The position numbers were made by a program, and so were the translations under genes. The notes beneath the pieces were generated by a model that was given only the letters and a program-made list of their open reading frames with translations, made no database searches and had not been told where the DNA came from. A stretch of 64,000 nucleotides of DNA from an uncultured Gammaproteobacteria bacterium (GTDB lineage Bacteria > Patescibacteriota > Microgenomatia > UBA12405). Positions 1 to 64,000 of the stretch are shown here, piece after piece; the first letter of the stretch is position 1; every line of letters begins with the position of its first letter. The stretch is from assembly GCA_964448705.1 (NCBI GenBank), contig CAYUZS010000004.1:20105-84104 (forward strand), given 5' to 3'.

Positions 1-495
1 GTCCTCGGCAAAGCTGCTGTCCTCAACTCCGAACTTGGGGATATCGAAACTCCTCGAGTAGTCTTCGACGAGCACACTCAAAACACCTACCTTTTTAATA
101 ATTGTTTTAATTCTTTTTTTCCTTTCCAAAACCATCAGGGTTCTATACTCACTAATCAAAAAGCCGTCACCGTTCTTGGTACTTTTTTGGAAAACGAATC
201 CCTTTTCCAGAAATATTTTCAAAATAATCTTACCGTGATTGAAATGGAATCCGGTCCGTACCTCTCTGCCATCACCGAGGCCACCTACGATCAACAGCTC
301 CCCCGCCACACTCTTGTCGACCTTCACACTGCTCCCTTTGATGTTGGAATCATTAACTATACCTCAGATACCCCCTATTCTCAGGCCAAAAATCTTGGCA
401 CTGGTTCACTGGAATTAAACGGTGCCGAACCTGTTTATCTCGGCACCCTCGCTATATTGCAGCGCATCATCAGTCTCGAAGAGTCTCGGAAATAA
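1..495 (+). CDS. 5'-partial CDS; C-terminal ~165 aa of an unidentified protein
   Basis: Frame 1 is open from nt 1 to the TAA at 493-495. Track ORF 187..495 is its tail. 'VIEMESGPY' weakly recalls the phosphorylase-superfamily motif; this is not decisive. Confidence 0.35.
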   Translation, partial: VLGKAAVLNSELGDIETPRVVFDEHTQNTYLFNNCFNSFFPFQNHQGSILTNQKAVTVLGTFLENESLFQKYFQNNLTVIEMESGPYLSAITEATYDQQLPRHTLVDLHTAPFDVGIINYTSDTPYSQAKNLGTGSLELNGAEPVYLGTLAILQRIISLEESRK

Positions 496-508
496 AATTA
501 GAATTTAC

Positions 509-2446
509 CTAATTTTTCATCAACTCCTCAAATTCTTTTCCTTCAATTGTTTCCTTCTCCATCAGGATCTTGGCTAATTCATCGAGTTTCTTCCTGTTTT
601 TCTTTAACACCTTTCTCGCTTCATCAATTGCCCAATTAATCGTCTTTTTTATCTCTTCGTCTACTTTTTCCTGCATTCCGTCAGAGATTTTTGAAGGTTC
701 CACCCAGGCTTTTCCAAAATCACTTGAGTCAACTTGTGGCCCCAAATTCACCGGCCCCAAATCGCTCATTCCCCATTCCACCACCATATTTCTGGCAATA
801 TTAGTCGCATGTGAAATATCGCCGCTGGCTCCGCTGGTAATATCTCCGAACACGATTTCCTCAGCCGCTCTTCCTCCCATAGCCATTGCCATTTTTTTCA
901 TCAATCTCGATTTAGTTTGATGAACTTCGTCTCTAGCCGGTGGAGTTAATGTAAATCCCAACGCCATTCCTCTTGAAATAATTGAAATTCTCGAAACCGG
1001 ATCCAAACCTTCTGCAAAATTTACCACTGCATGCCCGGCCTCGTGATAAGCCGTCATCGACCTGTCTTCTTCGCTTTGCTCTCTCTTTTTTTCTGATCCT
1101 AATTGCACCTTCAAAGCCGCATCATTAATATCTGCCATAAATATTTCTTTTTTATTTTCTCTGGCAGCTTTAATGGCTGCCTCATTAAGCATATTTTCCA
1201 AATCAGCTCCGGAAAAACCAACCGTTCTTTTTGCCACGTTTTCCCAATCCACATCTTTTTCAAATGGTTTACCTTTGGCATGAATCGCTAAAATATCTTT
1301 CCTGGCCGGTAAATCAGGCAGTTCCAAGACAACTCTTCGGTCAAATCTTCCCGGTCTCAATAGAGCCGGATCCAACAAATCACCCCTGTTTGTTGCAGCC
1401 AAAACCACTACTGCCGTGTTTGGTTCAAAGCCATCCATTTCCACTAAAATTTGATTCAATGTTTGTTCCCGTTCACCGTGTCCGCCGTCTATTCCTCCTC
1501 TCATTCTTCCGATCGCATCTATTTCATCAATAAAAATTATTGCCTTACCTGCTTTTTTGGCTGTACCAAACAAATCTCTTACTCTGGATGCTCCCACTCC
1601 CACCAACATTTCCATGAATTCTGAACCGGCCATGGAATAAAAAGGCACATTCGCTTCACCAGCCACTGCTTTTGCCAATAATGTTTTTCCTACTCCGCTT
1701 GGTCCTACCAACAGAACTCCTTTTGGTGCTCTGGCTCCCATTTTTATATATTTGTCCGGATTCTTCAAGAAATCCACTACTTCCACTAAATCATTCTTTG
1801 CCTCTTCTACTCCGGCTACATCTTTAAAACTTAAGTTCTGTTTTCCTTTCACAAAAAGTTTTGCTGTCGATTTTCCAAAACCAAACATTCCGCCGGTTCC
1901 TCCGGAGGATTGTTTTCCAAAAAACCAGATAATAAACAAAATTGGCACTCCGATTGTCAGTAAAAGTGTCAGGATTTCTCCTGCCATTTTCCATCCTTGT
2001 CGGTTGTTAACCGAAAATTTAACTCCATCCAGATTTATTCCTTCTTTTTGTAACACTTCGGTCATCGACACTGTCGGTTCTTTTGAAGAAACCAAAATTT
2101 TTCCACCATCTTTCATCGTCGCCATCACTTCATCGTCAGACACTACAATTTCTTCGGTTTGCCCATTTTTTATTGATCCGATTAATTCCGACAACGACAC
2201 GCTTACAATTTCCTGTGGTATTAGCAATTGTCTTAAAACCGACAAACCCCAGAACAACAATATAATGTACATTAATCCCTTTAAAATCTGTTTCGGGCCG
2301 ATTTCAATTTTCTTTATTTTTACTCCTGGAGGTAATTTATCCAGAACTTCTTTTGGAATTTCATTATTTTTTTTATTATCCCCTTTCTTTTCAACCTTAC
2401 TCATCATTTTTTTAATCTTTTCACCAAAATTCATCTTATTTTTCAT
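509..2446 (-). CDS. ftsH: ATP-dependent zinc metalloprotease FtsH
   Basis: N-terminal TM segments; AAA Walker A 'GPSGVGKT'; second region of homology; zinc-binding 'HEAGHAVV' (HEXXH); 645 aa, typical for FtsH. Confidence 0.95.
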   Translation of the reverse strand: MKNKMNFGEKIKKMMSKVEKKGDNKKNNEIPKEVLDKLPPGVKIKKIEIGPKQILKGLMYIILLFWGLSVLRQLLIPQEIVSVSLSELIGSIKNGQTEEIVVSDDEVMATMKDGGKILVSSKEPTVSMTEVLQKEGINLDGVKFSVNNRQGWKMAGEILTLLLTIGVPILFIIWFFGKQSSGGTGGMFGFGKSTAKLFVKGKQNLSFKDVAGVEEAKNDLVEVVDFLKNPDKYIKMGARAPKGVLLVGPSGVGKTLLAKAVAGEANVPFYSMAGSEFMEMLVGVGASRVRDLFGTAKKAGKAIIFIDEIDAIGRMRGGIDGGHGEREQTLNQILVEMDGFEPNTAVVVLAATNRGDLLDPALLRPGRFDRRVVLELPDLPARKDILAIHAKGKPFEKDVDWENVAKRTVGFSGADLENMLNEAAIKAARENKKEIFMADINDAALKVQLGSEKKREQSEEDRSMTAYHEAGHAVVNFAEGLDPVSRISIISRGMALGFTLTPPARDEVHQTKSRLMKKMAMAMGGRAAEEIVFGDITSGASGDISHATNIARNMVVEWGMSDLGPVNLGPQVDSSDFGKAWVEPSKISDGMQEKVDEEIKKTINWAIDEARKVLKKNRKKLDELAKILMEKETIEGKEFEELMKN

Positions 2447-2497
2447 CTGCCCATTATACCATTCCGATTCAAATTAAACCTTTATTTTTCCTCTTTA

Positions 2498-2740
2498 TTA
2501 ATCTCCGCATTTTCTCTGATTATTCCCCGCAGACCCCTCATGTATCTTCTCGGCATACTCTGTCAACACCTTATCCAATCCTTTTTTTGAAACATTTTGA
2601 CTAGACGATTTGGCAATATCACTTAATTCATTATATAAAATTCTCTTTGGCGTTCCTTGCGTCACTCCTCTATCAATATCCCCCAAAGTTGGTTTTATAC
2701 TCATCTTATCTGCTCCTGCCACAATTAATTCTACTCTCAA
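2498..2740 (-). CDS. hypothetical small protein (80 aa)
   Basis: ORF only. 4-nt overlap with the upstream RNHCP gene suggests co-translation. No recognisable motif. Confidence 0.3.
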   Translation of the reverse strand: MRVELIVAGADKMSIKPTLGDIDRGVTQGTPKRILYNELSDIAKSSSQNVSKKGLDKVLTEYAEKIHEGSAGNNQRKCGD

Positions 2741-3075
2741 TTATTAATTAATTTCAACAATTCTTCTCTATCATCATTTTTATCGGCCTTAACCGTAAAT
2801 TGATGTTGGCACCCCAAACATTTATATTGAATTTTATAATCTCCTTTTTCATATAATACTCTCAGTGGTTCCATCATTTTTCGACAAGTACTTGCTCTGT
2901 CGCCGGGGATTTTTTCATCCACATGTCTTCCCCATAAACATTTTGGACAATGATCCGTATATCCGTTTCCTTTTATTTCCATTCCGCATCTGCCGCACTT
3001 AAAGTCCTCCACTTTTCGAACGAAGTTTCTTCTTTCTTCTTTATCAAAATATCGGTCCGAAATTAATTTCTTCAT
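2737..3075 (-). CDS. RNHCP-domain zinc-ribbon protein
   Basis: Cys pairs 'CGRCG', 'DHCPKC', 'CLGCQ'. The 'YTDHCPKCLWGRHVD' block matches my recollection of the RNHCP (PF12647) signature. Confidence 0.5.
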   Translation of the reverse strand: MKKLISDRYFDKEERRNFVRKVEDFKCGRCGMEIKGNGYTDHCPKCLWGRHVDEKIPGDRASTCRKMMEPLRVLYEKGDYKIQYKCLGCQHQFTVKADKNDDREELLKLINN

Positions 3076-6047
3076 TTGCTGATTTCTACTCCCATTTTAA
3101 TATCTCCGCTTAGTTTTTGATTAAACAACAGCTTACCGTTAACTAAAGATGCCGATGGTTCCACTTGAACTGGTTGCCATTCATTTGGTATAGATACCAG
3201 CGACACCAGTGCCGTATCTCCAAATCCCGATTGTTTTTGTATGTAATCCAGATACGAAAAAGATTTTTGTTTGCTCAAATTAAGCGAGTCTGCATACCGG
3301 ATTTCAACTACTCTCTTACTCCCGGTCGGTACTGTCACCAGAAATCCGATTTCCTTTTTACCTTTAATTGTATTAATCGTTAAATCATTGCTTTGTAATA
3401 TTTTTTTAGCTCCTTCATTTGTTTCAGATACACTAACTTCAGCCAAATTCGAGCTCTCCGGAATATAAACTCTTAGATAGTTTTTATAGTCACCTCCAGG
3501 CCAACTTTTGCTGGTTGAAGTATTTTCATAGGTAATTTTCACCACTCTTCCTAAAGTGTTTTCAGTAATATCCACTGTCTGATCAATACTTCGATAAATA
3601 AAATAGTTTGCCTTGTTTACCCCAAAATTAGATTCCACCACATACAGATAATCTGCAAAACATTGATCGGTTGCGCATTTTCCGTTATATATCGCCCCAT
3701 TCCAACCCAGGTTTGCCACTATCGCTGCCGTCTTACTGTCGTTCAAAGCTATTTGAATTTCATTATTTTCCAGCATTCGTATCATCGCCTTCGCCAACAG
3801 TAACTTTTTTTCCGGTTTTAATGTTTTTATCGATTCAAACAATTGTTTACCCACCGCTCCCAGAAAACTTGCCTTTTGTGTCGAGCCGGGAAAAGAATTG
3901 GTCTCCGAATAAAACTCCGCCTGTTCATATAAATTATCCTTATTAATTTTTTCCTTAAAATCGGGTACATAAATTTCACCCACCACTTCTAGTAATGCTT
4001 TTGCCACAGCCAAATTAACTCCGATCACTCCATCAACTTTTCTTCCGGTTTCTTTTTCCAAAAACCATTGGATATCTTTCGCTGCTGTCGGGAAATCTGC
4101 TTGCCAATTAGCATCCCTCATAAACCAATTCGCCTCTCCGAGATGATTTTTTATCGGCAAAGGTGGTTCTACATGACCTTTCAATTGGCCGTCTGCTTCA
4201 TAAATATCTTCAACTTCAAAATTCAACAGCTTTCCTCCTTCAAAATTCAAAGCTGCCCACGAACCTATAAATCCCCCACCGGCCCTAAGTTCACTTTCAT
4301 TTTGTAAAAGCACCATATAATCTTTTCTTTTCCCCTCAACCCCAATAATTTGTGGAATAAAATCCATCGATTTTTCGGCTAAAGATACCAGTTTTGTTGC
4401 CTCATCGAGTTGGTTTTTAATTATATTAAGATTGTTTTTCCATCTGCCCGGAAGCCAGTTCCAATCACCCGATAATCTTGCCTGCAATATACCTAGATCA
4501 CTTTCTCCATTTCTCAAATCATCCTTTAATGCCGTTAATTCTTCATTCCACTTAATATCTTTATCAGTAAAAATGGCTTCACTAATCTTTTCTGCTCTCT
4601 CACTCAAACTTATTACCTTCTCGCTTAAAACCAAAGACTGCTCCGCTATTTTTAGTCCTTCCTGATATCTTCTCCCCCACAACCATTTATTTCCTCCCCA
4701 ATTATCTATTGTAATTTCTTCTTTTCTTACCGTGTTTATTGTCTTCTCTGCCAGATTACTGGCTTTCTTAAAATCTCTGTTTTCAACTAATTGTCGAACT
4801 TCTAATATATTCCTGACTATTTGATAATTTTTCAAAATAAATCCCATTCCTAAAATCACAATTAAACCTAAAATACCGGCTGCTATCAAAAGACCGTATT
4901 TTTTGGCTCCGGTTTTAATACCTCCCAACTTTATTTTTGGTTTTTCTTCCGGCTTTTTTTCTTCATTAATTATTATTTGCGGCTTCAACTCCAACACCGG
5001 TTTTTCTATCTCTTCTTTTTTCATTATCAGCGGTTTAATTTCTTCATACTCTTCTTCAATAATCTTGTCATCTTCGGCATAATTTTCTTTTACATTTACC
5101 TCTTCAACCTCATATTTCACTGTCTCTTTTTCTTTAGGTTCCTCTTCAACCATCACTTCAAACCTTTTATCGGGTTTCTTCACTTCTACTTCTTCTTCTT
5201 TAAAATCTTGATAAACCGGATAATCGTTCACCGTTTCTTGTTTCAGAACTTTCACTGTTTCTTTATTATTTTTCTTCCGGCTCTCTTCGTCAATTTTGCT
5301 GAAAAAATACTGTAAAGTTTCTTCTATACCTTCATCAAATTCTACTGTTGGTTGCCATCTTAATTTTTTCCAGTTTGCAAACACCTCCTCACTCTCGGCT
5401 GACGTTAAATTGAATTTCTTTTCTTCAACCTTAAATCTTGTCATTTTCCCTTTATCAATCAATACCTTCGCTATTTCTTCTGAATTCGTTTCTTTTCCCC
5501 AAACACTAAAAGTTTCATATTCTGTCCCCGACAAAAAAGTAGCCCGTGAAATAGCTTCCTTTATATCCTCTATTGCCAGCAATCTTAAACTAACGTTTTT
5601 TTCCGGTAGCCTTAAGTTCTTATTAGCCACGGTTAATTTAATCGCTTCGATTAAATAATCTACTTCTCTGGTATTTTCTTTCTCTTGATCAATCCCTGCT
5701 CCGTAAACACCGTGTATATTCACAACTCTCCAATTAGTTTTAACTCCTTTTAGTGCCATTCCCGGAACTATTGTTCGGTTAACCCCTACAACTGTCAATT
5801 TCGCTTTATCGTTCTCTGCTCTGGCCCAAGCTTCCTTACTTTCTTCAAAATCAAACCAGTAATTTGTCGATTCGTCAATTTCTCCTAAACTATTTCGAAA
5901 TTCTAAACCTGATATATACCCTATATTTCCGTTGTATTCACCTACACCATAGACCTTTATATCGTTCTGTATCAGTAATTTTGCCAGCTGAATCGCTCCA
6001 AATCTATCGATTCCGTTAATTACTGCTACTGGCAGTTGATTAGACAT
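3072..6047 (-). CDS. fusion protein: NAD-dependent epimerase/dehydratase-like Rossmann domain + K/E-rich linker + single TM + DUF4012-like C-terminal domain
   Basis: N-terminal ~250 aa resemble SDR/epimerase ('VNIHGVYGAG', C-terminal 'WQPTVEFDEGIEETL'). TM 'YGLLIAAGILGLIVILGMGFIL'. C-terminal region with 'LRAGGGFIGSWAALNFEGGKL' recalled as DUF4012. Confidence 0.5.
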   Translation of the reverse strand: MSNQLPVAVINGIDRFGAIQLAKLLIQNDIKVYGVGEYNGNIGYISGLEFRNSLGEIDESTNYWFDFEESKEAWARAENDKAKLTVVGVNRTIVPGMALKGVKTNWRVVNIHGVYGAGIDQEKENTREVDYLIEAIKLTVANKNLRLPEKNVSLRLLAIEDIKEAISRATFLSGTEYETFSVWGKETNSEEIAKVLIDKGKMTRFKVEEKKFNLTSAESEEVFANWKKLRWQPTVEFDEGIEETLQYFFSKIDEESRKKNNKETVKVLKQETVNDYPVYQDFKEEEVEVKKPDKRFEVMVEEEPKEKETVKYEVEEVNVKENYAEDDKIIEEEYEEIKPLIMKKEEIEKPVLELKPQIIINEEKKPEEKPKIKLGGIKTGAKKYGLLIAAGILGLIVILGMGFILKNYQIVRNILEVRQLVENRDFKKASNLAEKTINTVRKEEITIDNWGGNKWLWGRRYQEGLKIAEQSLVLSEKVISLSERAEKISEAIFTDKDIKWNEELTALKDDLRNGESDLGILQARLSGDWNWLPGRWKNNLNIIKNQLDEATKLVSLAEKSMDFIPQIIGVEGKRKDYMVLLQNESELRAGGGFIGSWAALNFEGGKLLNFEVEDIYEADGQLKGHVEPPLPIKNHLGEANWFMRDANWQADFPTAAKDIQWFLEKETGRKVDGVIGVNLAVAKALLEVVGEIYVPDFKEKINKDNLYEQAEFYSETNSFPGSTQKASFLGAVGKQLFESIKTLKPEKKLLLAKAMIRMLENNEIQIALNDSKTAAIVANLGWNGAIYNGKCATDQCFADYLYVVESNFGVNKANYFIYRSIDQTVDITENTLGRVVKITYENTSTSKSWPGGDYKNYLRVYIPESSNLAEVSVSETNEGAKKILQSNDLTINTIKGKKEIGFLVTVPTGSKRVVEIRYADSLNLSKQKSFSYLDYIQKQSGFGDTALVSLVSIPNEWQPVQVEPSASLVNGKLLFNQKLSGDIKMGVEISK

Positions 6048-6256
6048 ACGTTAATTCTAAATCATTTCACTTTCTTAAGCCTAGCGGTAAAAGTTCGGAT
6101 ATTATGCGGTTATTATCAATAATTTTGTTGTTAAATGTAAGCACGTGAAAAAACGTCATAACAGGTGTTGTTATATATATAAGTTTTGTTAGTACCGGGT
6201 AATTAAATAGTTATCGATTCGTAGCTATGAACTCAATCTATTTTTGAATTTTTTAC

Positions 6257-6291
6257 GTGTCAAAAATGTACTGACTGGACATTTTTGACAC
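6257..6291. promoter_or_regulatory. perfect 13-bp inverted repeat GTGTCAAAAATGT-N9-ACATTTTTGACAC
   Basis: Read directly in the intergenic region between the flippase gene end (6343) and the DUF4012-fusion gene start (6047), both on the minus strand. No U-tract follows on either strand. Confidence 0.4.
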
Positions 6292-6342
6292 TAAAAAACT
6301 GTCATTATTATTAAGGGAAAACTATCTCAAAAAAAAATGCTT

Positions 6343-7581
6343 TTACTCAGTTGCCAACGTCTTTGTTTTTTCTTGTTTCCACAAAAAATAGCTCATTGCC
6401 AATAAATCAATTGCTTCCGTAGCCACGGTCACTTTCGCCGCTCCGTACATTCCTTGATGGGGGATTATCAACCAATTTGCGATTACATTAAACAGTAATC
6501 CTATTACCCCCACCAACAACATCTTCTTTTGTCCGCCTCTGGCAATTAAAGTAAATCCCACTAAATGGCCAAAATAAGTAAAAGCACATCCCCATACCAA
6601 AATTCTTAATATTGTTGCTGCCGGCGCATATTCCGCTCCTGCCAACACCCAAACCATCCATGGAGCTAATACAGTCACTGCACAAACAATTATTATTACT
6701 CCCAATAAAATCAACAATAACGATGACATAAAAAGATTCTTTTTACCTTTCATTGTTGAAGACATCATTGGAAAAATGCTGTTTACATAAAAATAAGCCG
6801 GTTGAATCAACACTCCGTATATTTTGTAGGCCAATCCATAAAAAGCTACTTCAGTCGCACCCATAAAGTTTTGGATCATCATACTATCAACCATTCTGTC
6901 GTAAGCCGCAAACAACACTAAAAAAACTCCCATCGGCCATGTTTGTTGCCACAGACCTTTTATTTTTTCAAAATTCCACCTTTGTTGAAAATCGGTTTTT
7001 ACTTCTATTATTTCTTTGTAATTCTTCACCATCAGCCACCCTGAAATCATTGACAACACTCTGGCACCTAAATAAACCGCAAATACCCACATTAAATTTA
7101 CATGGCCTTTCCAAATTACCAACGCGCTCAAAAAGAGTAGGGGAAACAATACATCCACAATTACCTTTTTGTGCATTTTCAACTTACTTTGGAAAATAAT
7201 TTCTCCGACTCCGAATATTGACGTCAACCACACCATCACCAATGCCACTGCCGCCTCCACCCTTATTCCTTCAAATCCATTCCAAAAACAGACCACCAAC
7301 ATTCCCAAAAGCCAGGAAAAACCTGTCGTTAAAAATTTCAATTGCAATAAATTTGCTAATACTCTTTTTCCCTTAGAAACTTCTCTTATTCCAATCGTTT
7401 TTTCTCCAAAATCGGAAATCGCGTCCAAAAATACAAAAGTTGAGGTTATTAAAATAAAATACCCATAATTAGAAACTCCCAGTTTTCTGGTCACTATTCC
7501 TGTTGTCACTAAACTGATCAAAACGGTAATTGCCTTGCCTCCGATCTGTACCAGCGTATTCCAAATTGATTTTTTCAACAT
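6343..7581 (-). CDS. polysaccharide/oligosaccharide flippase (MOP/Wzx-type, Polysacc_synt family)
   Basis: 412 aa with about 12 predicted TM helices; N-terminal 'LVQIGGKAITVLISLVTTGIVTRKLG' is typical of Wzx/MurJ-like exporters. Confidence 0.55.
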   Translation of the reverse strand: MLKKSIWNTLVQIGGKAITVLISLVTTGIVTRKLGVSNYGYFILITSTFVFLDAISDFGEKTIGIREVSKGKRVLANLLQLKFLTTGFSWLLGMLVVCFWNGFEGIRVEAAVALVMVWLTSIFGVGEIIFQSKLKMHKKVIVDVLFPLLFLSALVIWKGHVNLMWVFAVYLGARVLSMISGWLMVKNYKEIIEVKTDFQQRWNFEKIKGLWQQTWPMGVFLVLFAAYDRMVDSMMIQNFMGATEVAFYGLAYKIYGVLIQPAYFYVNSIFPMMSSTMKGKKNLFMSSLLLILLGVIIIVCAVTVLAPWMVWVLAGAEYAPAATILRILVWGCAFTYFGHLVGFTLIARGGQKKMLLVGVIGLLFNVIANWLIIPHQGMYGAAKVTVATEAIDLLAMSYFLWKQEKTKTLATE

Positions 7582-7624
7582 ATTCCCATTTTACCCTTTA
7601 TTTTACTGACTGTTTTCGTTTATT

Positions 7625-8911
7625 TTACAATATTCCCAACATTATCGCCAAAAGCCATGTATTTTGTGGCAAAGTCAACCAGTAATGGTCTGTCATTCCG
7701 CTGATAATTACCAATCCCAGCCACCACCAGTTGTTATTATTTCTTTTTCTTTTTAAATTTACGATTAGTTTCCAGCTCACTGCTAATAGTCCCAAAACTC
7801 CGATTTCCGATCCTATTAACAGGAAAACATTATGAACCGGTTGAAGCCAGTTAAAATATCCACCCGAATTGTATTTATCTAAATTAGGGATAAAATTCCC
7901 CGCTCCGACTCCCACCATTAAATTACTCTTCCACATTCTGATTGCCGCCAGGTTCAATTCCATTCTTTTATTCCATCCGTCAATATCCCATCCTCCCACA
8001 AAATCACTTATTCTATAATTCACATTTACTATGCTTGCTGTTAAAATCATTACCCCGACTATCACTATCAAATATCCCCATTTAGTTTTTAAGGAATCTT
8101 TCTCTTTAAAAAATTTCGTATAAATCAACACTAATAAAATCAAAGTTAACAACCAAACTGTCCTGCTTCCGGAAAGAACAATCGCCAATACACCACACCA
8201 CACCACTACCCACCACCAAATTTTTTTTAAAGTATTTTTTTGTGGTCGGATTTTATCGTCAGTAGGGGAGTATTTGTTTACCCACCAACTCAAACTTATT
8301 AAAATAAATCCCGCCAAACTGTTTGGATGGGAAAACGTTCCATAAGCTCTCACTAAACCCTCTCCCCACACTGATATCTGAGCAATTCCGATTGTTGTGA
8401 AGTCAAATCGTCTTTCTCCCAACCACCACCAAAAACCTTGTAGACTTCCTCCCTTTATCACTTGAGACAGTCCTAATATACTTTCCGTTACTATCCAAAC
8501 TGGAATAACTAATTTCAAAAATTGATTTACACTTTTTCTGTTATTCCAGACATATTTAAACATCCACCACCACTGACCTAATCTTAACCACCGATAAACT
8601 GCTGTTGGTTTATTTACCGCTACCAAAATATTTATCACTATAAACAAAAACCAAACTAGATTTTCAAAATTCAATACTTTTTTAATTAACCCCCTTATAT
8701 TCGTTCTTCTTAGCCGCCCCAAAAACAAAATAATCCACCCAATGTCGATTAAATATAAAGTCGGGGACAAATAATCAATTCTTATTCCTTTCACCAAACT
8801 CCAATTCGGCCAAAAATGTTTTCCCAACTGTGTGGGTATCAGCAGCATTACCAAAAATAAGCTCCATTTCTCCGCTTTTACCCAAAATCTTTCCACGCCC
8901 CATCTTAACAC
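7625..8911 (-). CDS. O-antigen ligase/polymerase-like (Wzy_C-type) polytopic membrane protein
   Basis: 428 aa, Trp-rich polytopic protein. 'GSRTVWLLTLILLVLIY' block resembles the Wzy_C region. Sits next to the flippase. Confidence 0.45.
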   Translation of the reverse strand: MLRWGVERFWVKAEKWSLFLVMLLIPTQLGKHFWPNWSLVKGIRIDYLSPTLYLIDIGWIILFLGRLRRTNIRGLIKKVLNFENLVWFLFIVINILVAVNKPTAVYRWLRLGQWWWMFKYVWNNRKSVNQFLKLVIPVWIVTESILGLSQVIKGGSLQGFWWWLGERRFDFTTIGIAQISVWGEGLVRAYGTFSHPNSLAGFILISLSWWVNKYSPTDDKIRPQKNTLKKIWWWVVVWCGVLAIVLSGSRTVWLLTLILLVLIYTKFFKEKDSLKTKWGYLIVIVGVMILTASIVNVNYRISDFVGGWDIDGWNKRMELNLAAIRMWKSNLMVGVGAGNFIPNLDKYNSGGYFNWLQPVHNVFLLIGSEIGVLGLLAVSWKLIVNLKRKRNNNNWWWLGLVIISGMTDHYWLTLPQNTWLLAIMLGIL

Positions 8912-8948
8912 AAAAGATAATTTCTTATAATCTGAATATCAGATTAGT

Positions 8949-9419
8949 TTATTCCTTGACTCGGATCACTACATGACGGTTTTCACCTTCACCTTCTGAT
9001 TCTGTCGTGATTCCTTCCATATCAGCCACCGCCATATGACAAATCCTTCTCTCGTAAGAACTCATGTTTGTCATCACTGCCGGATTACCGGTTGCTAATA
9101 CTTTTTTAGCCAAACCTTGTACCATATTTATTAGTCTATCCTTTTGCTCTTGACGATAATTATTTACATCCAATAATATTCGTACCCACTCACCAATTTT
9201 GTTTTTAACTGCCAATGACAACACTAATTGTATCGCTGCCAGATTTCTACCTCTAAAACCAATCAAACCGGCAGGGTTGGCTACTGTCAAACCAACTAAC
9301 ACCTGGTTTTCTTCACCCTCCATGTCTTCCACAAAAGCTTTATCGATTTCAAAATTCATTTTTTCCAGCATTTCACAGGTCAGCTGTAGGATTTTTTCGT
9401 TTCTCTCTTTATTATTCAT
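8949..9419 (-). CDS. jag: RNA-binding protein Jag/KhpB (KH + R3H)
   Basis: KH-like 'GLIGFRGRNLAAIQLV'; R3H-like 'MSSYERRICHMAVADMEGITTESEGEGENRHVVI'; lies immediately downstream of yidC as in Gram-positive-type origin regions. Confidence 0.8.
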   Translation of the reverse strand: MNNKERNEKILQLTCEMLEKMNFEIDKAFVEDMEGEENQVLVGLTVANPAGLIGFRGRNLAAIQLVLSLAVKNKIGEWVRILLDVNNYRQEQKDRLINMVQGLAKKVLATGNPAVMTNMSSYERRICHMAVADMEGITTESEGEGENRHVVIRVKE

Positions 9420-9461
9420 GTGCCTATTGTATCATGGCTTTAGCTTCAGATTTAACTTCAA

Positions 9462-10244
9462 CTAATTGCTGTTTTTATTAAATTTTCCCACTATTAATTG
9501 CTGTATCAGCATCACTCCGCTGTTTACAAACCAATACAGTAAAATTCCCAACGAAAAACTCCATCCGATAATGATCGTCATTATTGGCATCATGTATGTC
9601 GACTGCGTTCTCATCATCTCCATCATGTCATCTTCTTTTTCTTTTGTTTGTTTCACTGCTTTTTCATCTAATTTTGGATTAGGCATCATTAGTTTTGAAC
9701 TCCAATACTGTAAAGCTCCGGATCCGAGTAATAATAACAATGGCAATACTAAATTTAATCCTATTCCTTCACTAAAAGTCTTAGCCGGAGTATCGGATAA
9801 ATTGCTTCCCATAAAACTTGTATCAAATTTAAATTCCTGATTAATCTGAAAAGACGGTATTAAATTCCTATTTATTTCTTCAATTGTTCCTTTACCTATT
9901 GAATAATTTGTCACAATATTAAAAGCCGAAAAAAACAAAATTAACACTGCTACCTGTAAAAGTTGAGGTAAACACCCGGATAGGGGATTTATACCCTCTC
10001 TCTTATATAACTCCATTTGTTCCTTTGCTAATTTTTCTTTATCGTTGCCGAATTTTTCTTTTAGTTTATTAAGCTTTGGCTGCATCTCGCTCATTTTTTT
10101 GGCCGACTTCAAACTAGGTAAAACCAAAGGAATCAAAATTAACCTAATAATAATTGTCACCAATACTACTGACCAGCCTAAATTTCCTACCAAATAGTAA
10201 AAGCCGAATAAAGCATTGATAAACGGAGCCATTAGAATGTTCAT
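9462..10244 (-). CDS. yidC: membrane protein insertase YidC/Oxa1 (short form)
   Basis: 'GWSVVLVTIIIRLILIPL', 'GINPLSGCLPQLLQVAVLILFF'; conserved position after rnpA/yidD. Confidence 0.9.
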   Translation of the reverse strand: MNILMAPFINALFGFYYLVGNLGWSVVLVTIIIRLILIPLVLPSLKSAKKMSEMQPKLNKLKEKFGNDKEKLAKEQMELYKREGINPLSGCLPQLLQVAVLILFFSAFNIVTNYSIGKGTIEEINRNLIPSFQINQEFKFDTSFMGSNLSDTPAKTFSEGIGLNLVLPLLLLLGSGALQYWSSKLMMPNPKLDEKAVKQTKEKEDDMMEMMRTQSTYMMPIMTIIIGWSFSLGILLYWFVNSGVMLIQQLIVGKFNKNSN

Positions 10245-10284
10245 TATTTTTTAAAAATATTAAAAACTACCTTCAACAAGTTTC

Positions 10285-10488
10285 CTATTTTAACAAATCC
10301 ACTCCACTTTTACCCCACGTATGACATTTTAACGTTCTTTTAAAACCCAACCATAAACCTTTAACTGTTCCGTATTTTTCTACTGCCTCGTAAGTATATT
10401 CACTGCATGTCGGTATCATACGGCAATAATATCCCCGTGAAAAATATCTTTTATAAAATTTCAATAATTGTAAAACCGCTTTTTTCAT
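10285..10488 (-). CDS. yidD: membrane protein insertion efficiency factor YidD
   Basis: 'YYCRMIPTCSEYTYEAVEKYG' matches the YidD 'CRF.PSCSEY' signature; 67 aa. Confidence 0.85.
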   Translation of the reverse strand: MKKAVLQLLKFYKRYFSRGYYCRMIPTCSEYTYEAVEKYGTVKGLWLGFKRTLKCHTWGKSGVDLLK

Positions 10489-10820
10489 TTAATTTTTTGT
10501 AAACTTATCTCCATTTCTCTTTCCACCTTGTCAAATTCTATTCCTACTAGATTTTTTTTAGCCAAAAATACAATTTTCCATCCTTTTCCTTCTAAATACT
10601 TCTGTTTTTTCCTTATCGCTTCCGTCAACAATCTCTTTATTCGATTCCGGTCTACAGCCTTTTTAGATATTTTTTTTGATATTACAAACCCAAATTGATT
10701 ATTCTCATCTTCAGTTTTTAAAAAAGATATTCCCCATAAATCACCATAGACAAATTTACCTTCATTTTTAAGAAGCTCAAATTCACTCCTTTTCGTAATT
10801 CGGTTAATTCTTTTTAGCAC
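10485..10820 (-). CDS. rnpA: ribonuclease P protein component
   Basis: GTG start confirmed in the sequence. 'AVDRNRIKRLLTEAIR' RnpA motif. Located between rpmH and yidD. Confidence 0.9.
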   Translation of the reverse strand: MLKRINRITKRSEFELLKNEGKFVYGDLWGISFLKTEDENNQFGFVISKKISKKAVDRNRIKRLLTEAIRKKQKYLEGKGWKIVFLAKKNLVGIEFDKVEREMEISLQKIK

Positions 10821-10835
10821 TTAAGTAAGAGTATC

Positions 10836-10976
10836 CTATTTTTCACTTGAAACTGTCAACTTTCTTCGTCCTTTATTCATCCTGCGTTTAATCACATTTC
10901 TGCCGTCTTGTGTTGACATTCTTTTCAGAAATCCGTGAACTTTAGTTCTTTTTCCTTTTTTAGGTTGGAAAGGCAT
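10836..10976 (-). CDS. rpmH: 50S ribosomal protein L34 (46 aa; absent from the ORF track because it is under 60 aa)
   Basis: Hand translation of the reverse complement gives [46 protein letters not shown], matching the L34 consensus (..HGF..RM.T..GR.V...RR.KGR..LTV). Confidence 0.85.
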
Positions 10977-11073
10977 CTTATTTTTCATAAGCACTATTCT
11001 ATCAAATTATTCCCTATTTTTATTAAGAAACTTTCCCTAAAAAACAATTTTTAATTTTTGATCTATTGTTAAT

Positions 11074-11104
11074 TGTGGAAAACTCATCTATAGTCATGTG
11101 GATA
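11074..11104. promoter_or_regulatory. two DnaA boxes (TGTGGAAAA, TGTGGATAA) in the rpmH-dnaA intergenic region
   Basis: TGTGGATAA at 11096-11104 is the exact reverse complement of the consensus TTATCCACA; a 1-mismatch copy sits at 11074-11082. Confidence 0.55.
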
Positions 11105-11203
11105 AACTAAAAAATCATTTTAGCCCCGAATCGATTTTCTGCCTAATTTATCTTATTTTTTAATTAACCATTTAAAGTTAGTCATTAGACATTTCTTTAT
11201 TTT

Positions 11204-12559
11204 ATGGATCTAGATCGTCTTTGGAAAAATACCCAGGAAGAATTAAAAGTCATTCTGGCTTCTTCGGTTTATCAGACTTTTGTCTCTAAGTCACAATTGA
11301 TAGCTTATGACAACAACACGGCCACTATTGCTTGTTCCAGTTCTTATTTTGCTGACATGAATCAAAAGAGATATTATTCCTTTTTTAAAAGTGCCCTTGA
11401 TAATCAAACAAAAACCGATAATTCTCTCTTATTCATCGTTCAGGAACCTCTTAAAAACGAAGAAGATCTGGACAACAACACACCTTTATTTTCCTACAAT
11501 CCCTCCAAAAACATATCTTCGTCTTCTCATCTTCATCCGAAATACACCTTTGATAAATTAATTGTCGGCAATAGTAATAATTTTGCTTTTGCCGCCGCTC
11601 AGGGAATTGTTAAAAATCCAGGTCTTTCTTATAACCCTTTTTTCATTTGGGGTGGGGTAGGGGTTGGAAAAACTCATTTAATGCAGGCTATTGGTCATGA
11701 GCTTATAAAAAACAATTCCTCTTTAAAAATTAAATATTTTCCTGCCGAAACTTTTGGTAACGAATTAATTTCATCCTTAAAATCAAAAACTATCAATCAA
11801 TTCAAAGAAAGATATCGTAATTTAGATTGTATTCTGGTTGACGATATTCAATTTATTGCTGGTAAAGAATATATCCAGGAGGAGTTTTTCCACACATTTA
11901 ATGCTCTGCATATGGCTGGTAAACAGGTAGTTTTAACTTCTGATCGCAAACCTTCTGAAATTAAAGGTTTAGAAGATCGTTTAGTTTCCCGTTTTATGGG
12001 TGGTCTCACTGTCGACATCCAACCTCCGGATTTTGAAATGCGGTCTGCTATTATTTCCCAAAAAGCACAGGAAAAGGGGATTAATATTACTCCGGAAGCT
12101 ATCCAATATTTAGCCGACCATCTTCAATCAAACACCCGGGATATTGAAGGTAAAGTACAGGAAGTTGCTGTTCTCTCTCTTTCTCAACACTATCCGGAAG
12201 TCACTTTGGAATTGGTTGAAAATTATTTTCAACCAAACTCAAATTCATCTTCAGTTTCTACTTTTAATCTTTCAGATAAAATTTCTCCTCGTCATATTAT
12301 TTCGGTTTGTGCCAAACAATTTAATATTAAAACAGGGGATTTATGTGGCAATAGTCGTAAAAAAGAATTGGTTTTTGCCAGACATGTTACTGCCTACCTT
12401 CTTCTTAATGAAATCCGTCTTCCGCTTTCTGAGGTTGGACATTTACTTGGCGGTCGCGATCACACCAGTATTATGCATGCCAGGGATAAAATATCCCAAA
12501 GTATTTCCACTAATCCACAATTACGCTCTCTTATCAACCAAATTAAAACTTCTCTTTAA
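11204..12559 (+). CDS. dnaA: chromosomal replication initiator DnaA
   Basis: Walker A 'GGVGVGKTHLMQAIG'; sensor/box VII region; C-terminal DNA-binding helix 'RHVTAYLLLNEIRLPLSEVGHLLGGRDHTSIMHA'. Confidence 0.95.
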   Translation: MDLDRLWKNTQEELKVILASSVYQTFVSKSQLIAYDNNTATIACSSSYFADMNQKRYYSFFKSALDNQTKTDNSLLFIVQEPLKNEEDLDNNTPLFSYNPSKNISSSSHLHPKYTFDKLIVGNSNNFAFAAAQGIVKNPGLSYNPFFIWGGVGVGKTHLMQAIGHELIKNNSSLKIKYFPAETFGNELISSLKSKTINQFKERYRNLDCILVDDIQFIAGKEYIQEEFFHTFNALHMAGKQVVLTSDRKPSEIKGLEDRLVSRFMGGLTVDIQPPDFEMRSAIISQKAQEKGINITPEAIQYLADHLQSNTRDIEGKVQEVAVLSLSQHYPEVTLELVENYFQPNSNSSSVSTFNLSDKISPRHIISVCAKQFNIKTGDLCGNSRKKELVFARHVTAYLLLNEIRLPLSEVGHLLGGRDHTSIMHARDKISQSISTNPQLRSLINQIKTSL

Positions 12560-12909
12560 CCCTCATAAAGACTTATCCACCGTTTTGATTAAGTTATTCA
12601 CCAACTTATCCACCGCACTTTTTCTTTTTTTCCACCGAAGTAAACCCCAACCTCAGACAAGGTTATAAGACATAAACCATCGTTTCTTCACGCTTTTCAA
12701 CATATTATTTATTTTTCACATCAAAATTATTGCTTTCTCGTTACTAAATACCATCTTTTTTGTATTTTCTCCACTTATCCCCGACGCCTATAAACATAAC
12801 TACTGTTCTGTATATACCCTTTTTATTTATCAACGCATTTTTTCCTTAATCCTTATTTTTAATTTTGTTTATAAACTTTATAAACCTCATAAACTTGTTA
12901 AACTTCAAT
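12560..12909. promoter_or_regulatory. oriC-type region: DnaA box cluster followed by an AT-rich DUE-like tract with 9-bp tandem ATAAACYTN repeats
   Basis: TTATCCACC at 12574-12582 and 12607-12615, TTATTCACC at 12594-12602, then an AT-rich tract from about 12680 to 12905 that includes ATAAACTTT/ATAAACCTC/ATAAACTTG at 12871-12897. Confidence 0.6.
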
Positions 12910-14034
12910 ATGAAACTTTCCTTATTACAGGAGAACCTTAGTTCTGCTTTATCATCAGTTTCTCGTTTTGTTTCTTCTAAAGCCCAACTTCCTATCTTAA
13001 ACAATATTCTTTTTATAACTGATTCTGGAAGACTTAAATTATCAGCCACTAATTTAGAATTAGGAATAAATTATTGGTTGGGAGCCAAGATAGATCAGGA
13101 AGGGAGTTTCACAATTCCTGCCAAAGAAATCACTGAGTTTGTTTCATATCTCCCTTCAGGTAAAATCGATCTCCAATTAAATCCTCAATCTCTTTTGGAA
13201 ATTAACTCCGTAAAAGCTCAATCTTCTTTTACCACTGCTGCCGCCGTTGATTTTCCGACATTACCGGTTTTAGATGATAAAACTTCATTGGAAATAGACT
13301 TAAATATTCTCACTCAGGCAATTTCTCAAATTGCTTTTTCCGCCGCCTCTGATGATTCCCGTCCCATTCTTACCGCTATTTTATGTCGATTCACTAAAGA
13401 TTCATTAAGGTTGGTTGCTACTGATGGTGTCCGGCTTTCTTTAAAAGAAATAAAATTAGTTAACCCTATTGTTATCCCGGAAGGTAAAGATGAATTAACT
13501 TTTTTAGTCCCTTCACGAAGTTTAGTTGAAATTCCTAAACTTGCTAAATCTGTTTCTAAACTAAAGTTTGGTTTAAGTACTGATAGTCACCAACTAATTT
13601 TTGTTATGGAAGATTTGGAATTAGTGTCCCGTCTAATTGAAGGTGAATTTCCAAACTATCAAAGAATTATTCCCGAAACCTTTTCCACTGTCATAAGTTT
13701 AGATAAGAATGAATTTATGCAGGCTGTAAAAATTGCCTCTGTTTTTGCCCGTGAATCAGCTAATGTTGTTAAGTTATCAATCAAAAAAACTAATATCGAG
13801 GTTTCGGCTAATGCTTCTCAAATTGGTCAAAATAAAGTTTCTGTTGATGCCAAAATTGAAGGTGATGGTTTAGAAGTTGCTTTTAACTACAAATATATTT
13901 CCGATTTTCTTTCTGTTTGTCAGAGTAATGAAATTATAATCAGGCTAAATGAACCTTTAACCCCCGGTCTTTTTCAGGACAGTGCCGATCCTCATTTCAC
14001 TCACATCATCATGCCTGTCAGAATCCAGGATTAA
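12910..14034 (+). CDS. dnaN: DNA polymerase III beta sliding clamp
   Basis: 'MKLSLLQENL...LPILNNILF' is a typical DnaN N-terminus. Track ORF 12865 is an upstream extension; M16 at 12910 is the likely start. 374 aa. Confidence 0.9.
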   Translation: MKLSLLQENLSSALSSVSRFVSSKAQLPILNNILFITDSGRLKLSATNLELGINYWLGAKIDQEGSFTIPAKEITEFVSYLPSGKIDLQLNPQSLLEINSVKAQSSFTTAAAVDFPTLPVLDDKTSLEIDLNILTQAISQIAFSAASDDSRPILTAILCRFTKDSLRLVATDGVRLSLKEIKLVNPIVIPEGKDELTFLVPSRSLVEIPKLAKSVSKLKFGLSTDSHQLIFVMEDLELVSRLIEGEFPNYQRIIPETFSTVISLDKNEFMQAVKIASVFARESANVVKLSIKKTNIEVSANASQIGQNKVSVDAKIEGDGLEVAFNYKYISDFLSVCQSNEIIIRLNEPLTPGLFQDSADPHFTHIIMPVRIQD

Positions 14035-14075
14035 TTCTTTCCTATTACTCTCTTCTTAAAATCAATTTCAATATC

Positions 14076-14480
14076 TTATTCGCTTTCTAAAGTTTCAAAC
14101 TCTAATTTATGTCCTTCTCCTAGCTCACCAAAACCGCTGAGCCAAACATTAATCTCTTTTGTTGCAGATGGTGTTGATGTTCCATCAAGTGTCACGTATA
14201 ACACTTTTGGTGCACTGTATCTTCTTACCACAAAACCATTTCCCGGATAAGGTAATCTGTCCCATAAAGGATATTTCTCTTCATTCACTTGCAGTACTGC
14301 CGGTTCAGTTGCTGTTTTTGTTGGCTCTATTGTCACGGTAGGAATTACATTTTCAACAGTTGGTGTGTATGTTTCAGTATTGTTGTTTTTCCATCCATAT
14401 TTCACTTTAACTACACTTAAAACCACAACTATCAGTGCTAAAAAAAATATAACTCTTAATCTGTATATTTCTTTAATCAT
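14076..14480 (-). CDS. membrane-anchored hypothetical protein (last gene of T4SS-like operon)
   Basis: N-terminal TM 'VIFFLALIVVVLSVV'; 4-nt overlap with the upstream gene. Confidence 0.35.
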   Translation of the reverse strand: MIKEIYRLRVIFFLALIVVVLSVVKVKYGWKNNNTETYTPTVENVIPTVTIEPTKTATEPAVLQVNEEKYPLWDRLPYPGNGFVVRRYSAPKVLYVTLDGTSTPSATKEINVWLSGFGELGEGHKLEFETLESE

Positions 14481-14884
14481 TGTACTTTCCAGTATTGACT
14501 GGTAATTAAGCCATAACCGCTATCATTTACCCATTTTTCCCAAATTACTTTATTTTCCTGGCTGTTGTTTACAATTTTCACCACGAATTTGTTAGTTTGA
14601 TAATCAAAATCTATCGAAAAATAATCATTTTTAATTGGCACCTTACTTCTTAAAATCTTTATTAATTCAATTTCATTGTATTCATTATCTGTTGGGGATA
14701 TGTAAACAGCACCGGTATCAGAAAAATAACTTTCTGATGTTTTTGTTGGGATTAAAACTTTTTCTGTTTCAATTTCTGCTGTTTTTGTTTTATTACTGCC
14801 GCCATTTAACAATAATGCCCAAACAGCAAATAAAATCACTGTTATACAGACAATAATAAGTATTATATTTTTTTTCGACATCAT
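14477..14884 (-). CDS. membrane-anchored hypothetical protein (T4SS-like operon)
   Basis: N-terminal TM 'IILIIVCITVILFAVWALLL'; 2-nt gap to the upstream 1215-aa gene. Confidence 0.35.
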   Translation of the reverse strand: MMSKKNIILIIVCITVILFAVWALLLNGGSNKTKTAEIETEKVLIPTKTSESYFSDTGAVYISPTDNEYNEIELIKILRSKVPIKNDYFSIDFDYQTNKFVVKIVNNSQENKVIWEKWVNDSGYGLITSQYWKVQ

Positions 14885-14885
14885 C

Positions 14886-17800
14886 TTATTTTATAGCGCT
14901 GGCCTCCACCGTCAAACATCCTCTTATATTATGGGCATAGCCGTAAGCTTGTGTTCCATCAAAAGGTGTTCTGATTGGATAATAAGGATCATAAGTTACT
15001 ATTTTTCCATTATTCACTGCTACACCGAGCACAAAATGTCCTCCTAAAGCTAAATTTGAATTTCTGTAATAGTCAGCTAATATCATCACTACTTTTCCTT
15101 CACAAATCCATTTCGCAATCGCTTTTTCATCACAGCCCTGAGTCACTGCGTCATACGCCACTGCTGATGATCCGAACATTTTTGCTAATTCCTGTTTGGC
15201 TTGAAGTAATGAGGATCCTTCTCCGCCCATACTGCTGTAAGCTGACCCTTGCGAGAAAATTATCACCGGTGGTTTCATTTGTCCGTTTTTAATTCTGGCC
15301 ATCATCGAAACACTGGTTGGTCCGCATCCGGCAGAACAGATTGTTCCTCCTCCGTTAAGTGGAGTGCTTCCCCATTCCGGATCACATTGTTTTGTTTCAT
15401 AAGCTTTATCTGAGACGCTGCATTCACCTTCCACTACTACTCCTGTTAATCCCGGAGCATTTGGATCAAAACTAATATTTTGATCTGTTTCTCCGTTTTC
15501 ACAAAGCCAACTATCACCATTTTCATCTACATAAGTATATGTATTATCTCCGCCTGAACTCGAAGAATTACCTATATCTCCACAATTTTGACCACCAGGT
15601 GTCACTTGAATTGAGTCTGGTAATGGTGCGCTGCTAATCCAACTCCATTGCTCTTCAATAAATCCCTTATATTGTCTTGGTGTTACTCCGGCCGGATTCA
15701 ATTTATCAGGATCACAATCTCCGTTTAAGAAATTTGCTGAAAATGCCAACCAATAATCGCCTCCGATTCTTGGATCGTTAATACAGGCACTGGCTGGATT
15801 TAGTTTTAAGAAGGCATTAATCTGTTCGTTGTAATCATTTGGTTTATTAATCGAACTCACTCCGAAGTCATCAACTTCACCGGTGGAATAATTGCTAGCT
15901 CCGGATTCATGTATCCACACCCATAGTGCGTATGTCGGATTTATCCCGGCACACAAAGCTCTGTTAACTGTATCGTTATAGCATTCTTGAGAATAATTTT
16001 TCCCGGTTTTCCATGCATTAGCTTTGCTAATAAAATTTGCTTTATCTACTCCGGCCACTGCATTTTCTGGAGCATTTTGATTACAGTTAATTTGTCCTCC
16101 ATTACTTGTCCCGGTTATTTTGACACAGCTGCCTGTTGTCCCTTTTGGAGCTACTAACGGTGACACTGTCGTCGCCGTTATCATATTTAAACCGATTATT
16201 GCTCCTAATACTGCCGGTACTACCCAGGCAACTATCAATATTGATCCTGCTCCTAAAATTGCCGGTAAACCCAAAAATACCCCAGCCAGTGTTCCTGCCC
16301 AGTGTAAAAATCCGCCAAATCCTTTTCCAAAATTATCCTGGAGCCATACTTTTGTTTTTACTGAACTTAACCCTATACTTTCTGAGAACTTTTCAAAACC
16401 TTTTTTAATTAAACTTCCAGCTTTTTTAATTACCGAAAAACCGAGCATTATTAAAGCCGTTGGTAATCCTCCGACTACTCCTGCCGCCGATAATCCTGCA
16501 GTTGCCGCTCCTTTTGCCGCCGTTGCCGCACCGGCTTTTACCGCCGTCACTGTTCCTTTTGTCGCCAGTTGTCCGATAATGTTTTTGATCCCTCCTTCAA
16601 GTCCCAAGCTGGCGATTTGTGTCGCCATTGCTCCTACCGTTTCTCCGCCAAATTTGGTTGCTAATCGTATTCCAAAATCCTTTAAAGCTTCTATGTGTAA
16701 AATATTGCCTATTTGTGTCGATATTCCTCCGATTGCTGTCGAAATCCTGTCTTGAAATTGAACAATGTTTTGCAATCTTTCCAGAGATTTAACTAATTTT
16801 GGATTTTTACTTAGGATTTTAGCTACAGAACCAAGTTGTCCTAAACTTTTTGATCCTTCAAGTTTTTCCGATATTTTATTGATTCTTTCAATATTTTCAC
16901 TGATTTTAATCGGACTTCTGACCAGATTTTTAATAATTCTTGCTTGCTCTGATACTATTTTGCTTTCAGGATATCCGTTTCTTTTTAAAACACTTTTTTC
17001 TTTATATTGGGATAAGGTTGTAGATTCTTCTTTTTCCGGAAACTGTATTTTTCTTACCAGTGCTGCCATATCTTTGGCTTCTTCTTTTATTACTCCTTTT
17101 TCAATCAATTCATCGTATATTTTTTCTTCTACCTTTTCTGCTCTATACCTATCAATGGCAATAACTTTATTTGTTCTCTCACTGGGAGATCTTTCTTTTT
17201 GTGTGTTTCCTTGAAATTCAACCTCCTTAATCATGGTGTTTTCCACCATAACTTCCCCTTTTTCTATAATTTTCTCAATAGTTGTTTTCTTGTTGTCATC
17301 AATCCCGACTATTTTTTGGATTTTTTGAACTAAACTATCCTCTTTTTCCAGTTCTACTTTTTCACTACTTTTTTCGATTTTTACAGTTGAATCATTGAGT
17401 TTAGTCTCCGGATCATCAAATTTCGCTACTACTCTTTCTTTCACCAATTCACCGATCTGTTTTGTTTTTGTTTCACTGATATTGGTTTCTGTTTTTATTT
17501 GCAGGACAATTTCTTCAGTTATTTGGGAAATTTTTTCCTCTGTATCTACTCTTGACCAGGTGTCATTAGCAATTTTGATTATCTCTTCAGAAGTATTTCT
17601 GTCATTTATTTTTTCTGATTCAATTATTTTTGAAATTTTTACACTGTTTTCTTCGATGGAGTTTTCGGTAAAGGATGTTTCTTTTATTTTTTCAGCTATT
17701 TTTTCAATTGATTCTTTGTTGATTTTGTCTCCGACATTTTGTTGTATTTTTGCCTCTGCAATCAATAGAGTATTAACTCTTTCCGATGCTTCCTTATTGA

Positions 17801-18533
17801 TTGGTTTTTCATTAAGAATCGTTTCTGTTGCAAAAGTAATTTCCTTTATTAAATCGTTGTCTTCGATTTGTGAATTCTTTAATAGCTTATTAACTTTTTC
17901 TCTTTTTGTATTTTTTTCGCCGCCTTCATCCTCAATCTCAACAATTTTTTTAAATATTTTTTCTACCTCTTTCTTGTCAGCTTCTTTGGGTTCTATTTTT
18001 TTAAACCGTTCTTTCAAAACTTCTTCCTTTTTTATCGGTGTTTTGTTTGTTTCTAGTTTTGCTTTTTCTAGTTTTTCCAGCTCAATTTTCCTTTCAATAA
18101 TTCTTTGGATATCTTCAATCCTTACCCGTCTTAAGAGTAGATTATTTTTGATTAATTCCTCCGCTTTAATAATTTCCTTTTCTAAATCATGTTTATCTAA
18201 TTCTTCAAGGAGTGTTTTTAAGTCTTGTTGGTTTAATGCCCGGCTTTCTAATTTTTGACCTTTTATCTCTGCCTCATCAATCTTCTCTTTTATCTCCAAG
18301 TCTTCAATAATTGAACTCAGTTTTACAGATTCTGATTCTAATAATCGGTTATAGATTTCGTTTACATTAAGTGGATTAAATTCATTTACAATTCCTTGTT
18401 CTTCGTACCATTTTCTTATTATTCTGGAGAGATTAGGGTTATCGTTTAAGGTTTTTCCATTCTTTATCAGTTCCTTAAGACTTCCAAACAGCCTTACGTT
18501 TAATTTTTCTAATTCGGCATCTGTTATTTCCAT
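14886..18533 (-). CDS. 1215-aa T4SS-associated multidomain protein: K/E-rich coiled-coil N-region, Gly/Ala-rich polytopic TM core (VirB6/TrbL-like by architecture), Cys-rich ectodomain, C-terminal C39_2-like papain-fold peptidase/cell-wall hydrolase domain
   Basis: 'GCGPTSVSMMAR' aligns to the 'GCEVTSLAM' catalytic-Cys region of C39_2/YvpB-type peptidases; 'GGHFVLGVAVNNGKIVTYDPY' aligns to the His block. Multiple hydrophobic Gly/Ala helices in the centre. Confidence 0.5.
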   Translation of the reverse strand: MEITDAELEKLNVRLFGSLKELIKNGKTLNDNPNLSRIIRKWYEEQGIVNEFNPLNVNEIYNRLLESESVKLSSIIEDLEIKEKIDEAEIKGQKLESRALNQQDLKTLLEELDKHDLEKEIIKAEELIKNNLLLRRVRIEDIQRIIERKIELEKLEKAKLETNKTPIKKEEVLKERFKKIEPKEADKKEVEKIFKKIVEIEDEGGEKNTKREKVNKLLKNSQIEDNDLIKEITFATETILNEKPINKEASERVNTLLIAEAKIQQNVGDKINKESIEKIAEKIKETSFTENSIEENSVKISKIIESEKINDRNTSEEIIKIANDTWSRVDTEEKISQITEEIVLQIKTETNISETKTKQIGELVKERVVAKFDDPETKLNDSTVKIEKSSEKVELEKEDSLVQKIQKIVGIDDNKKTTIEKIIEKGEVMVENTMIKEVEFQGNTQKERSPSERTNKVIAIDRYRAEKVEEKIYDELIEKGVIKEEAKDMAALVRKIQFPEKEESTTLSQYKEKSVLKRNGYPESKIVSEQARIIKNLVRSPIKISENIERINKISEKLEGSKSLGQLGSVAKILSKNPKLVKSLERLQNIVQFQDRISTAIGGISTQIGNILHIEALKDFGIRLATKFGGETVGAMATQIASLGLEGGIKNIIGQLATKGTVTAVKAGAATAAKGAATAGLSAAGVVGGLPTALIMLGFSVIKKAGSLIKKGFEKFSESIGLSSVKTKVWLQDNFGKGFGGFLHWAGTLAGVFLGLPAILGAGSILIVAWVVPAVLGAIIGLNMITATTVSPLVAPKGTTGSCVKITGTSNGGQINCNQNAPENAVAGVDKANFISKANAWKTGKNYSQECYNDTVNRALCAGINPTYALWVWIHESGASNYSTGEVDDFGVSSINKPNDYNEQINAFLKLNPASACINDPRIGGDYWLAFSANFLNGDCDPDKLNPAGVTPRQYKGFIEEQWSWISSAPLPDSIQVTPGGQNCGDIGNSSSSGGDNTYTYVDENGDSWLCENGETDQNISFDPNAPGLTGVVVEGECSVSDKAYETKQCDPEWGSTPLNGGGTICSAGCGPTSVSMMARIKNGQMKPPVIIFSQGSAYSSMGGEGSSLLQAKQELAKMFGSSAVAYDAVTQGCDEKAIAKWICEGKVVMILADYYRNSNLALGGHFVLGVAVNNGKIVTYDPYYPIRTPFDGTQAYGYAHNIRGCLTVEASAIK

Positions 18534-18555
18534 TTGATTGATTATACCAATCTTA

Positions 18556-21009
18556 CTAGACTATTCCGTTACCGAAAAGCTTGTCGTAATCCATTTTTGT
18601 TTTTTGATTTTCCTCACTTTTATCGGGAACATTTTCAGTTGTCGGTTGAGGACTTTGTGTTTTTTCAAAGACCGGGTTAGTTTTTTTTGATAACTGCGGT
18701 GGCTGTGGTATTTTAACTTCCTCGGTTTTGTTTATAAACAAAGGTTTATTGTTTTGATTATTATTGGACACTGTTTCCACTTTTAATGGTTCAAATTTCG
18801 GTAATGGGGGCAGCTTTCCGCTGTTATTAATAAACAAATCTTTATACTTCGGTAATCCTCCTTGTGGATTGCTGTTTACTTCTGGAATCTTTTGTTTTTC
18901 TAATTCCTCTTTTTGCTGACGTTCGTGTTCCATAATCTTTGCTTTCTCCATTTCTTCCATTTCCGCTATTCGTTTTTGAATATTTGCTTCAGGGCTGGGT
19001 GCCGCTTTCTCTTCCACAATTTCCTCACTTAATTTTAATTCATTTTTAATATTTTCTTCTTCTACCACCTTCTCTTTTTCCGGTGGTTTTGTCTCGATTA
19101 ATGGGGTTTCTTTTATTACTTCCGTTGGTATTTTTTCCTGAGTTTCCTCAATTTTTGGAACATTTACCACCGCTGCCGTTTCAAAAACTTTTTTCTGTTG
19201 TTTCATTTTTAATATTTCTTCCGGATTAGAAGTGATCAGTTTATGTTCATCTTCAGATGCAACTACCCGAATAGCCACGTGATTTTGTCCTGCAAAAAAT
19301 ATTCCCTCACCTTTATCTGCTGCCAATAACAATTGTTTTTCTCCTTCTGATAGATAAAACACTTGTCCGACCTGATCTATGGCTGCACTATGTTGTTTCA
19401 GTAATATTTGAATTGCGCTGTTAGTCACAATTTCTTTTCCGTATGGAGTCTGTAGAAAATCATCTACATCCTGAGTGATTGTTGTTACTCCCAAATAATA
19501 TTTTCTTCCTCTTTTTACAATTCCTCTTAAAAAGGCTGCCGAGTCATCGTATTGCATTAAATACCAAGCTTCATCGACTACCAATATTCTCTTTTTTAAT
19601 TCTTTTTTAACTACTGTCCAAATGTAGTCCAGGATAATATGCATTGCCACAGGTCTCAATGTCTCTTCCAAATTTCTGATTCCGAAAACCACAAATTGAT
19701 TGTTTAAATTCACCGTTGTTTTTTGGTTAAATATTCCCGCAAAAGATCCTTTAATATATTTCTCCAACCTTGCTGCAATTCCGGCTGCTTTTTGATCTTC
19801 CATTCCTATCAATGATTTATATAAATCTTCAATAAGTGGTGGTTCTTTGTTTTGTGTCTCCGGATCGGGAGTTATCCCTTTCATTTTGTAAGCATCAACA
19901 ATCGCTCTGTCTAAAATAGATTCTTCGATTGGATCCATTTCGCCCAGCATTACTTTAAAAAGTTTGTGTAAAGTTAATACTTTGGAATTTAAAGCATTTT
20001 CTCCCTCATCGACCACCAACGATAAATCGAAAGGATTAATTTTCGATTCCTCTCCGTAGCCAAAAGCAATATATTGTCCGCCTACTGCTTCAGCCAAGTC
20101 TTTATATTCGTTTTCCGGATCAATAACTATAATTTCCGTTCCCATCATCAACGATCGTAAAACTTCCAGTTTAATCAAGTATGACTTTCCTGCACCCGCA
20201 GTGGCAAACACCACAGAATTGTAGTTTTGCATGGAAAATCGGTCAAAAATAATCAATGAACCGTTATGTTCATTTATTCCGTACATAATTCCTTTATCAT
20301 CGGATAGGTCAGAGGATACAAATGGGAAAGTCGTCGCTAAAGAAGTTGTGTCCATGTTCCTGGTCAGATTCAACTTGTCTAAACATAAAGGAAGAGTGGT
20401 AATAAAAGCATCTTCTGATTGATAGTTGGTTCTTTTTGTTAACACCATCAACGCCCCCATCGCCGACTCCAGGTTTTTAGTTATTTTGTCAAGATCGTCT
20501 TTTGTATCTGCCGACAAAGTCATATACAGTCCCATTTGAAAAAATCTTTCCTCACCTTTTACTAAATCTGCCTGTAAGTTCAAAGCATCCTCAAGCTTAG
20601 CCTGAGTTGCCGGATTCACAATTCTTCCTCGTTGAATATCAGTTGTTAATTCTGCCTCCATTTCGGTAATTTTTCTTCTTAAATCGTCTAGAATTTCTTT
20701 CCCGTCGGAAGGGTAAATGTACATGGATATAGTTTGAGAAGCATCAAAATTAATCAATGAAGACAGCCAGTTTATTTCCACAAAACGTCTGTTGATCACC
20801 GTAAACATTGTTCTGTAATACTTATTACCGATTTTTATAAAATCTGTATCTACCTCCAAAGCTCCTGGTGCAATAATGTCTTTTGTTGAAACTAAACCTT
20901 CCACAAAATTTCTTTCATTACTTTTTTTATTCTCTTGTGTCGTTGTTGGTGTTTGGTTTTCTGTTTCGACTTTCTTGCCTTGTCCAAACAGCTTTTTAAA
21001 ATCCATCAT
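18556..21009 (-). CDS. VirB4/TraC/CagE-family type IV secretion ATPase (Gram-positive type)
   Basis: N-terminal 'YYRTMFTVINRRFVEINWLSSL' (YPR..GWL-type block); Walker A-like 'ATAGAGKSY'; Walker B 'ILVVDEAWYLM'. The C-terminal roughly 200 aa are a P/K/E-rich low-complexity extension. Confidence 0.85.
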   Translation of the reverse strand: MMDFKKLFGQGKKVETENQTPTTTQENKKSNERNFVEGLVSTKDIIAPGALEVDTDFIKIGNKYYRTMFTVINRRFVEINWLSSLINFDASQTISMYIYPSDGKEILDDLRRKITEMEAELTTDIQRGRIVNPATQAKLEDALNLQADLVKGEERFFQMGLYMTLSADTKDDLDKITKNLESAMGALMVLTKRTNYQSEDAFITTLPLCLDKLNLTRNMDTTSLATTFPFVSSDLSDDKGIMYGINEHNGSLIIFDRFSMQNYNSVVFATAGAGKSYLIKLEVLRSLMMGTEIIVIDPENEYKDLAEAVGGQYIAFGYGEESKINPFDLSLVVDEGENALNSKVLTLHKLFKVMLGEMDPIEESILDRAIVDAYKMKGITPDPETQNKEPPLIEDLYKSLIGMEDQKAAGIAARLEKYIKGSFAGIFNQKTTVNLNNQFVVFGIRNLEETLRPVAMHIILDYIWTVVKKELKKRILVVDEAWYLMQYDDSAAFLRGIVKRGRKYYLGVTTITQDVDDFLQTPYGKEIVTNSAIQILLKQHSAAIDQVGQVFYLSEGEKQLLLAADKGEGIFFAGQNHVAIRVVASEDEHKLITSNPEEILKMKQQKKVFETAAVVNVPKIEETQEKIPTEVIKETPLIETKPPEKEKVVEEENIKNELKLSEEIVEEKAAPSPEANIQKRIAEMEEMEKAKIMEHERQQKEELEKQKIPEVNSNPQGGLPKYKDLFINNSGKLPPLPKFEPLKVETVSNNNQNNKPLFINKTEEVKIPQPPQLSKKTNPVFEKTQSPQPTTENVPDKSEENQKTKMDYDKLFGNGIV

Positions 21010-21734
21010 AGTTTTGCTGTTGAACTTGTATCTTTGGTAGTCACCATTGGAGAGTCATAGTTAAGAGTTTGTATCTTTTGATTAGGTTCAGTATCTTCGT
21101 TGTATATTTTGTAGAACAATTCGATTAATTCTTTAGTGTTTAAAGCTCTGATCTCCAAACCTAGTCTCGAGAATAACCGGCTTAGATGATCTTTTTTGGG
21201 TTCCAAACTGGCTTTTGCTTTTTCCAATATATAATCTTTGGAAAAGGGTAGTTCTTTTACTGTTTTTTGTGGCATAAAAGGTAATCCCCCCAATACTTGT
21301 GAAGACATACTTTTTATTCCAAGTTCTAATACTGAAAACGGAATCACCATATAAAAAGATTTTGAAAGGACATCGTTTCTCTTGACGGTTTCTTCTATAA
21401 ATTTACGATAGAAAGATATTCTGTCTTTAAGCAGGGGATTGCTTTGGTTTTCTTCAAGCTTTCTTAAATTATTTAGATAAATGCTTACATCTTTTGTACT
21501 TGAAGATATTACAATTTGGATAGGAAAATTAAGAGAATTTAATATTCCTCCATAGGCAAAAACTAAAGCACTTTGCTCCCTTTCTGAAAGTAAGTCGAAA
21601 TTTACCGAAGAAATTTGTAAAACAGCCGCACACGATCCGTCTTTTAATATCACTGTTCCGTCGATAATGTCCTCAATCGGCAGATGCTCTTGAGTACTTC
21701 CTTTAATTGCTATTTTTAATGGATCAATTGCCAT
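21006..21734 (-). CDS. hypothetical T4SS-operon protein, translationally coupled to virB4-like gene
   Basis: 4-nt overlap with the virB4-like start; no motif assignable with confidence. Confidence 0.3.
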   Translation of the reverse strand: MAIDPLKIAIKGSTQEHLPIEDIIDGTVILKDGSCAAVLQISSVNFDLLSEREQSALVFAYGGILNSLNFPIQIVISSSTKDVSIYLNNLRKLEENQSNPLLKDRISFYRKFIEETVKRNDVLSKSFYMVIPFSVLELGIKSMSSQVLGGLPFMPQKTVKELPFSKDYILEKAKASLEPKKDHLSRLFSRLGLEIRALNTKELIELFYKIYNEDTEPNQKIQTLNYDSPMVTTKDTSSTAKL

Positions 21735-21756
21735 ACTAATTTAATAATAACCTACT

Positions 21757-22677
21757 TTAAGTAATCGCTTTAATTTTAATTGGTTCTACTATTTTACCGG
21801 TTAAATTAACATTAATTCTATCGAATTTATACTGTTCTTTTTCTGTAATCACCAAATAGTTTCCATCAGCCATCGGAGTAGTAGTTTTAAATTGCCCTAA
21901 AGAATTGGTTTTTAACACTCTGCTTGGGTTTCCTTTTTCATCTTGAATTTCAATTATTGCTCCCTCAACGATTTTTCCTTCACTGTCTGTTACCATTCCT
22001 ACTACAATGTTTGGAATATCCGGTTTGTCAGGCATTGGTATTTGTCCAAAAACAGTTTTTCCCGTCGCACTCAATTTTTCTGTTTTCAAGTTTAAGTTAA
22101 CCGCTTTATCTTGCCAATTTTCACTGTCGCTCTTTTCATTTAACAATGGTGTTTTTTCTTTTATCGGTTCATCCTGTTGGCTTATTTTAGTCTCTTTAAT
22201 AACCTGCAATTCCTCTTTTTTCTTCTCGGCCAATTCTGTTTCCCGACTCATTTTTACACTCGGTAAAGATTCGATGAACTCTTTTACTTTTTCCTTGTTT
22301 TTAATTGGCAGCGATTCAGTTTCTTCATCTAAAATAACATCATTTACTTTGCTTTTGCTCATGATTAAGTTAATCCAGTCGCTGTCGGGCATTTTCTTGT
22401 AGGTATAGATTGTTGGTGAATAGATCGATTTAATAAAAGACCTTATCCATAAATCTAATGGTCTGTCCTGAAAGGGGACAAAGGCTAACAATAGTCCGCC
22501 GCCGCCGCAAATAATCATTAATGGCCATTTTAAAAAGAAAATTAAATGAGAAGCATTAATTAATAACGCCAGCACAATACCCACCGCCGCTTTCAAAAAT
22601 TGTTTTAATGTCATGTCTCCCACCAGCTTAAACTCATACGAGCTTATCTGTTGAGGAATTGCATGTTGTTCCATCAC
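21757..22677 (-). CDS. membrane protein with C-terminal CarboxypepD_reg-like beta-sandwich domain (first gene of T4SS-like operon)
   Basis: Two N-terminal TM helices. C-terminal 'VGMVTDSEGKIVEGAIIEIQDEKGNPSRVLKTNSLGQFKTTTPMADGNYLVITEKEQY' fits the CarboxypepD_reg/PEGA-type pattern (G.V.D..G.P..gA.V.....G.....Td.nG.F.....p.G.Y). Confidence 0.4.
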   Translation of the reverse strand: MMEQHAIPQQISSYEFKLVGDMTLKQFLKAAVGIVLALLINASHLIFFLKWPLMIICGGGGLLLAFVPFQDRPLDLWIRSFIKSIYSPTIYTYKKMPDSDWINLIMSKSKVNDVILDEETESLPIKNKEKVKEFIESLPSVKMSRETELAEKKKEELQVIKETKISQQDEPIKEKTPLLNEKSDSENWQDKAVNLNLKTEKLSATGKTVFGQIPMPDKPDIPNIVVGMVTDSEGKIVEGAIIEIQDEKGNPSRVLKTNSLGQFKTTTPMADGNYLVITEKEQYKFDRINVNLTGKIVEPIKIKAIT

Positions 22678-22757
22678 TAAATTCTATCTTAACCTTCCTT
22701 TTTTATAAACTTTCAACTTTACGAACTTTCAACTTTATAAACTTGATAAACTACTCT

Positions 22758-23699
22758 ATGTCTCACCTTGTTATTGTCGATGGCCATGCTATTGCTCATC
22801 GTGCCTACCATTCTATTCCTCCGCTTTCCAAAGACGGTCAGCCGGTCAACGCTCTTTATGGTTTCTATTCTATGCTTCTATCGTCTCTTGAAATCCTCAA
22901 ACCTGATTATTTAATAGTTTGTCTCGACTCTCCCGGTCCTACCTTTCGCCAGTCTGAGTTTATTGGCTACCGCGCCCAAAGAAAGCCTGCCGATCACGAT
23001 TTGATTTCTCAGTTGCCTATAATTCCAAAAACACTGGAAACTGCCGGTATAAATAATTTTTCTCTCGGTGGTTTTGAAGCTGACGATCTCATTGGTACTC
23101 TAGCTCGTCGTAGTTTGTTAAAAAAATTCTCAAAATCAAAAAAACCTCTCATTTCCAAAATCACCATTATTACTGGTGATAAAGACTTGATGCAGTTGGT
23201 TAATCCTCAAGTTTCGCTTTTTGTCCCTATTCGTGGTTTATCAGAAACAAAAATTTTTGGTCCCGCTGAAGTTAAAGAAAAATTAGGTGTTACCGCAGAC
23301 CAGGTCGTCGATCTTAAAGCTTTAATGGGAGATATGTCCGACAATTATCCTGGTGTTGCCGGTATTGGTCCGAAAAATGCTGTCGAACTCCTTGATAAAT
23401 ATCAAAATTTGGACAGTATTTATTCTCATCTAGACGATATTAAACCAATCATCCGTGAAAAATTAATAAAAGATCGTGATAACGCTTATCTTTCGCAAAA
23501 ACTGGCTACTATCATCACCAATATTCCCATAAAATTTAACCTAAGATCTGCCAAAGTAGGTAAATCAACTTATTTTGGTTTAAACAATCTTTTTATGGAA
23601 TACAATTTCAAGTCTCTCCTAAATCGTCTCAACAGTCGTCACCCTCAAGTTACAAAATCAAAAAATAAACCAGACTCAAATCAGGCTTCATTGTTTTAA
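22758..23699 (+). CDS. stand-alone 5'-3' exonuclease / flap endonuclease (Pol I N-terminal domain homologue)
   Basis: 'LVIVDGHAIAHRAYHS', 'GFEADDLIGTLA', H3TH region 'DNYPGVAGIGPKNAVELL'. Track start 22659 is a TTG extension; ATG at 22758. Confidence 0.8.
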   Translation: MSHLVIVDGHAIAHRAYHSIPPLSKDGQPVNALYGFYSMLLSSLEILKPDYLIVCLDSPGPTFRQSEFIGYRAQRKPADHDLISQLPIIPKTLETAGINNFSLGGFEADDLIGTLARRSLLKKFSKSKKPLISKITIITGDKDLMQLVNPQVSLFVPIRGLSETKIFGPAEVKEKLGVTADQVVDLKALMGDMSDNYPGVAGIGPKNAVELLDKYQNLDSIYSHLDDIKPIIREKLIKDRDNAYLSQKLATIITNIPIKFNLRSAKVGKSTYFGLNNLFMEYNFKSLLNRLNSRHPQVTKSKNKPDSNQASLF

Positions 23700-23730
23700 T
23701 CTGTTCTTCTTAATTTTGTTATCATAAGGC

Positions 23731-24855
23731 ATGAAGATTGCCCTAGTCCATGACTACCTTAAAGATTACGGTGGAGCCGAATCAGTTCTGGAAACTTTAA
23801 GTGATATTTTCCCGGAAGCTCATATTTTTACTTCTGTTTACGCCCCAAAATATTTTGGTCCTCATCGTGCTCGTCTTGAAAAAAAATGGCATGGCCGTAT
23901 CCATCAAAGTTTTATCGGTTATTTTCCTTTATCTCCTAAGCTTCTCAGCCCTCTGCGCTTTTTATCTCCTCTTCTCTTCAAATCCTTTGACTTTTCCGGC
24001 TACGATCTGATTATTACTTCCGCTACCGGTGCTTTTTTTCCCAATTCTTTGAATAAAAAATCGGCTCGTCTAATCTGTTATTGCCACACCCCTCCGCGAT
24101 ATCTTTATGGTTTGGTAACCGCCCGTTCTCTCGATTGTTGGTTCTATCGTTTAATAAATATTCCTTTGCAGTTTGTCCTTCATTTTTACCGTCTTTTTGA
24201 TTTCAAATTTGCTCAAAATGTTGATCAGTTTATTGCCAATTCTGCCACAACCGCCGCCCGCATCAAAAAATTTTATCGTCGCTCTGCTGTCATTATTAAT
24301 CCTCCTGTCAGTATTCCTAATCTGCCTGCCCTGTCAAGGGAAGGTAGCCGTAGGTCGGAAGGGTTATTTTATCTTACCGGTGGTCGCCTTGCCCGTGCCA
24401 AACGTTACGATATCGCCATCTCTGCTTGTAAAAAACTAAATCTTCCTCTTAAAATTTTTGGTCGTGATTTTGCTGGTTACGAGGCAGAGTTAAAAAAACT
24501 TGCCGGTTCAAAAGTTGAGTTTTTAGGTGAAATTACCAATGAACAAAAATTTCAACTTTTAAGTCAAGCCCAAGCTTTCATTTTTCCCTCCGACAATGAA
24601 GATTTTGGCATTGCTCCGGTTGAAGCTATGGCTTGTGGCACCCCTGTTGTTGGTTATCGCAGTGGTGGAACAGCTGAAACTGTTTTAGATGGTAAAACCG
24701 GAGTTTTGTTCGATAAACTTACTCCTGAATCCTGTGCTCAGGCTATTCAAAAACTTTCTCGGATCAAAATCAGTTCCGACAATTGCCGTTCCCGTGCCAA
24801 GGCTTTCTCTAAAGATGAATTCGTAAGAAAAATTACTAAAATCATTAAATCTTAA
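23731..24855 (+). CDS. glycosyltransferase family 4 (GT-B, group 1)
   Basis: '[45 protein letters not shown]' is the canonical GT4 EX7E block. Confidence 0.8.
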
Positions 24856-25811
24856 TTTTTTAACCATCTCTCGGCATCCAGTCCCGCCTTCGCCCCGTCT
24901 CCGGCTGCCACAATTGCCTGTCGATAAACATCATCCACACAATCTCCGGCTGCAAAAATGCCTTCCTTTGAAGTCATTGTTAAAAATTCAGGATTTTTTC
25001 CGGTTAAAATTTGTCCGGTTTCTTTGGTTTCTACCATACCCTTCACAAATTCAGTTTCCGGGGTATGTCCTATTGCCACAAACATTCCATCAATTATTAA
25101 TTCTCTTTCCTCACCGGTTTTATTATTTTTAATCTTTATGGACTCTAATTTTTCTTCCCCATGAATTTCACTTACTTCGTTATTCCATAGAAATTCAATT
25201 TTTTTGTTTTCCGTTACCCGTTTTTTTTGCGGCACTTGCGCCCGAAGTTCATCTCTCCGGTGGATTATATAAACCTTCGATGCAAATTTAGTCAAAAAAT
25301 CCGCATCCTCACAGGCCACATCTCCACCGCCGATCACTGCCACTGTTTTATCTCTAAAAAACATTCCGTCACAGGTTGCGCACCCGGAAATTCCATGGCC
25401 GATTAATTCTCTTTCTTTTGGTATTCCCAACCATTTTGCCTTAGCTCCGGTAGTTATTATCACTGCCTTACTTTTTAAAATTTCACCGTCTTCTAAAGTA
25501 ATTATGAAAATTTTTCTATTGGAGTTTCCTTCAGAGGCGATTGTTTCATCCGAAATGTTTTTAACCAATCCCTGCTTTATTTCTCCGCCCAAATTTTTAA
25601 CCTGTTGCTGCATATCCATCATCAATTTCACTCCACCGGTTCCGTTTGTAAATCCTGGCCAATTATCCACCGTAGTTGTAATTGTCAGTTGACCTCCCGG
25701 AGTATTTCCCGAGATTACGATAGTCTTTAAATTTGCTCTGATATTATAAATAGCTGCTGTCAGTCCGGCCGGTCCCGAACCGATGATAATTGTGTCATAA
25801 ATTTCTTGCAT
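24852..25811 (-). CDS. trxB: thioredoxin-disulfide reductase
   Basis: FAD site '[15 protein letters not shown]'; redox-active 'GCATCDG'; NADPH site '[14 protein letters not shown]'; 319 aa. Confidence 0.9.
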
Positions 25812-25894
25812 AATACTAATTTTACAGTAACCGTCAATTTTTTAAGTTTCTAAATTATCTTGCTAATTTCTCTTTATTCATTAATAATTAAACG

Positions 25895-26815
25895 ATGTCC
25901 CGTGATAGCCGTAAAGTTTTTTCCTTTGTCCTTAAAATAATTTCTGATCGTTGGGGTTTGTTTTTTTGGTTGTTTGTTCGTTTTGTTTCTGCCATTCTCC
26001 CTTTAGTTACTATTTATCTTTATTCCTTAGTTGTCGGTCAGTTGGAAAAAAAACTTTCTCTCTCTCTTCTTACGCTTACTATTCTGGCTACCTTTATTGT
26101 CCGTATTGTTGATAATTATCTCCGTTTGCTTTCCATTTCCAAATTAGAAATAGTCATCAGCAACATCAGTTTTGATATCCACAATTATTTTCTTTCTGAT
26201 TTAGATTCCAAGAGTAAAGAGGATCGTCATGCTGCTGTTCAGGCCGTTCGTAATTTTTCTGATGCCTCATCCGTCACTTTGAATTTAATCAAACAACCTG
26301 GTGTCGATAGTATTGTCTCTTTCATTTTCATCCCTTTTATTCTTCTCTTCCAGGATTTTCCTTCTTTTGTCATCACCGTAGCTTATATTGCAGTTTATTT
26401 CAGTATCGATACCTACACCACTCAACGTTATTCAGAATTAAAAGATATTCAGAATACTAAAACTGAAGCTTATTATGCCAAACTTCAGGATAGTAATGAT
26501 TTTGATTTGGAACAAACTGCTTATACCCGCCATTTTGACCGTTTAAGTCGTTGGGGTACTACTGAATGGTTTTCTTTGCAAAATTCTGCAGTTTTTTTCT
26601 ATTGTTTAAATCTTTTTTACTTGGTTTACCAAGTCTCTCTTGGTCAACAAAGTTTATCCGGTTTAGTTTTGGTTATGGGATATGTTTCTCAGACTCAAAC
26701 CTTTCTCAATTCCTTTTCCCAAATACTTGATAGCTTAACGGACATGAGTGTTGGTCTAAAACATTTGGCTAAAAATCCGGTTGTTTCTGTTATCGATCTT
26801 GATGATTTGATTTAA
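25895..26815 (+). CDS. membrane protein with ABC-exporter transmembrane-domain-like fold, no nucleotide-binding domain
   Basis: Six predicted TM helices with spacing and motifs like a type-I ABC exporter TMD. The ORF ends before mutM with no Walker motifs. Confidence 0.35.
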   Translation: MSRDSRKVFSFVLKIISDRWGLFFWLFVRFVSAILPLVTIYLYSLVVGQLEKKLSLSLLTLTILATFIVRIVDNYLRLLSISKLEIVISNISFDIHNYFLSDLDSKSKEDRHAAVQAVRNFSDASSVTLNLIKQPGVDSIVSFIFIPFILLFQDFPSFVITVAYIAVYFSIDTYTTQRYSELKDIQNTKTEAYYAKLQDSNDFDLEQTAYTRHFDRLSRWGTTEWFSLQNSAVFFYCLNLFYLVYQVSLGQQSLSGLVLVMGYVSQTQTFLNSFSQILDSLTDMSVGLKHLAKNPVVSVIDLDDLI

Positions 26816-26847
26816 TCACTCTTTTTTTATAAACTTTAAGACAATTT

Positions 26848-27696
26848 ATGCCTGAACTTCCCGAAGTTGAAGTAGTTAAACTTTTTTTAGAGGATAAACT
26901 TCTTCATCACACCATCACTAATCTGGAAATTTTAAATAAAAAATCTTTTTCCGGTGATTTTCAAAAAGTTATTAATCAAAAAATAACTGGTTTTTCCCGT
27001 ATAGGAAAACAGCTTTCCATTCATCTTTCCAATCATCTTATCCTTTTAGTTCATCTAAAAATGACCGGTCAGCTCATCTATGATGGTTATGTTCTTGGTC
27101 ACCCCACTAAAGATTCTTTTGATCCTATGCCCAACAGGTCTACCCGGCTTTACTTTGTTTTTAATGATAATTCCCGGCTTTATTTTAATGACCAACGTAA
27201 ATTTGGTTGGATCAGACTTTTTACTCTACCCGATCTTCAGGAATTTCAAAAAAATCTTGGTTTCGATATTTTCGACCCCAAATTCACTCATGATTATTTT
27301 TTTAATCAACTTCAAAAGACCAGTCGACCTGTCAAAACTGTCCTTTTGGATCAACATTTTTTTGCCGGTATTGGCAATATCTATGCCAACGATGCTTTGT
27401 TTTTGTCCGGTATTCACCCTAAAACTTCATCCAAAAAAATCACCCGTCATGAAGCTTTGAAACTTTATCGTTCCCTTTTATCCATTATGAAACAGTCTAT
27501 TTTAGCCGGTGGTTCTACTGCCAAAGATAATAAATATCTTCGTCCGGATGGTACTTCCGGTAAAAATCAATTTTTCTTTCGTGTTTATGAAAGAAAAGGG
27601 GAGCCTTGTCTTAAATGCCGCTCTCTTATAGGGTATTTTAAACTCGGTGGTCGTGGTACTTTTTACTGTCCTAAATGTCAAAAAATCAAGATATAA
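26848..27696 (+). CDS. mutM: formamidopyrimidine-DNA glycosylase (Fpg/MutM; Nei not excluded)
   Basis: N-terminal 'MPELPEVE'; H2TH region; C-terminal zinc finger 'CLKCRSLIGYFKLGGRGTFYCPKCQ'. Confidence 0.85.
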   Translation: MPELPEVEVVKLFLEDKLLHHTITNLEILNKKSFSGDFQKVINQKITGFSRIGKQLSIHLSNHLILLVHLKMTGQLIYDGYVLGHPTKDSFDPMPNRSTRLYFVFNDNSRLYFNDQRKFGWIRLFTLPDLQEFQKNLGFDIFDPKFTHDYFFNQLQKTSRPVKTVLLDQHFFAGIGNIYANDALFLSGIHPKTSSKKITRHEALKLYRSLLSIMKQSILAGGSTAKDNKYLRPDGTSGKNQFFFRVYERKGEPCLKCRSLIGYFKLGGRGTFYCPKCQKIKI

Positions 27697-27753
27697 TTAC
27701 ACCGTAATTGTTCTCTCCGCTTTTTTTATTTTAAACTTTAAAAGTTATATTTT

Positions 27754-28380
27754 ATGATAAAGACGGTTGTTTTTGATATCGGCAACGTTGTTTGGCGGTA
27801 CCGTCCTTTACAGACTGTTCTCTTTCGTCGTTGGGGAAAAATCTTAAATATTTCTGTCTCTGATTTCAGAAAAAATTTTTTTGAAAAAGATAATCTCTAT
27901 CGCTCTTTCGAAGTTGATTCGCTTAATCTGTCTTCCTGGTTTAAAACCATTGCCCCGCAAACTAATCCTCGGTTACTTTTAAGTGTTCTTGATGACGTTT
28001 ATGGCGATTCTCAAATTTTTTCCAAATATTTAAATTATTCCGTAATTTCATTAATCAAAAATATTCGTCGTCAGGGGATTACTGTCGGCTGTCTTTCTAA
28101 TACCGAAAACTATTTTTATCCTTACTTAAAGAAAAATATTATTTCCTATTTTGATTACAGTATTCTTTCCTGGCAGTCAAAATCCCGAAAACCAGATCCT
28201 GATATTTATCAACAGATTTTTAAATACGTTTCCTGTAATCCTTCGGAAGTTTTATTTATCGACGATGTTCCAAACAACACTTTGGGTGCTCAAAAAGTAG
28301 GCCTCAATACCATTCTTTTCCAAAACTATACTCAACTTAAAAAAGAATTAGTTCCTTACTTAATCAAACCTAACGGGTAA
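27754..28380 (+). CDS. HAD-superfamily hydrolase
   Basis: Motif I 'VVFDIGNVV' (DxG variant, as in YihX-type enzymes); C-terminal 'LFIDDVPNN' motif IV-like. Confidence 0.55.
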   Translation: MIKTVVFDIGNVVWRYRPLQTVLFRRWGKILNISVSDFRKNFFEKDNLYRSFEVDSLNLSSWFKTIAPQTNPRLLLSVLDDVYGDSQIFSKYLNYSVISLIKNIRRQGITVGCLSNTENYFYPYLKKNIISYFDYSILSWQSKSRKPDPDIYQQIFKYVSCNPSEVLFIDDVPNNTLGAQKVGLNTILFQNYTQLKKELVPYLIKPNG

Positions 28381-28913
28381 TACCAGGTAAAAGGTTTCTT
28401 ACATACCGGACAAGTGGTTGGGGGTTGTTTTCCGACATGAATATTTCCACAATTCACACATTTCCAGCTCCACTCTGTTTCACTGCTGAACAAGGTATTA
28501 CTATCCATTTTATTCGCGATAATAATATATCTTTCCTCATGTTCTTTTTCTACATTTTTCAAATTTCCAAAAAGTCGTGTTGGTTCTGCGGCTCCGTCTT
28601 GTTTAGCTTGTTCCTCAAAATCGGGATACATGGTTGTCCATTCATATTTTTCTCCTTCTGCCGCCATTTTTAAATTGTCAATGGTTTTTGCAAAAGTTTT
28701 AATATTTACATCAGTTTGAATTTCAATCGGTCCTTCGATCATCTCAAATAGCTCCTCAGCATGGGCTTTTTCGTTGTCAGCAGTTTCTTCAAAAATCCTG
28801 GCGACCCACTCTTGGCCTTCTTTTCTGGCTATTTTTGCAAACGTCGTATATTTATTTCTGGCAATACTTTCACCGGTAAATGCTCTAAGTAGATTTTCTT
28901 GTGTTTTAGTCAT
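28356..28913 (-). CDS. rbr: rubrerythrin
   Basis: Ferritin-like diiron domain ('ENLLRAFTGESIARNKYT', 'EKAHAEE') plus C-terminal rubredoxin-like 'CVNCG...CPVC'. Track ORF extends to 29042; internal Met at 28913 is the likely true start. Confidence 0.8.
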   Translation of the reverse strand: MTKTQENLLRAFTGESIARNKYTTFAKIARKEGQEWVARIFEETADNEKAHAEELFEMIEGPIEIQTDVNIKTFAKTIDNLKMAAEGEKYEWTTMYPDFEEQAKQDGAAEPTRLFGNLKNVEKEHEERYIIIANKMDSNTLFSSETEWSWKCVNCGNIHVGKQPPTTCPVCKKPFTWYYPLGLIK

Positions 28914-28935
28914 AAAAAGATAATACCATAAGCGT

Positions 28936-28945
28936 AGTATACTAA
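28936..28945. promoter_or_regulatory. 10-bp perfect palindrome TAGTATACTA in the divergent rbr / copY-like intergenic region
   Basis: Read directly; candidate operator. Confidence 0.3.
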
Positions 28946-29017
28946 GGCATGGATTGCGATCGTCACTGCCATTGTCATGGTAAATGCCAACTCCTTGGTG
29001 GTTTGGAGCAAAAAATA

Positions 29018-29311
29018 ATGAATGTTCTTTGGGAATCTTCAAAACCCCTTAAACCTTCCGCTGTTTTAAAAAAAATGGCGGGGGATTATGCCTATACCAC
29101 TATTATGACTGTTCTTAAACGAATGTCAGATAAGAAATTTGTTTCTCGTCATTTAGTTGGAAATGCCTATGTTTATTCTCCGATGAAAGACAAAGAATCA
29201 TTTTCCCGGGAAACTCTTGATGATCTTTTCCTTCGTCTTTTTGAAAGTTATGGTTCCGCCGTCACCGATTCTTATCAACATGTCTCCAAAAAGTTAGGTT
29301 TTCGCAAATAA
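29018..29311 (+). CDS. BlaI/MecI/CopY-family winged-helix transcriptional repressor
   Basis: 'MNVLWESSKPLKPSAVLKKMAGDYAYTTIMTVLKRMSDKKFVSRHLVGNAYVYSP' matches the Penicillinase_R family pattern. Track start 28949 adds a Cys/His-rich 23-aa extension. Confidence 0.7.
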   Translation: MNVLWESSKPLKPSAVLKKMAGDYAYTTIMTVLKRMSDKKFVSRHLVGNAYVYSPMKDKESFSRETLDDLFLRLFESYGSAVTDSYQHVSKKLGFRK

Positions 29312-29361
29312 TTCTTTCCCCAGCTTTGTATTTTTTCTTTTTAATCTCTGTCATATTATAA

Positions 29362-29973
29362 TTGTTCATGATTAAGGCTGTAACTTTTGATCTTGATGGT
29401 GTTTATTTTACTTCCGACAGTTATTCGCGTTTCAAACATGCTTTGCCAAAAAACATTTCCAATGACTCCGTTGTCGACTTAGTTCTTTCCTCATCTCAAC
29501 AGATGATGGCCTTCAAAAAAGGGGAATTGTCGGAATCTGATTATTGGGAATATGTTAACCGTAACCTTGGTGCCGATCTCGACATTCCTCGGATTTCCCA
29601 ACTTTTATCAGACAGTTATCGCCTTAATGATCTGGTTGTCGATACTGTCAGAAAAGTCCGTTCCTTAGGTATAAAAACTTGTATCTGTACCAACAACTTT
29701 CCCACACGGATTGATGCTCTTAATTCCAAATTTGGTTTTCTTTCAGATTTTGACGTCAAAGTTATCTCTTACCAGCTTCATTCACTCAAACCTGATCCGC
29801 TTATCTTTGAAACTCTCATTAAGCAGTCCCGCTGTCTGCCGGAAGAAATAATTTTTGCTGATGATAAGCTTGCTAATGTTGCTGCTGCAAAAAATTTGGG
29901 TATCAACGCTTTTCTTTATCAGGGTTTCGATGGTTTTGTCAAAAACCTCCAGCTTTCCGGCATCTCTATCTAG
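29362..29973 (+). CDS. HAD-superfamily hydrolase (subfamily IA-like)
   Basis: Motif I 'VTFDLDGVYF'; C-terminal 'IIFADDKLANVAAAKNLGINA'. Confidence 0.7.
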   Translation: MFMIKAVTFDLDGVYFTSDSYSRFKHALPKNISNDSVVDLVLSSSQQMMAFKKGELSESDYWEYVNRNLGADLDIPRISQLLSDSYRLNDLVVDTVRKVRSLGIKTCICTNNFPTRIDALNSKFGFLSDFDVKVISYQLHSLKPDPLIFETLIKQSRCLPEEIIFADDKLANVAAAKNLGINAFLYQGFDGFVKNLQLSGISI

Positions 29974-29976
29974 ATG

Positions 29977-30011
29977 TTGACAATTTTTTGTACACTACTA
30001 CAATTGTAGTA
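29977..30011 (+). promoter_or_regulatory. promoter TTGACA-N16-TACAAT with overlapping 16-bp palindromic cop-box operator TACTACAATTGTAGTA (contains TACAnnTGTA); near-leaderless start for the HMA-permease/copA operon
   Basis: TTGACA at 29977-29982. The palindrome at 29996-30011 ends 2 nt before the ATG at 30014. Confidence 0.6.
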
Positions 30012-30013
30012 CA

Positions 30014-31369
30014 ATGTCTTCCTCCATCAAGTCCTGCAGTTTTTATGTTTCGGGTACCCACTGTCGTTCCTGTGAACTGCTCATTGAAAAAGAAATCTCC
30101 CACCTTCCGGGTATAATTTCCGTCTCCGCTTCCACTAAAAATAAAAAAGTTGTTATTAAATATCAAAAACAACAGCCGAGTCTTACTCTTTTAAATAAAT
30201 TATTCAAAGATAACCAATATGTTTTTAGTCATGATGGCACTGTATCTGAAGTTAAAATCAATCCCTTTTACAGTTTTTTAATTGCTTTTGGTTTTATTGC
30301 TATATTCTATTTTTTACAAAAAGAAAATTTTTTATCTTCTTTCCAGATTAGTAAATCTTCTTTTTCTCCCGCCTTTTTTATTTTCGGTCTTTTAGCCGGT
30401 TTTTCTACCTGCGCCGCTCTGGTAGGTGGTCTCGTTTTGTCGCTTTCCCGTCAATGGAACCGTCTCTCTTCTTCTTCTGATTCTCTTTTTCATCGGCTTC
30501 AGCCGGTTTTAGCATTTAATTTGGGCCGTTTATTTTCTTTTACGGTTTTGGGTGCTCTTTTAGGCTATTTTGGTAGTTTTTTTCAACTTTCCCTTACTAC
30601 CGGAGCAGTTATCACGATTTTAGTTTCAGTTTTAATGTTGGTTTTAGGATTACAGATGATTGGTGTTAAAGCTTTAGACTCTTTTCAATTAGCCCTCCCA
30701 AAATCTTTTACCGGTAAACTGGTTGATGAAACCCGTTTTCATGGCCGTTTTGTCCCTTTTATTCTTGGCGGTTTAACGTTCTTTCTGCCTTGCGGTTTCA
30801 CCCTAACCTCTCAGTCACTGGCTCTGGCTTCAAGTAATCCCATTCAGGGAGCACTGATTATGTTTTTCTTTTCTCTGGGTACTTTTCTACCTTTATTGTT
30901 AATTGGTCTTGGCAGTGTCAAGTTCTTTTCTAATCAGGTTTCTTCTAAATATTTTTCTCAGGTTGCCGGGATCTTGGTCATTTTTTTTGCTTTGTTTAAT
31001 TTCAAATCTCAGCTGATTGTTTTAGGATTCTTTGATACTCAAAAACCTCTAACTGTAAATTCTCAATCAGCTGTTTCCTTGGCTCCTGTTGTCAATGGTA
31101 AATATGTTTTGAAAATGGAAGCCTCTTCTACCGGGTATACCCCAAACACTTTTAAAGTAAAGGCTAATCAACCGATTCGTTGGGAAATTACTGATCGTGG
31201 CACCTCTGGTTGCACTAACGCGGTCATTTCCCGTTCTCTTTTTACCGGATCAATTCAATTAACTCCCGGAATTGTTTCGGTTAAAGAATTTATTTCTCCG
31301 GCAGATCCTGGAATTTATCGCTTTTCATGTTGGATGGGGATGATTTCCGGCACTATTGAGGTTATTTAA
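30014..31369 (+). CDS. heavy-metal-associated (HMA) domain + polytopic permease + C-terminal cupredoxin-like domain; putative Cu/Zn efflux/handling membrane protein
   Basis: N-terminal 'GTHCRSCELL' CxxC HMA motif; about 8 TM helices with Cys-containing helices; C-terminal beta domain 'IYRFSCWMGMISGTIEV'. Overlaps the copA start (TAAATG). Confidence 0.45.
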   Translation: MSSSIKSCSFYVSGTHCRSCELLIEKEISHLPGIISVSASTKNKKVVIKYQKQQPSLTLLNKLFKDNQYVFSHDGTVSEVKINPFYSFLIAFGFIAIFYFLQKENFLSSFQISKSSFSPAFFIFGLLAGFSTCAALVGGLVLSLSRQWNRLSSSSDSLFHRLQPVLAFNLGRLFSFTVLGALLGYFGSFFQLSLTTGAVITILVSVLMLVLGLQMIGVKALDSFQLALPKSFTGKLVDETRFHGRFVPFILGGLTFFLPCGFTLTSQSLALASSNPIQGALIMFFFSLGTFLPLLLIGLGSVKFFSNQVSSKYFSQVAGILVIFFALFNFKSQLIVLGFFDTQKPLTVNSQSAVSLAPVVNGKYVLKMEASSTGYTPNTFKVKANQPIRWEITDRGTSGCTNAVISRSLFTGSIQLTPGIVSVKEFISPADPGIYRFSCWMGMISGTIEVI

Positions 31370-33451
31370 ATGGCTATCCAAGTTGAAAAAATAAATATTT
31401 CGGGCATGCATTGCACTTCGTGTGCTCTTCTTGTTAAGAAATCATTGTCATCAGTCCCCGGTGTTATCGATGTTTCGGTTAACTATGCCGCTAAAAAAGC
31501 TGTCGTTAAATTCGACTCTTCTTTTTCCGCTCTTGATGATCTCCAGTCTGCTGTTGTTTCTGCCGGTTATCGTATTAATTATAAAAAAATAGATGACGCA
31601 GCTGAAAGCTTAGTTTGGCGTCAAAAGTTTTTCCTCTCGTTAATTCTCACTTTACCTCTCTTTATTTCCATGGTTATCCCTTTTTCTAATATTTTTTGGA
31701 TTGCCTTAATTCTTACTACTCTCAATTTGATTTTTGTCGGTCGGAACTTTTTTCTGGGTTTTATTTCTGCTCTTAGGTTAAGAACTTTTACTATGGATAA
31801 CCTTATTGCTATTGGCACATCGTCTGCTTTTGTTTTTAGTCTTCTTATGAACTCATATCACTATTTTGAAGTCGCTTCTTCTTTGATTACTTTTGTCACT
31901 TTAGGTAAGTGGTTAGAAAGTTTAGCTAAAGCAAAAACTTCACAGGCTGTCAGTAAATTAATTGATCTGAGTCCTAAAACTGTTCATTTAAAAACATCGT
32001 CAGGTTTTTCTGATGTATCTCTGGAATCAATCAAATCAGGCGATATTCTTTTAGTTAAGCCAGGTGAAACCATTCCTCTCGATGGTTTAATCATCAAAGG
32101 CCGGTCGTCTGTCGACCAATCATCTCTTACTGGTGAAAGTATGCCTATCGATAAAGTATTCGGTGACAAAGTTTTTGCCGGTACTCAAAATACTACCGGT
32201 TCCTTTGAGTTTAGAACTACCGTAGATAGCCAGAACACTCTTCTTTCTCAAATTGTTAAATTAGTAGAAGAAGCTCAATCAACCCAATCACCTTTACAAA
32301 ATTTGGCCGACAAAATATCTGCCGTTTTTGTCCCCCTTGTTCTGCTTATTGCTGTCATCACTTTCATTGTTTGGCGTTTTGGTTTTGCTGCCTCATGGGA
32401 GAATACTATAACCCATTTCTTGGCTGTTATTGTTATCGCTTGTCCTTGTGCACTTGGTTTGGCTACTCCAACTGTAATCATGGTCGCGACTGGTTTGGCA
32501 GCTAAACTGGGAATTTTAGTAAAAGGCGGTGATGCACTCCAGATGGCAGCCGCTGTTGATACCTTTGTTTTTGATAAAACCGGAACTTTAACGATTGGTC
32601 GTCCGACGATTACTGCTTTTAAGAATCTAAGTAGTTTTCCCGACTCAAAAATATTCTCACTAATTTATTCTTTAGAAATAACTTCCGAGCATCCCATCGC
32701 CAAAGCGTTTGTTGATTTTGTCGCTTCTAAAAAACCCAAAAAAATAAAACTTACAGATTTTAAATCGATAACCGGGTTTGGTGTTCAAGCCAGGGGAGGC
32801 AAATCTCTGTATTTTTTGGGCAAGTCACAAGATGGTCTTATAGAATTACGTCAGGATAAAAAAACTTTAGCTTCATTCATTGCCAAAGATATTCTTAAAC
32901 CGGAGAGTGTTTCTGTAATCAAATCTCTTACGGATTCTGGTTTGGGAGTTTATTTAGTAACCGGTGATCATTCTTCAAATGCTCTTGCTGTTGCCGCCAA
33001 ATTAGGTATTCCTTCAAAACACGTCTTTTCGGACACTCTTCCGGACCAAAAAACTACTATTATTAAACAGCTTCAATCACAAAAACACTTAGTTTCTTTT
33101 GTTGGTGATGGCATTAACGATTCTCCGTCCCTGGCTCAGTCTGATCTTGGTATTGCTATGGGTAATGGTACGGATATAGCCATTGAATCCGGTAATGTCG
33201 TCATAATGAACAATAATTTAAACAGTCTATTAGCTTTGCGTCAATTAAGTCAAAAAACTTACAGTAAGATTAACCAGAATTTCTTTTACGCTTTAATTTA
33301 TAATCTGGTCTTTATTCCTGTGGCTGCAGGTCTTCTTGCTCCTTTTAATATCACTCTCCGTCCGGAATTTGCGGCCTTAGCCATGAGTCTCTCATCCGTT
33401 TCTGTTGTTCTGAATTCTTTATCCCTTAATCGTTTTAGGTCCTCACGTTAA
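31370..33451 (+). CDS. copA: copper-translocating P1B-type ATPase
   Basis: HMA 'GMHCTSCAL'; TM 'ACPCALGLATP' (CPC); phosphorylation site 'DKTGTLT'; hinge 'VGDGINDSP'; 693 aa. Confidence 0.9.
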   Translation: MAIQVEKINISGMHCTSCALLVKKSLSSVPGVIDVSVNYAAKKAVVKFDSSFSALDDLQSAVVSAGYRINYKKIDDAAESLVWRQKFFLSLILTLPLFISMVIPFSNIFWIALILTTLNLIFVGRNFFLGFISALRLRTFTMDNLIAIGTSSAFVFSLLMNSYHYFEVASSLITFVTLGKWLESLAKAKTSQAVSKLIDLSPKTVHLKTSSGFSDVSLESIKSGDILLVKPGETIPLDGLIIKGRSSVDQSSLTGESMPIDKVFGDKVFAGTQNTTGSFEFRTTVDSQNTLLSQIVKLVEEAQSTQSPLQNLADKISAVFVPLVLLIAVITFIVWRFGFAASWENTITHFLAVIVIACPCALGLATPTVIMVATGLAAKLGILVKGGDALQMAAAVDTFVFDKTGTLTIGRPTITAFKNLSSFPDSKIFSLIYSLEITSEHPIAKAFVDFVASKKPKKIKLTDFKSITGFGVQARGGKSLYFLGKSQDGLIELRQDKKTLASFIAKDILKPESVSVIKSLTDSGLGVYLVTGDHSSNALAVAAKLGIPSKHVFSDTLPDQKTTIIKQLQSQKHLVSFVGDGINDSPSLAQSDLGIAMGNGTDIAIESGNVVIMNNNLNSLLALRQLSQKTYSKINQNFFYALIYNLVFIPVAAGLLAPFNITLRPEFAALAMSLSSVSVVLNSLSLNRFRSSR

Positions 33452-33468
33452 TAATTAATAATCTAATT

Positions 33469-33552
33469 ATGGCTAATAAAAAGAAACCGGACCATATCTG
33501 CAATTGCGGTAATGATTGTCGTTGTGGAGACGACAAGTCTTGCGGCTGTTAA
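33469..33552 (+). CDS. unannotated 27-aa Cys-rich peptide MANKKKPDHICNCGNDCRCGDDKSCGC (7 Cys); metallothionein-like candidate
   Basis: ATG-to-TAA ORF 18 nt downstream of the copA stop, followed at 33585 by a strong intrinsic terminator. Under 60 aa, so absent from the track. Confidence 0.4.
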   Translation: MANKKKPDHICNCGNDCRCGDDKSCGC

Positions 33553-33584
33553 TCACCTCGTTTCTCAAATAGACGAATCAAACA

Positions 33585-33611
33585 AAAACCCCGTCTCTCA
33601 ACGGGGTTTTT
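33585..33611. terminator. bidirectional rho-independent terminator (AAAAACCCCGTCTCTCAACGGGGTTTTT)
   Basis: Perfect GC-rich stem CCCCGT/ACGGGG flanked by A-run and T-run; placed between the cop operon end and the convergent dsbA-like gene end. Confidence 0.7.
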
Positions 33612-33626
33612 CTGTTCTTCCTTATT

Positions 33627-34436
33627 TTATTTCAGTGCTAAATCAACTGTTGATTGCATGTCGGTGAAACTGTACGCTCCGGCGAATGGGGTAGTGTTGA
33701 CGATGAAATATGGTGTCCCTTGGAAACCCATTTTTTGGGCGATTGCCATATCTTCACTCATTCTGCTGGCATATTTACCGCCTTCTAAACATCCTTTCAT
33801 CTTTTGATAGTCAACTACACCTTTCAGGAAATCAGCTAAAACTCCGGCTTTAGTCGCATCATTTTTAACTGTGTCATTTATCAGGTCATAACCCTCAGCA
33901 CTCATTAATCTGTTGTGTACTTCCCAGAATTTTCCCATTTCATTGCCGCAATAAAATGCTTGTGTGGCTAGTTCTCCGTTTCCGTGTCCGTTGGCATACA
34001 TCCAAACCATACCCGCTTTACCCTCTTCAACTAGTTTTCTCATTTCTATTTCCGGAGGGACATAAGTGCCTCCTTGTTTAGCTGTCAGGAATTGTTGTCC
34101 CATTTCTGCTCCGATAGTCTCGTTCTCTCCGGAAGCCACGTGACAAAAAGGACAGCTCGGATCACTGAATTCCACAAACAATAGTTTGCTGTTTTTGTTA
34201 CCCAGCACAATATTTTTGTTGTCGTTGAATAATGATTTCACATCATCAATATTCACCTCAGCAGCTGTTTGTGCTGTTGCTGTTTGTTGTATAGTTGTTG
34301 TAGTTGAGGTAGCAACATTACCTGATTTTGCCAGAAAATAACCATTACTGAATATCGATAACATCATTAGTCCGACGGCAAAAATCAACAGATTTTTATT
34401 TATAAGTATGCTTTTGTTTTCATTATTGTTTGTCAT
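33627..34436 (-). CDS. membrane-anchored DsbA/BdbD-like thiol:disulfide oxidoreductase
   Basis: N-terminal TM; thioredoxin fold with 'CPFC' active site preceded by 'LLFVEFSDPS'. Confidence 0.75.
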   Translation of the reverse strand: MTNNNENKSILINKNLLIFAVGLMMLSIFSNGYFLAKSGNVATSTTTTIQQTATAQTAAEVNIDDVKSLFNDNKNIVLGNKNSKLLFVEFSDPSCPFCHVASGENETIGAEMGQQFLTAKQGGTYVPPEIEMRKLVEEGKAGMVWMYANGHGNGELATQAFYCGNEMGKFWEVHNRLMSAEGYDLINDTVKNDATKAGVLADFLKGVVDYQKMKGCLEGGKYASRMSEDMAIAQKMGFQGTPYFIVNTTPFAGAYSFTDMQSTVDLALK

Positions 34437-34451
34437 ACTACAACTGTAGTA
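34436..34451. promoter_or_regulatory. second copy of cop-box-like operator TACTACAACTGTAGTA (15/16 identical to the 29996 site)
   Basis: Overlaps the start codon of the dsbA-like gene and lies 66 nt upstream of the 34517 gene. Confidence 0.5.
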
Positions 34452-34516
34452 GAATAAGTTGTTGCTGTCAACTATTAATTTATTATTTATTATAATTTTG
34501 CAGTAAACTATTACTT

Positions 34517-34975
34517 ATGTTTTTAGTAAAACCTGTTCTTGCCCAATGTCCGGTATGTATCGTTACTATTGGTGGGGGAATGTTTATTGCTCAAAAATTG
34601 GGAATTGATGATTTTTTAGTCTCGATTTGGATCTCTGCTCTTAACACCGCCATTTCTTTCTGGTTAGCTACCAAATTCAAGATAAAACTTCTTAATAATC
34701 CTTGGTTTTTATCTATACTCATGTTCGGTTTAGCTTTATTCTATTTCGACACCACCGGACAAATCAATGATTCCGCTAATAAACTTTTAGGTTTAGATAA
34801 GATCGTCCTTGGCCATATTGTCGGCTTATTATCTGTCTTCTTGGGAAATTTTATTTATGGTTTTTCAAAATACAAAAATAACCATCGTGCTCTTTTCCCA
34901 TACTCAAAAGTAGTTTTTCCGGTCAGTGTTACTCTCATTGTCACTTTCGTTCTTAAGATGGTTTTTGCTCTTTAG
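34517..34975 (+). CDS. small polytopic membrane protein with N-terminal CPVC motif
   Basis: 'VLAQCPVCIVTIGGG' followed by about 4 TM helices; divergent from the dsbA-like gene. Confidence 0.3.
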   Translation: MFLVKPVLAQCPVCIVTIGGGMFIAQKLGIDDFLVSIWISALNTAISFWLATKFKIKLLNNPWFLSILMFGLALFYFDTTGQINDSANKLLGLDKIVLGHIVGLLSVFLGNFIYGFSKYKNNHRALFPYSKVVFPVSVTLIVTFVLKMVFAL

Positions 34976-35003
34976 GTTCTCTCTTGAGTTAAAATAACAC
35001 CAT

Positions 35004-35507
35004 ATGAAAAGTTGGCTCCCGGTTATTGTTTCCTTCATCATTATTGCTGCTTCAATTTATATTCTCAAGTTTCAACCTTCTCCGCTTCCTACTTTATCAA
35101 TTCCTGTATTAACTCCCACCCCGACTGTGGTTGCATCTTCTAATCAAAATAATGATTATGCCTATACATATGCAAAATGTGGGGAAATACCCAATCTTTC
35201 AGAATATTCACTGCTTCGTTTTCCCGGAGAGTATTCCTTAAAAATGTGGTCTCCTAATTGTCGTTTCATTGCCTGGTCGGCCACAATTAAATACTCTTTT
35301 GGTCAATGGTCCGCTTCTAAATACGAAGGTCTTTTTCTCTATGATCCGAAGACTAAAAAAACAACCCGTCTCTATACGCCTACTTCGGAAAATGACGTCG
35401 TGTCTCTTCAAAACTGGCAGGATGATGTCCATTTAATTTTTCATAAAAATCTTGAAAACGCGGATTTTATCTACAATCTCTCTGGTAAAACCATTGAAAA
35501 AATATAA
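35004..35507 (+). CDS. membrane-anchored/secreted hypothetical protein
   Basis: N-terminal TM 'LPVIVSFIIIAASIYIL'; Pro/Thr linker. Confidence 0.3.
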   Translation: MKSWLPVIVSFIIIAASIYILKFQPSPLPTLSIPVLTPTPTVVASSNQNNDYAYTYAKCGEIPNLSEYSLLRFPGEYSLKMWSPNCRFIAWSATIKYSFGQWSASKYEGLFLYDPKTKKTTRLYTPTSENDVVSLQNWQDDVHLIFHKNLENADFIYNLSGKTIEKI

Positions 35508-35548
35508 AAGCTATCCGCAAACTCATACAAGTTTAGTATAATATCCAC

Positions 35549-36076
35549 ATGAACAATAATCATGACCTCCAAAAATTTATGGATAGAATTAAAAAAGCCG
35601 AAGCTGGCAACCAGCTCGATCTTAGTTCCGATGAAGATCTATCCATTGCCATAATGAATCTTATTTCCATTGAGGAACATTTATTTTTCACCGGCAATAA
35701 AACCGGAAAGATAAAATACTTCAATCTTCTCAATGAAGTTCGGGAAATGCGCAAAGAGCTTCTTAAAATGATTGTAAAAAGTCCGGAGGGTGAAGTTTGG
35801 TGCACCAGTAAGCATCTCCTGGCTGCCTCTATGCGTCTTTTTGAAGTTGGTACTAAAGCTCAAACAAAAGGTGATAACGATCAGGCCTATGATCTTTTTA
35901 AAAAGTCTTACGATCTATACAATTTGTTCTGGGGTATCAATCTTGGTTTGGTAAAAAATCTAGAAAAGAAAAGTGTTGATGATTCAAAAGAAAAATCTCT
36001 CAATTACCAAAATTCGGATTTCTTAGGAAAAGTTTCCGGAGTAATTGGAAAGATTTTGGATTGTTGTCGGGAATAA
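35549..36076 (+). CDS. hypothetical protein
   Basis: ORF with a TATAAT-like element upstream (35533); no motif recognised. Confidence 0.3.
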   Translation: MNNNHDLQKFMDRIKKAEAGNQLDLSSDEDLSIAIMNLISIEEHLFFTGNKTGKIKYFNLLNEVREMRKELLKMIVKSPEGEVWCTSKHLLAASMRLFEVGTKAQTKGDNDQAYDLFKKSYDLYNLFWGINLGLVKNLEKKSVDDSKEKSLNYQNSDFLGKVSGVIGKILDCCRE

Positions 36077-36080
36077 TTAT

Positions 36081-36392
36081 TTACTGATTATTTTTCTTCG
36101 ACTTCTCAATTATTTTCTTGGTTTTTCTGCCTACATCGTTGATAAAATCTTCTGCCCTTTTTTCTTTAGATTTACTTCTGTGTCTGATAACATACTCAGG
36201 ATTTTTCGGGACAATAATTGCCATTATGATGTAAATAATCAGCCCTGGACCTTGAAAAAAAGTCAACGCAATAAAAACCAACCTTACTATTGTCGAATCG
36301 ATATCCAAAAATTCAGCCAAACCTCCGCAAACTCCGGCCAAAATGAAATTTTCTCTGGATCGATAAATCCTTTTTTTATTTCTTTGTTGCAT
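36081..36392 (-). CDS. PspC-domain membrane protein
   Basis: 'ILAGVCGGLAEFLDIDSTIVRLVFIALTFF' is the PspC signature. Confidence 0.7.
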   Translation of the reverse strand: MQQRNKKRIYRSRENFILAGVCGGLAEFLDIDSTIVRLVFIALTFFQGPGLIIYIIMAIIVPKNPEYVIRHRSKSKEKRAEDFINDVGRKTKKIIEKSKKNNQ

Positions 36393-37023
36393 TAGCTAGT
36401 TTTTCCTGATCAACCACAATTACTTTTTTATTTTTGTTAATTATCAAACCTTCCTTTTCCAATTTTAACATTTGTAAGGTCACTGTTTCTCTTGTTAATC
36501 CGGTCAAAGATGCGATCAGTTTATGTGTTATTCCGAAATCAATGTGTTCATAGTGTCCGATTGTTTCGACTGTCCTATTCGCCAGAGAGGAAACCATTGT
36601 TGCCACTTTGTTGTAAGCGCTTCCTGAAAGTAAAACCCCCATCTGTTCAACTAAATCAACGAATGATAACAGGATGTTATTCACCACTTGGTCTTTAAGT
36701 TCAGGATTTTTTACAAATAATTCTTCAACTTCATTGACTGAAGCGGTATACATTTCCACCGGAGTTATTGCTTCAAAATAAAAACGATTTTCTATTCCTG
36801 TCAATGCATAAATCGACGTAAAGTACAAAATCGGTTTAAAAAACTGCATGGTTATTTCTTGTCCGTTTTCGCTTAAGGTATACACCCTCACATATCCGGA
36901 TTTTATATAACCCACATAACCAGGTTTTTCACCTGGCCTTAAAATAACTTCTCCTTTTTTGTACTTAACTAAATTATGGTCGGAGAAATAATTCTCCATT
37001 TTTTTCTTTAGGTTTTTGTCCAT
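36376..37023 (-). CDS. Crp/Fnr-family transcriptional regulator
   Basis: cNMP-binding beta-roll in the N-terminal half; C-terminal HTH 'HKLIASLTGLTRETVTLQMLKLEKEGLI'. Confidence 0.75.
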   Translation of the reverse strand: MDKNLKKKMENYFSDHNLVKYKKGEVILRPGEKPGYVGYIKSGYVRVYTLSENGQEITMQFFKPILYFTSIYALTGIENRFYFEAITPVEMYTASVNEVEELFVKNPELKDQVVNNILLSFVDLVEQMGVLLSGSAYNKVATMVSSLANRTVETIGHYEHIDFGITHKLIASLTGLTRETVTLQMLKLEKEGLIINKNKKVIVVDQEKLANATKK

Positions 37024-37087
37024 AACAAAAAATAACTTCCAATAATTGCTATCGTATCACCTCTTACACAAAAGCCGCTGTAATATA

Positions 37088-38839
37088 TTATACATTGCCC
37101 AATCCTTCAATCCAATATTCAATTATCTTAAAACCGTTTTTCCAAAAATTTTCAGATTCAATATTTACTCCAATTCCGGCCAAAACTTCAGTTGGATCTT
37201 TTGATCCACCGGTTTTTAAAACCTCTTTTATTTTATCAATAAAATCCTTTCCTCTTTTTTTATATTCTGCATATAAAGACAATGACAATAATTCACCAAA
37301 ATTATATGCATAACAATAAAAAGGGGATTCGTAGATATGACTGATGTATAACCATTCATATTTAAATATTGGATCAATTTTTACTGCTCTGCCGAATTGT
37401 TCTTTTAAATTGTTTAAATATAATTTGCAAATATCTTCTGCTGTAGCCCCTGTTGTCATTAGTTTATGAGCATCAATTTCAAATTTGACAAAATAATTCT
37501 GTCTCATTATTGTTGCGTATGAATCGGCTATTTTCTCCGACAACATTTTATTTTTTATGTCTTTATCTTTTTCTTCATTCATCATTTTTTCAAACAAAAT
37601 CATTTCTCCAAAAGTCGACGCTGTCTCCGAGAGTGGTAAATTAGCGTGTTGTGAATCCGGAAAATGTTTGTTTGCCAATAAACTATGTATGGCATGCCCC
37701 AATTCATGAGCCATCGTCGATACATCTCTAACACTTCCGGTGTGATTCAGTAAAACATAAGGCGATATTTCCGGTCCGACTGTAGCGCAAAATGCTCCGC
37801 TGATTTTATTTTTTTTCGGTAACGGATCAATATGATTTTCATTAAATAATTTTTCCGCCAATTCTCCCATCTCTTGGTCAAATTCGTAGTAAGCCTCAAG
37901 AACCATTTTTTTGCTCTCTTCAAAACTGTACTTATTTTGGCGGCTTTTTCCTATCGGTGCATACAAGTCATATCTTTCAAGTTTTTTCTTTCTCAACATC
38001 TTTGCTTTATATTCAAAATACTTCCAAAATATTTTTCTTTCTTCACTGCAAACTTTCAGTAAAGTTTCTACTGTTTTATCGGAAACATGATTGGAAAAAT
38101 TTCTCACTGCAATCGGTGAATCATAGCCTCTTATTTTTGCTTCGTAATCCCAGTTTTTTACTACAGATTGATAAATAATTGAAAGTTTATCGATATTTTT
38201 CTTATGTTCGTCGAAAAATGAATTATAAGCCTCTCTTCTTGTTTTTGAATTTTTCGAATGTGTATGTTTCAGTATTTCCGCCTGAGTTTTTATTTTCTTT
38301 TTCCCCATTTTATAAACCATTTCTGCTTCTATTATTCCTCTTAGATCGGAAATCACCGAGTTTCCGTAAATGTCCTTATTATCAATAATTTCTTCTTCCC
38401 GTTGTTTTAATGAATACTTAACTGCTTTTCTGTTGTATTCCAGCACGTATTTCAAGTCTTCTACTGACGAGAATAATCTACCGGCATTTTTGTCATCCAG
38501 TATTTTTTTACCTTTAACTTCCAAACCTTTTAGCCAGTGATCAAATTTCCTGCTCATTGTCCCCAGTTTAAGCCATGTCTCTTGGGCCTTGCTTTTCATC
38601 ATTCTTATTTTTTGGTTTTTCTGGTTCGTCGCTTCCATTAATTCCGGCAGATAAAGGGCTCTTCTCATTTTTTGACCCAAAGTTTGTTCTTCTTTTATAA
38701 ACTTCGCAAATTCTTTTTGGCTCATTTCCGGTTCTAGTTTTGGCCACCACTTTTCCAATTTACCCATATCCTTACTTATCTCTTCCAACAAATCTTCGAA
38801 TTTTTCTACTTGGCAGATATCATCCAGATTCCAATTCAT
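37088..38839 (-). CDS. pepF: oligoendopeptidase F (M3B metallopeptidase)
   Basis: 'TMAHELGHAIHS' HEXXH; 583 aa; M3 family architecture. Confidence 0.85.
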   Translation of the reverse strand: MNWNLDDICQVEKFEDLLEEISKDMGKLEKWWPKLEPEMSQKEFAKFIKEEQTLGQKMRRALYLPELMEATNQKNQKIRMMKSKAQETWLKLGTMSRKFDHWLKGLEVKGKKILDDKNAGRLFSSVEDLKYVLEYNRKAVKYSLKQREEEIIDNKDIYGNSVISDLRGIIEAEMVYKMGKKKIKTQAEILKHTHSKNSKTRREAYNSFFDEHKKNIDKLSIIYQSVVKNWDYEAKIRGYDSPIAVRNFSNHVSDKTVETLLKVCSEERKIFWKYFEYKAKMLRKKKLERYDLYAPIGKSRQNKYSFEESKKMVLEAYYEFDQEMGELAEKLFNENHIDPLPKKNKISGAFCATVGPEISPYVLLNHTGSVRDVSTMAHELGHAIHSLLANKHFPDSQHANLPLSETASTFGEMILFEKMMNEEKDKDIKNKMLSEKIADSYATIMRQNYFVKFEIDAHKLMTTGATAEDICKLYLNNLKEQFGRAVKIDPIFKYEWLYISHIYESPFYCYAYNFGELLSLSLYAEYKKRGKDFIDKIKEVLKTGGSKDPTEVLAGIGVNIESENFWKNGFKIIEYWIEGLGNV

Positions 38840-38848
38840 TTTTTCATT

Positions 38849-39424
38849 TTACTCCAATAAATATTTTTTTCTTAATGATTTACTTTCTTCATTGGTTATT
38901 TTTCCCAAACCCTTTCTTTGTCTGTCAATTTCGTACAAAATGATTGCCGCTGTCACCGACAAATTTAGGCTTTGCACCATTCCTTTCATTGGTATGTATA
39001 TTTTTTCATCAGCCATTTCTATGGCTGTTTTGGATAATCCACTATGTTCATTGCCAAACATTATTGCTGTTTTATTATTTTTGAATTTTATCTGATTTAT
39101 TTTTTTAGCTGTCTTGTCTAAAACTGTTGCATAAATCGTAAAATTTTTTTCTTTAAGCTCTTTTATACATTCTTTTGTTGATTTATATGTTTCAAAACTT
39201 AACCATTTGTTGGCGCTTCCTGAACTTGTTTTACCTGTAATCTTAGGATTAAAACTTTTTTCTTTCTCGAAAATCAGGCTCACTTTTTGAAATCCAAAAG
39301 CATCACAGGTTCTCCATATTGCTGCCGCATTATGCGGATCGTGAATATCCTCCAACACCACCATTCCTTCTTGTCTTTTAGAGATTACGGCTTTGATTTT
39401 TTTAATTCTTATGTCGGATGCCAT
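38849..39424 (-). CDS. SpoU/TrmH-family RNA 2'-O-methyltransferase
   Basis: 'LEDIHDPHNAAAIWRTCDAFG', 'IMFGNEHSGLS', 'IPMKGMVQSLNLSVTAAIILYE' SPOUT motifs. Confidence 0.8.
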   Translation of the reverse strand: MASDIRIKKIKAVISKRQEGMVVLEDIHDPHNAAAIWRTCDAFGFQKVSLIFEKEKSFNPKITGKTSSGSANKWLSFETYKSTKECIKELKEKNFTIYATVLDKTAKKINQIKFKNNKTAIMFGNEHSGLSKTAIEMADEKIYIPMKGMVQSLNLSVTAAIILYEIDRQRKGLGKITNEESKSLRKKYLLE

Positions 39425-39428
39425 TTAT

Positions 39429-40043
39429 TTAATTGTCGTTTTCTTCTGTTGGAATATCCAATGCTCCGCCCGGTTGTTTCTGAATTTTTTGCATTTGATT
39501 CATAATTTCCTGCAAATCCTGAAAGCTGACACCATCCGGCAATGTCCATTCATCGGTGTTGGCCGACCAAGACTCACAATTGTAATCGTATTCAGTGTTT
39601 AAGTCTTTTGTTTGCTCATTTTCTGTTTCTGCTGCCTTATCATCGACGTTTTCTGTTTCTGGTTCTGTGTTTTCTTGCTTCATCAGAACTTTATACCCTT
39701 TACCCGGCATTAATGATCCCCAGGTGTACAGATATTCGCCATCGCTTAAGGAATACATTTTATCTTCAGTTGCTGTGGTGCTGTTATTTACTGTCATCTC
39801 CTGTTTAAACTTGTTGCCGGAAATATAAACCGTTCCATTTACTTGTCCTTCTTCAGAGCTCGCTGTCCAGGTGCATTTTTGGTCTTTACCATTTTTTAAC
39901 AAATCTTTTAAAGATACTTGAGACACTTCGGCCTTATTAGCCGGTTGTTCGGTATTTTTTGTTTGGCTATTATCATCAATCTTTGGACCACAGCTGCTTA
40001 GTAAACACACACTTAATCCCAATATCAACCAATATTTTTTCAT
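39429..40043 (-). CDS. lipoprotein, function unknown
   Basis: Signal peptide with lipobox 'LLSSCGP'. Confidence 0.5.
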   Translation of the reverse strand: MKKYWLILGLSVCLLSSCGPKIDDNSQTKNTEQPANKAEVSQVSLKDLLKNGKDQKCTWTASSEEGQVNGTVYISGNKFKQEMTVNNSTTATEDKMYSLSDGEYLYTWGSLMPGKGYKVLMKQENTEPETENVDDKAAETENEQTKDLNTEYDYNCESWSANTDEWTLPDGVSFQDLQEIMNQMQKIQKQPGGALDIPTEENDN

Positions 40044-40263
40044 ATTCTTTAAACTTGTAATTTCAATTCAATTTTAACATTTCTTTCTCTCTTAGTTTCC
40101 ACCAATCTTAGTTATCGTGTTCATTATGTCTTTAAATACCATCCAGTCCACTAAGAATACTGCTGTGATTAAACCATACTTCCAATATCTATGTATTGTC
40201 TGCATTCTTATTTATAGACCGAATAATACCCGAAAACAATTAGTTAAAACTATAACAAGTTGA

Positions 40264-42033
40264 TTATTCGGTTATCGCCGTCTTTTCCTCACCGATTCCG
40301 CCTTCAGGCTTTAACTTTCCTTTTGCTTGTAATGTCCACAACATACTGTAAAGTCCATTCTTTTTTATTAATTCGTTGTGTTTTCCTATTTCAGCAACAG
40401 TTCCGTTGCTCAACACTACAATTTTATCTACCCCTCGGATCGTTGAAAATCTGTGAGCGATCAATATCACTGTTCTGTCTTTCGATACTTCCTCTAAAGC
40501 TGTTTGTATTTTCTTTTCTGATTCTGAATCCAGGTTGGATGTTGCTTCGTCAAAAATCAAAATTTTAGGATTGGCTAAAATACATCTCGCAATTGCCAGT
40601 CTTTGTTTTTGACCTCCAGAAAGTTTAATTCCTCTTTCTCCGACTTCAGTTTTCCATTTTTTTGGTAGTTTCTCAATAAACTCAAGAATATTGGCTCTTT
40701 CTGCAGCTGTTCTGATTTCATTCATCGAGGCCTTTTCTTTGCCGTATGCCAGATTATATTTAATTGTATTGTTAAACATTATTGGTTCTTGCGGTACCAC
40801 GCTGACCATAGATCTTAACAGACTTTTTTTGATTTTTTTAATATCTATTCCGTCAACTTTAATTACTCCCTGGCTTGGATCATAAAATCTCAGTAATAGT
40901 TTCACTAACGTGGTTTTTCCCGCTCCCGATCTTCCCACAAAGGCTACTCTCTCTCCCGGATTTATTGTCAGATTTATATCATCGACCACTTTTTGTTTGT
41001 TTTTTGGATAAACAAAACCAACTTTAATCAGTTCTATTTTTCCTCTGGGTGTCTCGATTTTTTTTGGCTCTGCCGGATCTTTAACTTTAATTTCATTGTC
41101 AAGTATTCCAAGATATTTTTCTAAATCTGTTACCGCCTTGGCTATATCTCTAATCCTAAAAAATAGGTTAAAAAACTGATAGTAAAAATTAGTCACAAAT
41201 CCTGAAACCATCACTAAATCTCCTAAAGAAAAGGTGTTTCCTAATTGCTTAACAGTCATGTACATAATGACTAATATTCCGCTTCCGGACACTGTTCCGA
41301 TGCTGATATCCATTAATCTGAAAGAGTTAGCGTAGCCCCAAAAAGCTTTAGACCATTCCTGGAATTTATTTGATAAACGTTTCTTTTCCTTATTTTCTGC
41401 CGCAAAAAATTTTACCGTTTCGTAATTGATCATAGTGTCAGAAATTATTCCTGCCACTTCATCATCTTTTTTGTTGAATTCTTTTCGGTATTTAAGATTT
41501 TTACTGATCAGCCACCAGATTAGTATTAAATTCGCAAAAAATAATCCTAATAAGGCTATTCCGATTGGTACAGATGCTCGGAAAAGAAAATATAGAGTCA
41601 CTGCCAATGCAATCACCACTCTAAATAATTCCTGAAATACACTTTGAAAAATAGTGAATACAGCACCGTCTCCTCGACGAAAAGCAGAGATTAAAGAACC
41701 GGTATTTTTGTTGACATGGTAGGCAAAGTCCAGCTCTAACACCTTATGAAACACTTTTTCTCTTATTTCCTTGGATAGGGGAATAATCACTTTGTCGCCC
41801 AGATAATAGCTAAGTGCTTCCACCATGTTCCCACCAACCAGCGATATCCCGAATATTACTAAATAAAACCAAACACTATCAAAGTTTCCGATCTGAGCAT
41901 TTTCTAGGATTCTTTTCATCCAATAAGGAGAAATTGTTGACATTACTACCGACACTGTACTTACCGCCAAAAATATCGCCATTTTCAGCTTGTATTTCTT
42001 TATGAATTTCAGAAACTTGGTAATCTCTTTCAT
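40264..42033 (-). CDS. ABC exporter, fused permease/ATP-binding (MsbA-like type I)
   Basis: Six-TM TMD; Walker A 'GRSGAGKTT'; signature 'LSGGQKQR'; Walker B 'ILIFDEATSNLD'. Confidence 0.9.
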   Translation of the reverse strand: MKEITKFLKFIKKYKLKMAIFLAVSTVSVVMSTISPYWMKRILENAQIGNFDSVWFYLVIFGISLVGGNMVEALSYYLGDKVIIPLSKEIREKVFHKVLELDFAYHVNKNTGSLISAFRRGDGAVFTIFQSVFQELFRVVIALAVTLYFLFRASVPIGIALLGLFFANLILIWWLISKNLKYRKEFNKKDDEVAGIISDTMINYETVKFFAAENKEKKRLSNKFQEWSKAFWGYANSFRLMDISIGTVSGSGILVIMYMTVKQLGNTFSLGDLVMVSGFVTNFYYQFFNLFFRIRDIAKAVTDLEKYLGILDNEIKVKDPAEPKKIETPRGKIELIKVGFVYPKNKQKVVDDINLTINPGERVAFVGRSGAGKTTLVKLLLRFYDPSQGVIKVDGIDIKKIKKSLLRSMVSVVPQEPIMFNNTIKYNLAYGKEKASMNEIRTAAERANILEFIEKLPKKWKTEVGERGIKLSGGQKQRLAIARCILANPKILIFDEATSNLDSESEKKIQTALEEVSKDRTVILIAHRFSTIRGVDKIVVLSNGTVAEIGKHNELIKKNGLYSMLWTLQAKGKLKPEGGIGEEKTAITE

Positions 42034-42138
42034 TAGGGCTTAATTTTATCTTATTTTTTGAACTATTTGTGCACATAAATTCCTTATCTTCAGCCAATAG
42101 TTACCTTTTAATTTTTCCTCTCTCTGTTTTTATAAATA

Positions 42139-42993
42139 TTATTTATCTAAACCTTTTCTCAGCATCAAGTAAATCCGACCGTGATTCCTGGAAATTGTCA
42201 GTGTTGTTTCAAACTCTCCATTTTTCCATTTCATAATTCCGGTTTTTTCATCATAGGAATATTCCGGTTTATCTTTATATTCATTTTTATATTCTTCCTC
42301 AAGTGCCAAAAATTCATCAACATCATCTTTTCCGTCATCATTTTTATCCCCGCTATCTATTACAGAAAAATATTTAGTATATTCGACCTCACCATTCCTT
42401 TGGCTTAGCAAACCATATGATATTTCATGTTCAACTAAACTGGAATTAGTTTTGAAAAAATCAGGAAATTGACTAAAATATTTCTTTAAACTTTCGTCAC
42501 TGTAATTTGGTAGATAAACCTGTAAATATCCTGTATTTCCCGATTCATAATAGGAAGCAGTAACCTTATATTCTCCTATAGTTCCTTTAACCATTTCCGG
42601 ATTATCATATTCTTCTTTAATTTCGCTATCAAATAAATTCTTATAATAATTTAGGAAATTTTCTTGACTAGCGTTTGAATCAAAAACAATGTTGTAATAA
42701 GCAAAGTTTTTATCTCCAAAAGGTGAAGTATTTTTAGGATCGGTGTTTACAAAAATTTTACTCGAACTAATTTTTTTAAGTTCATACAAAGGAATCTTTT
42801 CTATCGGAAATCCTTCTAATAAATAAGTTGATTCTGTGTTTTTATCTAATGAATCAGATAGTTGTCCATTTTTTGATTTATCACCGGTAACTTTATTTAA
42901 TCCTTCCTTTAAAGGAACAGCAAAAATAATAGCCAGAACTAAAATCACAATAATAACCATCACTCTCTTTTTATTCATAAGAAATTTTATCAA
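42139..42993 (-). CDS. membrane-anchored/secreted hypothetical protein
   Basis: N-terminal TM 'VMVIIVILVLAIIFAV'; no motif. Confidence 0.3.
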   Translation of the reverse strand: MIKFLMNKKRVMVIIVILVLAIIFAVPLKEGLNKVTGDKSKNGQLSDSLDKNTESTYLLEGFPIEKIPLYELKKISSSKIFVNTDPKNTSPFGDKNFAYYNIVFDSNASQENFLNYYKNLFDSEIKEEYDNPEMVKGTIGEYKVTASYYESGNTGYLQVYLPNYSDESLKKYFSQFPDFFKTNSSLVEHEISYGLLSQRNGEVEYTKYFSVIDSGDKNDDGKDDVDEFLALEEEYKNEYKDKPEYSYDEKTGIMKWKNGEFETTLTISRNHGRIYLMLRKGLDK

Positions 42994-43042
42994 ATCATTC
43001 AGGTATCACGTGAAGTACTCTATATACGAATCAGTAGAAAAT

Positions 43043-43094
43043 TAGCGGCGAACCATTGATTTGTAGTGAGTTCATCAAACTATGCAGTTAGAAC
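43043..43094 (+). repeat. repeat family C, copy 1 (TAGCGGCGAACCATTGATTTGTAGTGAGTTCATCAAACTATGCAGTTAGAAC)
   Basis: About 85% identical to copy 2 at 51290-51341. A short form lacking the central roughly 24 nt is at 52341-52372. Confidence 0.7.
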
Positions 43095-43140
43095 TTATTA
43101 TATGAATCAAAGTTATAATCTCGCTGCAACAAATTAAATT

Positions 43141-43863
43141 TTATTTGTTGGCGACAACTTCTATAACATGATCCTCCCGGGGAGAAATTTCTCTCCGCAT
43201 AAAATCCTTGTATAGTCTTTCTTGATATTCAGTAATTTCATCCACTTTCAAGCCTGCTTTTTTTAGATGTTCACGTATCGTAAATGGTGTGTGGAAATAT
43301 CTTGAACCAGTTCCTTCAATTGTACCGTCGGCTCTTCTATAAGAAACAGTTGTCAACCTTGTTTCAGGATCGTAGCTATTATTTGGGTCGTTCTTATTAA
43401 TATTTTTTTCTGACCTGACCACAATAAAAATTTTGCCATTTGGTTTGAGTGATTTATTAAACCCTGCTAAAACCACATCCAAATCTTTGGCTGATAAATA
43501 ATGAAGCACAAGTCTAGCGTAAATAAAATCAAAATAATTAGCAGGATAATTCCATTCACTCTTCAGATCTTCATCTTTTGTTTCAATTTGATTTTCAAGC
43601 CCTACTTGTCGGATTACTTCTCTAGCAAACTCCAACCCTTTTTTATCAATCGTGGTGGCAATTATTTTTCTATTTGGATTTGCTCTTGCCATTCTAATTT
43701 CAGCAAAGCCAGCAGTACTAATTCCTGGACTAAAAACCATCAAATCAGTATCTCTTATCCGTGCTAATCCTCGTTCCTCGCTGGTTGAAGGTTTTGCGCC
43801 TAATTCGTCAAGAATTTCGATTTTCACATGACAATTATACTTCACTTTATTTGACAGAATCAA
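43141..43863 (-). CDS. class I SAM-dependent methyltransferase
   Basis: 'DLMVFSPGISTAGFAEI' motif-I-like, 'KPNGKIFIV' motif; 240 aa. Confidence 0.6.
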   Translation of the reverse strand: MILSNKVKYNCHVKIEILDELGAKPSTSEERGLARIRDTDLMVFSPGISTAGFAEIRMARANPNRKIIATTIDKKGLEFAREVIRQVGLENQIETKDEDLKSEWNYPANYFDFIYARLVLHYLSAKDLDVVLAGFNKSLKPNGKIFIVVRSEKNINKNDPNNSYDPETRLTTVSYRRADGTIEGTGSRYFHTPFTIREHLKKAGLKVDEITEYQERLYKDFMRREISPREDHVIEVVANK

Positions 43864-43873
43864 GAAAAACTAA

Positions 43874-43912
43874 ATTGTCACGTTAACGAGCGAAGCAGGT
43901 AAGTCAGGAACC
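43874..43912 (+). repeat. repeat family A, copy 1 (ATTGTCACGTTAACGAGCGAAGCAGGTAAGTCAGGAACC)
   Basis: 35/39 identical to copy 2 at 51765-51803; shares the core AGCAGG..GTC(T/A)GGAACC with family B. Confidence 0.7.
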
Positions 43913-43944
43913 TTTTGTCCGGACAACGTTATCGATTTACTGTT

Positions 43945-44442
43945 TTAGTTAACCACTTCAAGTTTCTTGGGAATTATGTCAAGTTTGTCGACATTAGGAA
44001 CTGTTTTTGTTCTCATCATTTCTACAATTAACTCCCGATATTCGGTTAACAGGATTCTTGTACCTGGAGTAAGGTTAAGTTTTACTGCCTCATCGATGGT
44101 AAACCAACCAATTTCTTGGCCTTCACCTGGTCCTAAAACAAATTTTGATTCCTCATTCTTATCGACAAAAACTACATATATCCAAACATTTTCGCCTAGT
44201 GAACCCTTAGTTTTTGTTATTAATTTAAAATCCTTTAGTTCGTAACTTACTTCTTCTTTAACTTCTCTAATCAAACCTTGTTCCGGAGTCTCACCTTCCT
44301 CAATACCACCCCCAACTAATTGCCAACAGTCCGGTGAACGAATAATTGGAATATTATCCCGGTGAAATAACAACGTTTTATTGGGACTCAGGATAATGAT
44401 TTTGGCACCGTCTTTAGATTTCATATTTCTTCCTCTTAACAA
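43945..44442 (-). CDS. Nudix hydrolase
   Basis: Nudix box 'GGGIEEGETPEQGLIREVKEEVS'. Confidence 0.8.
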   Translation of the reverse strand: MLRGRNMKSKDGAKIIILSPNKTLLFHRDNIPIIRSPDCWQLVGGGIEEGETPEQGLIREVKEEVSYELKDFKLITKTKGSLGENVWIYVVFVDKNEESKFVLGPGEGQEIGWFTIDEAVKLNLTPGTRILLTEYRELIVEMMRTKTVPNVDKLDIIPKKLEVVN

Positions 44443-44517
44443 TTAATTCATCCCACAAGCATTCGTTCACCTTCAATTTTAACATTACTATAGACTATTA
44501 TTTCATTAACACCACCC

Positions 44518-44619
44518 GAGTGGAGTAGGTGAGTCTGGAACTTTTATATCTTTATAGCCCTATATCTTATTATACCTTCCTTTGTAGCTAAATTAGACAA
44601 ATAAGACATTATAAAAAAG
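44518..44619 (+). repeat. repeat family B, copy 1 (diverged, about 75% to B2/B3)
   Basis: GAGTGGAGTAGGTGAGTCTGGAAC...TAGCTAAATTAGACAAATAAGACATTATAAAAAAG; collinear with B2/B3. Confidence 0.6.
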
Positions 44620-44670
44620 AGTCTCTAAGATAACGATATTGAGTGAACAATATGATATCTCAATAATTTT

Positions 44671-45141
44671 CTATATTATTTCAAACTCTTCCAATAACTT
44701 CTTCATCTTCTCTATCTGTTTGGGAAATATAAGATAAGTAGGGAGGTCTTTTGGATAAACCCATTTAATTGCTCTAATTTCATCTTCTTGGATACCTAAT
44801 TCACTTTCTTTGCCTGTAAATTTAACAAAAAATTGTTTTCTCTCTTGTCCTCGAAATACCGGCTTGTTGTCTTTAATCTTTTGATTTATTAATTCATCCG
44901 ACCATTCATAGCAGTCTCTTAATTCACTGGCTTTGATCACTTCAAATTTATCAATTCCCAACTCTTCACTTAATTCTCTGATAACTGCTACCTCCGGTTT
45001 TTCACCTTCTTCAATCCCTCCACCGGGAATATCCCATTCATTATCTTTATAGCTACATTTTTGGACTATCAAAATCCGCCCAGGCTTATCCATTATTACA
45101 GCACTAGTACTTTGTCTGTAAGTTAAGTTATCACGGTTCAT
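44671..45141 (-). CDS. Nudix hydrolase
   Basis: Nudix box 'GGGIEEGEKPEVAVIRELSEELGI'. Confidence 0.8.
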   Translation of the reverse strand: MNRDNLTYRQSTSAVIMDKPGRILIVQKCSYKDNEWDIPGGGIEEGEKPEVAVIRELSEELGIDKFEVIKASELRDCYEWSDELINQKIKDNKPVFRGQERKQFFVKFTGKESELGIQEDEIRAIKWVYPKDLPTYLIFPKQIEKMKKLLEEFEII

Positions 45142-45614
45142 TTTGATTTCAAACTATTGTCAAAAGTCTGTATCCAACCATCCCATTTTTCATTATTCAT
45201 CTCTACTTCTTCAAAATTGTTGTCAGTAAACTTTGAAATGAAATTCAACCAAAACATATGAGCATTCGGATTTTCTCTAATCTGCCTATTCTCCCATTTT
45301 CCAGGGAATTGGTTAAATACTAATTTGGCTGCCTCTGACCCGATTCCGTTATTCCGAAATTCTTTTTTAACATAAAACTCGGAAATGGTATTTCCTTCCG
45401 TTAAAATCAGTAGGTATGAGTTTATTAAGGCAAACCCAGCAATCTTCCCATCGACTTTTATAAAATATGGATACCTATTTGGTTTTTCCCAATAAGAATC
45501 TAGGTACTTATACTCTTCCGCTTTGTCACCAATAATCTCTCTTTCATAGTCCCAAAGCATATCCCTTAGAATATTTTTATCTTTAATATCAATTTGTTCT
45601 AAATTGACTTCCAT
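45138..45614 (-). CDS. GNAT-family N-acetyltransferase
   Basis: 'ISEFYVKKEFRNNGIGSEAAKLVF' is GNAT motif A; 4-nt overlap with the downstream Nudix gene. Confidence 0.6.
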   Translation of the reverse strand: MEVNLEQIDIKDKNILRDMLWDYEREIIGDKAEEYKYLDSYWEKPNRYPYFIKVDGKIAGFALINSYLLILTEGNTISEFYVKKEFRNNGIGSEAAKLVFNQFPGKWENRQIRENPNAHMFWLNFISKFTDNNFEEVEMNNEKWDGWIQTFDNSLKSK

Positions 45615-45634
45615 AAATAATTATAGCCCAAATA

Positions 45635-46192
45635 TTGGTATATAATTATTCAGAATTATCCGAAGAATACTTCATGATCAACCAATCTATTTTAACCACC
45701 ATAAACTGGCATGGCAATAAAGTCACCTACACCTGGATCCCTACTACTAAAATTAAAAAGTACCAACCCATCCGAAACGTGATTGGTCTTTGTCTAAACG
45801 ATAATCAAGAAGTTCTAATTTGCCGTGAAACTGAAGAAGAAGGTTGGAAGTTACCCGGAGGTCGCCCTGAAGATAATGAAACTCCAATTGAGACATTAAA
45901 ACGGGAGTTAATGGAGGAAGCTGATATTGAAGTAAACAATATAAAAGCTATCGGAACCCAACGTGTCGATTTTCCTAATAATCCAAAACAATCAGAAGGT
46001 GATTTGTTCTACCAAGTACGATATTTTTGTAAAATAGAAAAGATGTTTCCTCAAACTGTAGATCCTGATACTGGAGTGCTTTACGATCGAAAATTTGTGC
46101 CTCTTAGACAGTTGAACAACTACCTAAAGTGGGGAAAAATCGGAGATGCCATAATCAATAAAGTATTAGTAATTGAAAATATAAATGACTAA
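45635..46192 (+). CDS. Nudix hydrolase
   Basis: Nudix box 'GGRPEDNETPIETLKRELMEEADI'. Confidence 0.75.
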   Translation: MVYNYSELSEEYFMINQSILTTINWHGNKVTYTWIPTTKIKKYQPIRNVIGLCLNDNQEVLICRETEEEGWKLPGGRPEDNETPIETLKRELMEEADIEVNNIKAIGTQRVDFPNNPKQSEGDLFYQVRYFCKIEKMFPQTVDPDTGVLYDRKFVPLRQLNNYLKWGKIGDAIINKVLVIENIND

Positions 46193-46721
46193 TAAAACCC
46201 GAGACTGGCAAGAACTCTCCCGGGAAGAAGCTTTTAGAAAATATTCCCGTAAAATTGAGAAAGTAATTTTCAAACTACCCAACGGTAAAGAAACAGATTT
46301 TTACATTAAAAAAGAAGGTCCAACTGCTAGTGTTTTAGCCTTAACATCCGATAATCAAATAATTATTGCCAAGCAATATCGCCCTGGACCAAAAAAAATC
46401 CTGATGGAACTCCCGGGTGGTTTTGTTGACCCAAACGAAGCACCTGAAGTAACCATAAAACGTGAGTTACTGGAAGAAACTGGTTATGAAGGTGATATAA
46501 AGCTAGTTACCACCTGTCTTGATGATGCCTACTCTACGATGGAAAGATATTGTTTTGTTGCTACTAATTGTAAAAAAGTCAAAGAAATTGAGAATGGAGA
46601 GGACGAATTTACCGAGTTAGTTTTAGTTTCACTTAAAGAGTTTAAACAAATTCTTCGAAGTGGCCAAATGACCGATGTGGAAGTCGGATTCTTAGGGTTA
46701 GATTATTTAGGACTACTTTAA
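46185..46721 (+). CDS. Nudix hydrolase (ADP-ribose pyrophosphatase-like)
   Basis: Nudix box 'ELPGGFVDPNEAPEVTIKRELLEETGYEG'. Confidence 0.8.
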   Translation: MTNKTRDWQELSREEAFRKYSRKIEKVIFKLPNGKETDFYIKKEGPTASVLALTSDNQIIIAKQYRPGPKKILMELPGGFVDPNEAPEVTIKRELLEETGYEGDIKLVTTCLDDAYSTMERYCFVATNCKKVKEIENGEDEFTELVLVSLKEFKQILRSGQMTDVEVGFLGLDYLGLL

Positions 46722-47207
46722 ATGAGTCACCAAAGATTAATTATTCTCATGGGCTTGCCGGGTTCGGGCAAATCATACGTCGCGTCACATCTCCAACAAA
46801 AATATGGTTTTATTACATTGTCCGGTGAGGACATTGCTACCAAGTTATTTGGAACTGAAAAACTGTCTGGTCAACAATATGCTCAAGTTTATAAAACAGT
46901 CCGGCAAAAAGCTTCTGAACTACTACAACAGGGATCTTCTGTGATAATTGATGGTACAAATCTCAAGAAACAATTTCGTCAACAAATTTATGACGAAGTT
47001 AAATGCGACCAAACAATTTTGATATATCTCAAAACCGACGATAATGTCGCTATGGATCGAATTTCAAAAAGAAAAAATTCTTGTTCCTCTGAAACATATC
47101 AAGCATTTAAGAACCAGATAGAGGAACCATTTCCGAAAGAAAATGCATTTATTTTGATCTCAGACAACCAGTTATTAGACAACATTGACAAAATAATAAA
47201 TGGATAA
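46722..47207 (+). CDS. P-loop nucleotide/nucleoside kinase-like protein (AAA_33-like)
   Basis: Walker A 'LMGLPGSGKSYVA'; 161 aa. Start abuts the Nudix stop. Confidence 0.55.
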   Translation: MSHQRLIILMGLPGSGKSYVASHLQQKYGFITLSGEDIATKLFGTEKLSGQQYAQVYKTVRQKASELLQQGSSVIIDGTNLKKQFRQQIYDEVKCDQTILIYLKTDDNVAMDRISKRKNSCSSETYQAFKNQIEEPFPKENAFILISDNQLLDNIDKIING

Positions 47208-47523
47208 GAATTTATTAGATAAATTAATTACCGAGTACAAACAACTCTTCGAAAACGTTTGGGAATTTGGAGGTGGTTATGGTTTTCGCTTTCATCATGG
47301 GGTTCGGGTTATGAAATATTGTCAAAAAATTGCTATGCTTCCCAGATTTAAAGACGAAAACATAAGTATTGAGGCTTTGCTAATTGCTGCCCTTTTCCAC
47401 GATATTGGTAAAATCGAAGCAATCGATAAAAATGGTCAATTAGTTTATGGTAATTATGGTGGTATTAGTCATGATGCTTTGGGAGCCAAAATCGCACCTA
47501 AATATTTTTGTTTAAAATACTAG
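47200..47523 (+). CDS. short HD-domain protein (possibly truncated)
   Basis: 'RFHHGVRV' and 'LFHDIGKI' His/Asp motifs of the HD phosphohydrolase fold; only 107 aa. Confidence 0.45.
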   Translation: MDKNLLDKLITEYKQLFENVWEFGGGYGFRFHHGVRVMKYCQKIAMLPRFKDENISIEALLIAALFHDIGKIEAIDKNGQLVYGNYGGISHDALGAKIAPKYFCLKY

Positions 47524-47626
47524 TTGACTTCGTGTTTTCTTCGGTTATTATTATAAATAATAAAGCAAATAAAATAAATATCTCCTTGACCCATCAAGAT
47601 ATTAACAATATACTGACTATATTAAT

Positions 47627-48400
47627 ATGAAATTAAATATTATTTATAATAAATCTTCTGAAAAAATGACTGAAATAGAAGATAAAACTATCCAACTTGT
47701 GGTTACTTCTCCACCATATAACATAGACATCAAATATGGAAACAAATGGAAGGGGAGAAAAATAATTTCGTCTAAAGGTGATAAATATAAAGATAATATT
47801 TCTGAGGAGAACTATAGGAAAATGTTGAAAAAGGTTTTTGAAGAATCAAAGAGAGTTCTTAAAGATAATGGTTCAATCTTTCTGAATATGAAAACCAGAT
47901 ATGATGGAGACCAATTAATACCACCATTTTGGGTATTAGATTATTTTAAAGATATGTTTTTAAAAAATATCATCATTTGGAATTTTGACTGGGGTGGCTC
48001 AACTGAAAAAAGGTTTTCCTCAAGATACGAGTTTGTTTTTTTCTTTACAAAAAACAAAAAAAACTGGACCTTTAATTTGAATGATATTAAAATTCCTAGT
48101 TTAAATTATCGTCCAGACAGATATAAAACCCAACTAAAAAACCCAACTGATGTTTGGAAAATTCCACTAGTTAGTGGTAACTCTCTAGAGAGAACATCAC
48201 ACCCAGCACAATATCCAGAAAAACTAATTGAGAGAATTATTAAAGTATCAACAAACGCAGGTGATATTGTCTTAGATCCCTTTATTGGAAGTGGCACTAC
48301 AGCCGTGGTTGCTAAAAAATTGAAAAGACATTATTTAGGCTATGATACATCTTTAGATTACATTAATATTGCAAAAAATAGATTAAAGAATGAGTTTTAA
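47627..48400 (+). CDS. DNA amino-methyltransferase (N4C/N6A, beta class)
   Basis: Motif IV 'VVTSPPYN' is N-terminal; motif I 'LDPFIGSGTTAVVA' is C-terminal. Confidence 0.8.
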   Translation: MKLNIIYNKSSEKMTEIEDKTIQLVVTSPPYNIDIKYGNKWKGRKIISSKGDKYKDNISEENYRKMLKKVFEESKRVLKDNGSIFLNMKTRYDGDQLIPPFWVLDYFKDMFLKNIIIWNFDWGGSTEKRFSSRYEFVFFFTKNKKNWTFNLNDIKIPSLNYRPDRYKTQLKNPTDVWKIPLVSGNSLERTSHPAQYPEKLIERIIKVSTNAGDIVLDPFIGSGTTAVVAKKLKRHYLGYDTSLDYINIAKNRLKNEF

Positions 48401-48424
48401 TATAAAGTTATATAAATAATTAAT

Positions 48425-49204
48425 ATGCAAAAATATTACTTTGGCGATTGTAGAGATTTGATAAAAAATATTAAAGATAATTCTATAAATTTAGTGGTTA
48501 CATCTCCTCCTTATAATCTTCGTAAAAAATATGGTAAATATAGCGATGATGTAACTATAGAAGAATGGAAAAAATTAATATTTGAGACTACCAAGGAAGT
48601 AGTCAGAGTTTTGGCTCCAAATGGTAGTTTTTTTATAAATATATCCCCCATCCCTCAAAAAAAAACAAAAGAAATTATTCCATTAGACGCCCTTGCTTAT
48701 TCTATTGGGAAAGAGTGTGGATTATATCTTAGAAATTCTATTATATGGACTTTTAATAATATGCAAAATTGTTCAAACAGACTGAGTGGCAGATGGGAAA
48801 GTATTCTTTGGTTTGTTAAAGATATTAATAATTATGTTTTTAATTTAGATAAAGTGAGAGTTCCTTATATAACAAAAGGAGATAAAAGACTTGATCCAAA
48901 TGGAGGTAGAAACCCAACAGATGTTTGGTATTTTGATCGTGTAAATAATATGACTAAGAAAAAATTGGGGATAACGGATGCACCTTGTGTTTATCCAGTA
49001 CCAATGATAGAAAGAATATTAAAAATGTCTACAAAAGAAGGGGATAAAGTGTTAGATCCATTTTTAGGTAGCGGAACTACATTGGTGGCATGTTCTCGAT
49101 TAAAAAGAAATGGAATTGGTTTTGAATTAGATGAAAAATTCAAAACCATTATAGAAAAAAGGCTTAAAACCGAAACTGTTGTTCAATCTAGAATTGATTA
49201 TTAA
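48425..49204 (+). CDS. DNA amino-methyltransferase (N4C/N6A, beta class), second of tandem pair
   Basis: 'VVTSPPYNL' and 'LDPFLGSGTTLVAC'. Confidence 0.8.
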   Translation: MQKYYFGDCRDLIKNIKDNSINLVVTSPPYNLRKKYGKYSDDVTIEEWKKLIFETTKEVVRVLAPNGSFFINISPIPQKKTKEIIPLDALAYSIGKECGLYLRNSIIWTFNNMQNCSNRLSGRWESILWFVKDINNYVFNLDKVRVPYITKGDKRLDPNGGRNPTDVWYFDRVNNMTKKKLGITDAPCVYPVPMIERILKMSTKEGDKVLDPFLGSGTTLVACSRLKRNGIGFELDEKFKTIIEKRLKTETVVQSRIDY

Positions 49205-50310
49205 ATAGCATTAACACGAAAAACGTCATGGTTATGAAAAGATAATTGTGCCCTTGCGTTATAGGTTTCCTTACTAGAATTACCACTTTGGTGCAAAAGA
49301 ATATTATTAAGAATAATTTCCATTTCAGAAACTGAAAATATTGGTGTCGAATATTTTTTATGTAAATTAAGTATTTGAATAATTGTGTCTGGTTTAATTC
49401 GGTGAAGTTTTTTTTCAATATAATCAAAATAGCCGGATTGTGCGGTACCTTTTGTATTTCCGTCTATAGATCTGTTCATTGGTGTTGAATTGTCAACAGA
49501 AATATTTTCTCCGTTGTATATTTTTTTAATAAAATTACTATTTTTAATACCACCACATCCTAAGAAATGTATAAAATCGAGAGATTTAAATGGTATTGAA
49601 TTGTTTAACTGTTTAACTGTTTGTTCAATAGATTTGCCTTCTCTAGTTAATCCACCGACTGCAATTTTATTTGGAATATATTTTAATAAACCAAGAAATT
49701 TTTTAATCTGTTGAGGTGACCATGATCCATTTATTGTTGTTGCTATGTGTCTTTGGTCATTACTTAAAAGTAAATAAAGTTTATTTGCATATATCGCATT
49801 GCGTTCAATTAAAACATCTTGATGTGTACCATTAAAAATACCTGTTTCAGTTTTTTCTGATTGTGTTCTTATTTTGAATGGATTAGGAATGTCAAAAGAA
49901 ACTGCTATATCAATTTTTGATGTTATTATGACTTTTGCATATTTTTCTAAAATTTTTTCACTATCTACAAGATTATTAAACTCATTAATAATCCCTCCTG
50001 GATCAGATGTTTTGTTATGTACTATGTAGTTTACTATTTTAGAAGTTCCAGAATCCAAAAATAATTTTGTCTCTGATAAAACAGAATCATCAGAAACATT
50101 ATTTGCTAGCCATGATCTCATATTAGTTGTGTTTGACCATATTGATGTTTTAATTAAACTATTGATTGATGCGTGATTAAAAAATAAATCCCCAAATTTT
50201 AGTAAAACTTTATTTTTTAAGACCATTGGCATTTTGTTTTTCCAAATTCTTTTTACCCCATTCCAATCCCCGGCTCCACCACCAGCACTGTAAATATAAT
50301 AATAATTCAT
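49201..50310 (-). CDS. TGT-fold protein (queuine/archaeosine tRNA-ribosyltransferase / DpdA-like base-exchange enzyme) lacking the C-terminal zinc cluster
   Basis: 'LFLDSGTS' matches the TGT 'LTDSGGFQ' Asp block; 'IAVGGLTREG' matches 'YAVGGLAVGE'; 'HFLGCGG' matches 'LMGVGKP'. The two latter motifs are 32 residues apart here versus 33 in E. coli Tgt. No CxCxxC...H motif. Confidence 0.5.
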   Translation of the reverse strand: MNYYYIYSAGGGAGDWNGVKRIWKNKMPMVLKNKVLLKFGDLFFNHASINSLIKTSIWSNTTNMRSWLANNVSDDSVLSETKLFLDSGTSKIVNYIVHNKTSDPGGIINEFNNLVDSEKILEKYAKVIITSKIDIAVSFDIPNPFKIRTQSEKTETGIFNGTHQDVLIERNAIYANKLYLLLSNDQRHIATTINGSWSPQQIKKFLGLLKYIPNKIAVGGLTREGKSIEQTVKQLNNSIPFKSLDFIHFLGCGGIKNSNFIKKIYNGENISVDNSTPMNRSIDGNTKGTAQSGYFDYIEKKLHRIKPDTIIQILNLHKKYSTPIFSVSEMEIILNNILLHQSGNSSKETYNARAQLSFHNHDVFRVNAI

Positions 50311-51104
50311 GATTTTAATTTATTTATTAATTCTTCAAAATTACCCATTTCGTGCAATGGTGGATAGAATTTTTCTGAATAACCAACCTTTGCAATTATT
50401 TTATAATTAGACATTTTAAAATCTCCATCTCTTTTTTTTCTTATAAATTCAATTGGATTATTATTTAAATAATCTGATATTTGCTCATTAGTATTAAAAA
50501 ATATCCCTTTTAGGTCAGGGAAATCGACCCAATGAACATAATAGACAGGTCTTTCTAATTCTGCATCTATTTCTATAAGCTGTTTTTTTATTTTTTCTGT
50601 ATCTAGTGTAATAGATCCTTCATAAGGTTCTCTATTTAAAAGTTTCCAAGATAGCATAAATGGAGCATTATGATATTTTAATTCTATATAAGCTTTTATA
50701 TTTCTCGTTTTGTCTAAAACTTGTATATCTGGTAACCTTCTGTTTTTAATATCAGCTCTCATCGCAAATATTTTTTTTGAATTTAGATAATCAATGAAGG
50801 ATTCTTCAAATTGTTTTCCTAATTGAACATCTAGACCTTTTATGGATTTGTTTCGTGGAGTCAAATAAAATTTTCTCGCTCTTTTATATAAATCTTCTAG
50901 GTCTGGAACCTCTTTATACAATTGAGGTGTATTTTTTATTAAAGATCTATCAGCAATATCTTCGTACATTTTTTTATAACATAGCTGATTAATATCTTCG
51001 AATTTTAGTTGATTTTCAAAAACAGGAACATTTTTTAAATATTCGATTTTAATTTTTTCAGTAAACTTAAGTAATTCTCTGTAACTATCTATGCTTTTAT
51101 CCAT
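50307..51104 (-). CDS. PD-(D/E)xK-fold nuclease; putative restriction endonuclease
   Basis: 'RLPDIQVLD...IKAYIELKYH' gives a PD...ExK arrangement. Convergent with the two MTases; 4-nt overlap with the TGT-like gene. Confidence 0.45.
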   Translation of the reverse strand: MDKSIDSYRELLKFTEKIKIEYLKNVPVFENQLKFEDINQLCYKKMYEDIADRSLIKNTPQLYKEVPDLEDLYKRARKFYLTPRNKSIKGLDVQLGKQFEESFIDYLNSKKIFAMRADIKNRRLPDIQVLDKTRNIKAYIELKYHNAPFMLSWKLLNREPYEGSITLDTEKIKKQLIEIDAELERPVYYVHWVDFPDLKGIFFNTNEQISDYLNNNPIEFIRKKRDGDFKMSNYKIIAKVGYSEKFYPPLHEMGNFEELINKLKS

Positions 51105-51289
51105 AATACTAACTTCTTTAATTAGAATAAATTAGGCAATTATACCTCTCTTAAGATCAAAAAATGTTTTTTTAAAAGTAAACTATCAATTTATTTATTA
51201 CCTAAGTACGTGAGTTTGGAACAAATCAAAATTAATTTATGGAGTATTACCGCATATATTACATGAAAAGATACGGAAAAAATGAAATT

Positions 51290-51341
51290 TAGCGGCGTAC
51301 CATTGATTTATTGTGAGTTCATCGAACTACCCAGTTAGAAA
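51290..51341 (+). repeat. repeat family C, copy 2
   Basis: TAGCGGCGTACCATTGATTTATTGTGAGTTCATCGAACTACCCAGTTAGAAAC. Confidence 0.7.
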
Positions 51342-51373
51342 CTGTTTTATGACTTTAAACTATAATTTACTTA

Positions 51374-51754
51374 ATGAGCATTTCGAAAAAAGTTTTTGAA
51401 TTAGCTAAATCACCAATTGGTGATTTAATTGTTGGTTTAGCTTTTGGAAAATTTAGCAAATTATTGCCTGTCGCCAGAATTAAAGAAACCGACAAAGTTA
51501 TCGCTTTTTGGCACCCCAAACCTTTTTGGGAAAAGCATATTGTCTTAGTTCCAAAAAAAGCTATTAAATCTATAGCTGCTTTAACCAAAGAAGACAGTGA
51601 TTTTATCGGTGAAATTTATTTAATAGCTAAAGAAATTGTTGAAGATTTGGGCTGGGAAAATAATGGCTACACTATTTTAGTCAACGGTGGTGAACGCCAG
51701 GAAATTGGTCAAATCCATTTTCACTTACAGTCAGGAAAACAGCTGAAACAATAG
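51374..51754 (+). CDS. HIT-family (histidine triad) nucleotide hydrolase
   Basis: 'GGERQEIGQIHFHLQSG' is the HxHxHxx triad. Confidence 0.75.
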   Translation: MSISKKVFELAKSPIGDLIVGLAFGKFSKLLPVARIKETDKVIAFWHPKPFWEKHIVLVPKKAIKSIAALTKEDSDFIGEIYLIAKEIVEDLGWENNGYTILVNGGERQEIGQIHFHLQSGKQLKQ

Positions 51755-51764
51755 ACAATAATTA

Positions 51765-51803
51765 ATTGTCACGACAACGAGCGAAGCAGGCAAGTCTGGA
51801 ACC
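51765..51803 (+). repeat. repeat family A, copy 2 (ATTGTCACGACAACGAGCGAAGCAGGCAAGTCTGGAACC)
   Basis: See copy 1. Confidence 0.7.
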
Positions 51804-52339
51804 TAGTAATTTTTTCCTTTACTACTATGATTTTTTTGACTTTCAAAATACGCTTGGCTAATTGATAAAGCAACTGTCATTTCGTTTGACCTAGGTTTAA
51901 TTTGGTTCCAATCAACCTTTATTACTGGATTAAATCCAGCTAAGTATTTTATTGCCCCAGTTTGGCTTTGGTCATGAGGATTTTCGTAAAAAATCCAAAA
52001 ACCAAAATCTTTCGACAGTTCATCTCCATAATAACCTGATGTAAGGTTTGTTCCACACTCTAAAAATTTATTACCATTCACATTAAGTCTCTTTATTTCA
52101 ATATATATAGTTTCTTTGCCCGGTGAATCGGATTCAATCCTTCCCAATTCTATATACCCTCCATTAGCCAAAGGAATTATCATCGACTTTGTCCCGTCAA
52201 TCTCTCTACCATCATTATCAATTGTTACCGGAAGCAAGGCTCTTTCTTTCCAAATACCACTAGCAACCATATAAGCTCTACTCTGAGTAGATCTTTTGAC
52301 TGGATCAAGATCAACTATATTGGTATTATTTTCTTTCAT
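51803..52339 (-). CDS. hypothetical protein
   Basis: ORF only; bounded by repeat A2 and the short C repeat. Confidence 0.3.
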   Translation of the reverse strand: MKENNTNIVDLDPVKRSTQSRAYMVASGIWKERALLPVTIDNDGREIDGTKSMIIPLANGGYIELGRIESDSPGKETIYIEIKRLNVNGNKFLECGTNLTSGYYGDELSKDFGFWIFYENPHDQSQTGAIKYLAGFNPVIKVDWNQIKPRSNEMTVALSISQAYFESQKNHSSKGKNY

Positions 52340-52340
52340 T

Positions 52341-52372
52341 TTGGCGGCGAACCATTGACGCAGTTAGAACCT
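52341..52372 (+). repeat. repeat family C, short form (TTGGCGGCGAACCATTGACGCAGTTAGAACC)
   Basis: Equals the long C form with the central 'TTTGTAGTGAGTTCATCAAACTAT' removed. Confidence 0.6.
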
Positions 52373-52375
52373 ATC

Positions 52376-52702
52376 TTATTCAACATCAATTAATTTCACA
52401 AAATCAATTTCAGGTTCCTCATATGGGTGAATTGCTTTGATTGTTTCTTTTACTGCTTTAGATCTTTCTTCAGGACAGATCATTTCAATTCTAACTTCTG
52501 GCTCATGAGAAAATTCTCCAACTTTTCCAATAGTCGGATTTGAGCCTTCTTCTGATTTCCAATTACCAATCCCTTTAGTAAAAAAACATGTGTGAGTGTA
52601 ATTTCCCAAAACACCAGCCCCAGCATCTGCAGCCGCATTTATGATTGAAAAAATTATTTTTTCATCATCTGGGCAAAAGACAAAAAGTTTATACACAATC
52701 AA
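52376..52702 (-). CDS. small ferredoxin-like-fold protein, possibly CutA-like
   Basis: C-terminal 'HPYEEPEIDFVKL' resembles the CutA 'HPYEVPEI' motif; weak. Confidence 0.3.
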   Translation of the reverse strand: MIVYKLFVFCPDDEKIIFSIINAAADAGAGVLGNYTHTCFFTKGIGNWKSEEGSNPTIGKVGEFSHEPEVRIEMICPEERSKAVKETIKAIHPYEEPEIDFVKLIDVE

Positions 52703-52746
52703 TTATAACAACAAAAAACATCAGTAGAATAGGGTAATTATATCTT

Positions 52747-52860
52747 GGCGGAGCAGGTGGGTCTGGAACCTTTCTATCCTTATAACTCTGTTCCCAAACC
52801 TCTGTCTTATTCTACCCCTTCTCTGAAGCTAAATGAGACAAATGAGACAGTATAAAAAAG
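52747..52860 (+). repeat. repeat family B, copy 2 (114 nt)
   Basis: GGCGGAGCAGGTGGGTCTGGAACCTTTCTATCC...GAAGCTAAATGAGACAAATGAGACAGTATAAAAAAG. About 95% identical to B3 apart from a 12-14 nt insertion. Confidence 0.75.
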
Positions 52861-52954
52861 GGAATGGTCGATTTTAACAGGTTCTCGATTTGTAAGCCTA
52901 TAAGATGTATAATTGTTACCGATATTGTGGTAAATCACATGAAATAAAAAAATA

Positions 52955-54085
52955 ATGAGTAATGAAAGACAGTTTACTAGGATCAAACAAGAAACTTGGA
53001 GTATGGCTTCAGGAATACAAACGCGTAGTCAAGTGGTTTCTGAAATTTTTCCTGCAGGAATGGATGCTAAACAAGATCAAAACATAAGATTCTTTAGAAG
53101 TTTAGCAGGCAGCGAAACAGACATATTTCTAAAACTTTTCACTGGAAGCAAATGGCAAGCGGACGCTGAGGTGGTAAACACCAGAGTCTTAACATCCGCA
53201 AAAGTAGAAGGGGTTGTTCCGATACTAGATAGTGAATCAACGGGAAACAATTCGTTAATCATTTACCCATATGTAGAAGGAAAGTCTTTTCATTCAGATG
53301 TCAGGTCTCCATCATATACTTCAAGAGTTATAGAAAGTACGAGTAATGTCTTGAGAAGATCGATAGCTTTGGAAGGTTTTAAAATCTTTAGAATTCCAGA
53401 AACTTTTTTAAAACAATATCCATTTCCAGAGACAGTATTTGCTGAACCTATATTCAAGCAGATTAACCAAGCTTATAGCCCTTTTTGGAAGTTGCGACAA
53501 ACAATCTGTACTCAAAACCCAGGTCTCTCGATGGATAGAACACCTCGAAATGTATTAATAACAAATAGGGGTGAAATCAATCAAATTGATTTCGAGCTGG
53601 TTTATCCCGATTCACCATTATTCGATCTATCAAAACTGCTTAGAAATGGTCCGGAATCTGGAGTGGCGAATGGAATAACAATTTTAGATGCAATAAAGTC
53701 CCCAGAATTAATTTTTGGAAAGTCAAATCCTTTTTCAAAAAGTGAAGAAAGTAAATTAGTTGATCAATTTATCAAAACCACATTACCGGGACAGGATAAA
53801 TCAAAGGCCGTACAAAATTACTGGCAAGTTTCTGCTCATACGCACATTTTTTACATTTCTAAATATTTGAGAAGATATAAAGAAGTTGCCGATATTGATG
53901 TAAAAGAGAATGCTTATAGAAGACTTGTATTTCATTTTGCTGGATTATTTTCCCTTAAAGATAAATTAATGGAACCGTATTTAGGCAACAAAACACCAAA
54001 TGTTGAAACTTTAACAGGAGGAGTCGAGAAAAAAGATGTTATAAGATTATTTGATTTATATAAAACATTAGCCCAACAAATATAA
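52955..54085 (+). CDS. protein-kinase-like-fold phosphotransferase (APH/choline-kinase-like)
   Basis: 'MDRTPRNVLITNRGEINQIDFELV' corresponds to the catalytic-loop Asp and Asn plus the IDFE block of APH/ChoK enzymes. Confidence 0.5.
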   Translation: MSNERQFTRIKQETWSMASGIQTRSQVVSEIFPAGMDAKQDQNIRFFRSLAGSETDIFLKLFTGSKWQADAEVVNTRVLTSAKVEGVVPILDSESTGNNSLIIYPYVEGKSFHSDVRSPSYTSRVIESTSNVLRRSIALEGFKIFRIPETFLKQYPFPETVFAEPIFKQINQAYSPFWKLRQTICTQNPGLSMDRTPRNVLITNRGEINQIDFELVYPDSPLFDLSKLLRNGPESGVANGITILDAIKSPELIFGKSNPFSKSEESKLVDQFIKTTLPGQDKSKAVQNYWQVSAHTHIFYISKYLRRYKEVADIDVKENAYRRLVFHFAGLFSLKDKLMEPYLGNKTPNVETLTGGVEKKDVIRLFDLYKTLAQQI

Positions 54086-54089
54086 TAAT

Positions 54090-55301
54090 ATGAAAAATAA
54101 GTGCGATATTTTTATCGTAATACCCTTCTTTAATGAACAAGCCAGACTTCCAGAAATTTTAGACAGTATCCTTGAATCCGCCAAAGATAAGTTTAAGGTT
54201 CATGTAGTCCTCGTAAATCACCAAAGTACAGACAATTCTGTTGAAATAGCCAAGCGCTATTCAAGTAATTTTTTTAAGTTCCAGATAATTGAGGAGACTA
54301 TTCCTATTCCTTGTGGTGGTCAGCCAAGAAATACCGGATTGAAAGAAGCTATAAAACAAGCAGAAGAGTTTTACGACGATAATTCCATTCCCATTGCTAC
54401 CCTCGACGCCGATGTCATTGTTTCTATAAATTTCATTCCAGAAATTATTGAAAAATTAAATACTGGTTTTGACATAGTTTCTTTTAGTGAAAGATACAAT
54501 CCAAAAGAACTGGTTGATTTTGTTGATAGTCAATTACAAAAGGACCTAAGCATCAGATACTTTATTGGTTTGAATTGGATTAGGTACCAAGTATTATGGG
54601 GATTAATTGATGCTGGTGTAAAAGAAACCCGTGGACCTGGTGGTTACGCCATGAGAGCAAGTACCCTAAAAGATTTAGGTCACAAGCAACCATTTGATGC
54701 TAATGGACAACCTGTCACTGGAGAAAACAATCGTCTTGGAATAATTGCTAACAGAAAAAAGCTAAAAGTATATTGCAGTAATTATTACTCCCAAGTCCAT
54801 CCTCGCCGAGAAATTGTTTCCTGCACTAATATCACTCAAAAAGGTTATTCAAAGAACAAAGACAATGCAGAAGTATTTAAACTCGCCCGGGAAGTTGAAA
54901 GCTATCCGATTCTATCTGAAGAGCAATTAAGCAATTATTTAATAAACGGAATCAAGCGGACTATAAGGATGGTCTTAATAAGAGCCGTCGCCTACGATAA
55001 ATTAGATGATATTAACCACTGGTTTACTCATCCAATTTGGCATCAACTCATTGCTCAATCAAAAGAATTTGTAAAACAAAACCACCCCACTGAAGAGACC
55101 TTGGAGGTCATCGGGAATGGGTTTTATAACGACTTGTTCAGTTCCGTGGTTTCACAAATTGGAGACAGTGAGTTTGAAGGCTTTGTTGATTTCATTATCC
55201 ATAAAATTCCCAATAACCAAGTACTTATTAATTGGATTAAAGACAATTCACTAATAATTGATCCAGATCCAGAATTTATTAACAATGAAAAAAGAAATTG
55301 A
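54090..55301 (+). CDS. glycosyltransferase family 2 (GT-A)
   Basis: 'IFIVIPFFNEQARL', 'VVLVNHQSTDNS', DxD 'TLDADVIVS'. Confidence 0.7.
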   Translation: MKNKCDIFIVIPFFNEQARLPEILDSILESAKDKFKVHVVLVNHQSTDNSVEIAKRYSSNFFKFQIIEETIPIPCGGQPRNTGLKEAIKQAEEFYDDNSIPIATLDADVIVSINFIPEIIEKLNTGFDIVSFSERYNPKELVDFVDSQLQKDLSIRYFIGLNWIRYQVLWGLIDAGVKETRGPGGYAMRASTLKDLGHKQPFDANGQPVTGENNRLGIIANRKKLKVYCSNYYSQVHPRREIVSCTNITQKGYSKNKDNAEVFKLAREVESYPILSEEQLSNYLINGIKRTIRMVLIRAVAYDKLDDINHWFTHPIWHQLIAQSKEFVKQNHPTEETLEVIGNGFYNDLFSSVVSQIGDSEFEGFVDFIIHKIPNNQVLINWIKDNSLIIDPDPEFINNEKRN

Positions 55302-56271
55302 AAAATATATAGTTGATCCCGAAGCTTATTACCGAGATTTATATATAAATCTTGGAATCAGAGACAAGGCTGATCAATTAATTCAGTCACTCGGTTCAAT
55401 GGCAGAACCAATTAGGTATACCCATGATTTGTGGTATTCCAAAACGAAACCTGTTTTACCTGCAATTATGGCTCTAGAAGCTGGGGTTCCTCAAGATAAG
55501 GTCGCCAAAGTAGGTGCAGTAGTTGATGTCTTATGGACTTTGTCTGTAGTTGTTGATGATATTCAAGATAAAGATGAAACTCGAAGATCAAAACCTGCTG
55601 CTTGGCGAGTCTATGGTGCTGATAACACCTACCATTCCGCAGAAGCTGGTTTAGCTGCCACGGTCAAGTATTTATCAAAAGAAATTGGACCATATGCAGG
55701 GCAATCTTGTGTAGACAGTGTCAATCTAGGTATGGCATCAATTAAAAAGCATCAAGCCTTTGACTTGGCTGTCAGACCTAGTACATTGCATCAAAATTAT
55801 TGGGAACGCGACGCCTTTTTTTCATCCCTGCCAATTGAAGTATTGCTACCTGATCCAAAAGACCCTCGAAGAATTGCCTCCCTTGCATGCCTGGAGAATT
55901 ACTATATTGGCGGGCAATTAGGTAATGATATTCAAGATCTTACTAGACCTGAACCTAATGGATTATTACGGCTCAGCGATATCAAAAACGGTTTAGTAAC
56001 CATACCGATACAAAAGCTATGGAGTCAACTAGATGAGAGCGAAAAACAAACTTTTGAGAAAGTCTTTGGTCGAAAGGAGCTTGATGATTCTGGATATAGA
56101 GCAATTAAGTTAATGGTTGAAAAGTATAATCTAGCAGAACAAATTGTTATGGATATATCTGAAAGTTATAATAAAGCCATAAATCAGGCTGCTGGGGCAA
56201 TGAATCCTGATGATCAGCAAGTGTTCAAGTCACTTTGTGAAAGCCAAAAAGCAAAGTTCTTAGCAAGATAA
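55258..56271 (+). CDS. class I isoprenoid synthase-fold protein (terpene synthase / polyprenyl synthetase-like)
   Basis: First Asp-rich motif 'VVDDIQDKDETRR' (DDxxD...RR). Second motif degenerate to 'NDIQDL', closer to terpene-synthase NSE/DTE than to prenyltransferase DDxxD. Likely start at Met 55285. Confidence 0.45.
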   Translation: MIQIQNLLTMKKEIEKYIVDPEAYYRDLYINLGIRDKADQLIQSLGSMAEPIRYTHDLWYSKTKPVLPAIMALEAGVPQDKVAKVGAVVDVLWTLSVVVDDIQDKDETRRSKPAAWRVYGADNTYHSAEAGLAATVKYLSKEIGPYAGQSCVDSVNLGMASIKKHQAFDLAVRPSTLHQNYWERDAFFSSLPIEVLLPDPKDPRRIASLACLENYYIGGQLGNDIQDLTRPEPNGLLRLSDIKNGLVTIPIQKLWSQLDESEKQTFEKVFGRKELDDSGYRAIKLMVEKYNLAEQIVMDISESYNKAINQAAGAMNPDDQQVFKSLCESQKAKFLAR

Positions 56272-57147
56272 CTAAAGCCAAATTTCATGGATTCCTTCAA
56301 GTTTCCCCAATCTTCCATGGGAAACTGAAGCTTTTGATCTAACATATCCGGTTTGGGTACCATCGGGGAGCAACGCAAGTTTCTTCTCACTCAAAATTCC
56401 AGTCAGATGTACTGATGAATCAATATCTAAGTTAGTCAAGTCAAATCTAGTTGGAAATGTTGTTCCCATCTTCTCTGATCTAGAAAACTCAGAAGTGGCA
56501 AATCGTCTTACATGATCAGCCTTGATTAATCTATCTTTCTCCCATAATAGAATATGCGATTCTGTTTGTGAAAAACCATATACCATTGTCAATTCTTCGC
56601 TAAACAATCTTCCAAATTGCCAACCTCTTAAAAAGTAGGGTAATATCTCTCGATTATTCATTTTGTCCGCAGGATCTTCATAGATAAACCAATTATGATC
56701 ATGATATCCTCTCCCAGAAAAATCCAAACTAACTCCGTCTTTTATAAGTTGCCCGCTAACTCGTGCACGGGGAATCTCTATTTGCCACCTCATGTTACCT
56801 TGGTTAATTGTAACCAGTTGAGGTTTGATTTCCGGGGTAAATTGTAGCTGACAGTTTACGTCGGAAGTGTTCAATCTCAAGTTTACTCCTGATGTATCAG
56901 CCCTTAATTCCTGACCAGAAATTACAATATTTCCTTCTTTTAGGTCAGCCACACCCTGTTGGTGAATTGACGACTCTACTCCATCGGGTGAGTTAATATA
57001 AGTTGAAACTGTTGAAGGATTTATGCCAATTCTTGGGTAAAATATACTTATTATCTTCCATCCATTCTGATCTTGAGCATCCACATATTTCCACTCTGTG
57101 TGAGCAATTGGGTGAAGGGAGGAATCTTTGTTAATCTCGTAATTCAT
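56272..57147 (-). CDS. CrtC/AttH-like (hydroxyneurosporene synthase family) putative hydratase/hydrolase
   Basis: 'FSGRGYHDHNWF' resembles the recalled AttH/CrtC family block 'G.GY.DH.WG'; beta-rich, 291 aa. Confidence 0.4.
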   Translation of the reverse strand: MNYEINKDSSLHPIAHTEWKYVDAQDQNGWKIISIFYPRIGINPSTVSTYINSPDGVESSIHQQGVADLKEGNIVISGQELRADTSGVNLRLNTSDVNCQLQFTPEIKPQLVTINQGNMRWQIEIPRARVSGQLIKDGVSLDFSGRGYHDHNWFIYEDPADKMNNREILPYFLRGWQFGRLFSEELTMVYGFSQTESHILLWEKDRLIKADHVRRFATSEFSRSEKMGTTFPTRFDLTNLDIDSSVHLTGILSEKKLALLPDGTQTGYVRSKASVSHGRLGKLEGIHEIWL

Positions 57148-57201
57148 AGGTGTTTATAAATTGTGTGCAATTATACGATATTTCGCGCTATAATTCATAC
57201 T

Positions 57202-57891
57202 ATGAACTCATTTCAAGAATTTAACCGATTGTGGACTCAAAAGAAGGTCAAAACTCCACTTTTTATCTTTATCGGTGGTTATTGCGGGACAGGGAAATCA
57301 ACTTTAGCCAAGGCTCTTCAGGAAAAAATTGTTGAATCTACTATTGTTCCTACTGGAATTGTCCGTGCTACTTGTAAACCATTTTTGAAAAATATGGGAG
57401 AGATTTACGGATGCCACACCTATCGACTAGGGCAATTCAGTCAAAACGATATTGAATTATTTGCAAATTATAAAAAGCAGTCATCAATATTAAATGAGCC
57501 TATTAAAGAATTATGTAATTTTGCCACTTCAGAAATGCAAAACTTAATTATTGACGGTAACCACATTTTTCCTGAGTTGGTAAATTCTATCGAAACAAGT
57601 CTGAAAATTGATGTTTATATGAAAACTTCTGATGAACTACAGTTAATAAAAAACATGACCGACATTACCCATCCTCGTATTATGAATGAAGTCGAGATGG
57701 AAACAGCAAAGAAATTGCACCAAATGACAGCGACAGAAATTAGTCAATCAAAAACAATGTTTGAATATAACCAATCTAGTCTGGCAGTTGAATATGTTGA
57801 AAAAGAGTTAGGTGTTTTACTCGAAAATATCGTGGGTGTCAGAACCACCAGTAGAATAGGTGTTTCTGCTACTTCGTCTCTGGTTTTCTAA
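57202..57891 (+). CDS. P-loop kinase-like protein
   Basis: Walker A 'IGGYCGTGKSTLAKAL'. Track start 57163 is probably an extension; Met 57202 precedes the conserved block. Confidence 0.5.
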   Translation: MNSFQEFNRLWTQKKVKTPLFIFIGGYCGTGKSTLAKALQEKIVESTIVPTGIVRATCKPFLKNMGEIYGCHTYRLGQFSQNDIELFANYKKQSSILNEPIKELCNFATSEMQNLIIDGNHIFPELVNSIETSLKIDVYMKTSDELQLIKNMTDITHPRIMNEVEMETAKKLHQMTATEISQSKTMFEYNQSSLAVEYVEKELGVLLENIVGVRTTSRIGVSATSSLVF

Positions 57892-58827
57892 TAAAACCTT
57901 TTTAGTTAATTGATTGTATTCAAGCTTCGGTTTTTTATATCTCCGGTAATCACCTTCAGCACCATCCAATCCTTTTTCCAGATAGCTGTTTAAAAAGTCA
58001 ATAAAGTTAGCCTCATTTATTTGGTTTTCTTCAAACCTGTCTTCAAAAGTTTTACCAGGGTGAGCCATTATTTTTACGAAGGGAAGCTCGATTACTTTCT
58101 TAACTATCTCCTCATTGATTGGCAAGGTGTCAAGAGGCCATGGTACAACCTTGTCAAAAATATATCCAAGCGCGTATTTGGGAGCTTGTTCAAGAGGAAT
58201 ACTAAACTTAGTTGCAAAAGCTTCGAGATTTATTAGGTTAAAAGGTGCCAACAACATACCCAAATGCGGTTTGCTAACATAATCTCTTCTTATTTCGAGA
58301 ATTTTTCCAGTTCTTAGGTCAACTCGTGAAGCGTTTTCAAGAGTTATATATTTTAGGATTTTGTCTTTCTCATCCTCGGTCTTATTCTTCCAATTCATCC
58401 ATTCTATCTGGTCACTTTTCTGCAAAAACTCAATAATCTTATTGATTGAGTCAGATACATAACCACTTCTAGTCTTGTTTAATTCGTTTACTAAAGTGCT
58501 AATTTTCTCTCGGTATTCTTCACTAATACTATTTTCGACGTTGTCGTACACCAGAACATCAAGACCACCGCCACATTCAATTTCAACTCCCGGTATTAAT
58601 GAAATGCCACTTTGTATCGCCAACTGGAAGTTTTCTTCTGTATAAGCAGCAATAGAATTATGATCAGTAATCGAAACCAACTTAAGTCCTTTAACTACTG
58701 CGGAATTTATTAAATCAGTAGGAGTATTCTTTCCGTCCGAAAAAATGGTATGGCTTTGAAGATCAAAGTCACTAGAATTTACTTCTTCGGGAGCGTTTAT
58801 AAGAAACTTATTCAGTACGTTAGTCAT
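57817..58827 (-). CDS. PHP-domain (polymerase/histidinol-phosphatase-like) metal-dependent phosphoesterase
   Basis: 'LQSHTIFSDG', 'VSITDHNSI', and C-terminal 'GGSDTHD' His/Asp ligands. Confidence 0.7.
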   Translation of the reverse strand: MTNVLNKFLINAPEEVNSSDFDLQSHTIFSDGKNTPTDLINSAVVKGLKLVSITDHNSIAAYTEENFQLAIQSGISLIPGVEIECGGGLDVLVYDNVENSISEEYREKISTLVNELNKTRSGYVSDSINKIIEFLQKSDQIEWMNWKNKTEDEKDKILKYITLENASRVDLRTGKILEIRRDYVSKPHLGMLLAPFNLINLEAFATKFSIPLEQAPKYALGYIFDKVVPWPLDTLPINEEIVKKVIELPFVKIMAHPGKTFEDRFEENQINEANFIDFLNSYLEKGLDGAEGDYRRYKKPKLEYNQLTKKVLLENQRRSSRNTYSTGGSDTHDIFE

Positions 58828-58930
58828 GGCTATATGTTATCACCCTAAAGAATCTTTCAAAATATCCAGACATGAAAAAAGATGAATTGCATTTCGGTAA
58901 AAAGTTTTTCTACGGATTCCTTCGGATTCA

Positions 58931-59030
58931 GCGGAGCAGGTGGGTCTGGAACCTTTCTATCCCTATAACCCTATGTCTTATCCTACCCCTTCTTTGAAGC
59001 TAAATGAGACAAATAAGACACTATAAAAAG
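58931..59030 (+). repeat. repeat family B, copy 3 (100 nt)
   Basis: GCGGAGCAGGTGGGTCTGGAACCTTTCTATCCCTATAACC...GAAGCTAAATGAGACAAATAAGACACTATAAAAAG. Confidence 0.75.
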
Positions 59031-59093
59031 ATACGTGGTAAAACAATGATATGGTTTGACACTCAAATTTAATATAGACAACAGTTGGAATAT

Positions 59094-61232
59094 TTATGCT
59101 GTAACCTTGGGTTTGTTGATAAAATCCATAAATTTAGTCATTTCAAGTTCCTTATTCTGAAACCAGTTTGTTGACCAAATTCTATATACAACATAACCCA
59201 TATGTTCCAGTTCTTTTTGTCTGTACATATCATACGCATAGGCTTCTTCTGATTGGTGGTACGACTTCCCGTCACACTCTAAAACATAGTTATGCCCATT
59301 GTACTTTATAACAAAGTCTAATCTGAATCCTCCTACTTTATGTTGCTGTACAACATCTTCCTTTTTGAATTTGTCCAACAATAATTCATATACTTCCTCC
59401 TCAAAAGGAGATTCTGAAAGACCATCATCATCAAATATAAGCTTCGGCTTTTCAAAACTTTGGAGTTTCAGTTCTGACAAAATACCTTCTGCTAGTACAC
59501 TATCTTTGTTTGAAATCGCTTCTGCGTAAGCCAAGTAAGCATACAATATTCCTCTTTTATTATTTCCACCTTCGCCTTTGATTAGTTCGGGATAAGACAC
59601 ATACTTTTCTTTTGGTATTGATGTACAAACATACACTTTATTCTTAGCCCTAGTAATTAAAACATTTAGTAGTTTATATCCCTCAATTCTATTTATTCTT
59701 GCAAAATTCTGAGAAAACTTACCATCAACACCATAACCATAAGTAGTGGAAATGATAATTATGTCCTTTTCGTCACCTTGTATGTTTTCAAGGTTTTTTA
59801 TGAAGAGTCCACTCTCTTTAAGGGCCAAATATTTTGTCAAAAAGTCAGAATCTGACTCTGCTACTTTATTCAAAGACTCGATGATTAAATTTCTTTGGTT
59901 GATATTAAAAGTAGCAATACCGACAGAAGGATACTTATTATTTGTGTTTAGTTGTATTTCATCTTTAATAATTCTGATAATCTCAGCAACCTCTGTAGGG
60001 TTGGTATTAGATTCATATCTGCCGTTCACAGGAATAAATTTTATTGGCGTATATTCTGATAACGCAGGAAAAGAAACTAAGTTTCCACCATAAAAAGCAG
60101 CATTTGAAAATTCAATAAGTGCCGGATGATTAGATCTATAATGATAATCCAAAGATGATTTATTAATATCTCTAAGATTTGAAGCATACTGAAGTAATGA
60201 TTCACTATCTGCTAACTCATCTTGTTCATTGTCATATTCTTCAAACTCATCATGAGCTTCTTCAAAGGTATTATTCGAACTTAAAAAGTAGTTAGAAGGG
60301 GGCATTTGATGCTCATCTCCGGCAATTATTTTATATTGACCTCTAATCAGACATGCGAACGTATCGGATATTCTTAATTGACTAGCTTCATCGAAAATTA
60401 TGACATTAAACAATCCCTGCTTTAGGGGTAATATGGCATTTGCAGCACTTGGATTTGTTAAGATTATCGGGAAAAGAGAAGTAAATAAGTCGAAATCTTT
60501 TTCGATTATCTTCCTTAACGAGTTCTTTGGACCAGAATTATTTTTTCTTAAGTTATAAAGGGTATTAAAGTTACCAGGGTATGAACTTAGTCTCAACCTT
60601 CTTTTAGTGTTCCACTTTGACTTAATCTGTTGGATCTGTTTTTCTTTAAGTTTGTTATATACAACGGATAACTCGACCAACTTCGCATCTGATTTATTGA
60701 AACCCACAGTCGATTTACTGTCGAAGTTTAGGAGTGACTTTTTAAAATACCATGCCATAAACACATTTTTCCAGTTCTCTGTAGGTATTTCTTTTAAAGC
60801 ATTAATGATATTTATTTCTGTTTCTGTTTTATTGTCTGAAAGATAATGCCTCCAATGGTGAAAATTTTCATATGAATCAAAGTTATTAATTACGTTTGTA
60901 ATGTTGTCATATATCGATAAATAATATTTATTTAAAGAATCAAAATCCTTAAAATCAGTATATTTTTTGTATGTGAAGCTATAAATTTTAGTATCAAGCA
61001 AAGTAACTAATTTTGAATCATTAGTGTTCAATTCTTTTTCAATTTTTTCTATTTCTTTAATTTTTTGATATTTTTTATTTAAATTCTCAAGAACACTTAC
61101 TGCATGTTCGTTCAGATCTTTAAAAGATACAAACGTATTTTTTTCAGGAAGTAATTCGATTGATAAGTATTTCTTTATTAAAGGCGCATCTTCCTTAAGC
61201 GATTTTAATGTGTCTACAATTTCTTGTCTCAA
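59094..61232 (-). CDS. SF1 (Upf1/DNA2-like) helicase C-terminal region fused to DUF559/Vsr-like endonuclease-fold domain; Walker A absent, probably a 5'-truncated gene remnant
   Basis: Motif II 'VIIFDEASQ'; 'LNVLITRAKNKVYV' motif VI; C-terminal 'DGKSYHQSEEAYAYDMYRQKELEHMGYVVYRIWSTNW'. No GxxxxGK[ST] anywhere in the 270 aa before motif II. The ORF starts 15 bp from the IS end. Confidence 0.5.
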   Translation of the reverse strand: MRQEIVDTLKSLKEDAPLIKKYLSIELLPEKNTFVSFKDLNEHAVSVLENLNKKYQKIKEIEKIEKELNTNDSKLVTLLDTKIYSFTYKKYTDFKDFDSLNKYYLSIYDNITNVINNFDSYENFHHWRHYLSDNKTETEINIINALKEIPTENWKNVFMAWYFKKSLLNFDSKSTVGFNKSDAKLVELSVVYNKLKEKQIQQIKSKWNTKRRLRLSSYPGNFNTLYNLRKNNSGPKNSLRKIIEKDFDLFTSLFPIILTNPSAANAILPLKQGLFNVIIFDEASQLRISDTFACLIRGQYKIIAGDEHQMPPSNYFLSSNNTFEEAHDEFEEYDNEQDELADSESLLQYASNLRDINKSSLDYHYRSNHPALIEFSNAAFYGGNLVSFPALSEYTPIKFIPVNGRYESNTNPTEVAEIIRIIKDEIQLNTNNKYPSVGIATFNINQRNLIIESLNKVAESDSDFLTKYLALKESGLFIKNLENIQGDEKDIIIISTTYGYGVDGKFSQNFARINRIEGYKLLNVLITRAKNKVYVCTSIPKEKYVSYPELIKGEGGNNKRGILYAYLAYAEAISNKDSVLAEGILSELKLQSFEKPKLIFDDDGLSESPFEEEVYELLLDKFKKEDVVQQHKVGGFRLDFVIKYNGHNYVLECDGKSYHQSEEAYAYDMYRQKELEHMGYVVYRIWSTNWFQNKELEMTKFMDFINKPKVTA

Positions 61233-61310
61233 CTTGTAAGAATCTTTGACCAGTACCCCTTAAACTAGACCAGTTAGCGCACATGGTTTAATAGTTAAGG
61301 AGGTACTTTT

Positions 61311-61559
61311 ATGCCAACAATTAATAAAGAAGTCAAACAAGAAATTTTAGATAAAGTTAAATCAGGTAAAACAGTTAAAGAAATAGCTACCCAATACGGT
61401 GTTTCTGATCGAACCATTTACGCTTGGTTGAAAAAAGGAGTCAGTGATAATGTTTCTATCCTGGAATTAGGAAAATTCAAAAAAGAAAATCAAATCCTTA
61501 AAGAAATCGTTGGTGCTTTAAGTGTGGAATTGGAGAGATTAAAAAAAAAGACCAGATGA
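61311..61559 (+). CDS. IS3-family transposase OrfA (HTH)
   Basis: AAGGAGG Shine-Dalgarno 7 nt upstream; 'TVKEIATQYGVSDRTIYAWLKK' HTH; leucine-zipper-like C-terminus; A9 run at 61541-61549 just before the stop. Confidence 0.8.
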   Translation: MPTINKEVKQEILDKVKSGKTVKEIATQYGVSDRTIYAWLKKGVSDNVSILELGKFKKENQILKEIVGALSVELERLKKKTR

Positions 61560-61650
61560 GCCATCTTTTTGTCACTGGTTACTAAATGTTGTCAAAACCA
61601 GATTAGATTCTAAATTAATTAGTTTTAGTAAAAACCAAATCATTAAATTA

Positions 61651-62436
61651 TTGGGTGTTTCTAAAGCCAATTACTTTTACAAATCAATTCAGCCATCAAA
61701 AGACGAGATATTAAAAGAACAGATTTTATCAGTTCTGGAATCAAATCCTAGTTATGGTCACAGAAGGATTGCTCTAGCTCTGAGTATCAACAAAAAGAGA
61801 GCTAAAAGAGTCATGAAGCTTTATGGGATTAAACCTTACAAGCGGAAAGCCAGATGGAGAAAGCGAAGAGATGAAAGACGGCCGGAGGCCGTCTTCTCCA
61901 ATCAAATTAAAGGTTCTTTCCCAATTGTCCCCAATCTTACTTGGGTGTCTGATTTTACTTATCTTCGATTTAATTCAAAATTCATTTATCTGGCTACCTT
62001 TATGGATTTGTACACCCGAGAGATTGTAGGCTGGAGTTTAAGTGCTCGCCACACCAAAGATCTAATCATTAACGCTTTCTTTGATGCTTTTGAAAACAAA
62101 GGTGTTCTGCCTAAATTTGTTCATTCGGATCAGGGATCGGAATACAACTGTTTTGAATACACCAAACTAATCAGTGATTTAGGAGTCACTGTATCCATGA
62201 GTAAAAAAGCTTCTCCCTGGGAAAACGGTTATCAGGAATCATTTTATGATAATTTCAAAACTGATTTAGGATTGGAGTTTGACCGATTTAATTCTGTTGG
62301 TGAATTTGTCGAAGCCATTCATCAACAAATTAATTACTACAATCAAAGAAGAATCCACACCACTCTGAAGATGTCCCCGGTACAGTTTAAACAGCAATAC
62401 CTTTTACGCCAAATTCAATTTCACAAATCGGTCTAA
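61651..62436 (+). CDS. IS3-family transposase OrfB (rve/DDE integrase core)
   Basis: 'WVSDFTY', 'HSDQGSEY', 'ENGYQESF' DDE-region blocks. Its frame is open back to 61543, overlapping the orfA tail. Confidence 0.8.
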   Translation: MGVSKANYFYKSIQPSKDEILKEQILSVLESNPSYGHRRIALALSINKKRAKRVMKLYGIKPYKRKARWRKRRDERRPEAVFSNQIKGSFPIVPNLTWVSDFTYLRFNSKFIYLATFMDLYTREIVGWSLSARHTKDLIINAFFDAFENKGVLPKFVHSDQGSEYNCFEYTKLISDLGVTVSMSKKASPWENGYQESFYDNFKTDLGLEFDRFNSVGEFVEAIHQQINYYNQRRIHTTLKMSPVQFKQQYLLRQIQFHKSV

Positions 62437-62454
62437 CAAAAGGGGTACTTGACA

Positions 62455-63359
62455 GAATCAACGTCAAAAGAGGTCTTCGAGCCAAATGCGAAGCCGGATG
62501 GCGCCCAGGATCAGCTCCTGTGGGCTATATCAATCGGCTCACTGAAAATCGAATTGCCTATATTGATCTAGACCCAGAACGTGCCCCGATCGTTAAAGAA
62601 ATCTTTGAAAAAGTAGCCTATCAAGGTCATAGTGGCAGAACTATAAAATATTGGCTAGATAAAAGTGGATTCATAACTAGAGCTGGCAAAAGAATGGCTA
62701 TTAGTGAGGTTTATCGGGTATTAAGAAAACACTTCTACTACGGAGAGTTTGAATTTCCCGAAGACAGTGGGCATTGGTATCACGGCAAACATCCACCGAT
62801 AATAACCAAAGAACTTTATGATTTAGCTCAAAAACAAATTGCAGTTCCACCCAAAGAATGGAACAAAAAGTCTTTCCCGTTTAAGGGATTATTCAAATGC
62901 GGTCATTGCGGAGGTTCGATTACAGCCGAGGACAAATACAAGAAATTAATAAGCGGTAAATTCCGCCGTCATGTATATTATCACTGCGCTAGAACCATCG
63001 ATTATGATTGCGACCAACCCTACATTACCGAAGATGATTTGGTCCGGCAATTATTAGCAAAAATTAACGAAATTGAATTTAATCAAAAAGCCGTTGATGA
63101 AAAAATGAAACATGAGATTGAGCGATATCATCGCCTTCGATCCGATGTACTGCACCAAGAAATGTTTGAAAGGCAACTTGAAGTAATGGATTATCCAATC
63201 ATTAAAGAAAAATCACCAGAAGAGCGCATTAGAGGATATGTGATCCATGTTTTGAAAACTGGATTCTCAGAAGAAAAACAGGAAATACTGGCATTATTTA
63301 AGACCAGATTCATTTTAAAAGATAAGCAAATAATTAAAACCGAAGAAAACCCGATTTGA
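62455..63359 (+). pseudogene. large serine recombinase, 5'-truncated (recombinase domain + zinc ribbon + coiled-coil retained; resolvase catalytic domain missing)
   Basis: Frame is open from the IS boundary: '...INVKRGLRAKCEAGWRPGSAPVGYINRL' is the resolvase-to-recombinase linker. The zinc ribbon is 'CGHCGGS...YYHCAR'. No resolvase domain lies on either side of the IS. Confidence 0.6.
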
Positions 63360-63516
63360 TATCTATTGATGTCTTTTAAATTGGAAAAACCGGTATAAAA
63401 TGTCTGCCAAGGGGTAAAAACTCTGTTGTCACTAATTTTTACTTAACTAAAAGTGTTTGAAGGAAGCAATTCCCTGGTGTCGCTTATTAGTTAATGTAAG
63501 AGGAGGTGAATAGTAA

Positions 63517-63687
63517 ATGAAACAGTTTACTGTCAAGACCGGTCAAAAAGCTCCTGAGTCTGGTATATACCGGGCAAAAGGTAGTTACGTTGAAATCGCT
63601 CTTTCTAAAGACGATCGAGTCCCACCAAATAACTTTGGTAAGACTCCGAAATTCGTCTTTATGCATGGAACGAAAGGTGGTCGATAA
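63517..63687 (+). CDS. YjzC-like small protein (56 aa)
   Basis: Strong RBS AGAGGAGGTGA; 'KTGQKAPESGIY' resembles the YjzC-family 'GEKAP..GVY' motif; terminator follows. Confidence 0.4.
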   Translation: MKQFTVKTGQKAPESGIYRAKGSYVEIALSKDDRVPPNNFGKTPKFVFMHGTKGGR

Positions 63688-63692
63688 TCTAC

Positions 63693-63713
63693 AGCAGGGG
63701 TTTTACCCCTGCT
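63693..63713 (+). terminator. intrinsic terminator (AGCAGGGGTTTTACCCCTGCT + T-rich)
   Basis: 8-bp GC-rich stem, 5-nt loop, followed by CTTATATTC. Confidence 0.45.
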
Positions 63714-63858
63714 CTTATATTCATAATACACCAAAGAAAACATCCCCTCGAGGACATGGGTCTGGAACGAAATCAAAGCTAAACAGGAACAAATGAATTA
63801 TTGGTCAGGGGAGTAGCACCACCTATATTACATGGAATGATAGGGAAAAAACGATAAT

Positions 63859-63945
63859 TGGCGGAGGGAGGGGGATTCGAACCCCCGAGCCTTTTACAGC
63901 GCACGCTTTCCAAGCGTGTGGAATGAACCACTATCCGATCCCTCC
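63859..63945 (-). tRNA. tRNA-Ser (anticodon GGA), class II with long variable arm, CCA encoded
   Basis: Reverse complement folds by hand: acceptor GGAGGGA/TCCCTCC, anticodon stem CACGC/GCGTG with loop TTGGAAA, variable arm about 15 nt, T-arm GGGGG-TTCGAAT-CCCCC, then GCCA. Confidence 0.8.
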
Positions 63946-64000
63946 AATACTTTTTTTTTAATTTGCTGGTATTCTAAATATCCTTTGTTGGATTTTAGAT

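Follow-up and report, generated by a model that had tools for sequence, protein, structure and literature searches.

The last 21 kb of the 64-kb stretch of DNA analysed here (the window) are a patchwork of accessory genes beside a serine tRNA gene, whose pieces are separated by a conserved repeat of about 145 bases, B, with initial bases that mimic the end of this same tRNA. The question raised by this locus is how such a patchwork was put together, and what part the repeats had in it. The island is anchored by the tRNA-Ser(GGA) gene at 63859-63945 (minus strand; ARAGORN; Rfam tRNA, 53 bits), which turns its 3' end toward the island. The probable outer border is u1 (43024-43119, plus strand), the distal-most repeat, of the X' type; the DNA to its left carries a 284-aa ORF (42139-42993) and an ABC-type transporter ORF (40264-42033), beyond which are core genes, dnaA and dnaN among them. 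The reading favoured here, with moderate confidence, is that the region 43.0-63.9 kb is a mosaic island formed at the 3' end of tRNA-Ser(GGA) by site-specific recombination, with B as an att-type junction site, and later altered by insertions and deletions as well as by an IS3 element.

Three full B elements are found in the window, all on the plus strand and antisense to tRNA-Ser(GGA): B1 (58928-59068; nhmmer E = 6e-41), B2 (52745-52883; E = 7e-38), and B3 (44518-44659; E = 4e-32), the most diverged of the three. Their pairwise identity is 74-84%, and the conserved unit extends over about 140 nt instead of the about 100 nt stated in the initial annotation. The sequences quoted there are correct, although the stretch at which B2 is identical to the tRNA end comprises the first 9 nt (TTGGCGGAG) and not 10, and the reported 17 matches in 24 positions became 19/26 on re-scoring. 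Over the same 26-mer B1 matches at 17 positions, and no other non-self site in the window resembles the tRNA end as well as these two copies do (background maximum, 16). Among the window copies, the TGG that complements CCA is present only in B2, while B1 carries TCAGCGGAG and B3 carries GAGTGGAG. In Markov shuffles of the window, P(max>=19) was 0.0125 in the original 26-mer register and 0.20 when the 26-mer was shifted by one base. Judged from the window alone, the likeness to the tRNA end is borderline.

The B repeat also marks similar islands in many related uncultured bacteria. It is present in at least 25 loci of low-GC candidate-phyla (Microgenomates-type) MAGs, and pattern scans yielded 11 low-GC loci from 10 MAGs (Shapirobacteria, Woesebacteria, and others) plus about 18 metagenome contigs. 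Across genomes, the copies retain 80-91% identity over about 145 nt while the adjacent genes diverge, and copies from different genomes are far closer to each other than to any tRNA. In 36 distinct copies, conservation sets in exactly at (T/G)GCGGAG, the complement of the tRNA discriminator and CCA, and the sequence before this point is unrelated; TGGCGGAG is present in 8 of the 36. A head of about 45 nt mimics tRNA-Ser(GGA) from the T-loop to the terminus (in the tRNA sense, ...AAAGGTTCCAGACCCACCTGCTCCGC(CA)); it hardly varies from genome to genome and does not change with the resident tRNA. The copies share a T-loop-like TTCCAGA, a loop that would be absent from any functional tRNA. The arm, of about 100 nt, holds several copies of the motif ATGAGACA/TGTCTYAT, which may be read as putative protein-binding sites. 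Where a locus has more than one copy, all share one orientation in 9 of 10 cases, the other (L013) showing one weak opposite-strand match. The second head of loci L018 and L029 is a conserved islet between unrelated flanks, in which similarity stops at CTCCGCA.

This conservation bears directly on the origin that had been proposed for the three copies, namely that three integrase-bearing elements entered the 3' end of tRNA-Ser in turn, the tRNA being regenerated each time and the displaced copies of its resident end decaying into B1, B2, and B3. The orientation and order of the copies fit such a history, as do a recombinase remnant at the tRNA-proximal end and the rank of B2 and B1 as the two best tRNA-end matches. 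However, independent decay cannot give the same sequence, TTCCAGA loop and 100-nt arm included, in at least 25 loci. The resident tRNA is, moreover, the poorest-matching Ser(GGA) variant, the interval between B2 and B1 is a conserved block existing elsewhere without B, and the closest relative with an intact element (L056) has a single B, 19.5 kb from its tRNA. A further point against it is that large serine recombinases, whose strand exchange takes place at a 2-bp crossover, are not known to generate long direct repeats. Since B is a conserved family, usually without a nearby integrase, and brackets a block found B-free elsewhere, the three-integration picture is not supported; conservation of the family, the B-free block, and the single B of L056 largely refute it, and it is held to be very unlikely.

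The tRNAs that best match the B head are variants of tRNA-Ser(GGA), with 16-19 of 26 positions and up to 13 of the last 14 (19/26 and 13/14 for the tRNA-Ser of L029). Most other tRNAs, including those for Thr, Arg, and Gly, reach 10-15 of 26, with the exceptions of tRNA-Asp (17) and tRNA-Ser(CGA) (16). The local alignment score of B with the tRNA-Ser of L029 or L023 was attained by none of 500 shuffles, while that of the window's own tRNA-Ser, the poorest match among the Ser(GGA) variants, was attained by 69 of 500. Variant B heads (CTCACCCTCTCCGC, CTCACCCTCCTCCGC) match the acceptor ends of other natural tRNA-Ser. According to these comparisons and the onset of conservation, the suggested kinship of the B head with the 3' end of tRNA-Ser(GGA) is supported. 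In nine loci (the window, L005, L015, L018, L021, L023, L029, L033, and L056), B lies 3' of tRNA-Ser(GGA) and co-oriented with it. About 0.3 such loci would be expected for some 200 kb by our own estimate, based on one tRNA-Ser(GGA) gene per genome of roughly 0.6-1 Mb. The association is far beyond chance, even though B in related genomes is without a nearby integrase and certain B loci lack a tRNA over 4-8 kb. In L009/L041, B stands 20 nt from tRNA-Thr(GGT) in the opposite orientation.

It could also be argued that B is a repeat scattered through intergenic DNA and mechanistically unrelated to the tRNA, whether as a small, non-autonomous mobile element or as a stretch of homology for RecA-dependent swapping of adjacent genes, its likeness to tRNA-Ser being an ancient or accidental leftover. 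B is indeed the only sequence common to many otherwise unrelated contexts, several loci (L003, L004, L016, L031) lack a tRNA on the expected side over 4-8 kb, genes have been gained or lost immediately next to B in L008, L009, L016, and L017, and the tRNA match is borderline inside the window. Nevertheless, B has neither terminal inverted repeats nor target duplications, its copies cluster strictly in the same orientation, its boundary falls exactly at the equivalent of the tRNA terminus, its head is specific for Ser(GGA) among the tested tRNAs, and nine loci adjoin that tRNA. An explanation of this kind is therefore regarded as improbable.

The position of B relative to gene content points to junctions. 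None of the four B/A copies in the window is more than 100 nt away from a breakpoint in synteny with the closest relative, L056. B1 is the left edge of a window-specific segment (58843-62454): synteny with L045, L056, L052, and L057 stops at 58842, and Logan contigs break at B1. B2 is the right edge of another (47508-52896), homology with L056 resuming at 52897. The cargo at 47508-51217, which is window-specific, carries a tandem pair of N4/N6 DNA methyltransferase genes and two further genes without annotation (Pfam) and is probably a restriction-modification module. Its insertion cut short an HD-domain gene (47200-47523) that is full length in L056, indicating that this join was not a clean site-specific event. 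B3 is the left edge of a segment at 44426-46175 encoding Nudix, GNAT, and Nudix proteins, with the breakpoint relative to L056 at 44425; the arrangement B-Nudix-GNAT is common to L016, L017, and L008. Between B2 and B1 lies a block of six genes (52955-58827; Pfam) for a 376-aa protein, a GT2 glycosyltransferase, a polyprenyl synthase, a 291-aa protein, a P-loop kinase, and a PHP protein. This block is also present in L052 (79% nucleotide identity), L053, L056, and L057. In L052 and L053 it lies elsewhere, and neither B, Y (described below), nor a tRNA is nearby.

At the tRNA-proximal end, where a recombinase remnant had been noticed, the 3' part of a large serine recombinase gene is found (62455-63359, plus strand; PF07508 and PF13408). 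It keeps only the Recombinase and Zn-ribbon domains, the catalytic resolvase domain having been removed by an IS3-family element (61247-62454, plus strand; HTH OrfA and rve OrfB), and its reading frame is open as far as the end of the IS. This element has terminal inverted repeats (TGACCAGTACCCC / TGTCAAGTACCCC) and no target duplication, and it cuts short both the recombinase gene and a helicase-nuclease gene. The latter, truncated at its 5' end (59094-61232, minus strand; AAA_11/AAA_12 and an MTES_1575/DUF559 nuclease domain), belongs to the window-specific segment and is missing at this place in L045 and L056. Full-length homologues of the recombinase have 430-455 aa and are 83-87% identical. 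Intact homologues adjoin tRNA-Ser(GGA) in all four distinct contigs examined, with the same flank of about 120 nt and in the order recombinase, small ORF, Y, tRNA-Ser(GGA), which bears out the assignment of the recombinase to the island. In the window the small ORF encodes 56 aa (63517-63687, plus strand; translation), and L045 has one in the equivalent place. The recombinase module and the 3' end of the tRNA are separated by Y (63741-63858, plus strand), a conserved flank that is 82-88% identical beside tRNA-Ser(GGA) in L045, L046/L047, L048-L051, and L023; in L004, it adjoins a B head exactly where the tRNA stands in other loci. In an alignment with B, the distal half of Y (about 63745-63800) proved to be a diverged B copy with an internal deletion, and the core-only B fragment reported 90 nt from the tRNA (GGTCTGGAAC, at 63759) is part of it. 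In L045-L051, the 10 kb upstream of the intact recombinase genes yielded no B.

Taken together, the evidence from other genomes (the repeat family, its boundary and polarity, its clustering at tRNA-Ser(GGA), the recombinase linkage, the breakpoints, and the heads that follow stop codons in compact arrays) makes an att-type junction site, belonging to an element family that uses this tRNA, the best reading of B. From it we infer that B is a recombination site, and likewise the acting enzyme and the crossover position proposed here. A recombinase, most likely of the large serine family to which the remnant belongs, would recognize the tRNA 3' end and its B mimic, and incoming DNA would enter at either the tRNA terminus or a B head. 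Every join would leave a B-type site where two modules meet, in the same orientation as the tRNA, so that repeated rounds may produce strings of B in one orientation with accessory genes between them. Large serine recombinases are known neither to require long arms nor to leave long direct repeats; the B arm would therefore fit a tyrosine integrase better, and none was seen. Neither an empty tRNA-Ser site nor an excised circle was observed.

Most B clusters have no recombinase gene nearby, either among 112 neighbouring ORFs (Pfam), in which NUDIX, GNAT, and methyltransferases are the leading families, or among ten larger neighbours checked one by one. Such arrays recall an integron-like cassette platform, in which the tRNA-Ser 3' terminus would be the fixed acceptor, likened to attI, and the head of about 45 nt the cassette site, likened to attC; a recombinase encoded elsewhere would insert circles of a single gene plus head, one by one, at the tRNA end, giving compact arrays of co-directional single-gene cassettes. 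The order in L005 is tRNA-Ser, gene, head, gene, head, gene, head, gene, X', where each head starts 0-18 nt from a stop codon and the ATG of the first ORF overlaps the tRNA CCA. Heads are spaced by 0.45-1.1 kb in L018, L021, L023, L029, L033, and L028, and in compact arrays they start -11 to +26 nt from the stop codon of a co-directional gene. Neighbours of B are mostly co-directional (co- versus anti-oriented, 22:10 upstream and 24:6 downstream), and the cargo is of the cassette-array type (NUDIX in 10 ORFs, GNAT in 8, plus methyltransferases). In contrast to attC, however, the B head is neither an imperfect palindrome nor a stably folded single strand. No integron integrase was seen, and no circular cassette or cassette reused at another array position was found. 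The first two cassettes of L018 and L029 are common to both at 91% identity, which indicates that the arrays are not very dynamic, and the window's units are of 1-8 kb, with genes on both strands. A platform of this type is considered unlikely.

The same proximity to stop codons might suggest that the reverse complement of B acts as an RNA, transcribed with the upstream gene and recognized through its T-loop/acceptor mimic, as a tRNA-derived 3'-UTR or processing element or as a small RNA. It is usually co-directional with its neighbours and often begins just past a stop codon, its arm shows a weak collinear resemblance to two tRNA-Ser variants in their D-loop and variable arm (z about 2), and one hairpin contains a few compensatory changes. 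Against this, B matched no Rfam or tRNA model even at E<=10, fold z-scores are about 0, and the consensus structure is no more stable than -7 to -8 kcal/mol, whichever strand is folded. The sequence itself shows a broken T-stem (2/5 pairs) and no partner strand for the acceptor. In addition, about one neighbouring gene in three is anti-oriented, and orientation follows the tRNA and the array instead of the adjacent gene, as in B2. An RNA role is scarcely credible.

The proposal of an island built at tRNA-Ser is supported, besides the co-oriented B copies and the nine loci, by a series of nested direct repeats (u1, u2, and Y), the pattern predicted by tandem accretion. The element u2 (51218-51366, plus strand) is a relic junction, composed of a Y-like stretch 75% identical to 63786-63864, the tRNA-end look-alike TTTAGCGGCG, and an X' part 77% identical to u1; Rfam and tRNA searches of u2 gave no match. 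X' is found again in L005, where it closes the array distally and terminates in GCCGCCA. The nesting of these repeats suggests that two or more units have accreted, arranged as tRNA.Y, unit 2, X'.Y (u2), unit 1, X' (u1).

The repeats u1 and u2, together with two short B relatives, A1 and A2, had not been recorded in the initial annotation. A1 (43852-43944, plus strand) is a degenerate B head, a short variant of B, at the distal limit of synteny with L056, which has a full B in this position (L056rc 2141-2277) directly adjoining the orthologous Nudix gene. A2 (51744-51815, plus strand) is a short diverged B head (GAGCGAAGCAGGCAAGTCTGGAACC) with a weak nhmmer match, preceded by the palindrome-containing stretch AATTGTCACGACAACG.

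The left 43 kb of the window correspond to core chromosome, which carries dnaA (11204-12559) and dnaN (12865-14034) and, to the left of the island, genes for a 5'-3' exonuclease, a thioredoxin reductase and a peptidase M3. Accessory genes extend from ~43.0 kb up to the 3' end, at 63859, of a tRNA-Ser(GGA) gene identified by both ARAGORN and Rfam on the minus strand (63859-63945). This island encodes four Nudix hydrolases, a GNAT protein, several methyltransferases, two tandem N4/N6 DNA methylases, HIT, HD, kinase and PHP proteins, a GT2/polyprenyl-synthase block and a truncated helicase-nuclease. Its tRNA-proximal end is occupied by a truncated large serine recombinase gene, located 500 nt from the tRNA and represented by its 3' two-thirds (62455-63359). 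The neighbouring IS3-family element (61247-62454) encodes an HTH OrfA and an rve (DDE) OrfB (Pfam HTH_Tnp_1 and rve), and is bounded by terminal inverted repeats that match at 21 of 30 positions and begin with TG.

Two features of this layout deserve a separate mention. Since dnaA and dnaN lie side by side (11204-14034), the replication origin is probably in the intergenic region at 10.3-11.2 kb, and the island starts only ~30 kb from this putative origin. Within the island, the segment 47627-51104 holds a tandem pair of paralogous N4/N6 DNA methyltransferase genes and, after it, two convergent genes without a Pfam match; this segment probably represents a restriction-modification module whose nuclease subunits are unrecognised.

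The three full copies of the ~145-nt repeat B listed in the initial annotation are real and lie on the plus strand: B3 at 44518-44659, B2 at 52745-52883 and B1 at 58928-59068. Two short copies, A1 (43852-43944) and A2 (51744-51815), have the same head as B, and another diverged B copy is included in Y, the 118-nt tRNA-proximal flank (63741-63858). Two further repeats had been absent from that list. One of them, u1, spans 43024-43119, while the other, u2 (51218-51366), is composed of a Y-like part, then TTTAGCGGCG, and then a part, X', common to u1; both end in GCCGCTAA.

A census of B was carried out with a degenerate head pattern, which matched 15 genome stretches and 24 metagenome stretches, chance high-GC matches being then removed. 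According to these data, B is a conserved ~145-nt element of low-GC MAGs, 80-91% identical even where the flanks are unrelated, and the MAGs that bear it have the labels Shapirobacteria, Woesebacteria, 'bacterium' or Gammaproteobacteria, the last of these probably wrongly. A scan of viral contigs with the head yielded no match, and no description of the repeat was found in the searchable literature. The element is bipartite, a variable linker connecting a head of ~45 nt (GCGGAGCAGGTGGGTCTGGAACCTTTCTATCCCTATAAC, written ...CTGCTCCGC), which is also found without the arm, to an arm of ~100 nt, in which ATGAGACA occurs twice in direct and twice in inverted orientation.

The linker is the site of several insertions. 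B2 and the copies in L009 and L034 (L numbers designate related loci fetched from other genomes or metagenome contigs) have 8-12 additional nt at the same position, and in the copies of L016 (536-582) and L017 (6978-7024) the head is separated from the arm by a ~48-nt insertion bordered by TCTTATT as a direct repeat. Moreover, a near-palindrome (TTGTCACG(A/T)(C/T)AAC / TTGTCGTGACAA) is found a few bases past the pseudo-tRNA terminus in the A copies (43868-43884 and 51761-51777) and in some heads elsewhere (~890-905 in L018 and ~8440-8455 in L031), and could be a second putative protein-binding site of a repeat sub-family.

The initial annotation had also proposed that the B head derives from the tRNA-Ser 3' end. 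Within the window this resemblance is borderline. B2 (19 of 26 positions, the first 9 nt being identical) and B1 (17 of 26) are indeed the two best matches to the originally compared 26-mer in 128 kb of searched strand, where the background maximum is 16, and Markov shuffles give P(max>=19) = 0.0125. Nevertheless, shifting the probe by one base weakens this value to P = 0.20, and a local alignment of the B consensus with the window's own tRNA was not significant (69 of 500 shuffles). Across 36 distinct B copies, conservation starts exactly at (T/G)GCGGAG, the equivalent of the tRNA discriminator and CCA, and nothing is conserved upstream of it. When all the tRNAs in the fetched loci were compared with the head, six tRNA-Ser(GGA) variants scored 16-19 of 26, at or near the top, against 10-15 for Thr, Arg and Gly tRNAs, 17 for one tRNA-Asp and 16 for tRNA-Ser(CGA). 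The tRNA-Ser(GGA) of L029 matches the head at 13 of its last 14 nt (CCCACCTCCTCCGC vs CCCACCTGCTCCGC), and for the tRNAs of L029 and L023 the observed local score was reached by none of 500 shuffles. In addition, the acceptor-like segments of two variant heads correspond exactly or almost exactly to other natural tRNA-Ser ends. An extension of this homology beyond the 3' end, across the whole of B(rc) (the reverse complement of B, i.e., the tRNA-sense strand), was discarded as not robust (z ~2 for two of ten tRNAs).

The location of B points to the same tRNA. According to ARAGORN, tRNA-Ser(GGA) adjoins B copies in L005, L018, L021, L023, L029 and L033; L015 has Y and a tRNA that is cut by the contig end, and in L056, B is 19.5 kb from the tRNA. 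In every such locus, the window included, B(rc) is co-oriented with tRNA-Ser(GGA) and lies on its 3' side. By our own estimate, which assumes a single gene of this type in each genome of ~0.6-1 Mb and considers that ~200 kb were fetched, ~0.3 adjacent loci would be expected by chance. Nine of the ten multi-copy loci have all their B copies in one orientation, and the tenth, L013, has one weak opposite-strand match. The few copies near tRNA-Asp, tRNA-Arg and tRNA-Ser(CGA) are at distances compatible with chance, and one copy, at 20 nt from tRNA-Thr(GGT), is oriented opposite to it. Downstream of each fetched tRNA-Ser(GGA) lies either Y with the recombinase or a B array, none of these loci being clearly empty.

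The data support the core of the original proposal, namely a relationship between the B head and the tRNA-Ser 3' end and the construction of the island at this tRNA. The accompanying claim that the three copies are tRNA ends displaced by successive integrations has not found support. As B is conserved as a family of its own, it is better read as a recombination site, carried by the element or by the cassette, that imitates the tRNA target. Considered as distal direct repeats, the B heads are co-oriented tRNA-Ser look-alikes, but they match the resident tRNA at only 16-19 of 26 positions. We consider that B is, on balance, probably an att-type junction site of a tRNA-Ser-anchored mosaic island.

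Other functions have been considered for B. Searches of the island and u2 against Rfam, both at the gathering threshold and at E<=10, matched only the tRNA, and ARAGORN made no tRNA call on B. Single-sequence fold z-scores of the three copies ranged from -0.3 to +0.8 on both strands, whereas the consensus fold of 15 full copies was weak (-7.5/-8.5 kcal/mol on the two strands for 145 nt), with double changes in only 3 of 14 predicted pairs. The tRNA mimic, as read from its sequence, has a broken T-stem, a TTCCAGA T-loop illegal for a tRNA, and no 5' acceptor strand. Judged by these predictions, an RNA function is not indicated. A MITE or another small non-autonomous transposon was rejected, as the ends of B (GCGGAGCAGG... 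and ...AGTTTGAAC) are not inverted repeats and the flanks contain no duplications. Interpretations of the conserved ...ATGAGACAAATGAGACACTATAAAAAAGGAG stretch as a promoter, a small ORF or a Shine-Dalgarno sequence were likewise rejected by eye, the hexamer spacing being wrong and the small-ORF frame being broken by homopolymer-length differences.

The breakpoints of the island were delimited by comparison with L045/L056, a single 37-kb contig that is the closest relative with long contigs. Its order is His_Phos_1, B, Nudix, a 175-aa gene, Nudix, HD_4, HD, the six-gene block, a recombinase element of 9.2 kb, Y and tRNA-Ser. Compared with it, the segments private to the window are 44426-46175, which begins with B3; 47508-52896, which ends with B2 and cuts the HD gene; and 58843-62454, which begins with B1. 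As A1 occupies the position of the full B of L056, at the outer limit of synteny, A1, B1, B2 and B3 are all located within 100 nt of a breakpoint. The HD-domain gene itself (47200-47523), cut by this 5.4-kb window-specific segment, is reduced to 107 codons, its L056 orthologue having 226.

The six-gene block located between B2 and B1 (52955..58827) encodes a 376-aa protein, a GT2 glycosyltransferase, a polyprenyl synthase, a 291-aa protein, a P-loop kinase and a PHP protein. It is also present in L052 and L053, where B, Y, X' and the tRNA are absent within 4-10 kb. In L052, another sequence of ~36 nt (CTAGCACTTCAAGAAATGCCATTACCCTGATCC) is found as direct copies on either side of the block (~4012-4050 and ~10470-10510); the right copy begins right after an N run and may be a scaffolding artefact. 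L018 and L029 are 91% identical over the tRNA, the first cassette, the first head and a further gene, beyond which they diverge except at the second head, a conserved islet in which similarity stops at CTCCGCA. The comparisons with L052/L053 and between L018 and L029 agree with the placement of B at junctions.

The repeats of the window are nested in the order tRNA.Y, 12.4 kb, X'.Y (u2), 8.2 kb, X' (u1), an order expected from the tandem accretion of two units ending in Y, in which X' would serve as distal arm and tRNA-end look-alike. All the junctions seen (tRNA.Y, B.Y and X'.Y) are attL-like. No alternative arrangement around B1 was found in same-species assemblies, whose contigs end at B1 and B2. 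A 6129-nt Logan contig (L042/L054) that corresponds to window 52832-58960 comes from a short-read assembly that ends inside B2 and B1. Since same-species short-read contigs end inside these copies, B fragments these islands in metagenome assemblies, which helps to explain their discontinuity in MAGs.

Regarding the enzyme, the recombinase fragment has more than 2000 full-length homologues of 430-455 aa, with Resolvase, Recombinase and Zn ribbon domains, in sources labelled Shapirobacteria, Levybacteria, Roizmanbacteria and Patescibacteria. The contexts of three homologues were fetched (seven loci on four distinct contigs, 83-87% identity), and in all three the recombinase, a small ORF, Y and tRNA-Ser(GGA) follow the same order as in the window. 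Upstream of the intact genes are an HTH gene, a weak terminase-like gene, a ParB-methylase gene and variable restriction/defence genes. These recombinase elements are a prophage- or satellite-like family integrated at tRNA-Ser(GGA). In L004, Y meets the B head at the same TTGGCGGAG junction at which it meets the tRNA elsewhere, so that a B head has stood in for the tRNA end at least once; among the other B copies, Y was found beside B only in this locus. The Y-like appearance of the left flank of B2 was not significant. On the 176-kb contig of L003, the stretches with B and with a recombinase neither overlap nor have genes in common.

If B is an att-type site, the large serine recombinase is perhaps the enzyme that acts on it, an assignment we regard as tentative. 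The att-type reading has several weak points. Most arrays have no recombinase nearby, and a search within 10 kb of intact recombinase genes revealed no B. At least one join, that of the truncated HD gene, is not site-specific, and neither an empty site nor an excised circle was seen. In addition, known large serine recombinases use sites of ~40-50 bp without arms and leave no long repeats, from which B differs, its long arm being atypical for these enzymes. To our knowledge, no conserved tRNA target combined with a family of tRNA-mimic sites has been described for them. Prophages of the phiC31/Bxb1/TP901-1 type are similar in the domain composition of the full-length homologues (Resolvase, Recombinase and Zn ribbon), in the location of the gene at the element end beside the attachment site, and in the presence of phage-like genes (the weak terminase-like match, ParB-methylase and HTH).

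Genomic islands and integrative elements at tRNA 3' ends, including those formed by tandem accretion such as the streptococcal ICE/IME/CIME arrays, have been reviewed (PMC5704250, PMC5812530). They share with this island the location at a tRNA 3' end, the recombinase gene at the tRNA-proximal end, the co-oriented tRNA-end-related repeats at internal and distal junctions, and nested repeats (here tRNA.Y, X'.Y and X') that fit accretion. In contrast, the repeat described here is a separately conserved ~145-nt element of many genomes and no copy of the resident tRNA end, most of its clusters lack an integrase, its units can be single genes, and the recombinase is a large serine recombinase instead of the usual tyrosine integrase.

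Single-gene units are present in L005, in which the tRNA is followed by four co-directional ORFs. The ATG of the first ORF overlaps the CCA, the head lies 0-18 nt past the stop codon of each of the first three, and the array ends in an X' copy terminating in GCCGCCA. As the start codon overlaps the CCA encoded by the tRNA (4584-4600; ..CCGCCATGAAATGT..), tRNA and first cassette are joined without a spacer. Considering all copies, the arm-side gene is co-directional in 22 cases and anti-directional in 10, and the head-side gene in 24 and 6, respectively. Co-directional genes each followed by a site are characteristic of L005, L018 and L028, but not of the window, which has genes on both strands.

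These compact arrays fit an integron-like process, in which an enzyme acting in trans would capture single-gene circles at the tRNA terminus, although we consider this unlikely to be the origin of the islands. A platform of this type in Microgenomates-type bacteria would have the tRNA-Ser(GGA) 3' terminus as fixed acceptor and cassettes bearing the B head as a conserved tRNA-end mimic, sometimes with the ~100-nt accessory arm, and would be served in trans by a serine recombinase or by some other enzyme; its existence seems to us doubtful. Integron arrays and CALINs are similar in their compact and mostly co-directional single genes, each followed by a conserved site of one polarity, in having one fixed end and a Nudix/GNAT-rich cargo, and in that many arrays have no neighbouring recombinase. 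Among the 112 ORFs neighbouring B, the commonest Pfam families are NUDIX (10), GNAT (8) and methyltransferases. Contrary to integrons, no IntI was seen beside the arrays: recombinase families, including Phage_integrase, are absent from the 25 most frequent Pfam families of these ORFs, and ten larger neighbours checked one by one contained neither a recombinase nor Phage_integrase. B is also conserved in sequence and not in structure, has no imperfect palindrome and does not show the single-strand fold of attC, and the fixed end is a tRNA gene terminus, not attI. Xer/dif modules (IMEXs, pdif) resemble the B islands in that short conserved sites bound accessory modules and the recombinase is encoded elsewhere. 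However, the B head resembles a tRNA end and has no dif-like dyad with a 6-8-bp spacer, and B copies form same-orientation strings and not inverted pairs.

Mobile DNA and gene-exchange mechanisms are poorly described in candidate-phyla bacteria. If B is a recombination site, it would provide a simple sequence marker for hypervariable Microgenomates islands, whose cargo includes Nudix, GNAT, methyltransferase and restriction-modification genes, and it would point to a specific, abundant large serine recombinase family with the tRNA-Ser(GGA) 3' end as conserved natural target. This pairing is directly testable and could serve genome-integration tools. The integron-like platform, if true, would represent an independently evolved cassette system in bacteria whose genomes are very small.

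Some minor observations concern the sources and the tRNA region. The MAGs of L003, L004, L006, L007, L013, L015, L016 and L046, labelled 'uncultured Gammaproteobacteria' or 'Pseudomonadales', have 28-41% GC and share B elements with Shapirobacteria/Woesebacteria, L046 and L004 also having the recombinase or its Y flank; these labels look wrong. The probable Microgenomates affiliation of the window follows from the labels that the related loci and the recombinase homologues bear. Directly 5' of tRNA-Ser, a GIY-YIG nuclease ORF (Pfam 1e-15) runs into the tRNA gene (window 63946-64000; L001 1472-1830), and past it the first ~45 nt of tRNA-Ser occur a second time, split by a GC-rich hairpin of 20 nt. 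L045 (11925-11998) also has this interrupted 5' fragment, only 35 nt from the tRNA and without the GIY-YIG gene. Because of these fragments and this ORF, the 5' side of tRNA-Ser also looks like an insertion target. In L001, a YibE/F-like gene just past tRNA-Arg(CCG) is cut by another, related IS3 copy, represented by its right end (2880-3010). Together with the lack of a target duplication at 61247/62454, this truncation suggests that IS-mediated deletions have occurred to either side of the tRNA pair.

Follow-up and report, generated by a model that had tools for sequence, protein, structure and literature searches.

Organization and conservation of the six-gene module

The window analyzed here, a stretch of DNA 64 kb in length, holds a compact block of six genes (g1 to g6) flanked by two copies of a dispersed repeat, B2 and B3 (Table 1). 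An initial annotation had described six genes between these repeats, and this observation was confirmed: the open reading frames lie where they had been placed, and the repeats are real. Start sites were revised for two genes. The g3 frame opens at a TTG at 55258 (337 aa, 55258-56271), whereas its orthologues begin at the ATG at 55285, and the g5 frame opens at a GTG at 57163 (242 aa, 57163-57891), whereas its orthologues begin at the ATG at 57205. The g2 and g3 genes overlap by 17 nt, g3 and g4 converge with abutting stop codons, g5 diverges from g4, and g6 and g5 share 75 nt at the 3' end of g6. Each of the six proteins is soluble. No ComX-like peptide or other acceptor gene fits the tiny intergenic spaces of the module.

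Table 1. Features of the six-gene module and its surroundings, in window positions.
Feature	Position	Strand	Size	Description
Variable segment	47508..52896		5.4 kb	Missing from L002; stands where an HD gene would have its 3' part
Repeat B2	52748..52862	+	~110 nt	Dispersed intergenic repeat, 35 nt beyond the block's left edge
Conserved six-gene block	52897..58842			Colinear with L002 7615-13562 (blastn; tblastn, all six proteins)
g1	52955..54085	+	376 aa	Protein-kinase-like (APH/ChoK/NahK-type) small-molecule kinase
g2	54090..55301	+	403 aa	Soluble GT-A family 2 glycosyltransferase
g3	55285..56271	+	328 aa	Polyprenyl-synthase-family protein, DDIQD..RR and NDIQD
g4	56272..57147	-	291 aa	AttH/CrtC-superfamily double beta-barrel protein
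g5	57205..57891	+	228 aa	2-phosphoglycerate-kinase-family P-loop kinase
g6	57817..58827	-	336 aa	TrpH/YciV-type PHP-domain phosphoesterase
Repeat B3	58930..59029	+		Same family as B2, 88 nt beyond the block's right edge

The gene set recurs elsewhere, with the same order and strand pattern of all six genes in at least six other metagenomic contexts (contigs L002, L003, L004, L085, L090, and L091) whose flanks are unrelated, and the co-occurrence, whose absence would have counted against the initial annotation, is far above chance. The block is 82% identical to L002 at the nucleotide level across 5956 nt (blastn), and amino acid identities of the six proteins are 80-90% to L002, 57-73% to L003 and L085, and 33-47% to L090, L091, and L004. 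One relative carrying the module is named Candidatus Shapirobacteria. Contig L094, which is more distant still, also has the convergent g3-g4 pair; its g4 is 31% identical, and GQIGNDLQD is retained in the g3-like neighbor.

Family and fold assignment of the six proteins

The g3 protein belongs, by sequence, to the polyprenyl-synthase family, as indicated by a match to PF00348 (polyprenyl_synt; 7.4e-15, 55 bits against a cut-off of 27) and by a profile alignment to the GGPP synthase 1wy0 (E = 3e-14, residues 55-279); no NCBIfam equivalog score exceeds 39 bits, the cut-offs being 275-600. Residues D91, D92, D95, R100, R101, N214, D215, and D218 are invariant in the family; they belong to an intact first Asp-rich motif (DDIQD..RR) and a fixed pseudo-second motif (NDIQD). 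Relative to 1wy0, KRVRP becomes KPVLP, GQ becomes HQ, GKT is deleted or replaced by RD, DDxxD becomes NDxxD, and GKKT becomes GLVT, and other residues take the place of Arg/Lys at the IPP and diphosphate site. The protein looks non-elongating, with its nearest precedent in the ComQ/Ord1 class of all-alpha prenyltransferases. Its second motif retains the third Asp, and lysines K53 and K55 are both kept and invariant; some residual elongation activity could persist. The initial annotation had correctly recognized the DDxxD...RR and degenerate NDxxD motifs in a class I isoprenoid fold and had considered the protein closer to a terpene synthase than to a chain-elongating prenyltransferase. The non-elongating appearance holds; the terpene synthase assignment was not supported, given the above-cut-off PF00348 score, no match to a terpene-synthase Pfam model, and no conserved NSE/DTE triad.

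Direct searches with g4 against Pfam, NCBIfam, and PDB sequences returned no match. An AF2 model (pLDDT 85.7) has AttH (2ich) as its best Foldseek match (E = 4e-11, TMq 0.71), followed by the pericyclases Fsa2, Phm7, and CghA, kievitone hydratase, and 25-phosphosteroid lyase (9fzn). Remote profile matches of g4 bear PF07143 (CrtC) above threshold, and a UniRef orthologue is named "AttH domain-containing protein." The modeled fold and transitive profile similarity place g4 in the AttH/CrtC superfamily, in agreement with the earlier assignment, and the protein carries its own invariant motif, GxGYHDHNWF.

The remaining four families were likewise assigned as first described. For g1, the Pfam APH match is short of cut-off (E = 0.021) and the AF2 model is poor (pLDDT 66.7); the catalytic loop DRTPRN and the IDFE motif are invariant, the residues conserved across nine orthologues being K60, E72, D194-R-T-P-R-N199, and Q210-x-D212-F-E. 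Foldseek places only NahK, ethanolamine or choline kinase, YtaA, and APH among the top matches of this poor model, and two orthologues carry precomputed PF01636 matches. The g2 protein matches PF00535 (1.2e-16) with an invariant DxD (D106-x-D108); a scan found no transmembrane segment, and its C-terminal extension of ~170 aa has no domain match. Its NCBIfam matches (ArnC, CruG, HpsE, and others) are all far under cut-offs.

The P-loop kinase g5 matches the NCBIfam models for 2-phosphoglycerate kinase (8e-10, 38.6 bits; cut-off 343) and mevalonate-3-phosphate 5-kinase (1.7e-3, 18.2 bits; cut-off 250), both below cut-off, and GGYxGTGKST, PTGxVRA, and GNHxFP are invariant among its relatives; by these matches and motifs it belongs to the family that includes mevalonate-3-phosphate 5-kinase. 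The g6 protein matches PF02811 (1.6e-8) and the structures 3e0f, 7ug9, and 2yb1, while its NCBIfam matches to RNase RNM and 3',5'-nucleoside bisphosphate phosphatase are under cut-offs. Its metal motifs DH, E, AHPG, and GGSDTH are invariant, and motif I reads Q-S-H in place of H-x-H.

Genomic context argues for a native module

The initial annotation had read the block as a repeat-bounded cassette in a mobile context. Taken further, such a cassette would have been gained horizontally into a variable island and would serve antibiotic phosphorylation and glycosylation or defense. B2 and B3 are 90-95% identical and flank the block in direct orientation, the 23-nt repeat core GCGGAGCAGGTGGGTCTGGAACC has five plus-strand copies (three mismatches or fewer) against none expected from shuffles, and the family has no Rfam match. 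Restriction-modification methylases occur in the region as well, together with an Hhe/PDC-S37-like helicase-nuclease, an IS3 transposase, a serine-recombinase fragment, and a tRNA-Ser, and methylase and Mrr-type genes are again present in the downstream flanks of L002 and L003. However, both repeats sit outside the syntenic block in variable, non-syntenic DNA, the module in L002 has no flanking repeat (its sole copy lies 2.8 kb away), and no copy is found around the module in L003, L004, L085, L090, or L091. None of the six proteins matches PADLOC (0/6), all resistance-family models score below threshold, and the upstream NUDIX and HD synteny is common to this locus and L002. We therefore regard a mobile cassette as very unlikely, and this part of the initial annotation did not hold. 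Logan contigs from the same strain terminate within B2 and B3.

The variable segment beside the module contains two N6/N4 DNA methylases, two unknown ORFs, a HIT gene, a 178-aa ORF, a CutA1-like ORF, and B2. Four of its ORFs (the two methylases and the two unknown ORFs) are low in GC (GC 0.279, GC3 0.18), and this methylase insert is clearly foreign. In contrast, the module has a GC/GC3 of 0.362/0.292 against 0.361/0.302 for housekeeping genes. Because its composition is that of housekeeping genes, the repeats do not flank it in other genomes, and a search of viral contigs gave no match, the module looks native, and the best reading is a lineage-restricted chromosomal unit that is not mobile.

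A proposed role in isoprenoid-type small-molecule tailoring

Overall, the initial interpretation is partly supported, and the six genes probably act to modify an isoprenoid-like small molecule. The analysis directly supports the assigned families and folds, the states of the motifs, the solubility of the six proteins, and their strict co-conservation; the substrate class, the order of steps, and each single reaction of the module we infer. We tentatively propose that the module, confined to a small Shapirobacteria-type CPR clade, uses ATP to make or tailor a prenylated small molecule of the isoprenoid type. The convergent g3-g4 pair would form the core of the pathway. With DDxxD/RR intact, g3 may still bind an allylic prenyl diphosphate, and because its IPP site is lost and NDxxD is present, it would most likely transfer or ionize the prenyl group onto a non-IPP acceptor, as ComQ, Ord1, and XiaM do. 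The prenyl chain would next serve as the substrate of g4, either by C=C hydration (as in CrtC and kievitone hydratase) or by phosphate elimination (as in 25-phosphosteroid lyase), and g2 may glycosylate the product. The kinases g1 (of the alcohol/sugar-kinase type) and g5, together with g6, would add and remove phosphate groups, possibly for hydroxyl activation or for salvage of a prenol into its diphosphate. The kinship of g5 with mevalonate-3-phosphate 5-kinase favors this reading, as do isoprenoid genes within 4-7 kb of the module in two relatives, L002 (described below) and L090 (split UbiA ORFs), although such genes lie nearby in only two of seven contexts.

An alternative is a carotenoid or terpenoid glycoside pathway, with g3 taking the CrtE role as a divergent GGPP synthase, g4 as a CrtC-type 1,2-hydratase, g2 as a CruC/CruG-type enzyme acting on the new tertiary hydroxyl, and the kinases and g6 as accessory proteins. 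Upstream of the module in L002, at a distance of 4-7 kb, are a phytoene synthase gene (SQS_PSY), a gene of the phytoene desaturase type (Amino_oxidase, divided into two ORFs), and a lycopene cyclase gene. Such a pathway would also accord with the archaeal GGPP synthase as the nearest solved relative of g3, the membership of g4 in the CrtC superfamily, and the weak CruG match of g2 (1.3e-6). Yet similarity searches with the L002 crt proteins found no crt genes in the 64-kb window, and none were called in the flanks of L003, L004, L085, L090, or L091. The CruG match, at 27.6 bits against a cut-off of 600, reflects generic GT2 similarity only, and the substituted IPP-binding residues and invariant Asn of g3 do not suit a CrtE role. 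Carotenoid substrates are membrane-bound, whereas the six proteins are soluble, and the known pathways to carotenoid glycosides make no use of the two kinases and the phosphoesterase. Taken together, we consider a carotenoid-type product unlikely.

The phosphate-handling genes point in another direction, namely nucleotide, sugar-phosphate, or RNA-end metabolism without an isoprenoid product, in which the kinases, g6, and g2 would process a phosphorylated sugar or nucleotide and g3 and g4 would have been recruited for diphosphate or ligand binding only. The closest relatives of g6, pAp phosphatases and the 5'-3' exoribonuclease RNase AM, have nucleotide and RNA substrates, the sugar-1-kinase NahK is among the top fold matches of g1, and g5 resembles 2-phosphoglycerate kinase and APS kinase. 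NUDIX, HD, HIT, and His_Phos_1 genes are frequent in module neighborhoods, joined at several loci by Ham1, LigT, and Q_salvage; this neighborhood also fits nucleotide or sugar-phosphate chemistry. The AttH/CrtC superfamily is not confined to isoprenoid enzymes, since it also includes pericyclases and lipid-binding proteins, and both points weigh against the proposed isoprenoid role. However, these neighbors differ among loci, and nucleotide-type genes of this kind are widespread in CPR genomes generally. The deepest-conserved pair is g3-g4 rather than the kinases or g6, and the prenyl-diphosphate/Mg2+ motif of g3 is complete and strictly conserved, which makes purely nucleotide or sugar-phosphate chemistry a doubtful explanation.

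Comparison with known systems

We compared the proposed prenyl-tailoring module with characterized enzymes. The best match of g3 is to archaeal and bacterial short-chain trans-isoprenyl diphosphate synthases (such as P. horikoshii GGPP synthase, 1wy0) over ~225 residues, with a first Asp-rich motif followed by RR of identical type; unlike these synthases, g3 has Asn for the first Asp of the second motif, and KRxRP, GQ, GKT, and GKKT are altered or lost. The loss of IPP-site residues fits a non-elongating enzyme of the ComQ/Ord1 kind. Like g3, ComQ, Ord1, XiaM, and PalQ combine a soluble polyprenyl-synthase fold and an intact first Asp-rich motif with an N-D-x-x-x second motif in which the Asn is conserved (PMC5331326; PMC12510300). 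ComQ needs NDxxx at this position, the N to D change having drastically decreased geranylation activity (PMC5331326), and Ord1, with a first Asp-rich motif and a pseudo-second motif, shows no elongation with IPP (PMC12510300). The g3 protein departs from this class in that its second motif still ends in Asp (NDxxD). It has no specific sequence affinity beyond the superfamily (its alignment with Ord1, 9v4g, is limited to the first Asp-rich motif region), and it is accompanied not by a peptide- or indole-pathway partner but by an AttH-like barrel, a GT2, two kinases, and a PHP protein.

The g5 protein shares Walker A, PTGxVRA, and (E/D)GxHxxP with the 2-phosphoglycerate kinase family, including the Thermoplasma mevalonate-3-phosphate 5-kinase, and differs in scoring far under the family cut-offs and in the absence of an ATP-cone or other extra domain. 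The g4 protein resembles the superfamily of CrtC, AttH, kievitone hydratase, 25-phosphosteroid lyase, and Fsa2 in its two-barrel fold and its transitive PF07143 profile homology, while its identity to solved members is at most 14% and its length is 291 aa against the usual 320-380 aa. Isoprenoid double bonds, or tertiary alcohols and their phosphates, are the targets of several members of this superfamily. Although the corresponding genes in Sterolibacterium denitrificans are unclustered (PMC8449060), unlike those of the module, and the likeness is at the fold level only, the 25-hydroxysteroid kinase and 25-phosphosteroid lyase of this organism offer a precedent for a kinase working with an AttH-fold protein, in which a dedicated kinase comes first and the phosphate-eliminating lyase then works on the side chain of an isoprenoid (PMC8449060; PMC11061730).

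A conserved six-gene module at the edge of a variable region

Comparison of the six genes at 52955-58827 with related metagenomic loci shows known enzyme folds in a conserved combination, not described before, in a lineage of the Candidate Phyla Radiation (CPR). In order, g1 to g6 encode an APH/ChoK-like kinase, a GT2 glycosyltransferase, a polyprenyl-synthase-family protein, an AttH/CrtC-like protein, a P-loop kinase and a PHP phosphoesterase. All six open reading frames (ORFs) lie exactly where the initial annotation had placed them, on strands + + + - + -, and comparison with orthologues sets the start of g3 at ATG 55285 (328 aa, versus 337 aa for the TTG ORF) and that of g5 at ATG 57205. 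Genes g2 and g3 share 17 nt, the stop codons of the convergent g3 and g4 abut, the divergent g4 and g5 are 57 nt apart, and the convergent g5 and g6 overlap by 75 nt at their 3' ends, an unusual yet conserved arrangement that recurs with 27-78 nt of overlap in all loci examined. A precursor-peptide ORF cannot fit into the intergenic gaps of the module (4-96 nt), and a promoter/terminator scan did not beat shuffled sequence.

The neighbourhood is indeed conserved elsewhere, a point on which the initial annotation had sought a check. The complete module recurs with order and orientation unchanged in six contexts from relatives, at amino-acid identities of 80-90% in L002, 57-73% in L003 and L085, and 33-47% in L004, and likewise in L090 (where g5 is shortened to 153 aa) and L091/L092, while the flanks differ and are unrelated among these loci. 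Among 5.8 billion proteins, each module family comprises no more than 8-10 clusters; one relative bears the name Candidatus Shapirobacteria, and a scan of JGI metagenomes using the g3 alignment added one more close locus. On L094, a fragment more distant still, the homologue of g4 (31% identity) again converges on a g3-like neighbour, in which GQIGNDLQD is retained. Because this convergent pair persists there, g3-g4 is the core of the module.

Flanking repeats and genomic setting

The initial annotation had described the module as a repeat-bounded mobile cassette. The repeats to its left (B2) and right (B3) are real, ~110 nt long and 90-95% identical, with a third copy further upstream at 44520-44617. 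Their 23-nt core, GCGGAGCAGGTGGGTCTGGAACC, occurs five times in the window, always on the + strand, and not once in shuffles. Within the B-type copies of ~110 nt lies an inverted repeat, TGTCTTAT...ATAAGACA. An Rfam gathering scan and ARAGORN each returned tRNA-Ser only for the window, and an Rfam E-value scan of 52700-52960, around B2, returned nothing; the repeats are therefore not tRNA/tmRNA remnants or a known RNA family. Their consensus folds into two modest hairpins, with covariation almost nil. Four of the five window copies sit 27-104 nt upstream of a minus-strand gene start, several copies adjoin synteny breaks, and Logan short-read contigs from the same strain end within B2 and B3.

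It is the bounding role of these repeats, and with it the mobile cassette, that did not withstand comparison. The window is colinear with L002 from 52897 to 58842 (82% nucleotide identity), which leaves B2 and B3 35 and 88 nt outside the syntenic block, in unshared DNA. L002 has one repeat copy, 2.8 kb from the module, and none at the module edges, and no repeats flank the module in L003, L004, L085, L090 or L091. Furthermore, the composition of the module (GC 0.362, GC3 0.292) is native, the housekeeping genes having 0.361 and 0.302, and, in place of a dedicated recombinase, the vicinity offers only an IS3 transposase and a recombinase fragment, at distances of 2.5-4.5 kb. The module is thus native and borders a variable region rich in defence genes, and the repeats belong to the variable DNA beside it. 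That it might nevertheless be a mobile resistance or defence cassette, as the direct orientation of B2 and B3 and the adjoining defence genes could suggest, seems very improbable to us; viral contig scans found nothing, and in a PADLOC scan 0/6 module proteins matched a defence system.

The variable DNA on the left is a 5.4-kb replacement relative to L002, in which four low-GC ORFs (two methylases and two unknown) have a GC of 0.279 and a GC3 of 0.18. On the right, the helicase-nuclease matches PADLOC model PDC-S37 (4.5e-102) at positions 701-1341 of 1550 only, and is for this reason probably a fragment. A search beyond the window via the IS3 ORF reached only short Logan contigs. Four NUDIX hydrolase genes in a row, accompanied by GNAT, AAA_33 kinase and HD genes, lie upstream of the replacement, and this stretch shows partial synteny with L002 (amino-acid identities of 79% for NUDIX_43945, 92% for NUDIX_46185 and 82% for the HD gene). 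The presence of yidC, dnaA and dnaN, a replication-origin neighbourhood, identifies the DNA as chromosomal, with the module ~40 kb from the origin; GC skew is strongly negative to ~46 kb and then approximately zero. Beyond dnaN, an 817-aa TraG/VirB4-type P-loop ATPase adjoins a 1215-aa ORF that matches nothing in Pfam, and these genes may represent machinery for type IV secretion or a conjugation-like process.

Coordinates of features in the window and, where indicated, in related metagenomic contexts
Feature	Position	Strand	Remarks
yidC	9462-10244	-	Origin neighbourhood 9462-14034
dnaA	11204-12559	+	
dnaN	12865-14034	+	
1215-aa ORF and TraG/VirB4-type ATPase	14886-21009	-	
Dispersed intergenic repeat copies	43890-43912; 44520-44617; 51781-51803; 52748-52862 (B2); 58930-59029 (B3); L002 4679-4792	+	
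NUDIX-rich run	43945-47523		Partly syntenic with L002
HD-domain gene	47200-47523		Cut by the 5.4-kb replacement
Replacement relative to L002	47508-52896		5.4 kb; truncates HD gene; brings DNA methylases, unknown ORFs, HIT, B2
Two N6/N4 DNA methylases	47627-49204		In replacement
Two unknown ORFs	49201-51104		In replacement; GC 0.26-0.28; probably a restriction component
HIT, 178-aa ORF, CutA1-like ORF			In replacement
Module g1-g6	52955-58827	+ + + - + -	
g5/g6 3'-end overlap	57817-57891; L002 12537-12614; L003 12534-12572; L004 6240-6266		
Helicase-nuclease	59094-61232	-	PADLOC PDC-S37 and Hhe match; directly downstream of module; probable fragment
IS3-family transposase (orfA, orfB)	61311-62436	+	
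Serine-recombinase fragment	62520-63359	+	Without catalytic domain
tRNA-Ser(GGA)	63859-63945	-	
Carotenoid genes of L002	L002 384-3305		
UbiA-family fragments and AAA_18 kinase of L090	L090 22-1042 and 2597-3307		Precede module

Kinases, glycosyltransferase and phosphoesterase

The broad calls made for the four genes around the core are supported. For g1 (376 aa), the match to APH (PF01636) is sub-threshold (15 bits against a cut-off of 23.2, E=0.021); precomputed PF01636 matches exist in two orthologues, and residues K60 and E72 of the N-lobe, D194, N199 and D212, with the DRTPRN catalytic loop and the IDFE motif, are invariant in nine. The best PDB matches of its AF2 model are exclusively N-acetylhexosamine kinase (NahK), ethanolamine/choline kinases, YtaA and aminoglycoside phosphotransferases; the low quality of this model (pLDDT 66.7) keeps the TM values at 0.2-0.35. 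Taking the invariant motifs and the fold matches together, we accept g1 as a protein-kinase-like small-molecule kinase. The GT-A glycosyltransferase g2 matches PF00535 well above the cut-off (61.5 bits against 23.3, 1e-16), with an invariant DxD (D106-A-D108) and no membrane segment, and its NCBIfam matches (ArnC, CruG, HpsE and others) reflect generic GT2 similarity only.

The P-loop kinase g5 has an invariant Walker A motif (GGYxGTGKST) and invariant family motifs PTGxVRA and GNHxFP. Its best model is 2-phosphoglycerate kinase (8e-10; 38.6 bits against a cut-off of 343), followed more weakly by mevalonate-3-phosphate 5-kinase. The PHP assignment of g6 is above cut-off (PF02811, 35.5 bits against 26.4), and the metal-binding residues D55-H56, E82/E84, H256 and D330-x-H332 are invariant, save that motif I is Q24-S-H26, not H-x-H (first His replaced by Gln). 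Its closest relatives are the TrpH/YciV group, including pAp phosphatases and RNase AM (3e0f, 2yb1, 7ug9). Such relatives of g5 and g6 would lend themselves to a role of the module in nucleotide or sugar-phosphate metabolism; set beside a core made of a prenyl enzyme and an AttH-like barrel, we regard this role as unlikely.

The AttH/CrtC-like barrel of g4

Direct Pfam, NCBIfam (E<=0.1) and PDB sequence searches with the 291-aa g4 protein gave no family or structure match. Modelled with AF2 from eight orthologues, g4 is predicted with confidence (pLDDT 85.7) to be a double lipocalin-like beta-barrel, for which all 16 PDB matches at E<=1e-3 fall in one superfamily, among them AttH (2ich, TMq 0.71), the Fsa2/Phm7/CghA pericyclases, kievitone hydratase and 25-phosphosteroid lyase. 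This placement is accompanied by a search of the g4 alignment profile against 1.8 billion representatives, which found 195 remote relatives; the N-terminal lipocalin domain of CrtC (PF07143) is present in 7 of 10 scanned relatives (above the Pfam cut-off in 6), with carriers above threshold among P0021-P0028, which the profile matches at E = 1e-17 to 1e-10. Homology to the CrtC family is thus transitive only, linked through the fold and the library-wide profile search; one orthologue is named "AttH domain-containing protein" in UniRef. The initial call of a CrtC/AttH-like protein is therefore confirmed at superfamily level by fold and transitive profile, with hydration as a candidate activity. 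A GTDB genome scan with the g4 alignment gave, among the matches listed, AttH-like genes at 21-31% identity only (in Dehalococcoidia, Asgard archaea and actinomycetes), none of them near any of the other five module genes.

A non-canonical prenyl enzyme

At the core of the module, g3 is a non-canonical prenyl enzyme, and everything found in the module lies within known enzymology. It matches PF00348 (polyprenyl_synt) at 55.3 bits against a cut-off of 27 over residues 77-173 only, and its profile aligns with the Pyrococcus horikoshii GGPP synthase structure 1wy0 across 225 residues (55-279, E=3e-14). The first Asp-rich motif and the following RR (D91-D92-I-Q-D95...R100-R101) are invariant in eight orthologues. 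The second motif is an equally invariant N214-D215-x-x-D218 (NDLQD in the remote L094 orthologue), and the DDxxD of chain-elongating synthases is absent. According to the alignment with 1wy0 alone, the basic residues that bind IPP and diphosphate (GGKRxR, KT, GKxxxxDxxxGKxT) are replaced, with KPVLP in the place of KRVRP, NGLVT in that of KGKKT, and the GKT segment either missing or substituted by RD. The suggestion that g3 probably does not act as an ordinary elongating synthase remains reasonable.

The companion suggestion, that g3 is closer to a terpene synthase, fared differently. We rejected an NSE/DTE reading of the second motif because the Glu is not conserved: in the (N/D)Dxx(S/T)xxxE triad, position +4 is Asp in g3 and the +8 Glu is missing in the homologue P0008 and in L094. 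No terpene-synthase Pfam family matched g3 at E<=0.1, and with the triad unconserved as well, the data do not support this affiliation. Instead, g3 combines a first Asp-rich motif with a pseudo-second motif of the NDxxx/GDxxx type, the combination seen in all-alpha prenyltransferases. The alignment with one of these, Ord1 (9v4g), is confined to residues 79-113.

Proposed function and relation to known systems

The module is most economically read as a route that tailors a prenylated or isoprenoid small molecule in an ATP-dependent manner, and all of its reaction steps we infer. In this scheme a prenyl diphosphate would be the substrate of g3, and g4 would act on the chain by hydration or by phosphate elimination. 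Glycosylation would fall to g2, while g1, g5 and g6 would put phosphates on and take them off, possibly so that a scavenged prenol ends as the diphosphate. Hydropathy predicts each of the six proteins to be soluble, which argues against a membrane polyprenyl-phosphate glycosyl-carrier system, a candidate rejected on this check. Isoprenoid genes near the module, found in two of seven contexts only, are hints that support the isoprenoid reading: carotenoid genes 4-7 kb away in L002 and split UbiA ORFs in L090. The L002 carotenoid genes, with a GT2 enzyme at hand, could point to a carotenoid glycoside pathway, which we consider unlikely.

The L002 genes comprise a lycopene cyclase, a phytoene synthase (SQS_PSY) and an Amino_oxidase/phytoene-desaturase split in two ORFs (220 and 268 aa); a full-text literature search found no paper tying the Candidate Phyla Radiation to phytoene synthase. 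In L090, two adjacent UbiA-family fragments, probably one frameshifted prenyltransferase gene, precede the module together with a second AAA_18 P-loop kinase (236 aa).

Within the tailoring reading, we tentatively propose, as a possibility rather than a probability, that g3-g4 represents an undescribed two-enzyme chemistry in which a soluble prenyltransferase of the polyprenyl-synthase fold, with FARM (the first Asp-rich motif) and NDxxD, is coupled to an AttH-fold hydratase/lyase and which, with GT2, two kinases and PHP, would yield a new prenylated, glycosylated or phosphorylated metabolite, or salvage host prenols to diphosphates, in ultra-small CPR bacteria. The prevailing view of CPR bacteria is that their metabolism is minimal and that they rely on hosts for lipids and cofactors. 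A strictly conserved, lineage-specific module with a prenyl-diphosphate-binding enzyme at its centre would indicate a defined small-molecule capability, be it a signal, a surface glycolipid-like compound or prenol salvage, and, if tailoring or salvage proves true, Microgenomates would have their first defined pathway devoted to isoprenoid tailoring or secondary metabolism. Should the module turn out to supply GGPP in the ordinary way or to serve nucleotide housekeeping, its interest would be local only.

Among known systems, the 25-hydroxysteroid kinase/25-phosphosteroid lyase pair (PMC8449060, PMC11061730) offers a kinase-plus-lyase precedent for the proposed role of g4, and CrtC and kievitone hydratase are further precedents for a chain-acting g4; the module would give this functionally diverse AttH/CrtC fold a new enzyme pairing. 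It would also extend the short list of non-elongating prenyltransferases with the polyprenyl-synthase fold. For the motif pattern of g3, the best precedent in the literature is the group of all-alpha prenyltransferases formed by ComQ, Ord1, XiaM and PalQ. ComQ needs NDxxx or GDxxx at the second-motif position, and replacing N by D costs most of its activity (PMC5331326), while Ord1, XiaM and PalQ keep the first motif, carry a "pseudo-SARM" and act without elongation with IPP (PMC12510300).
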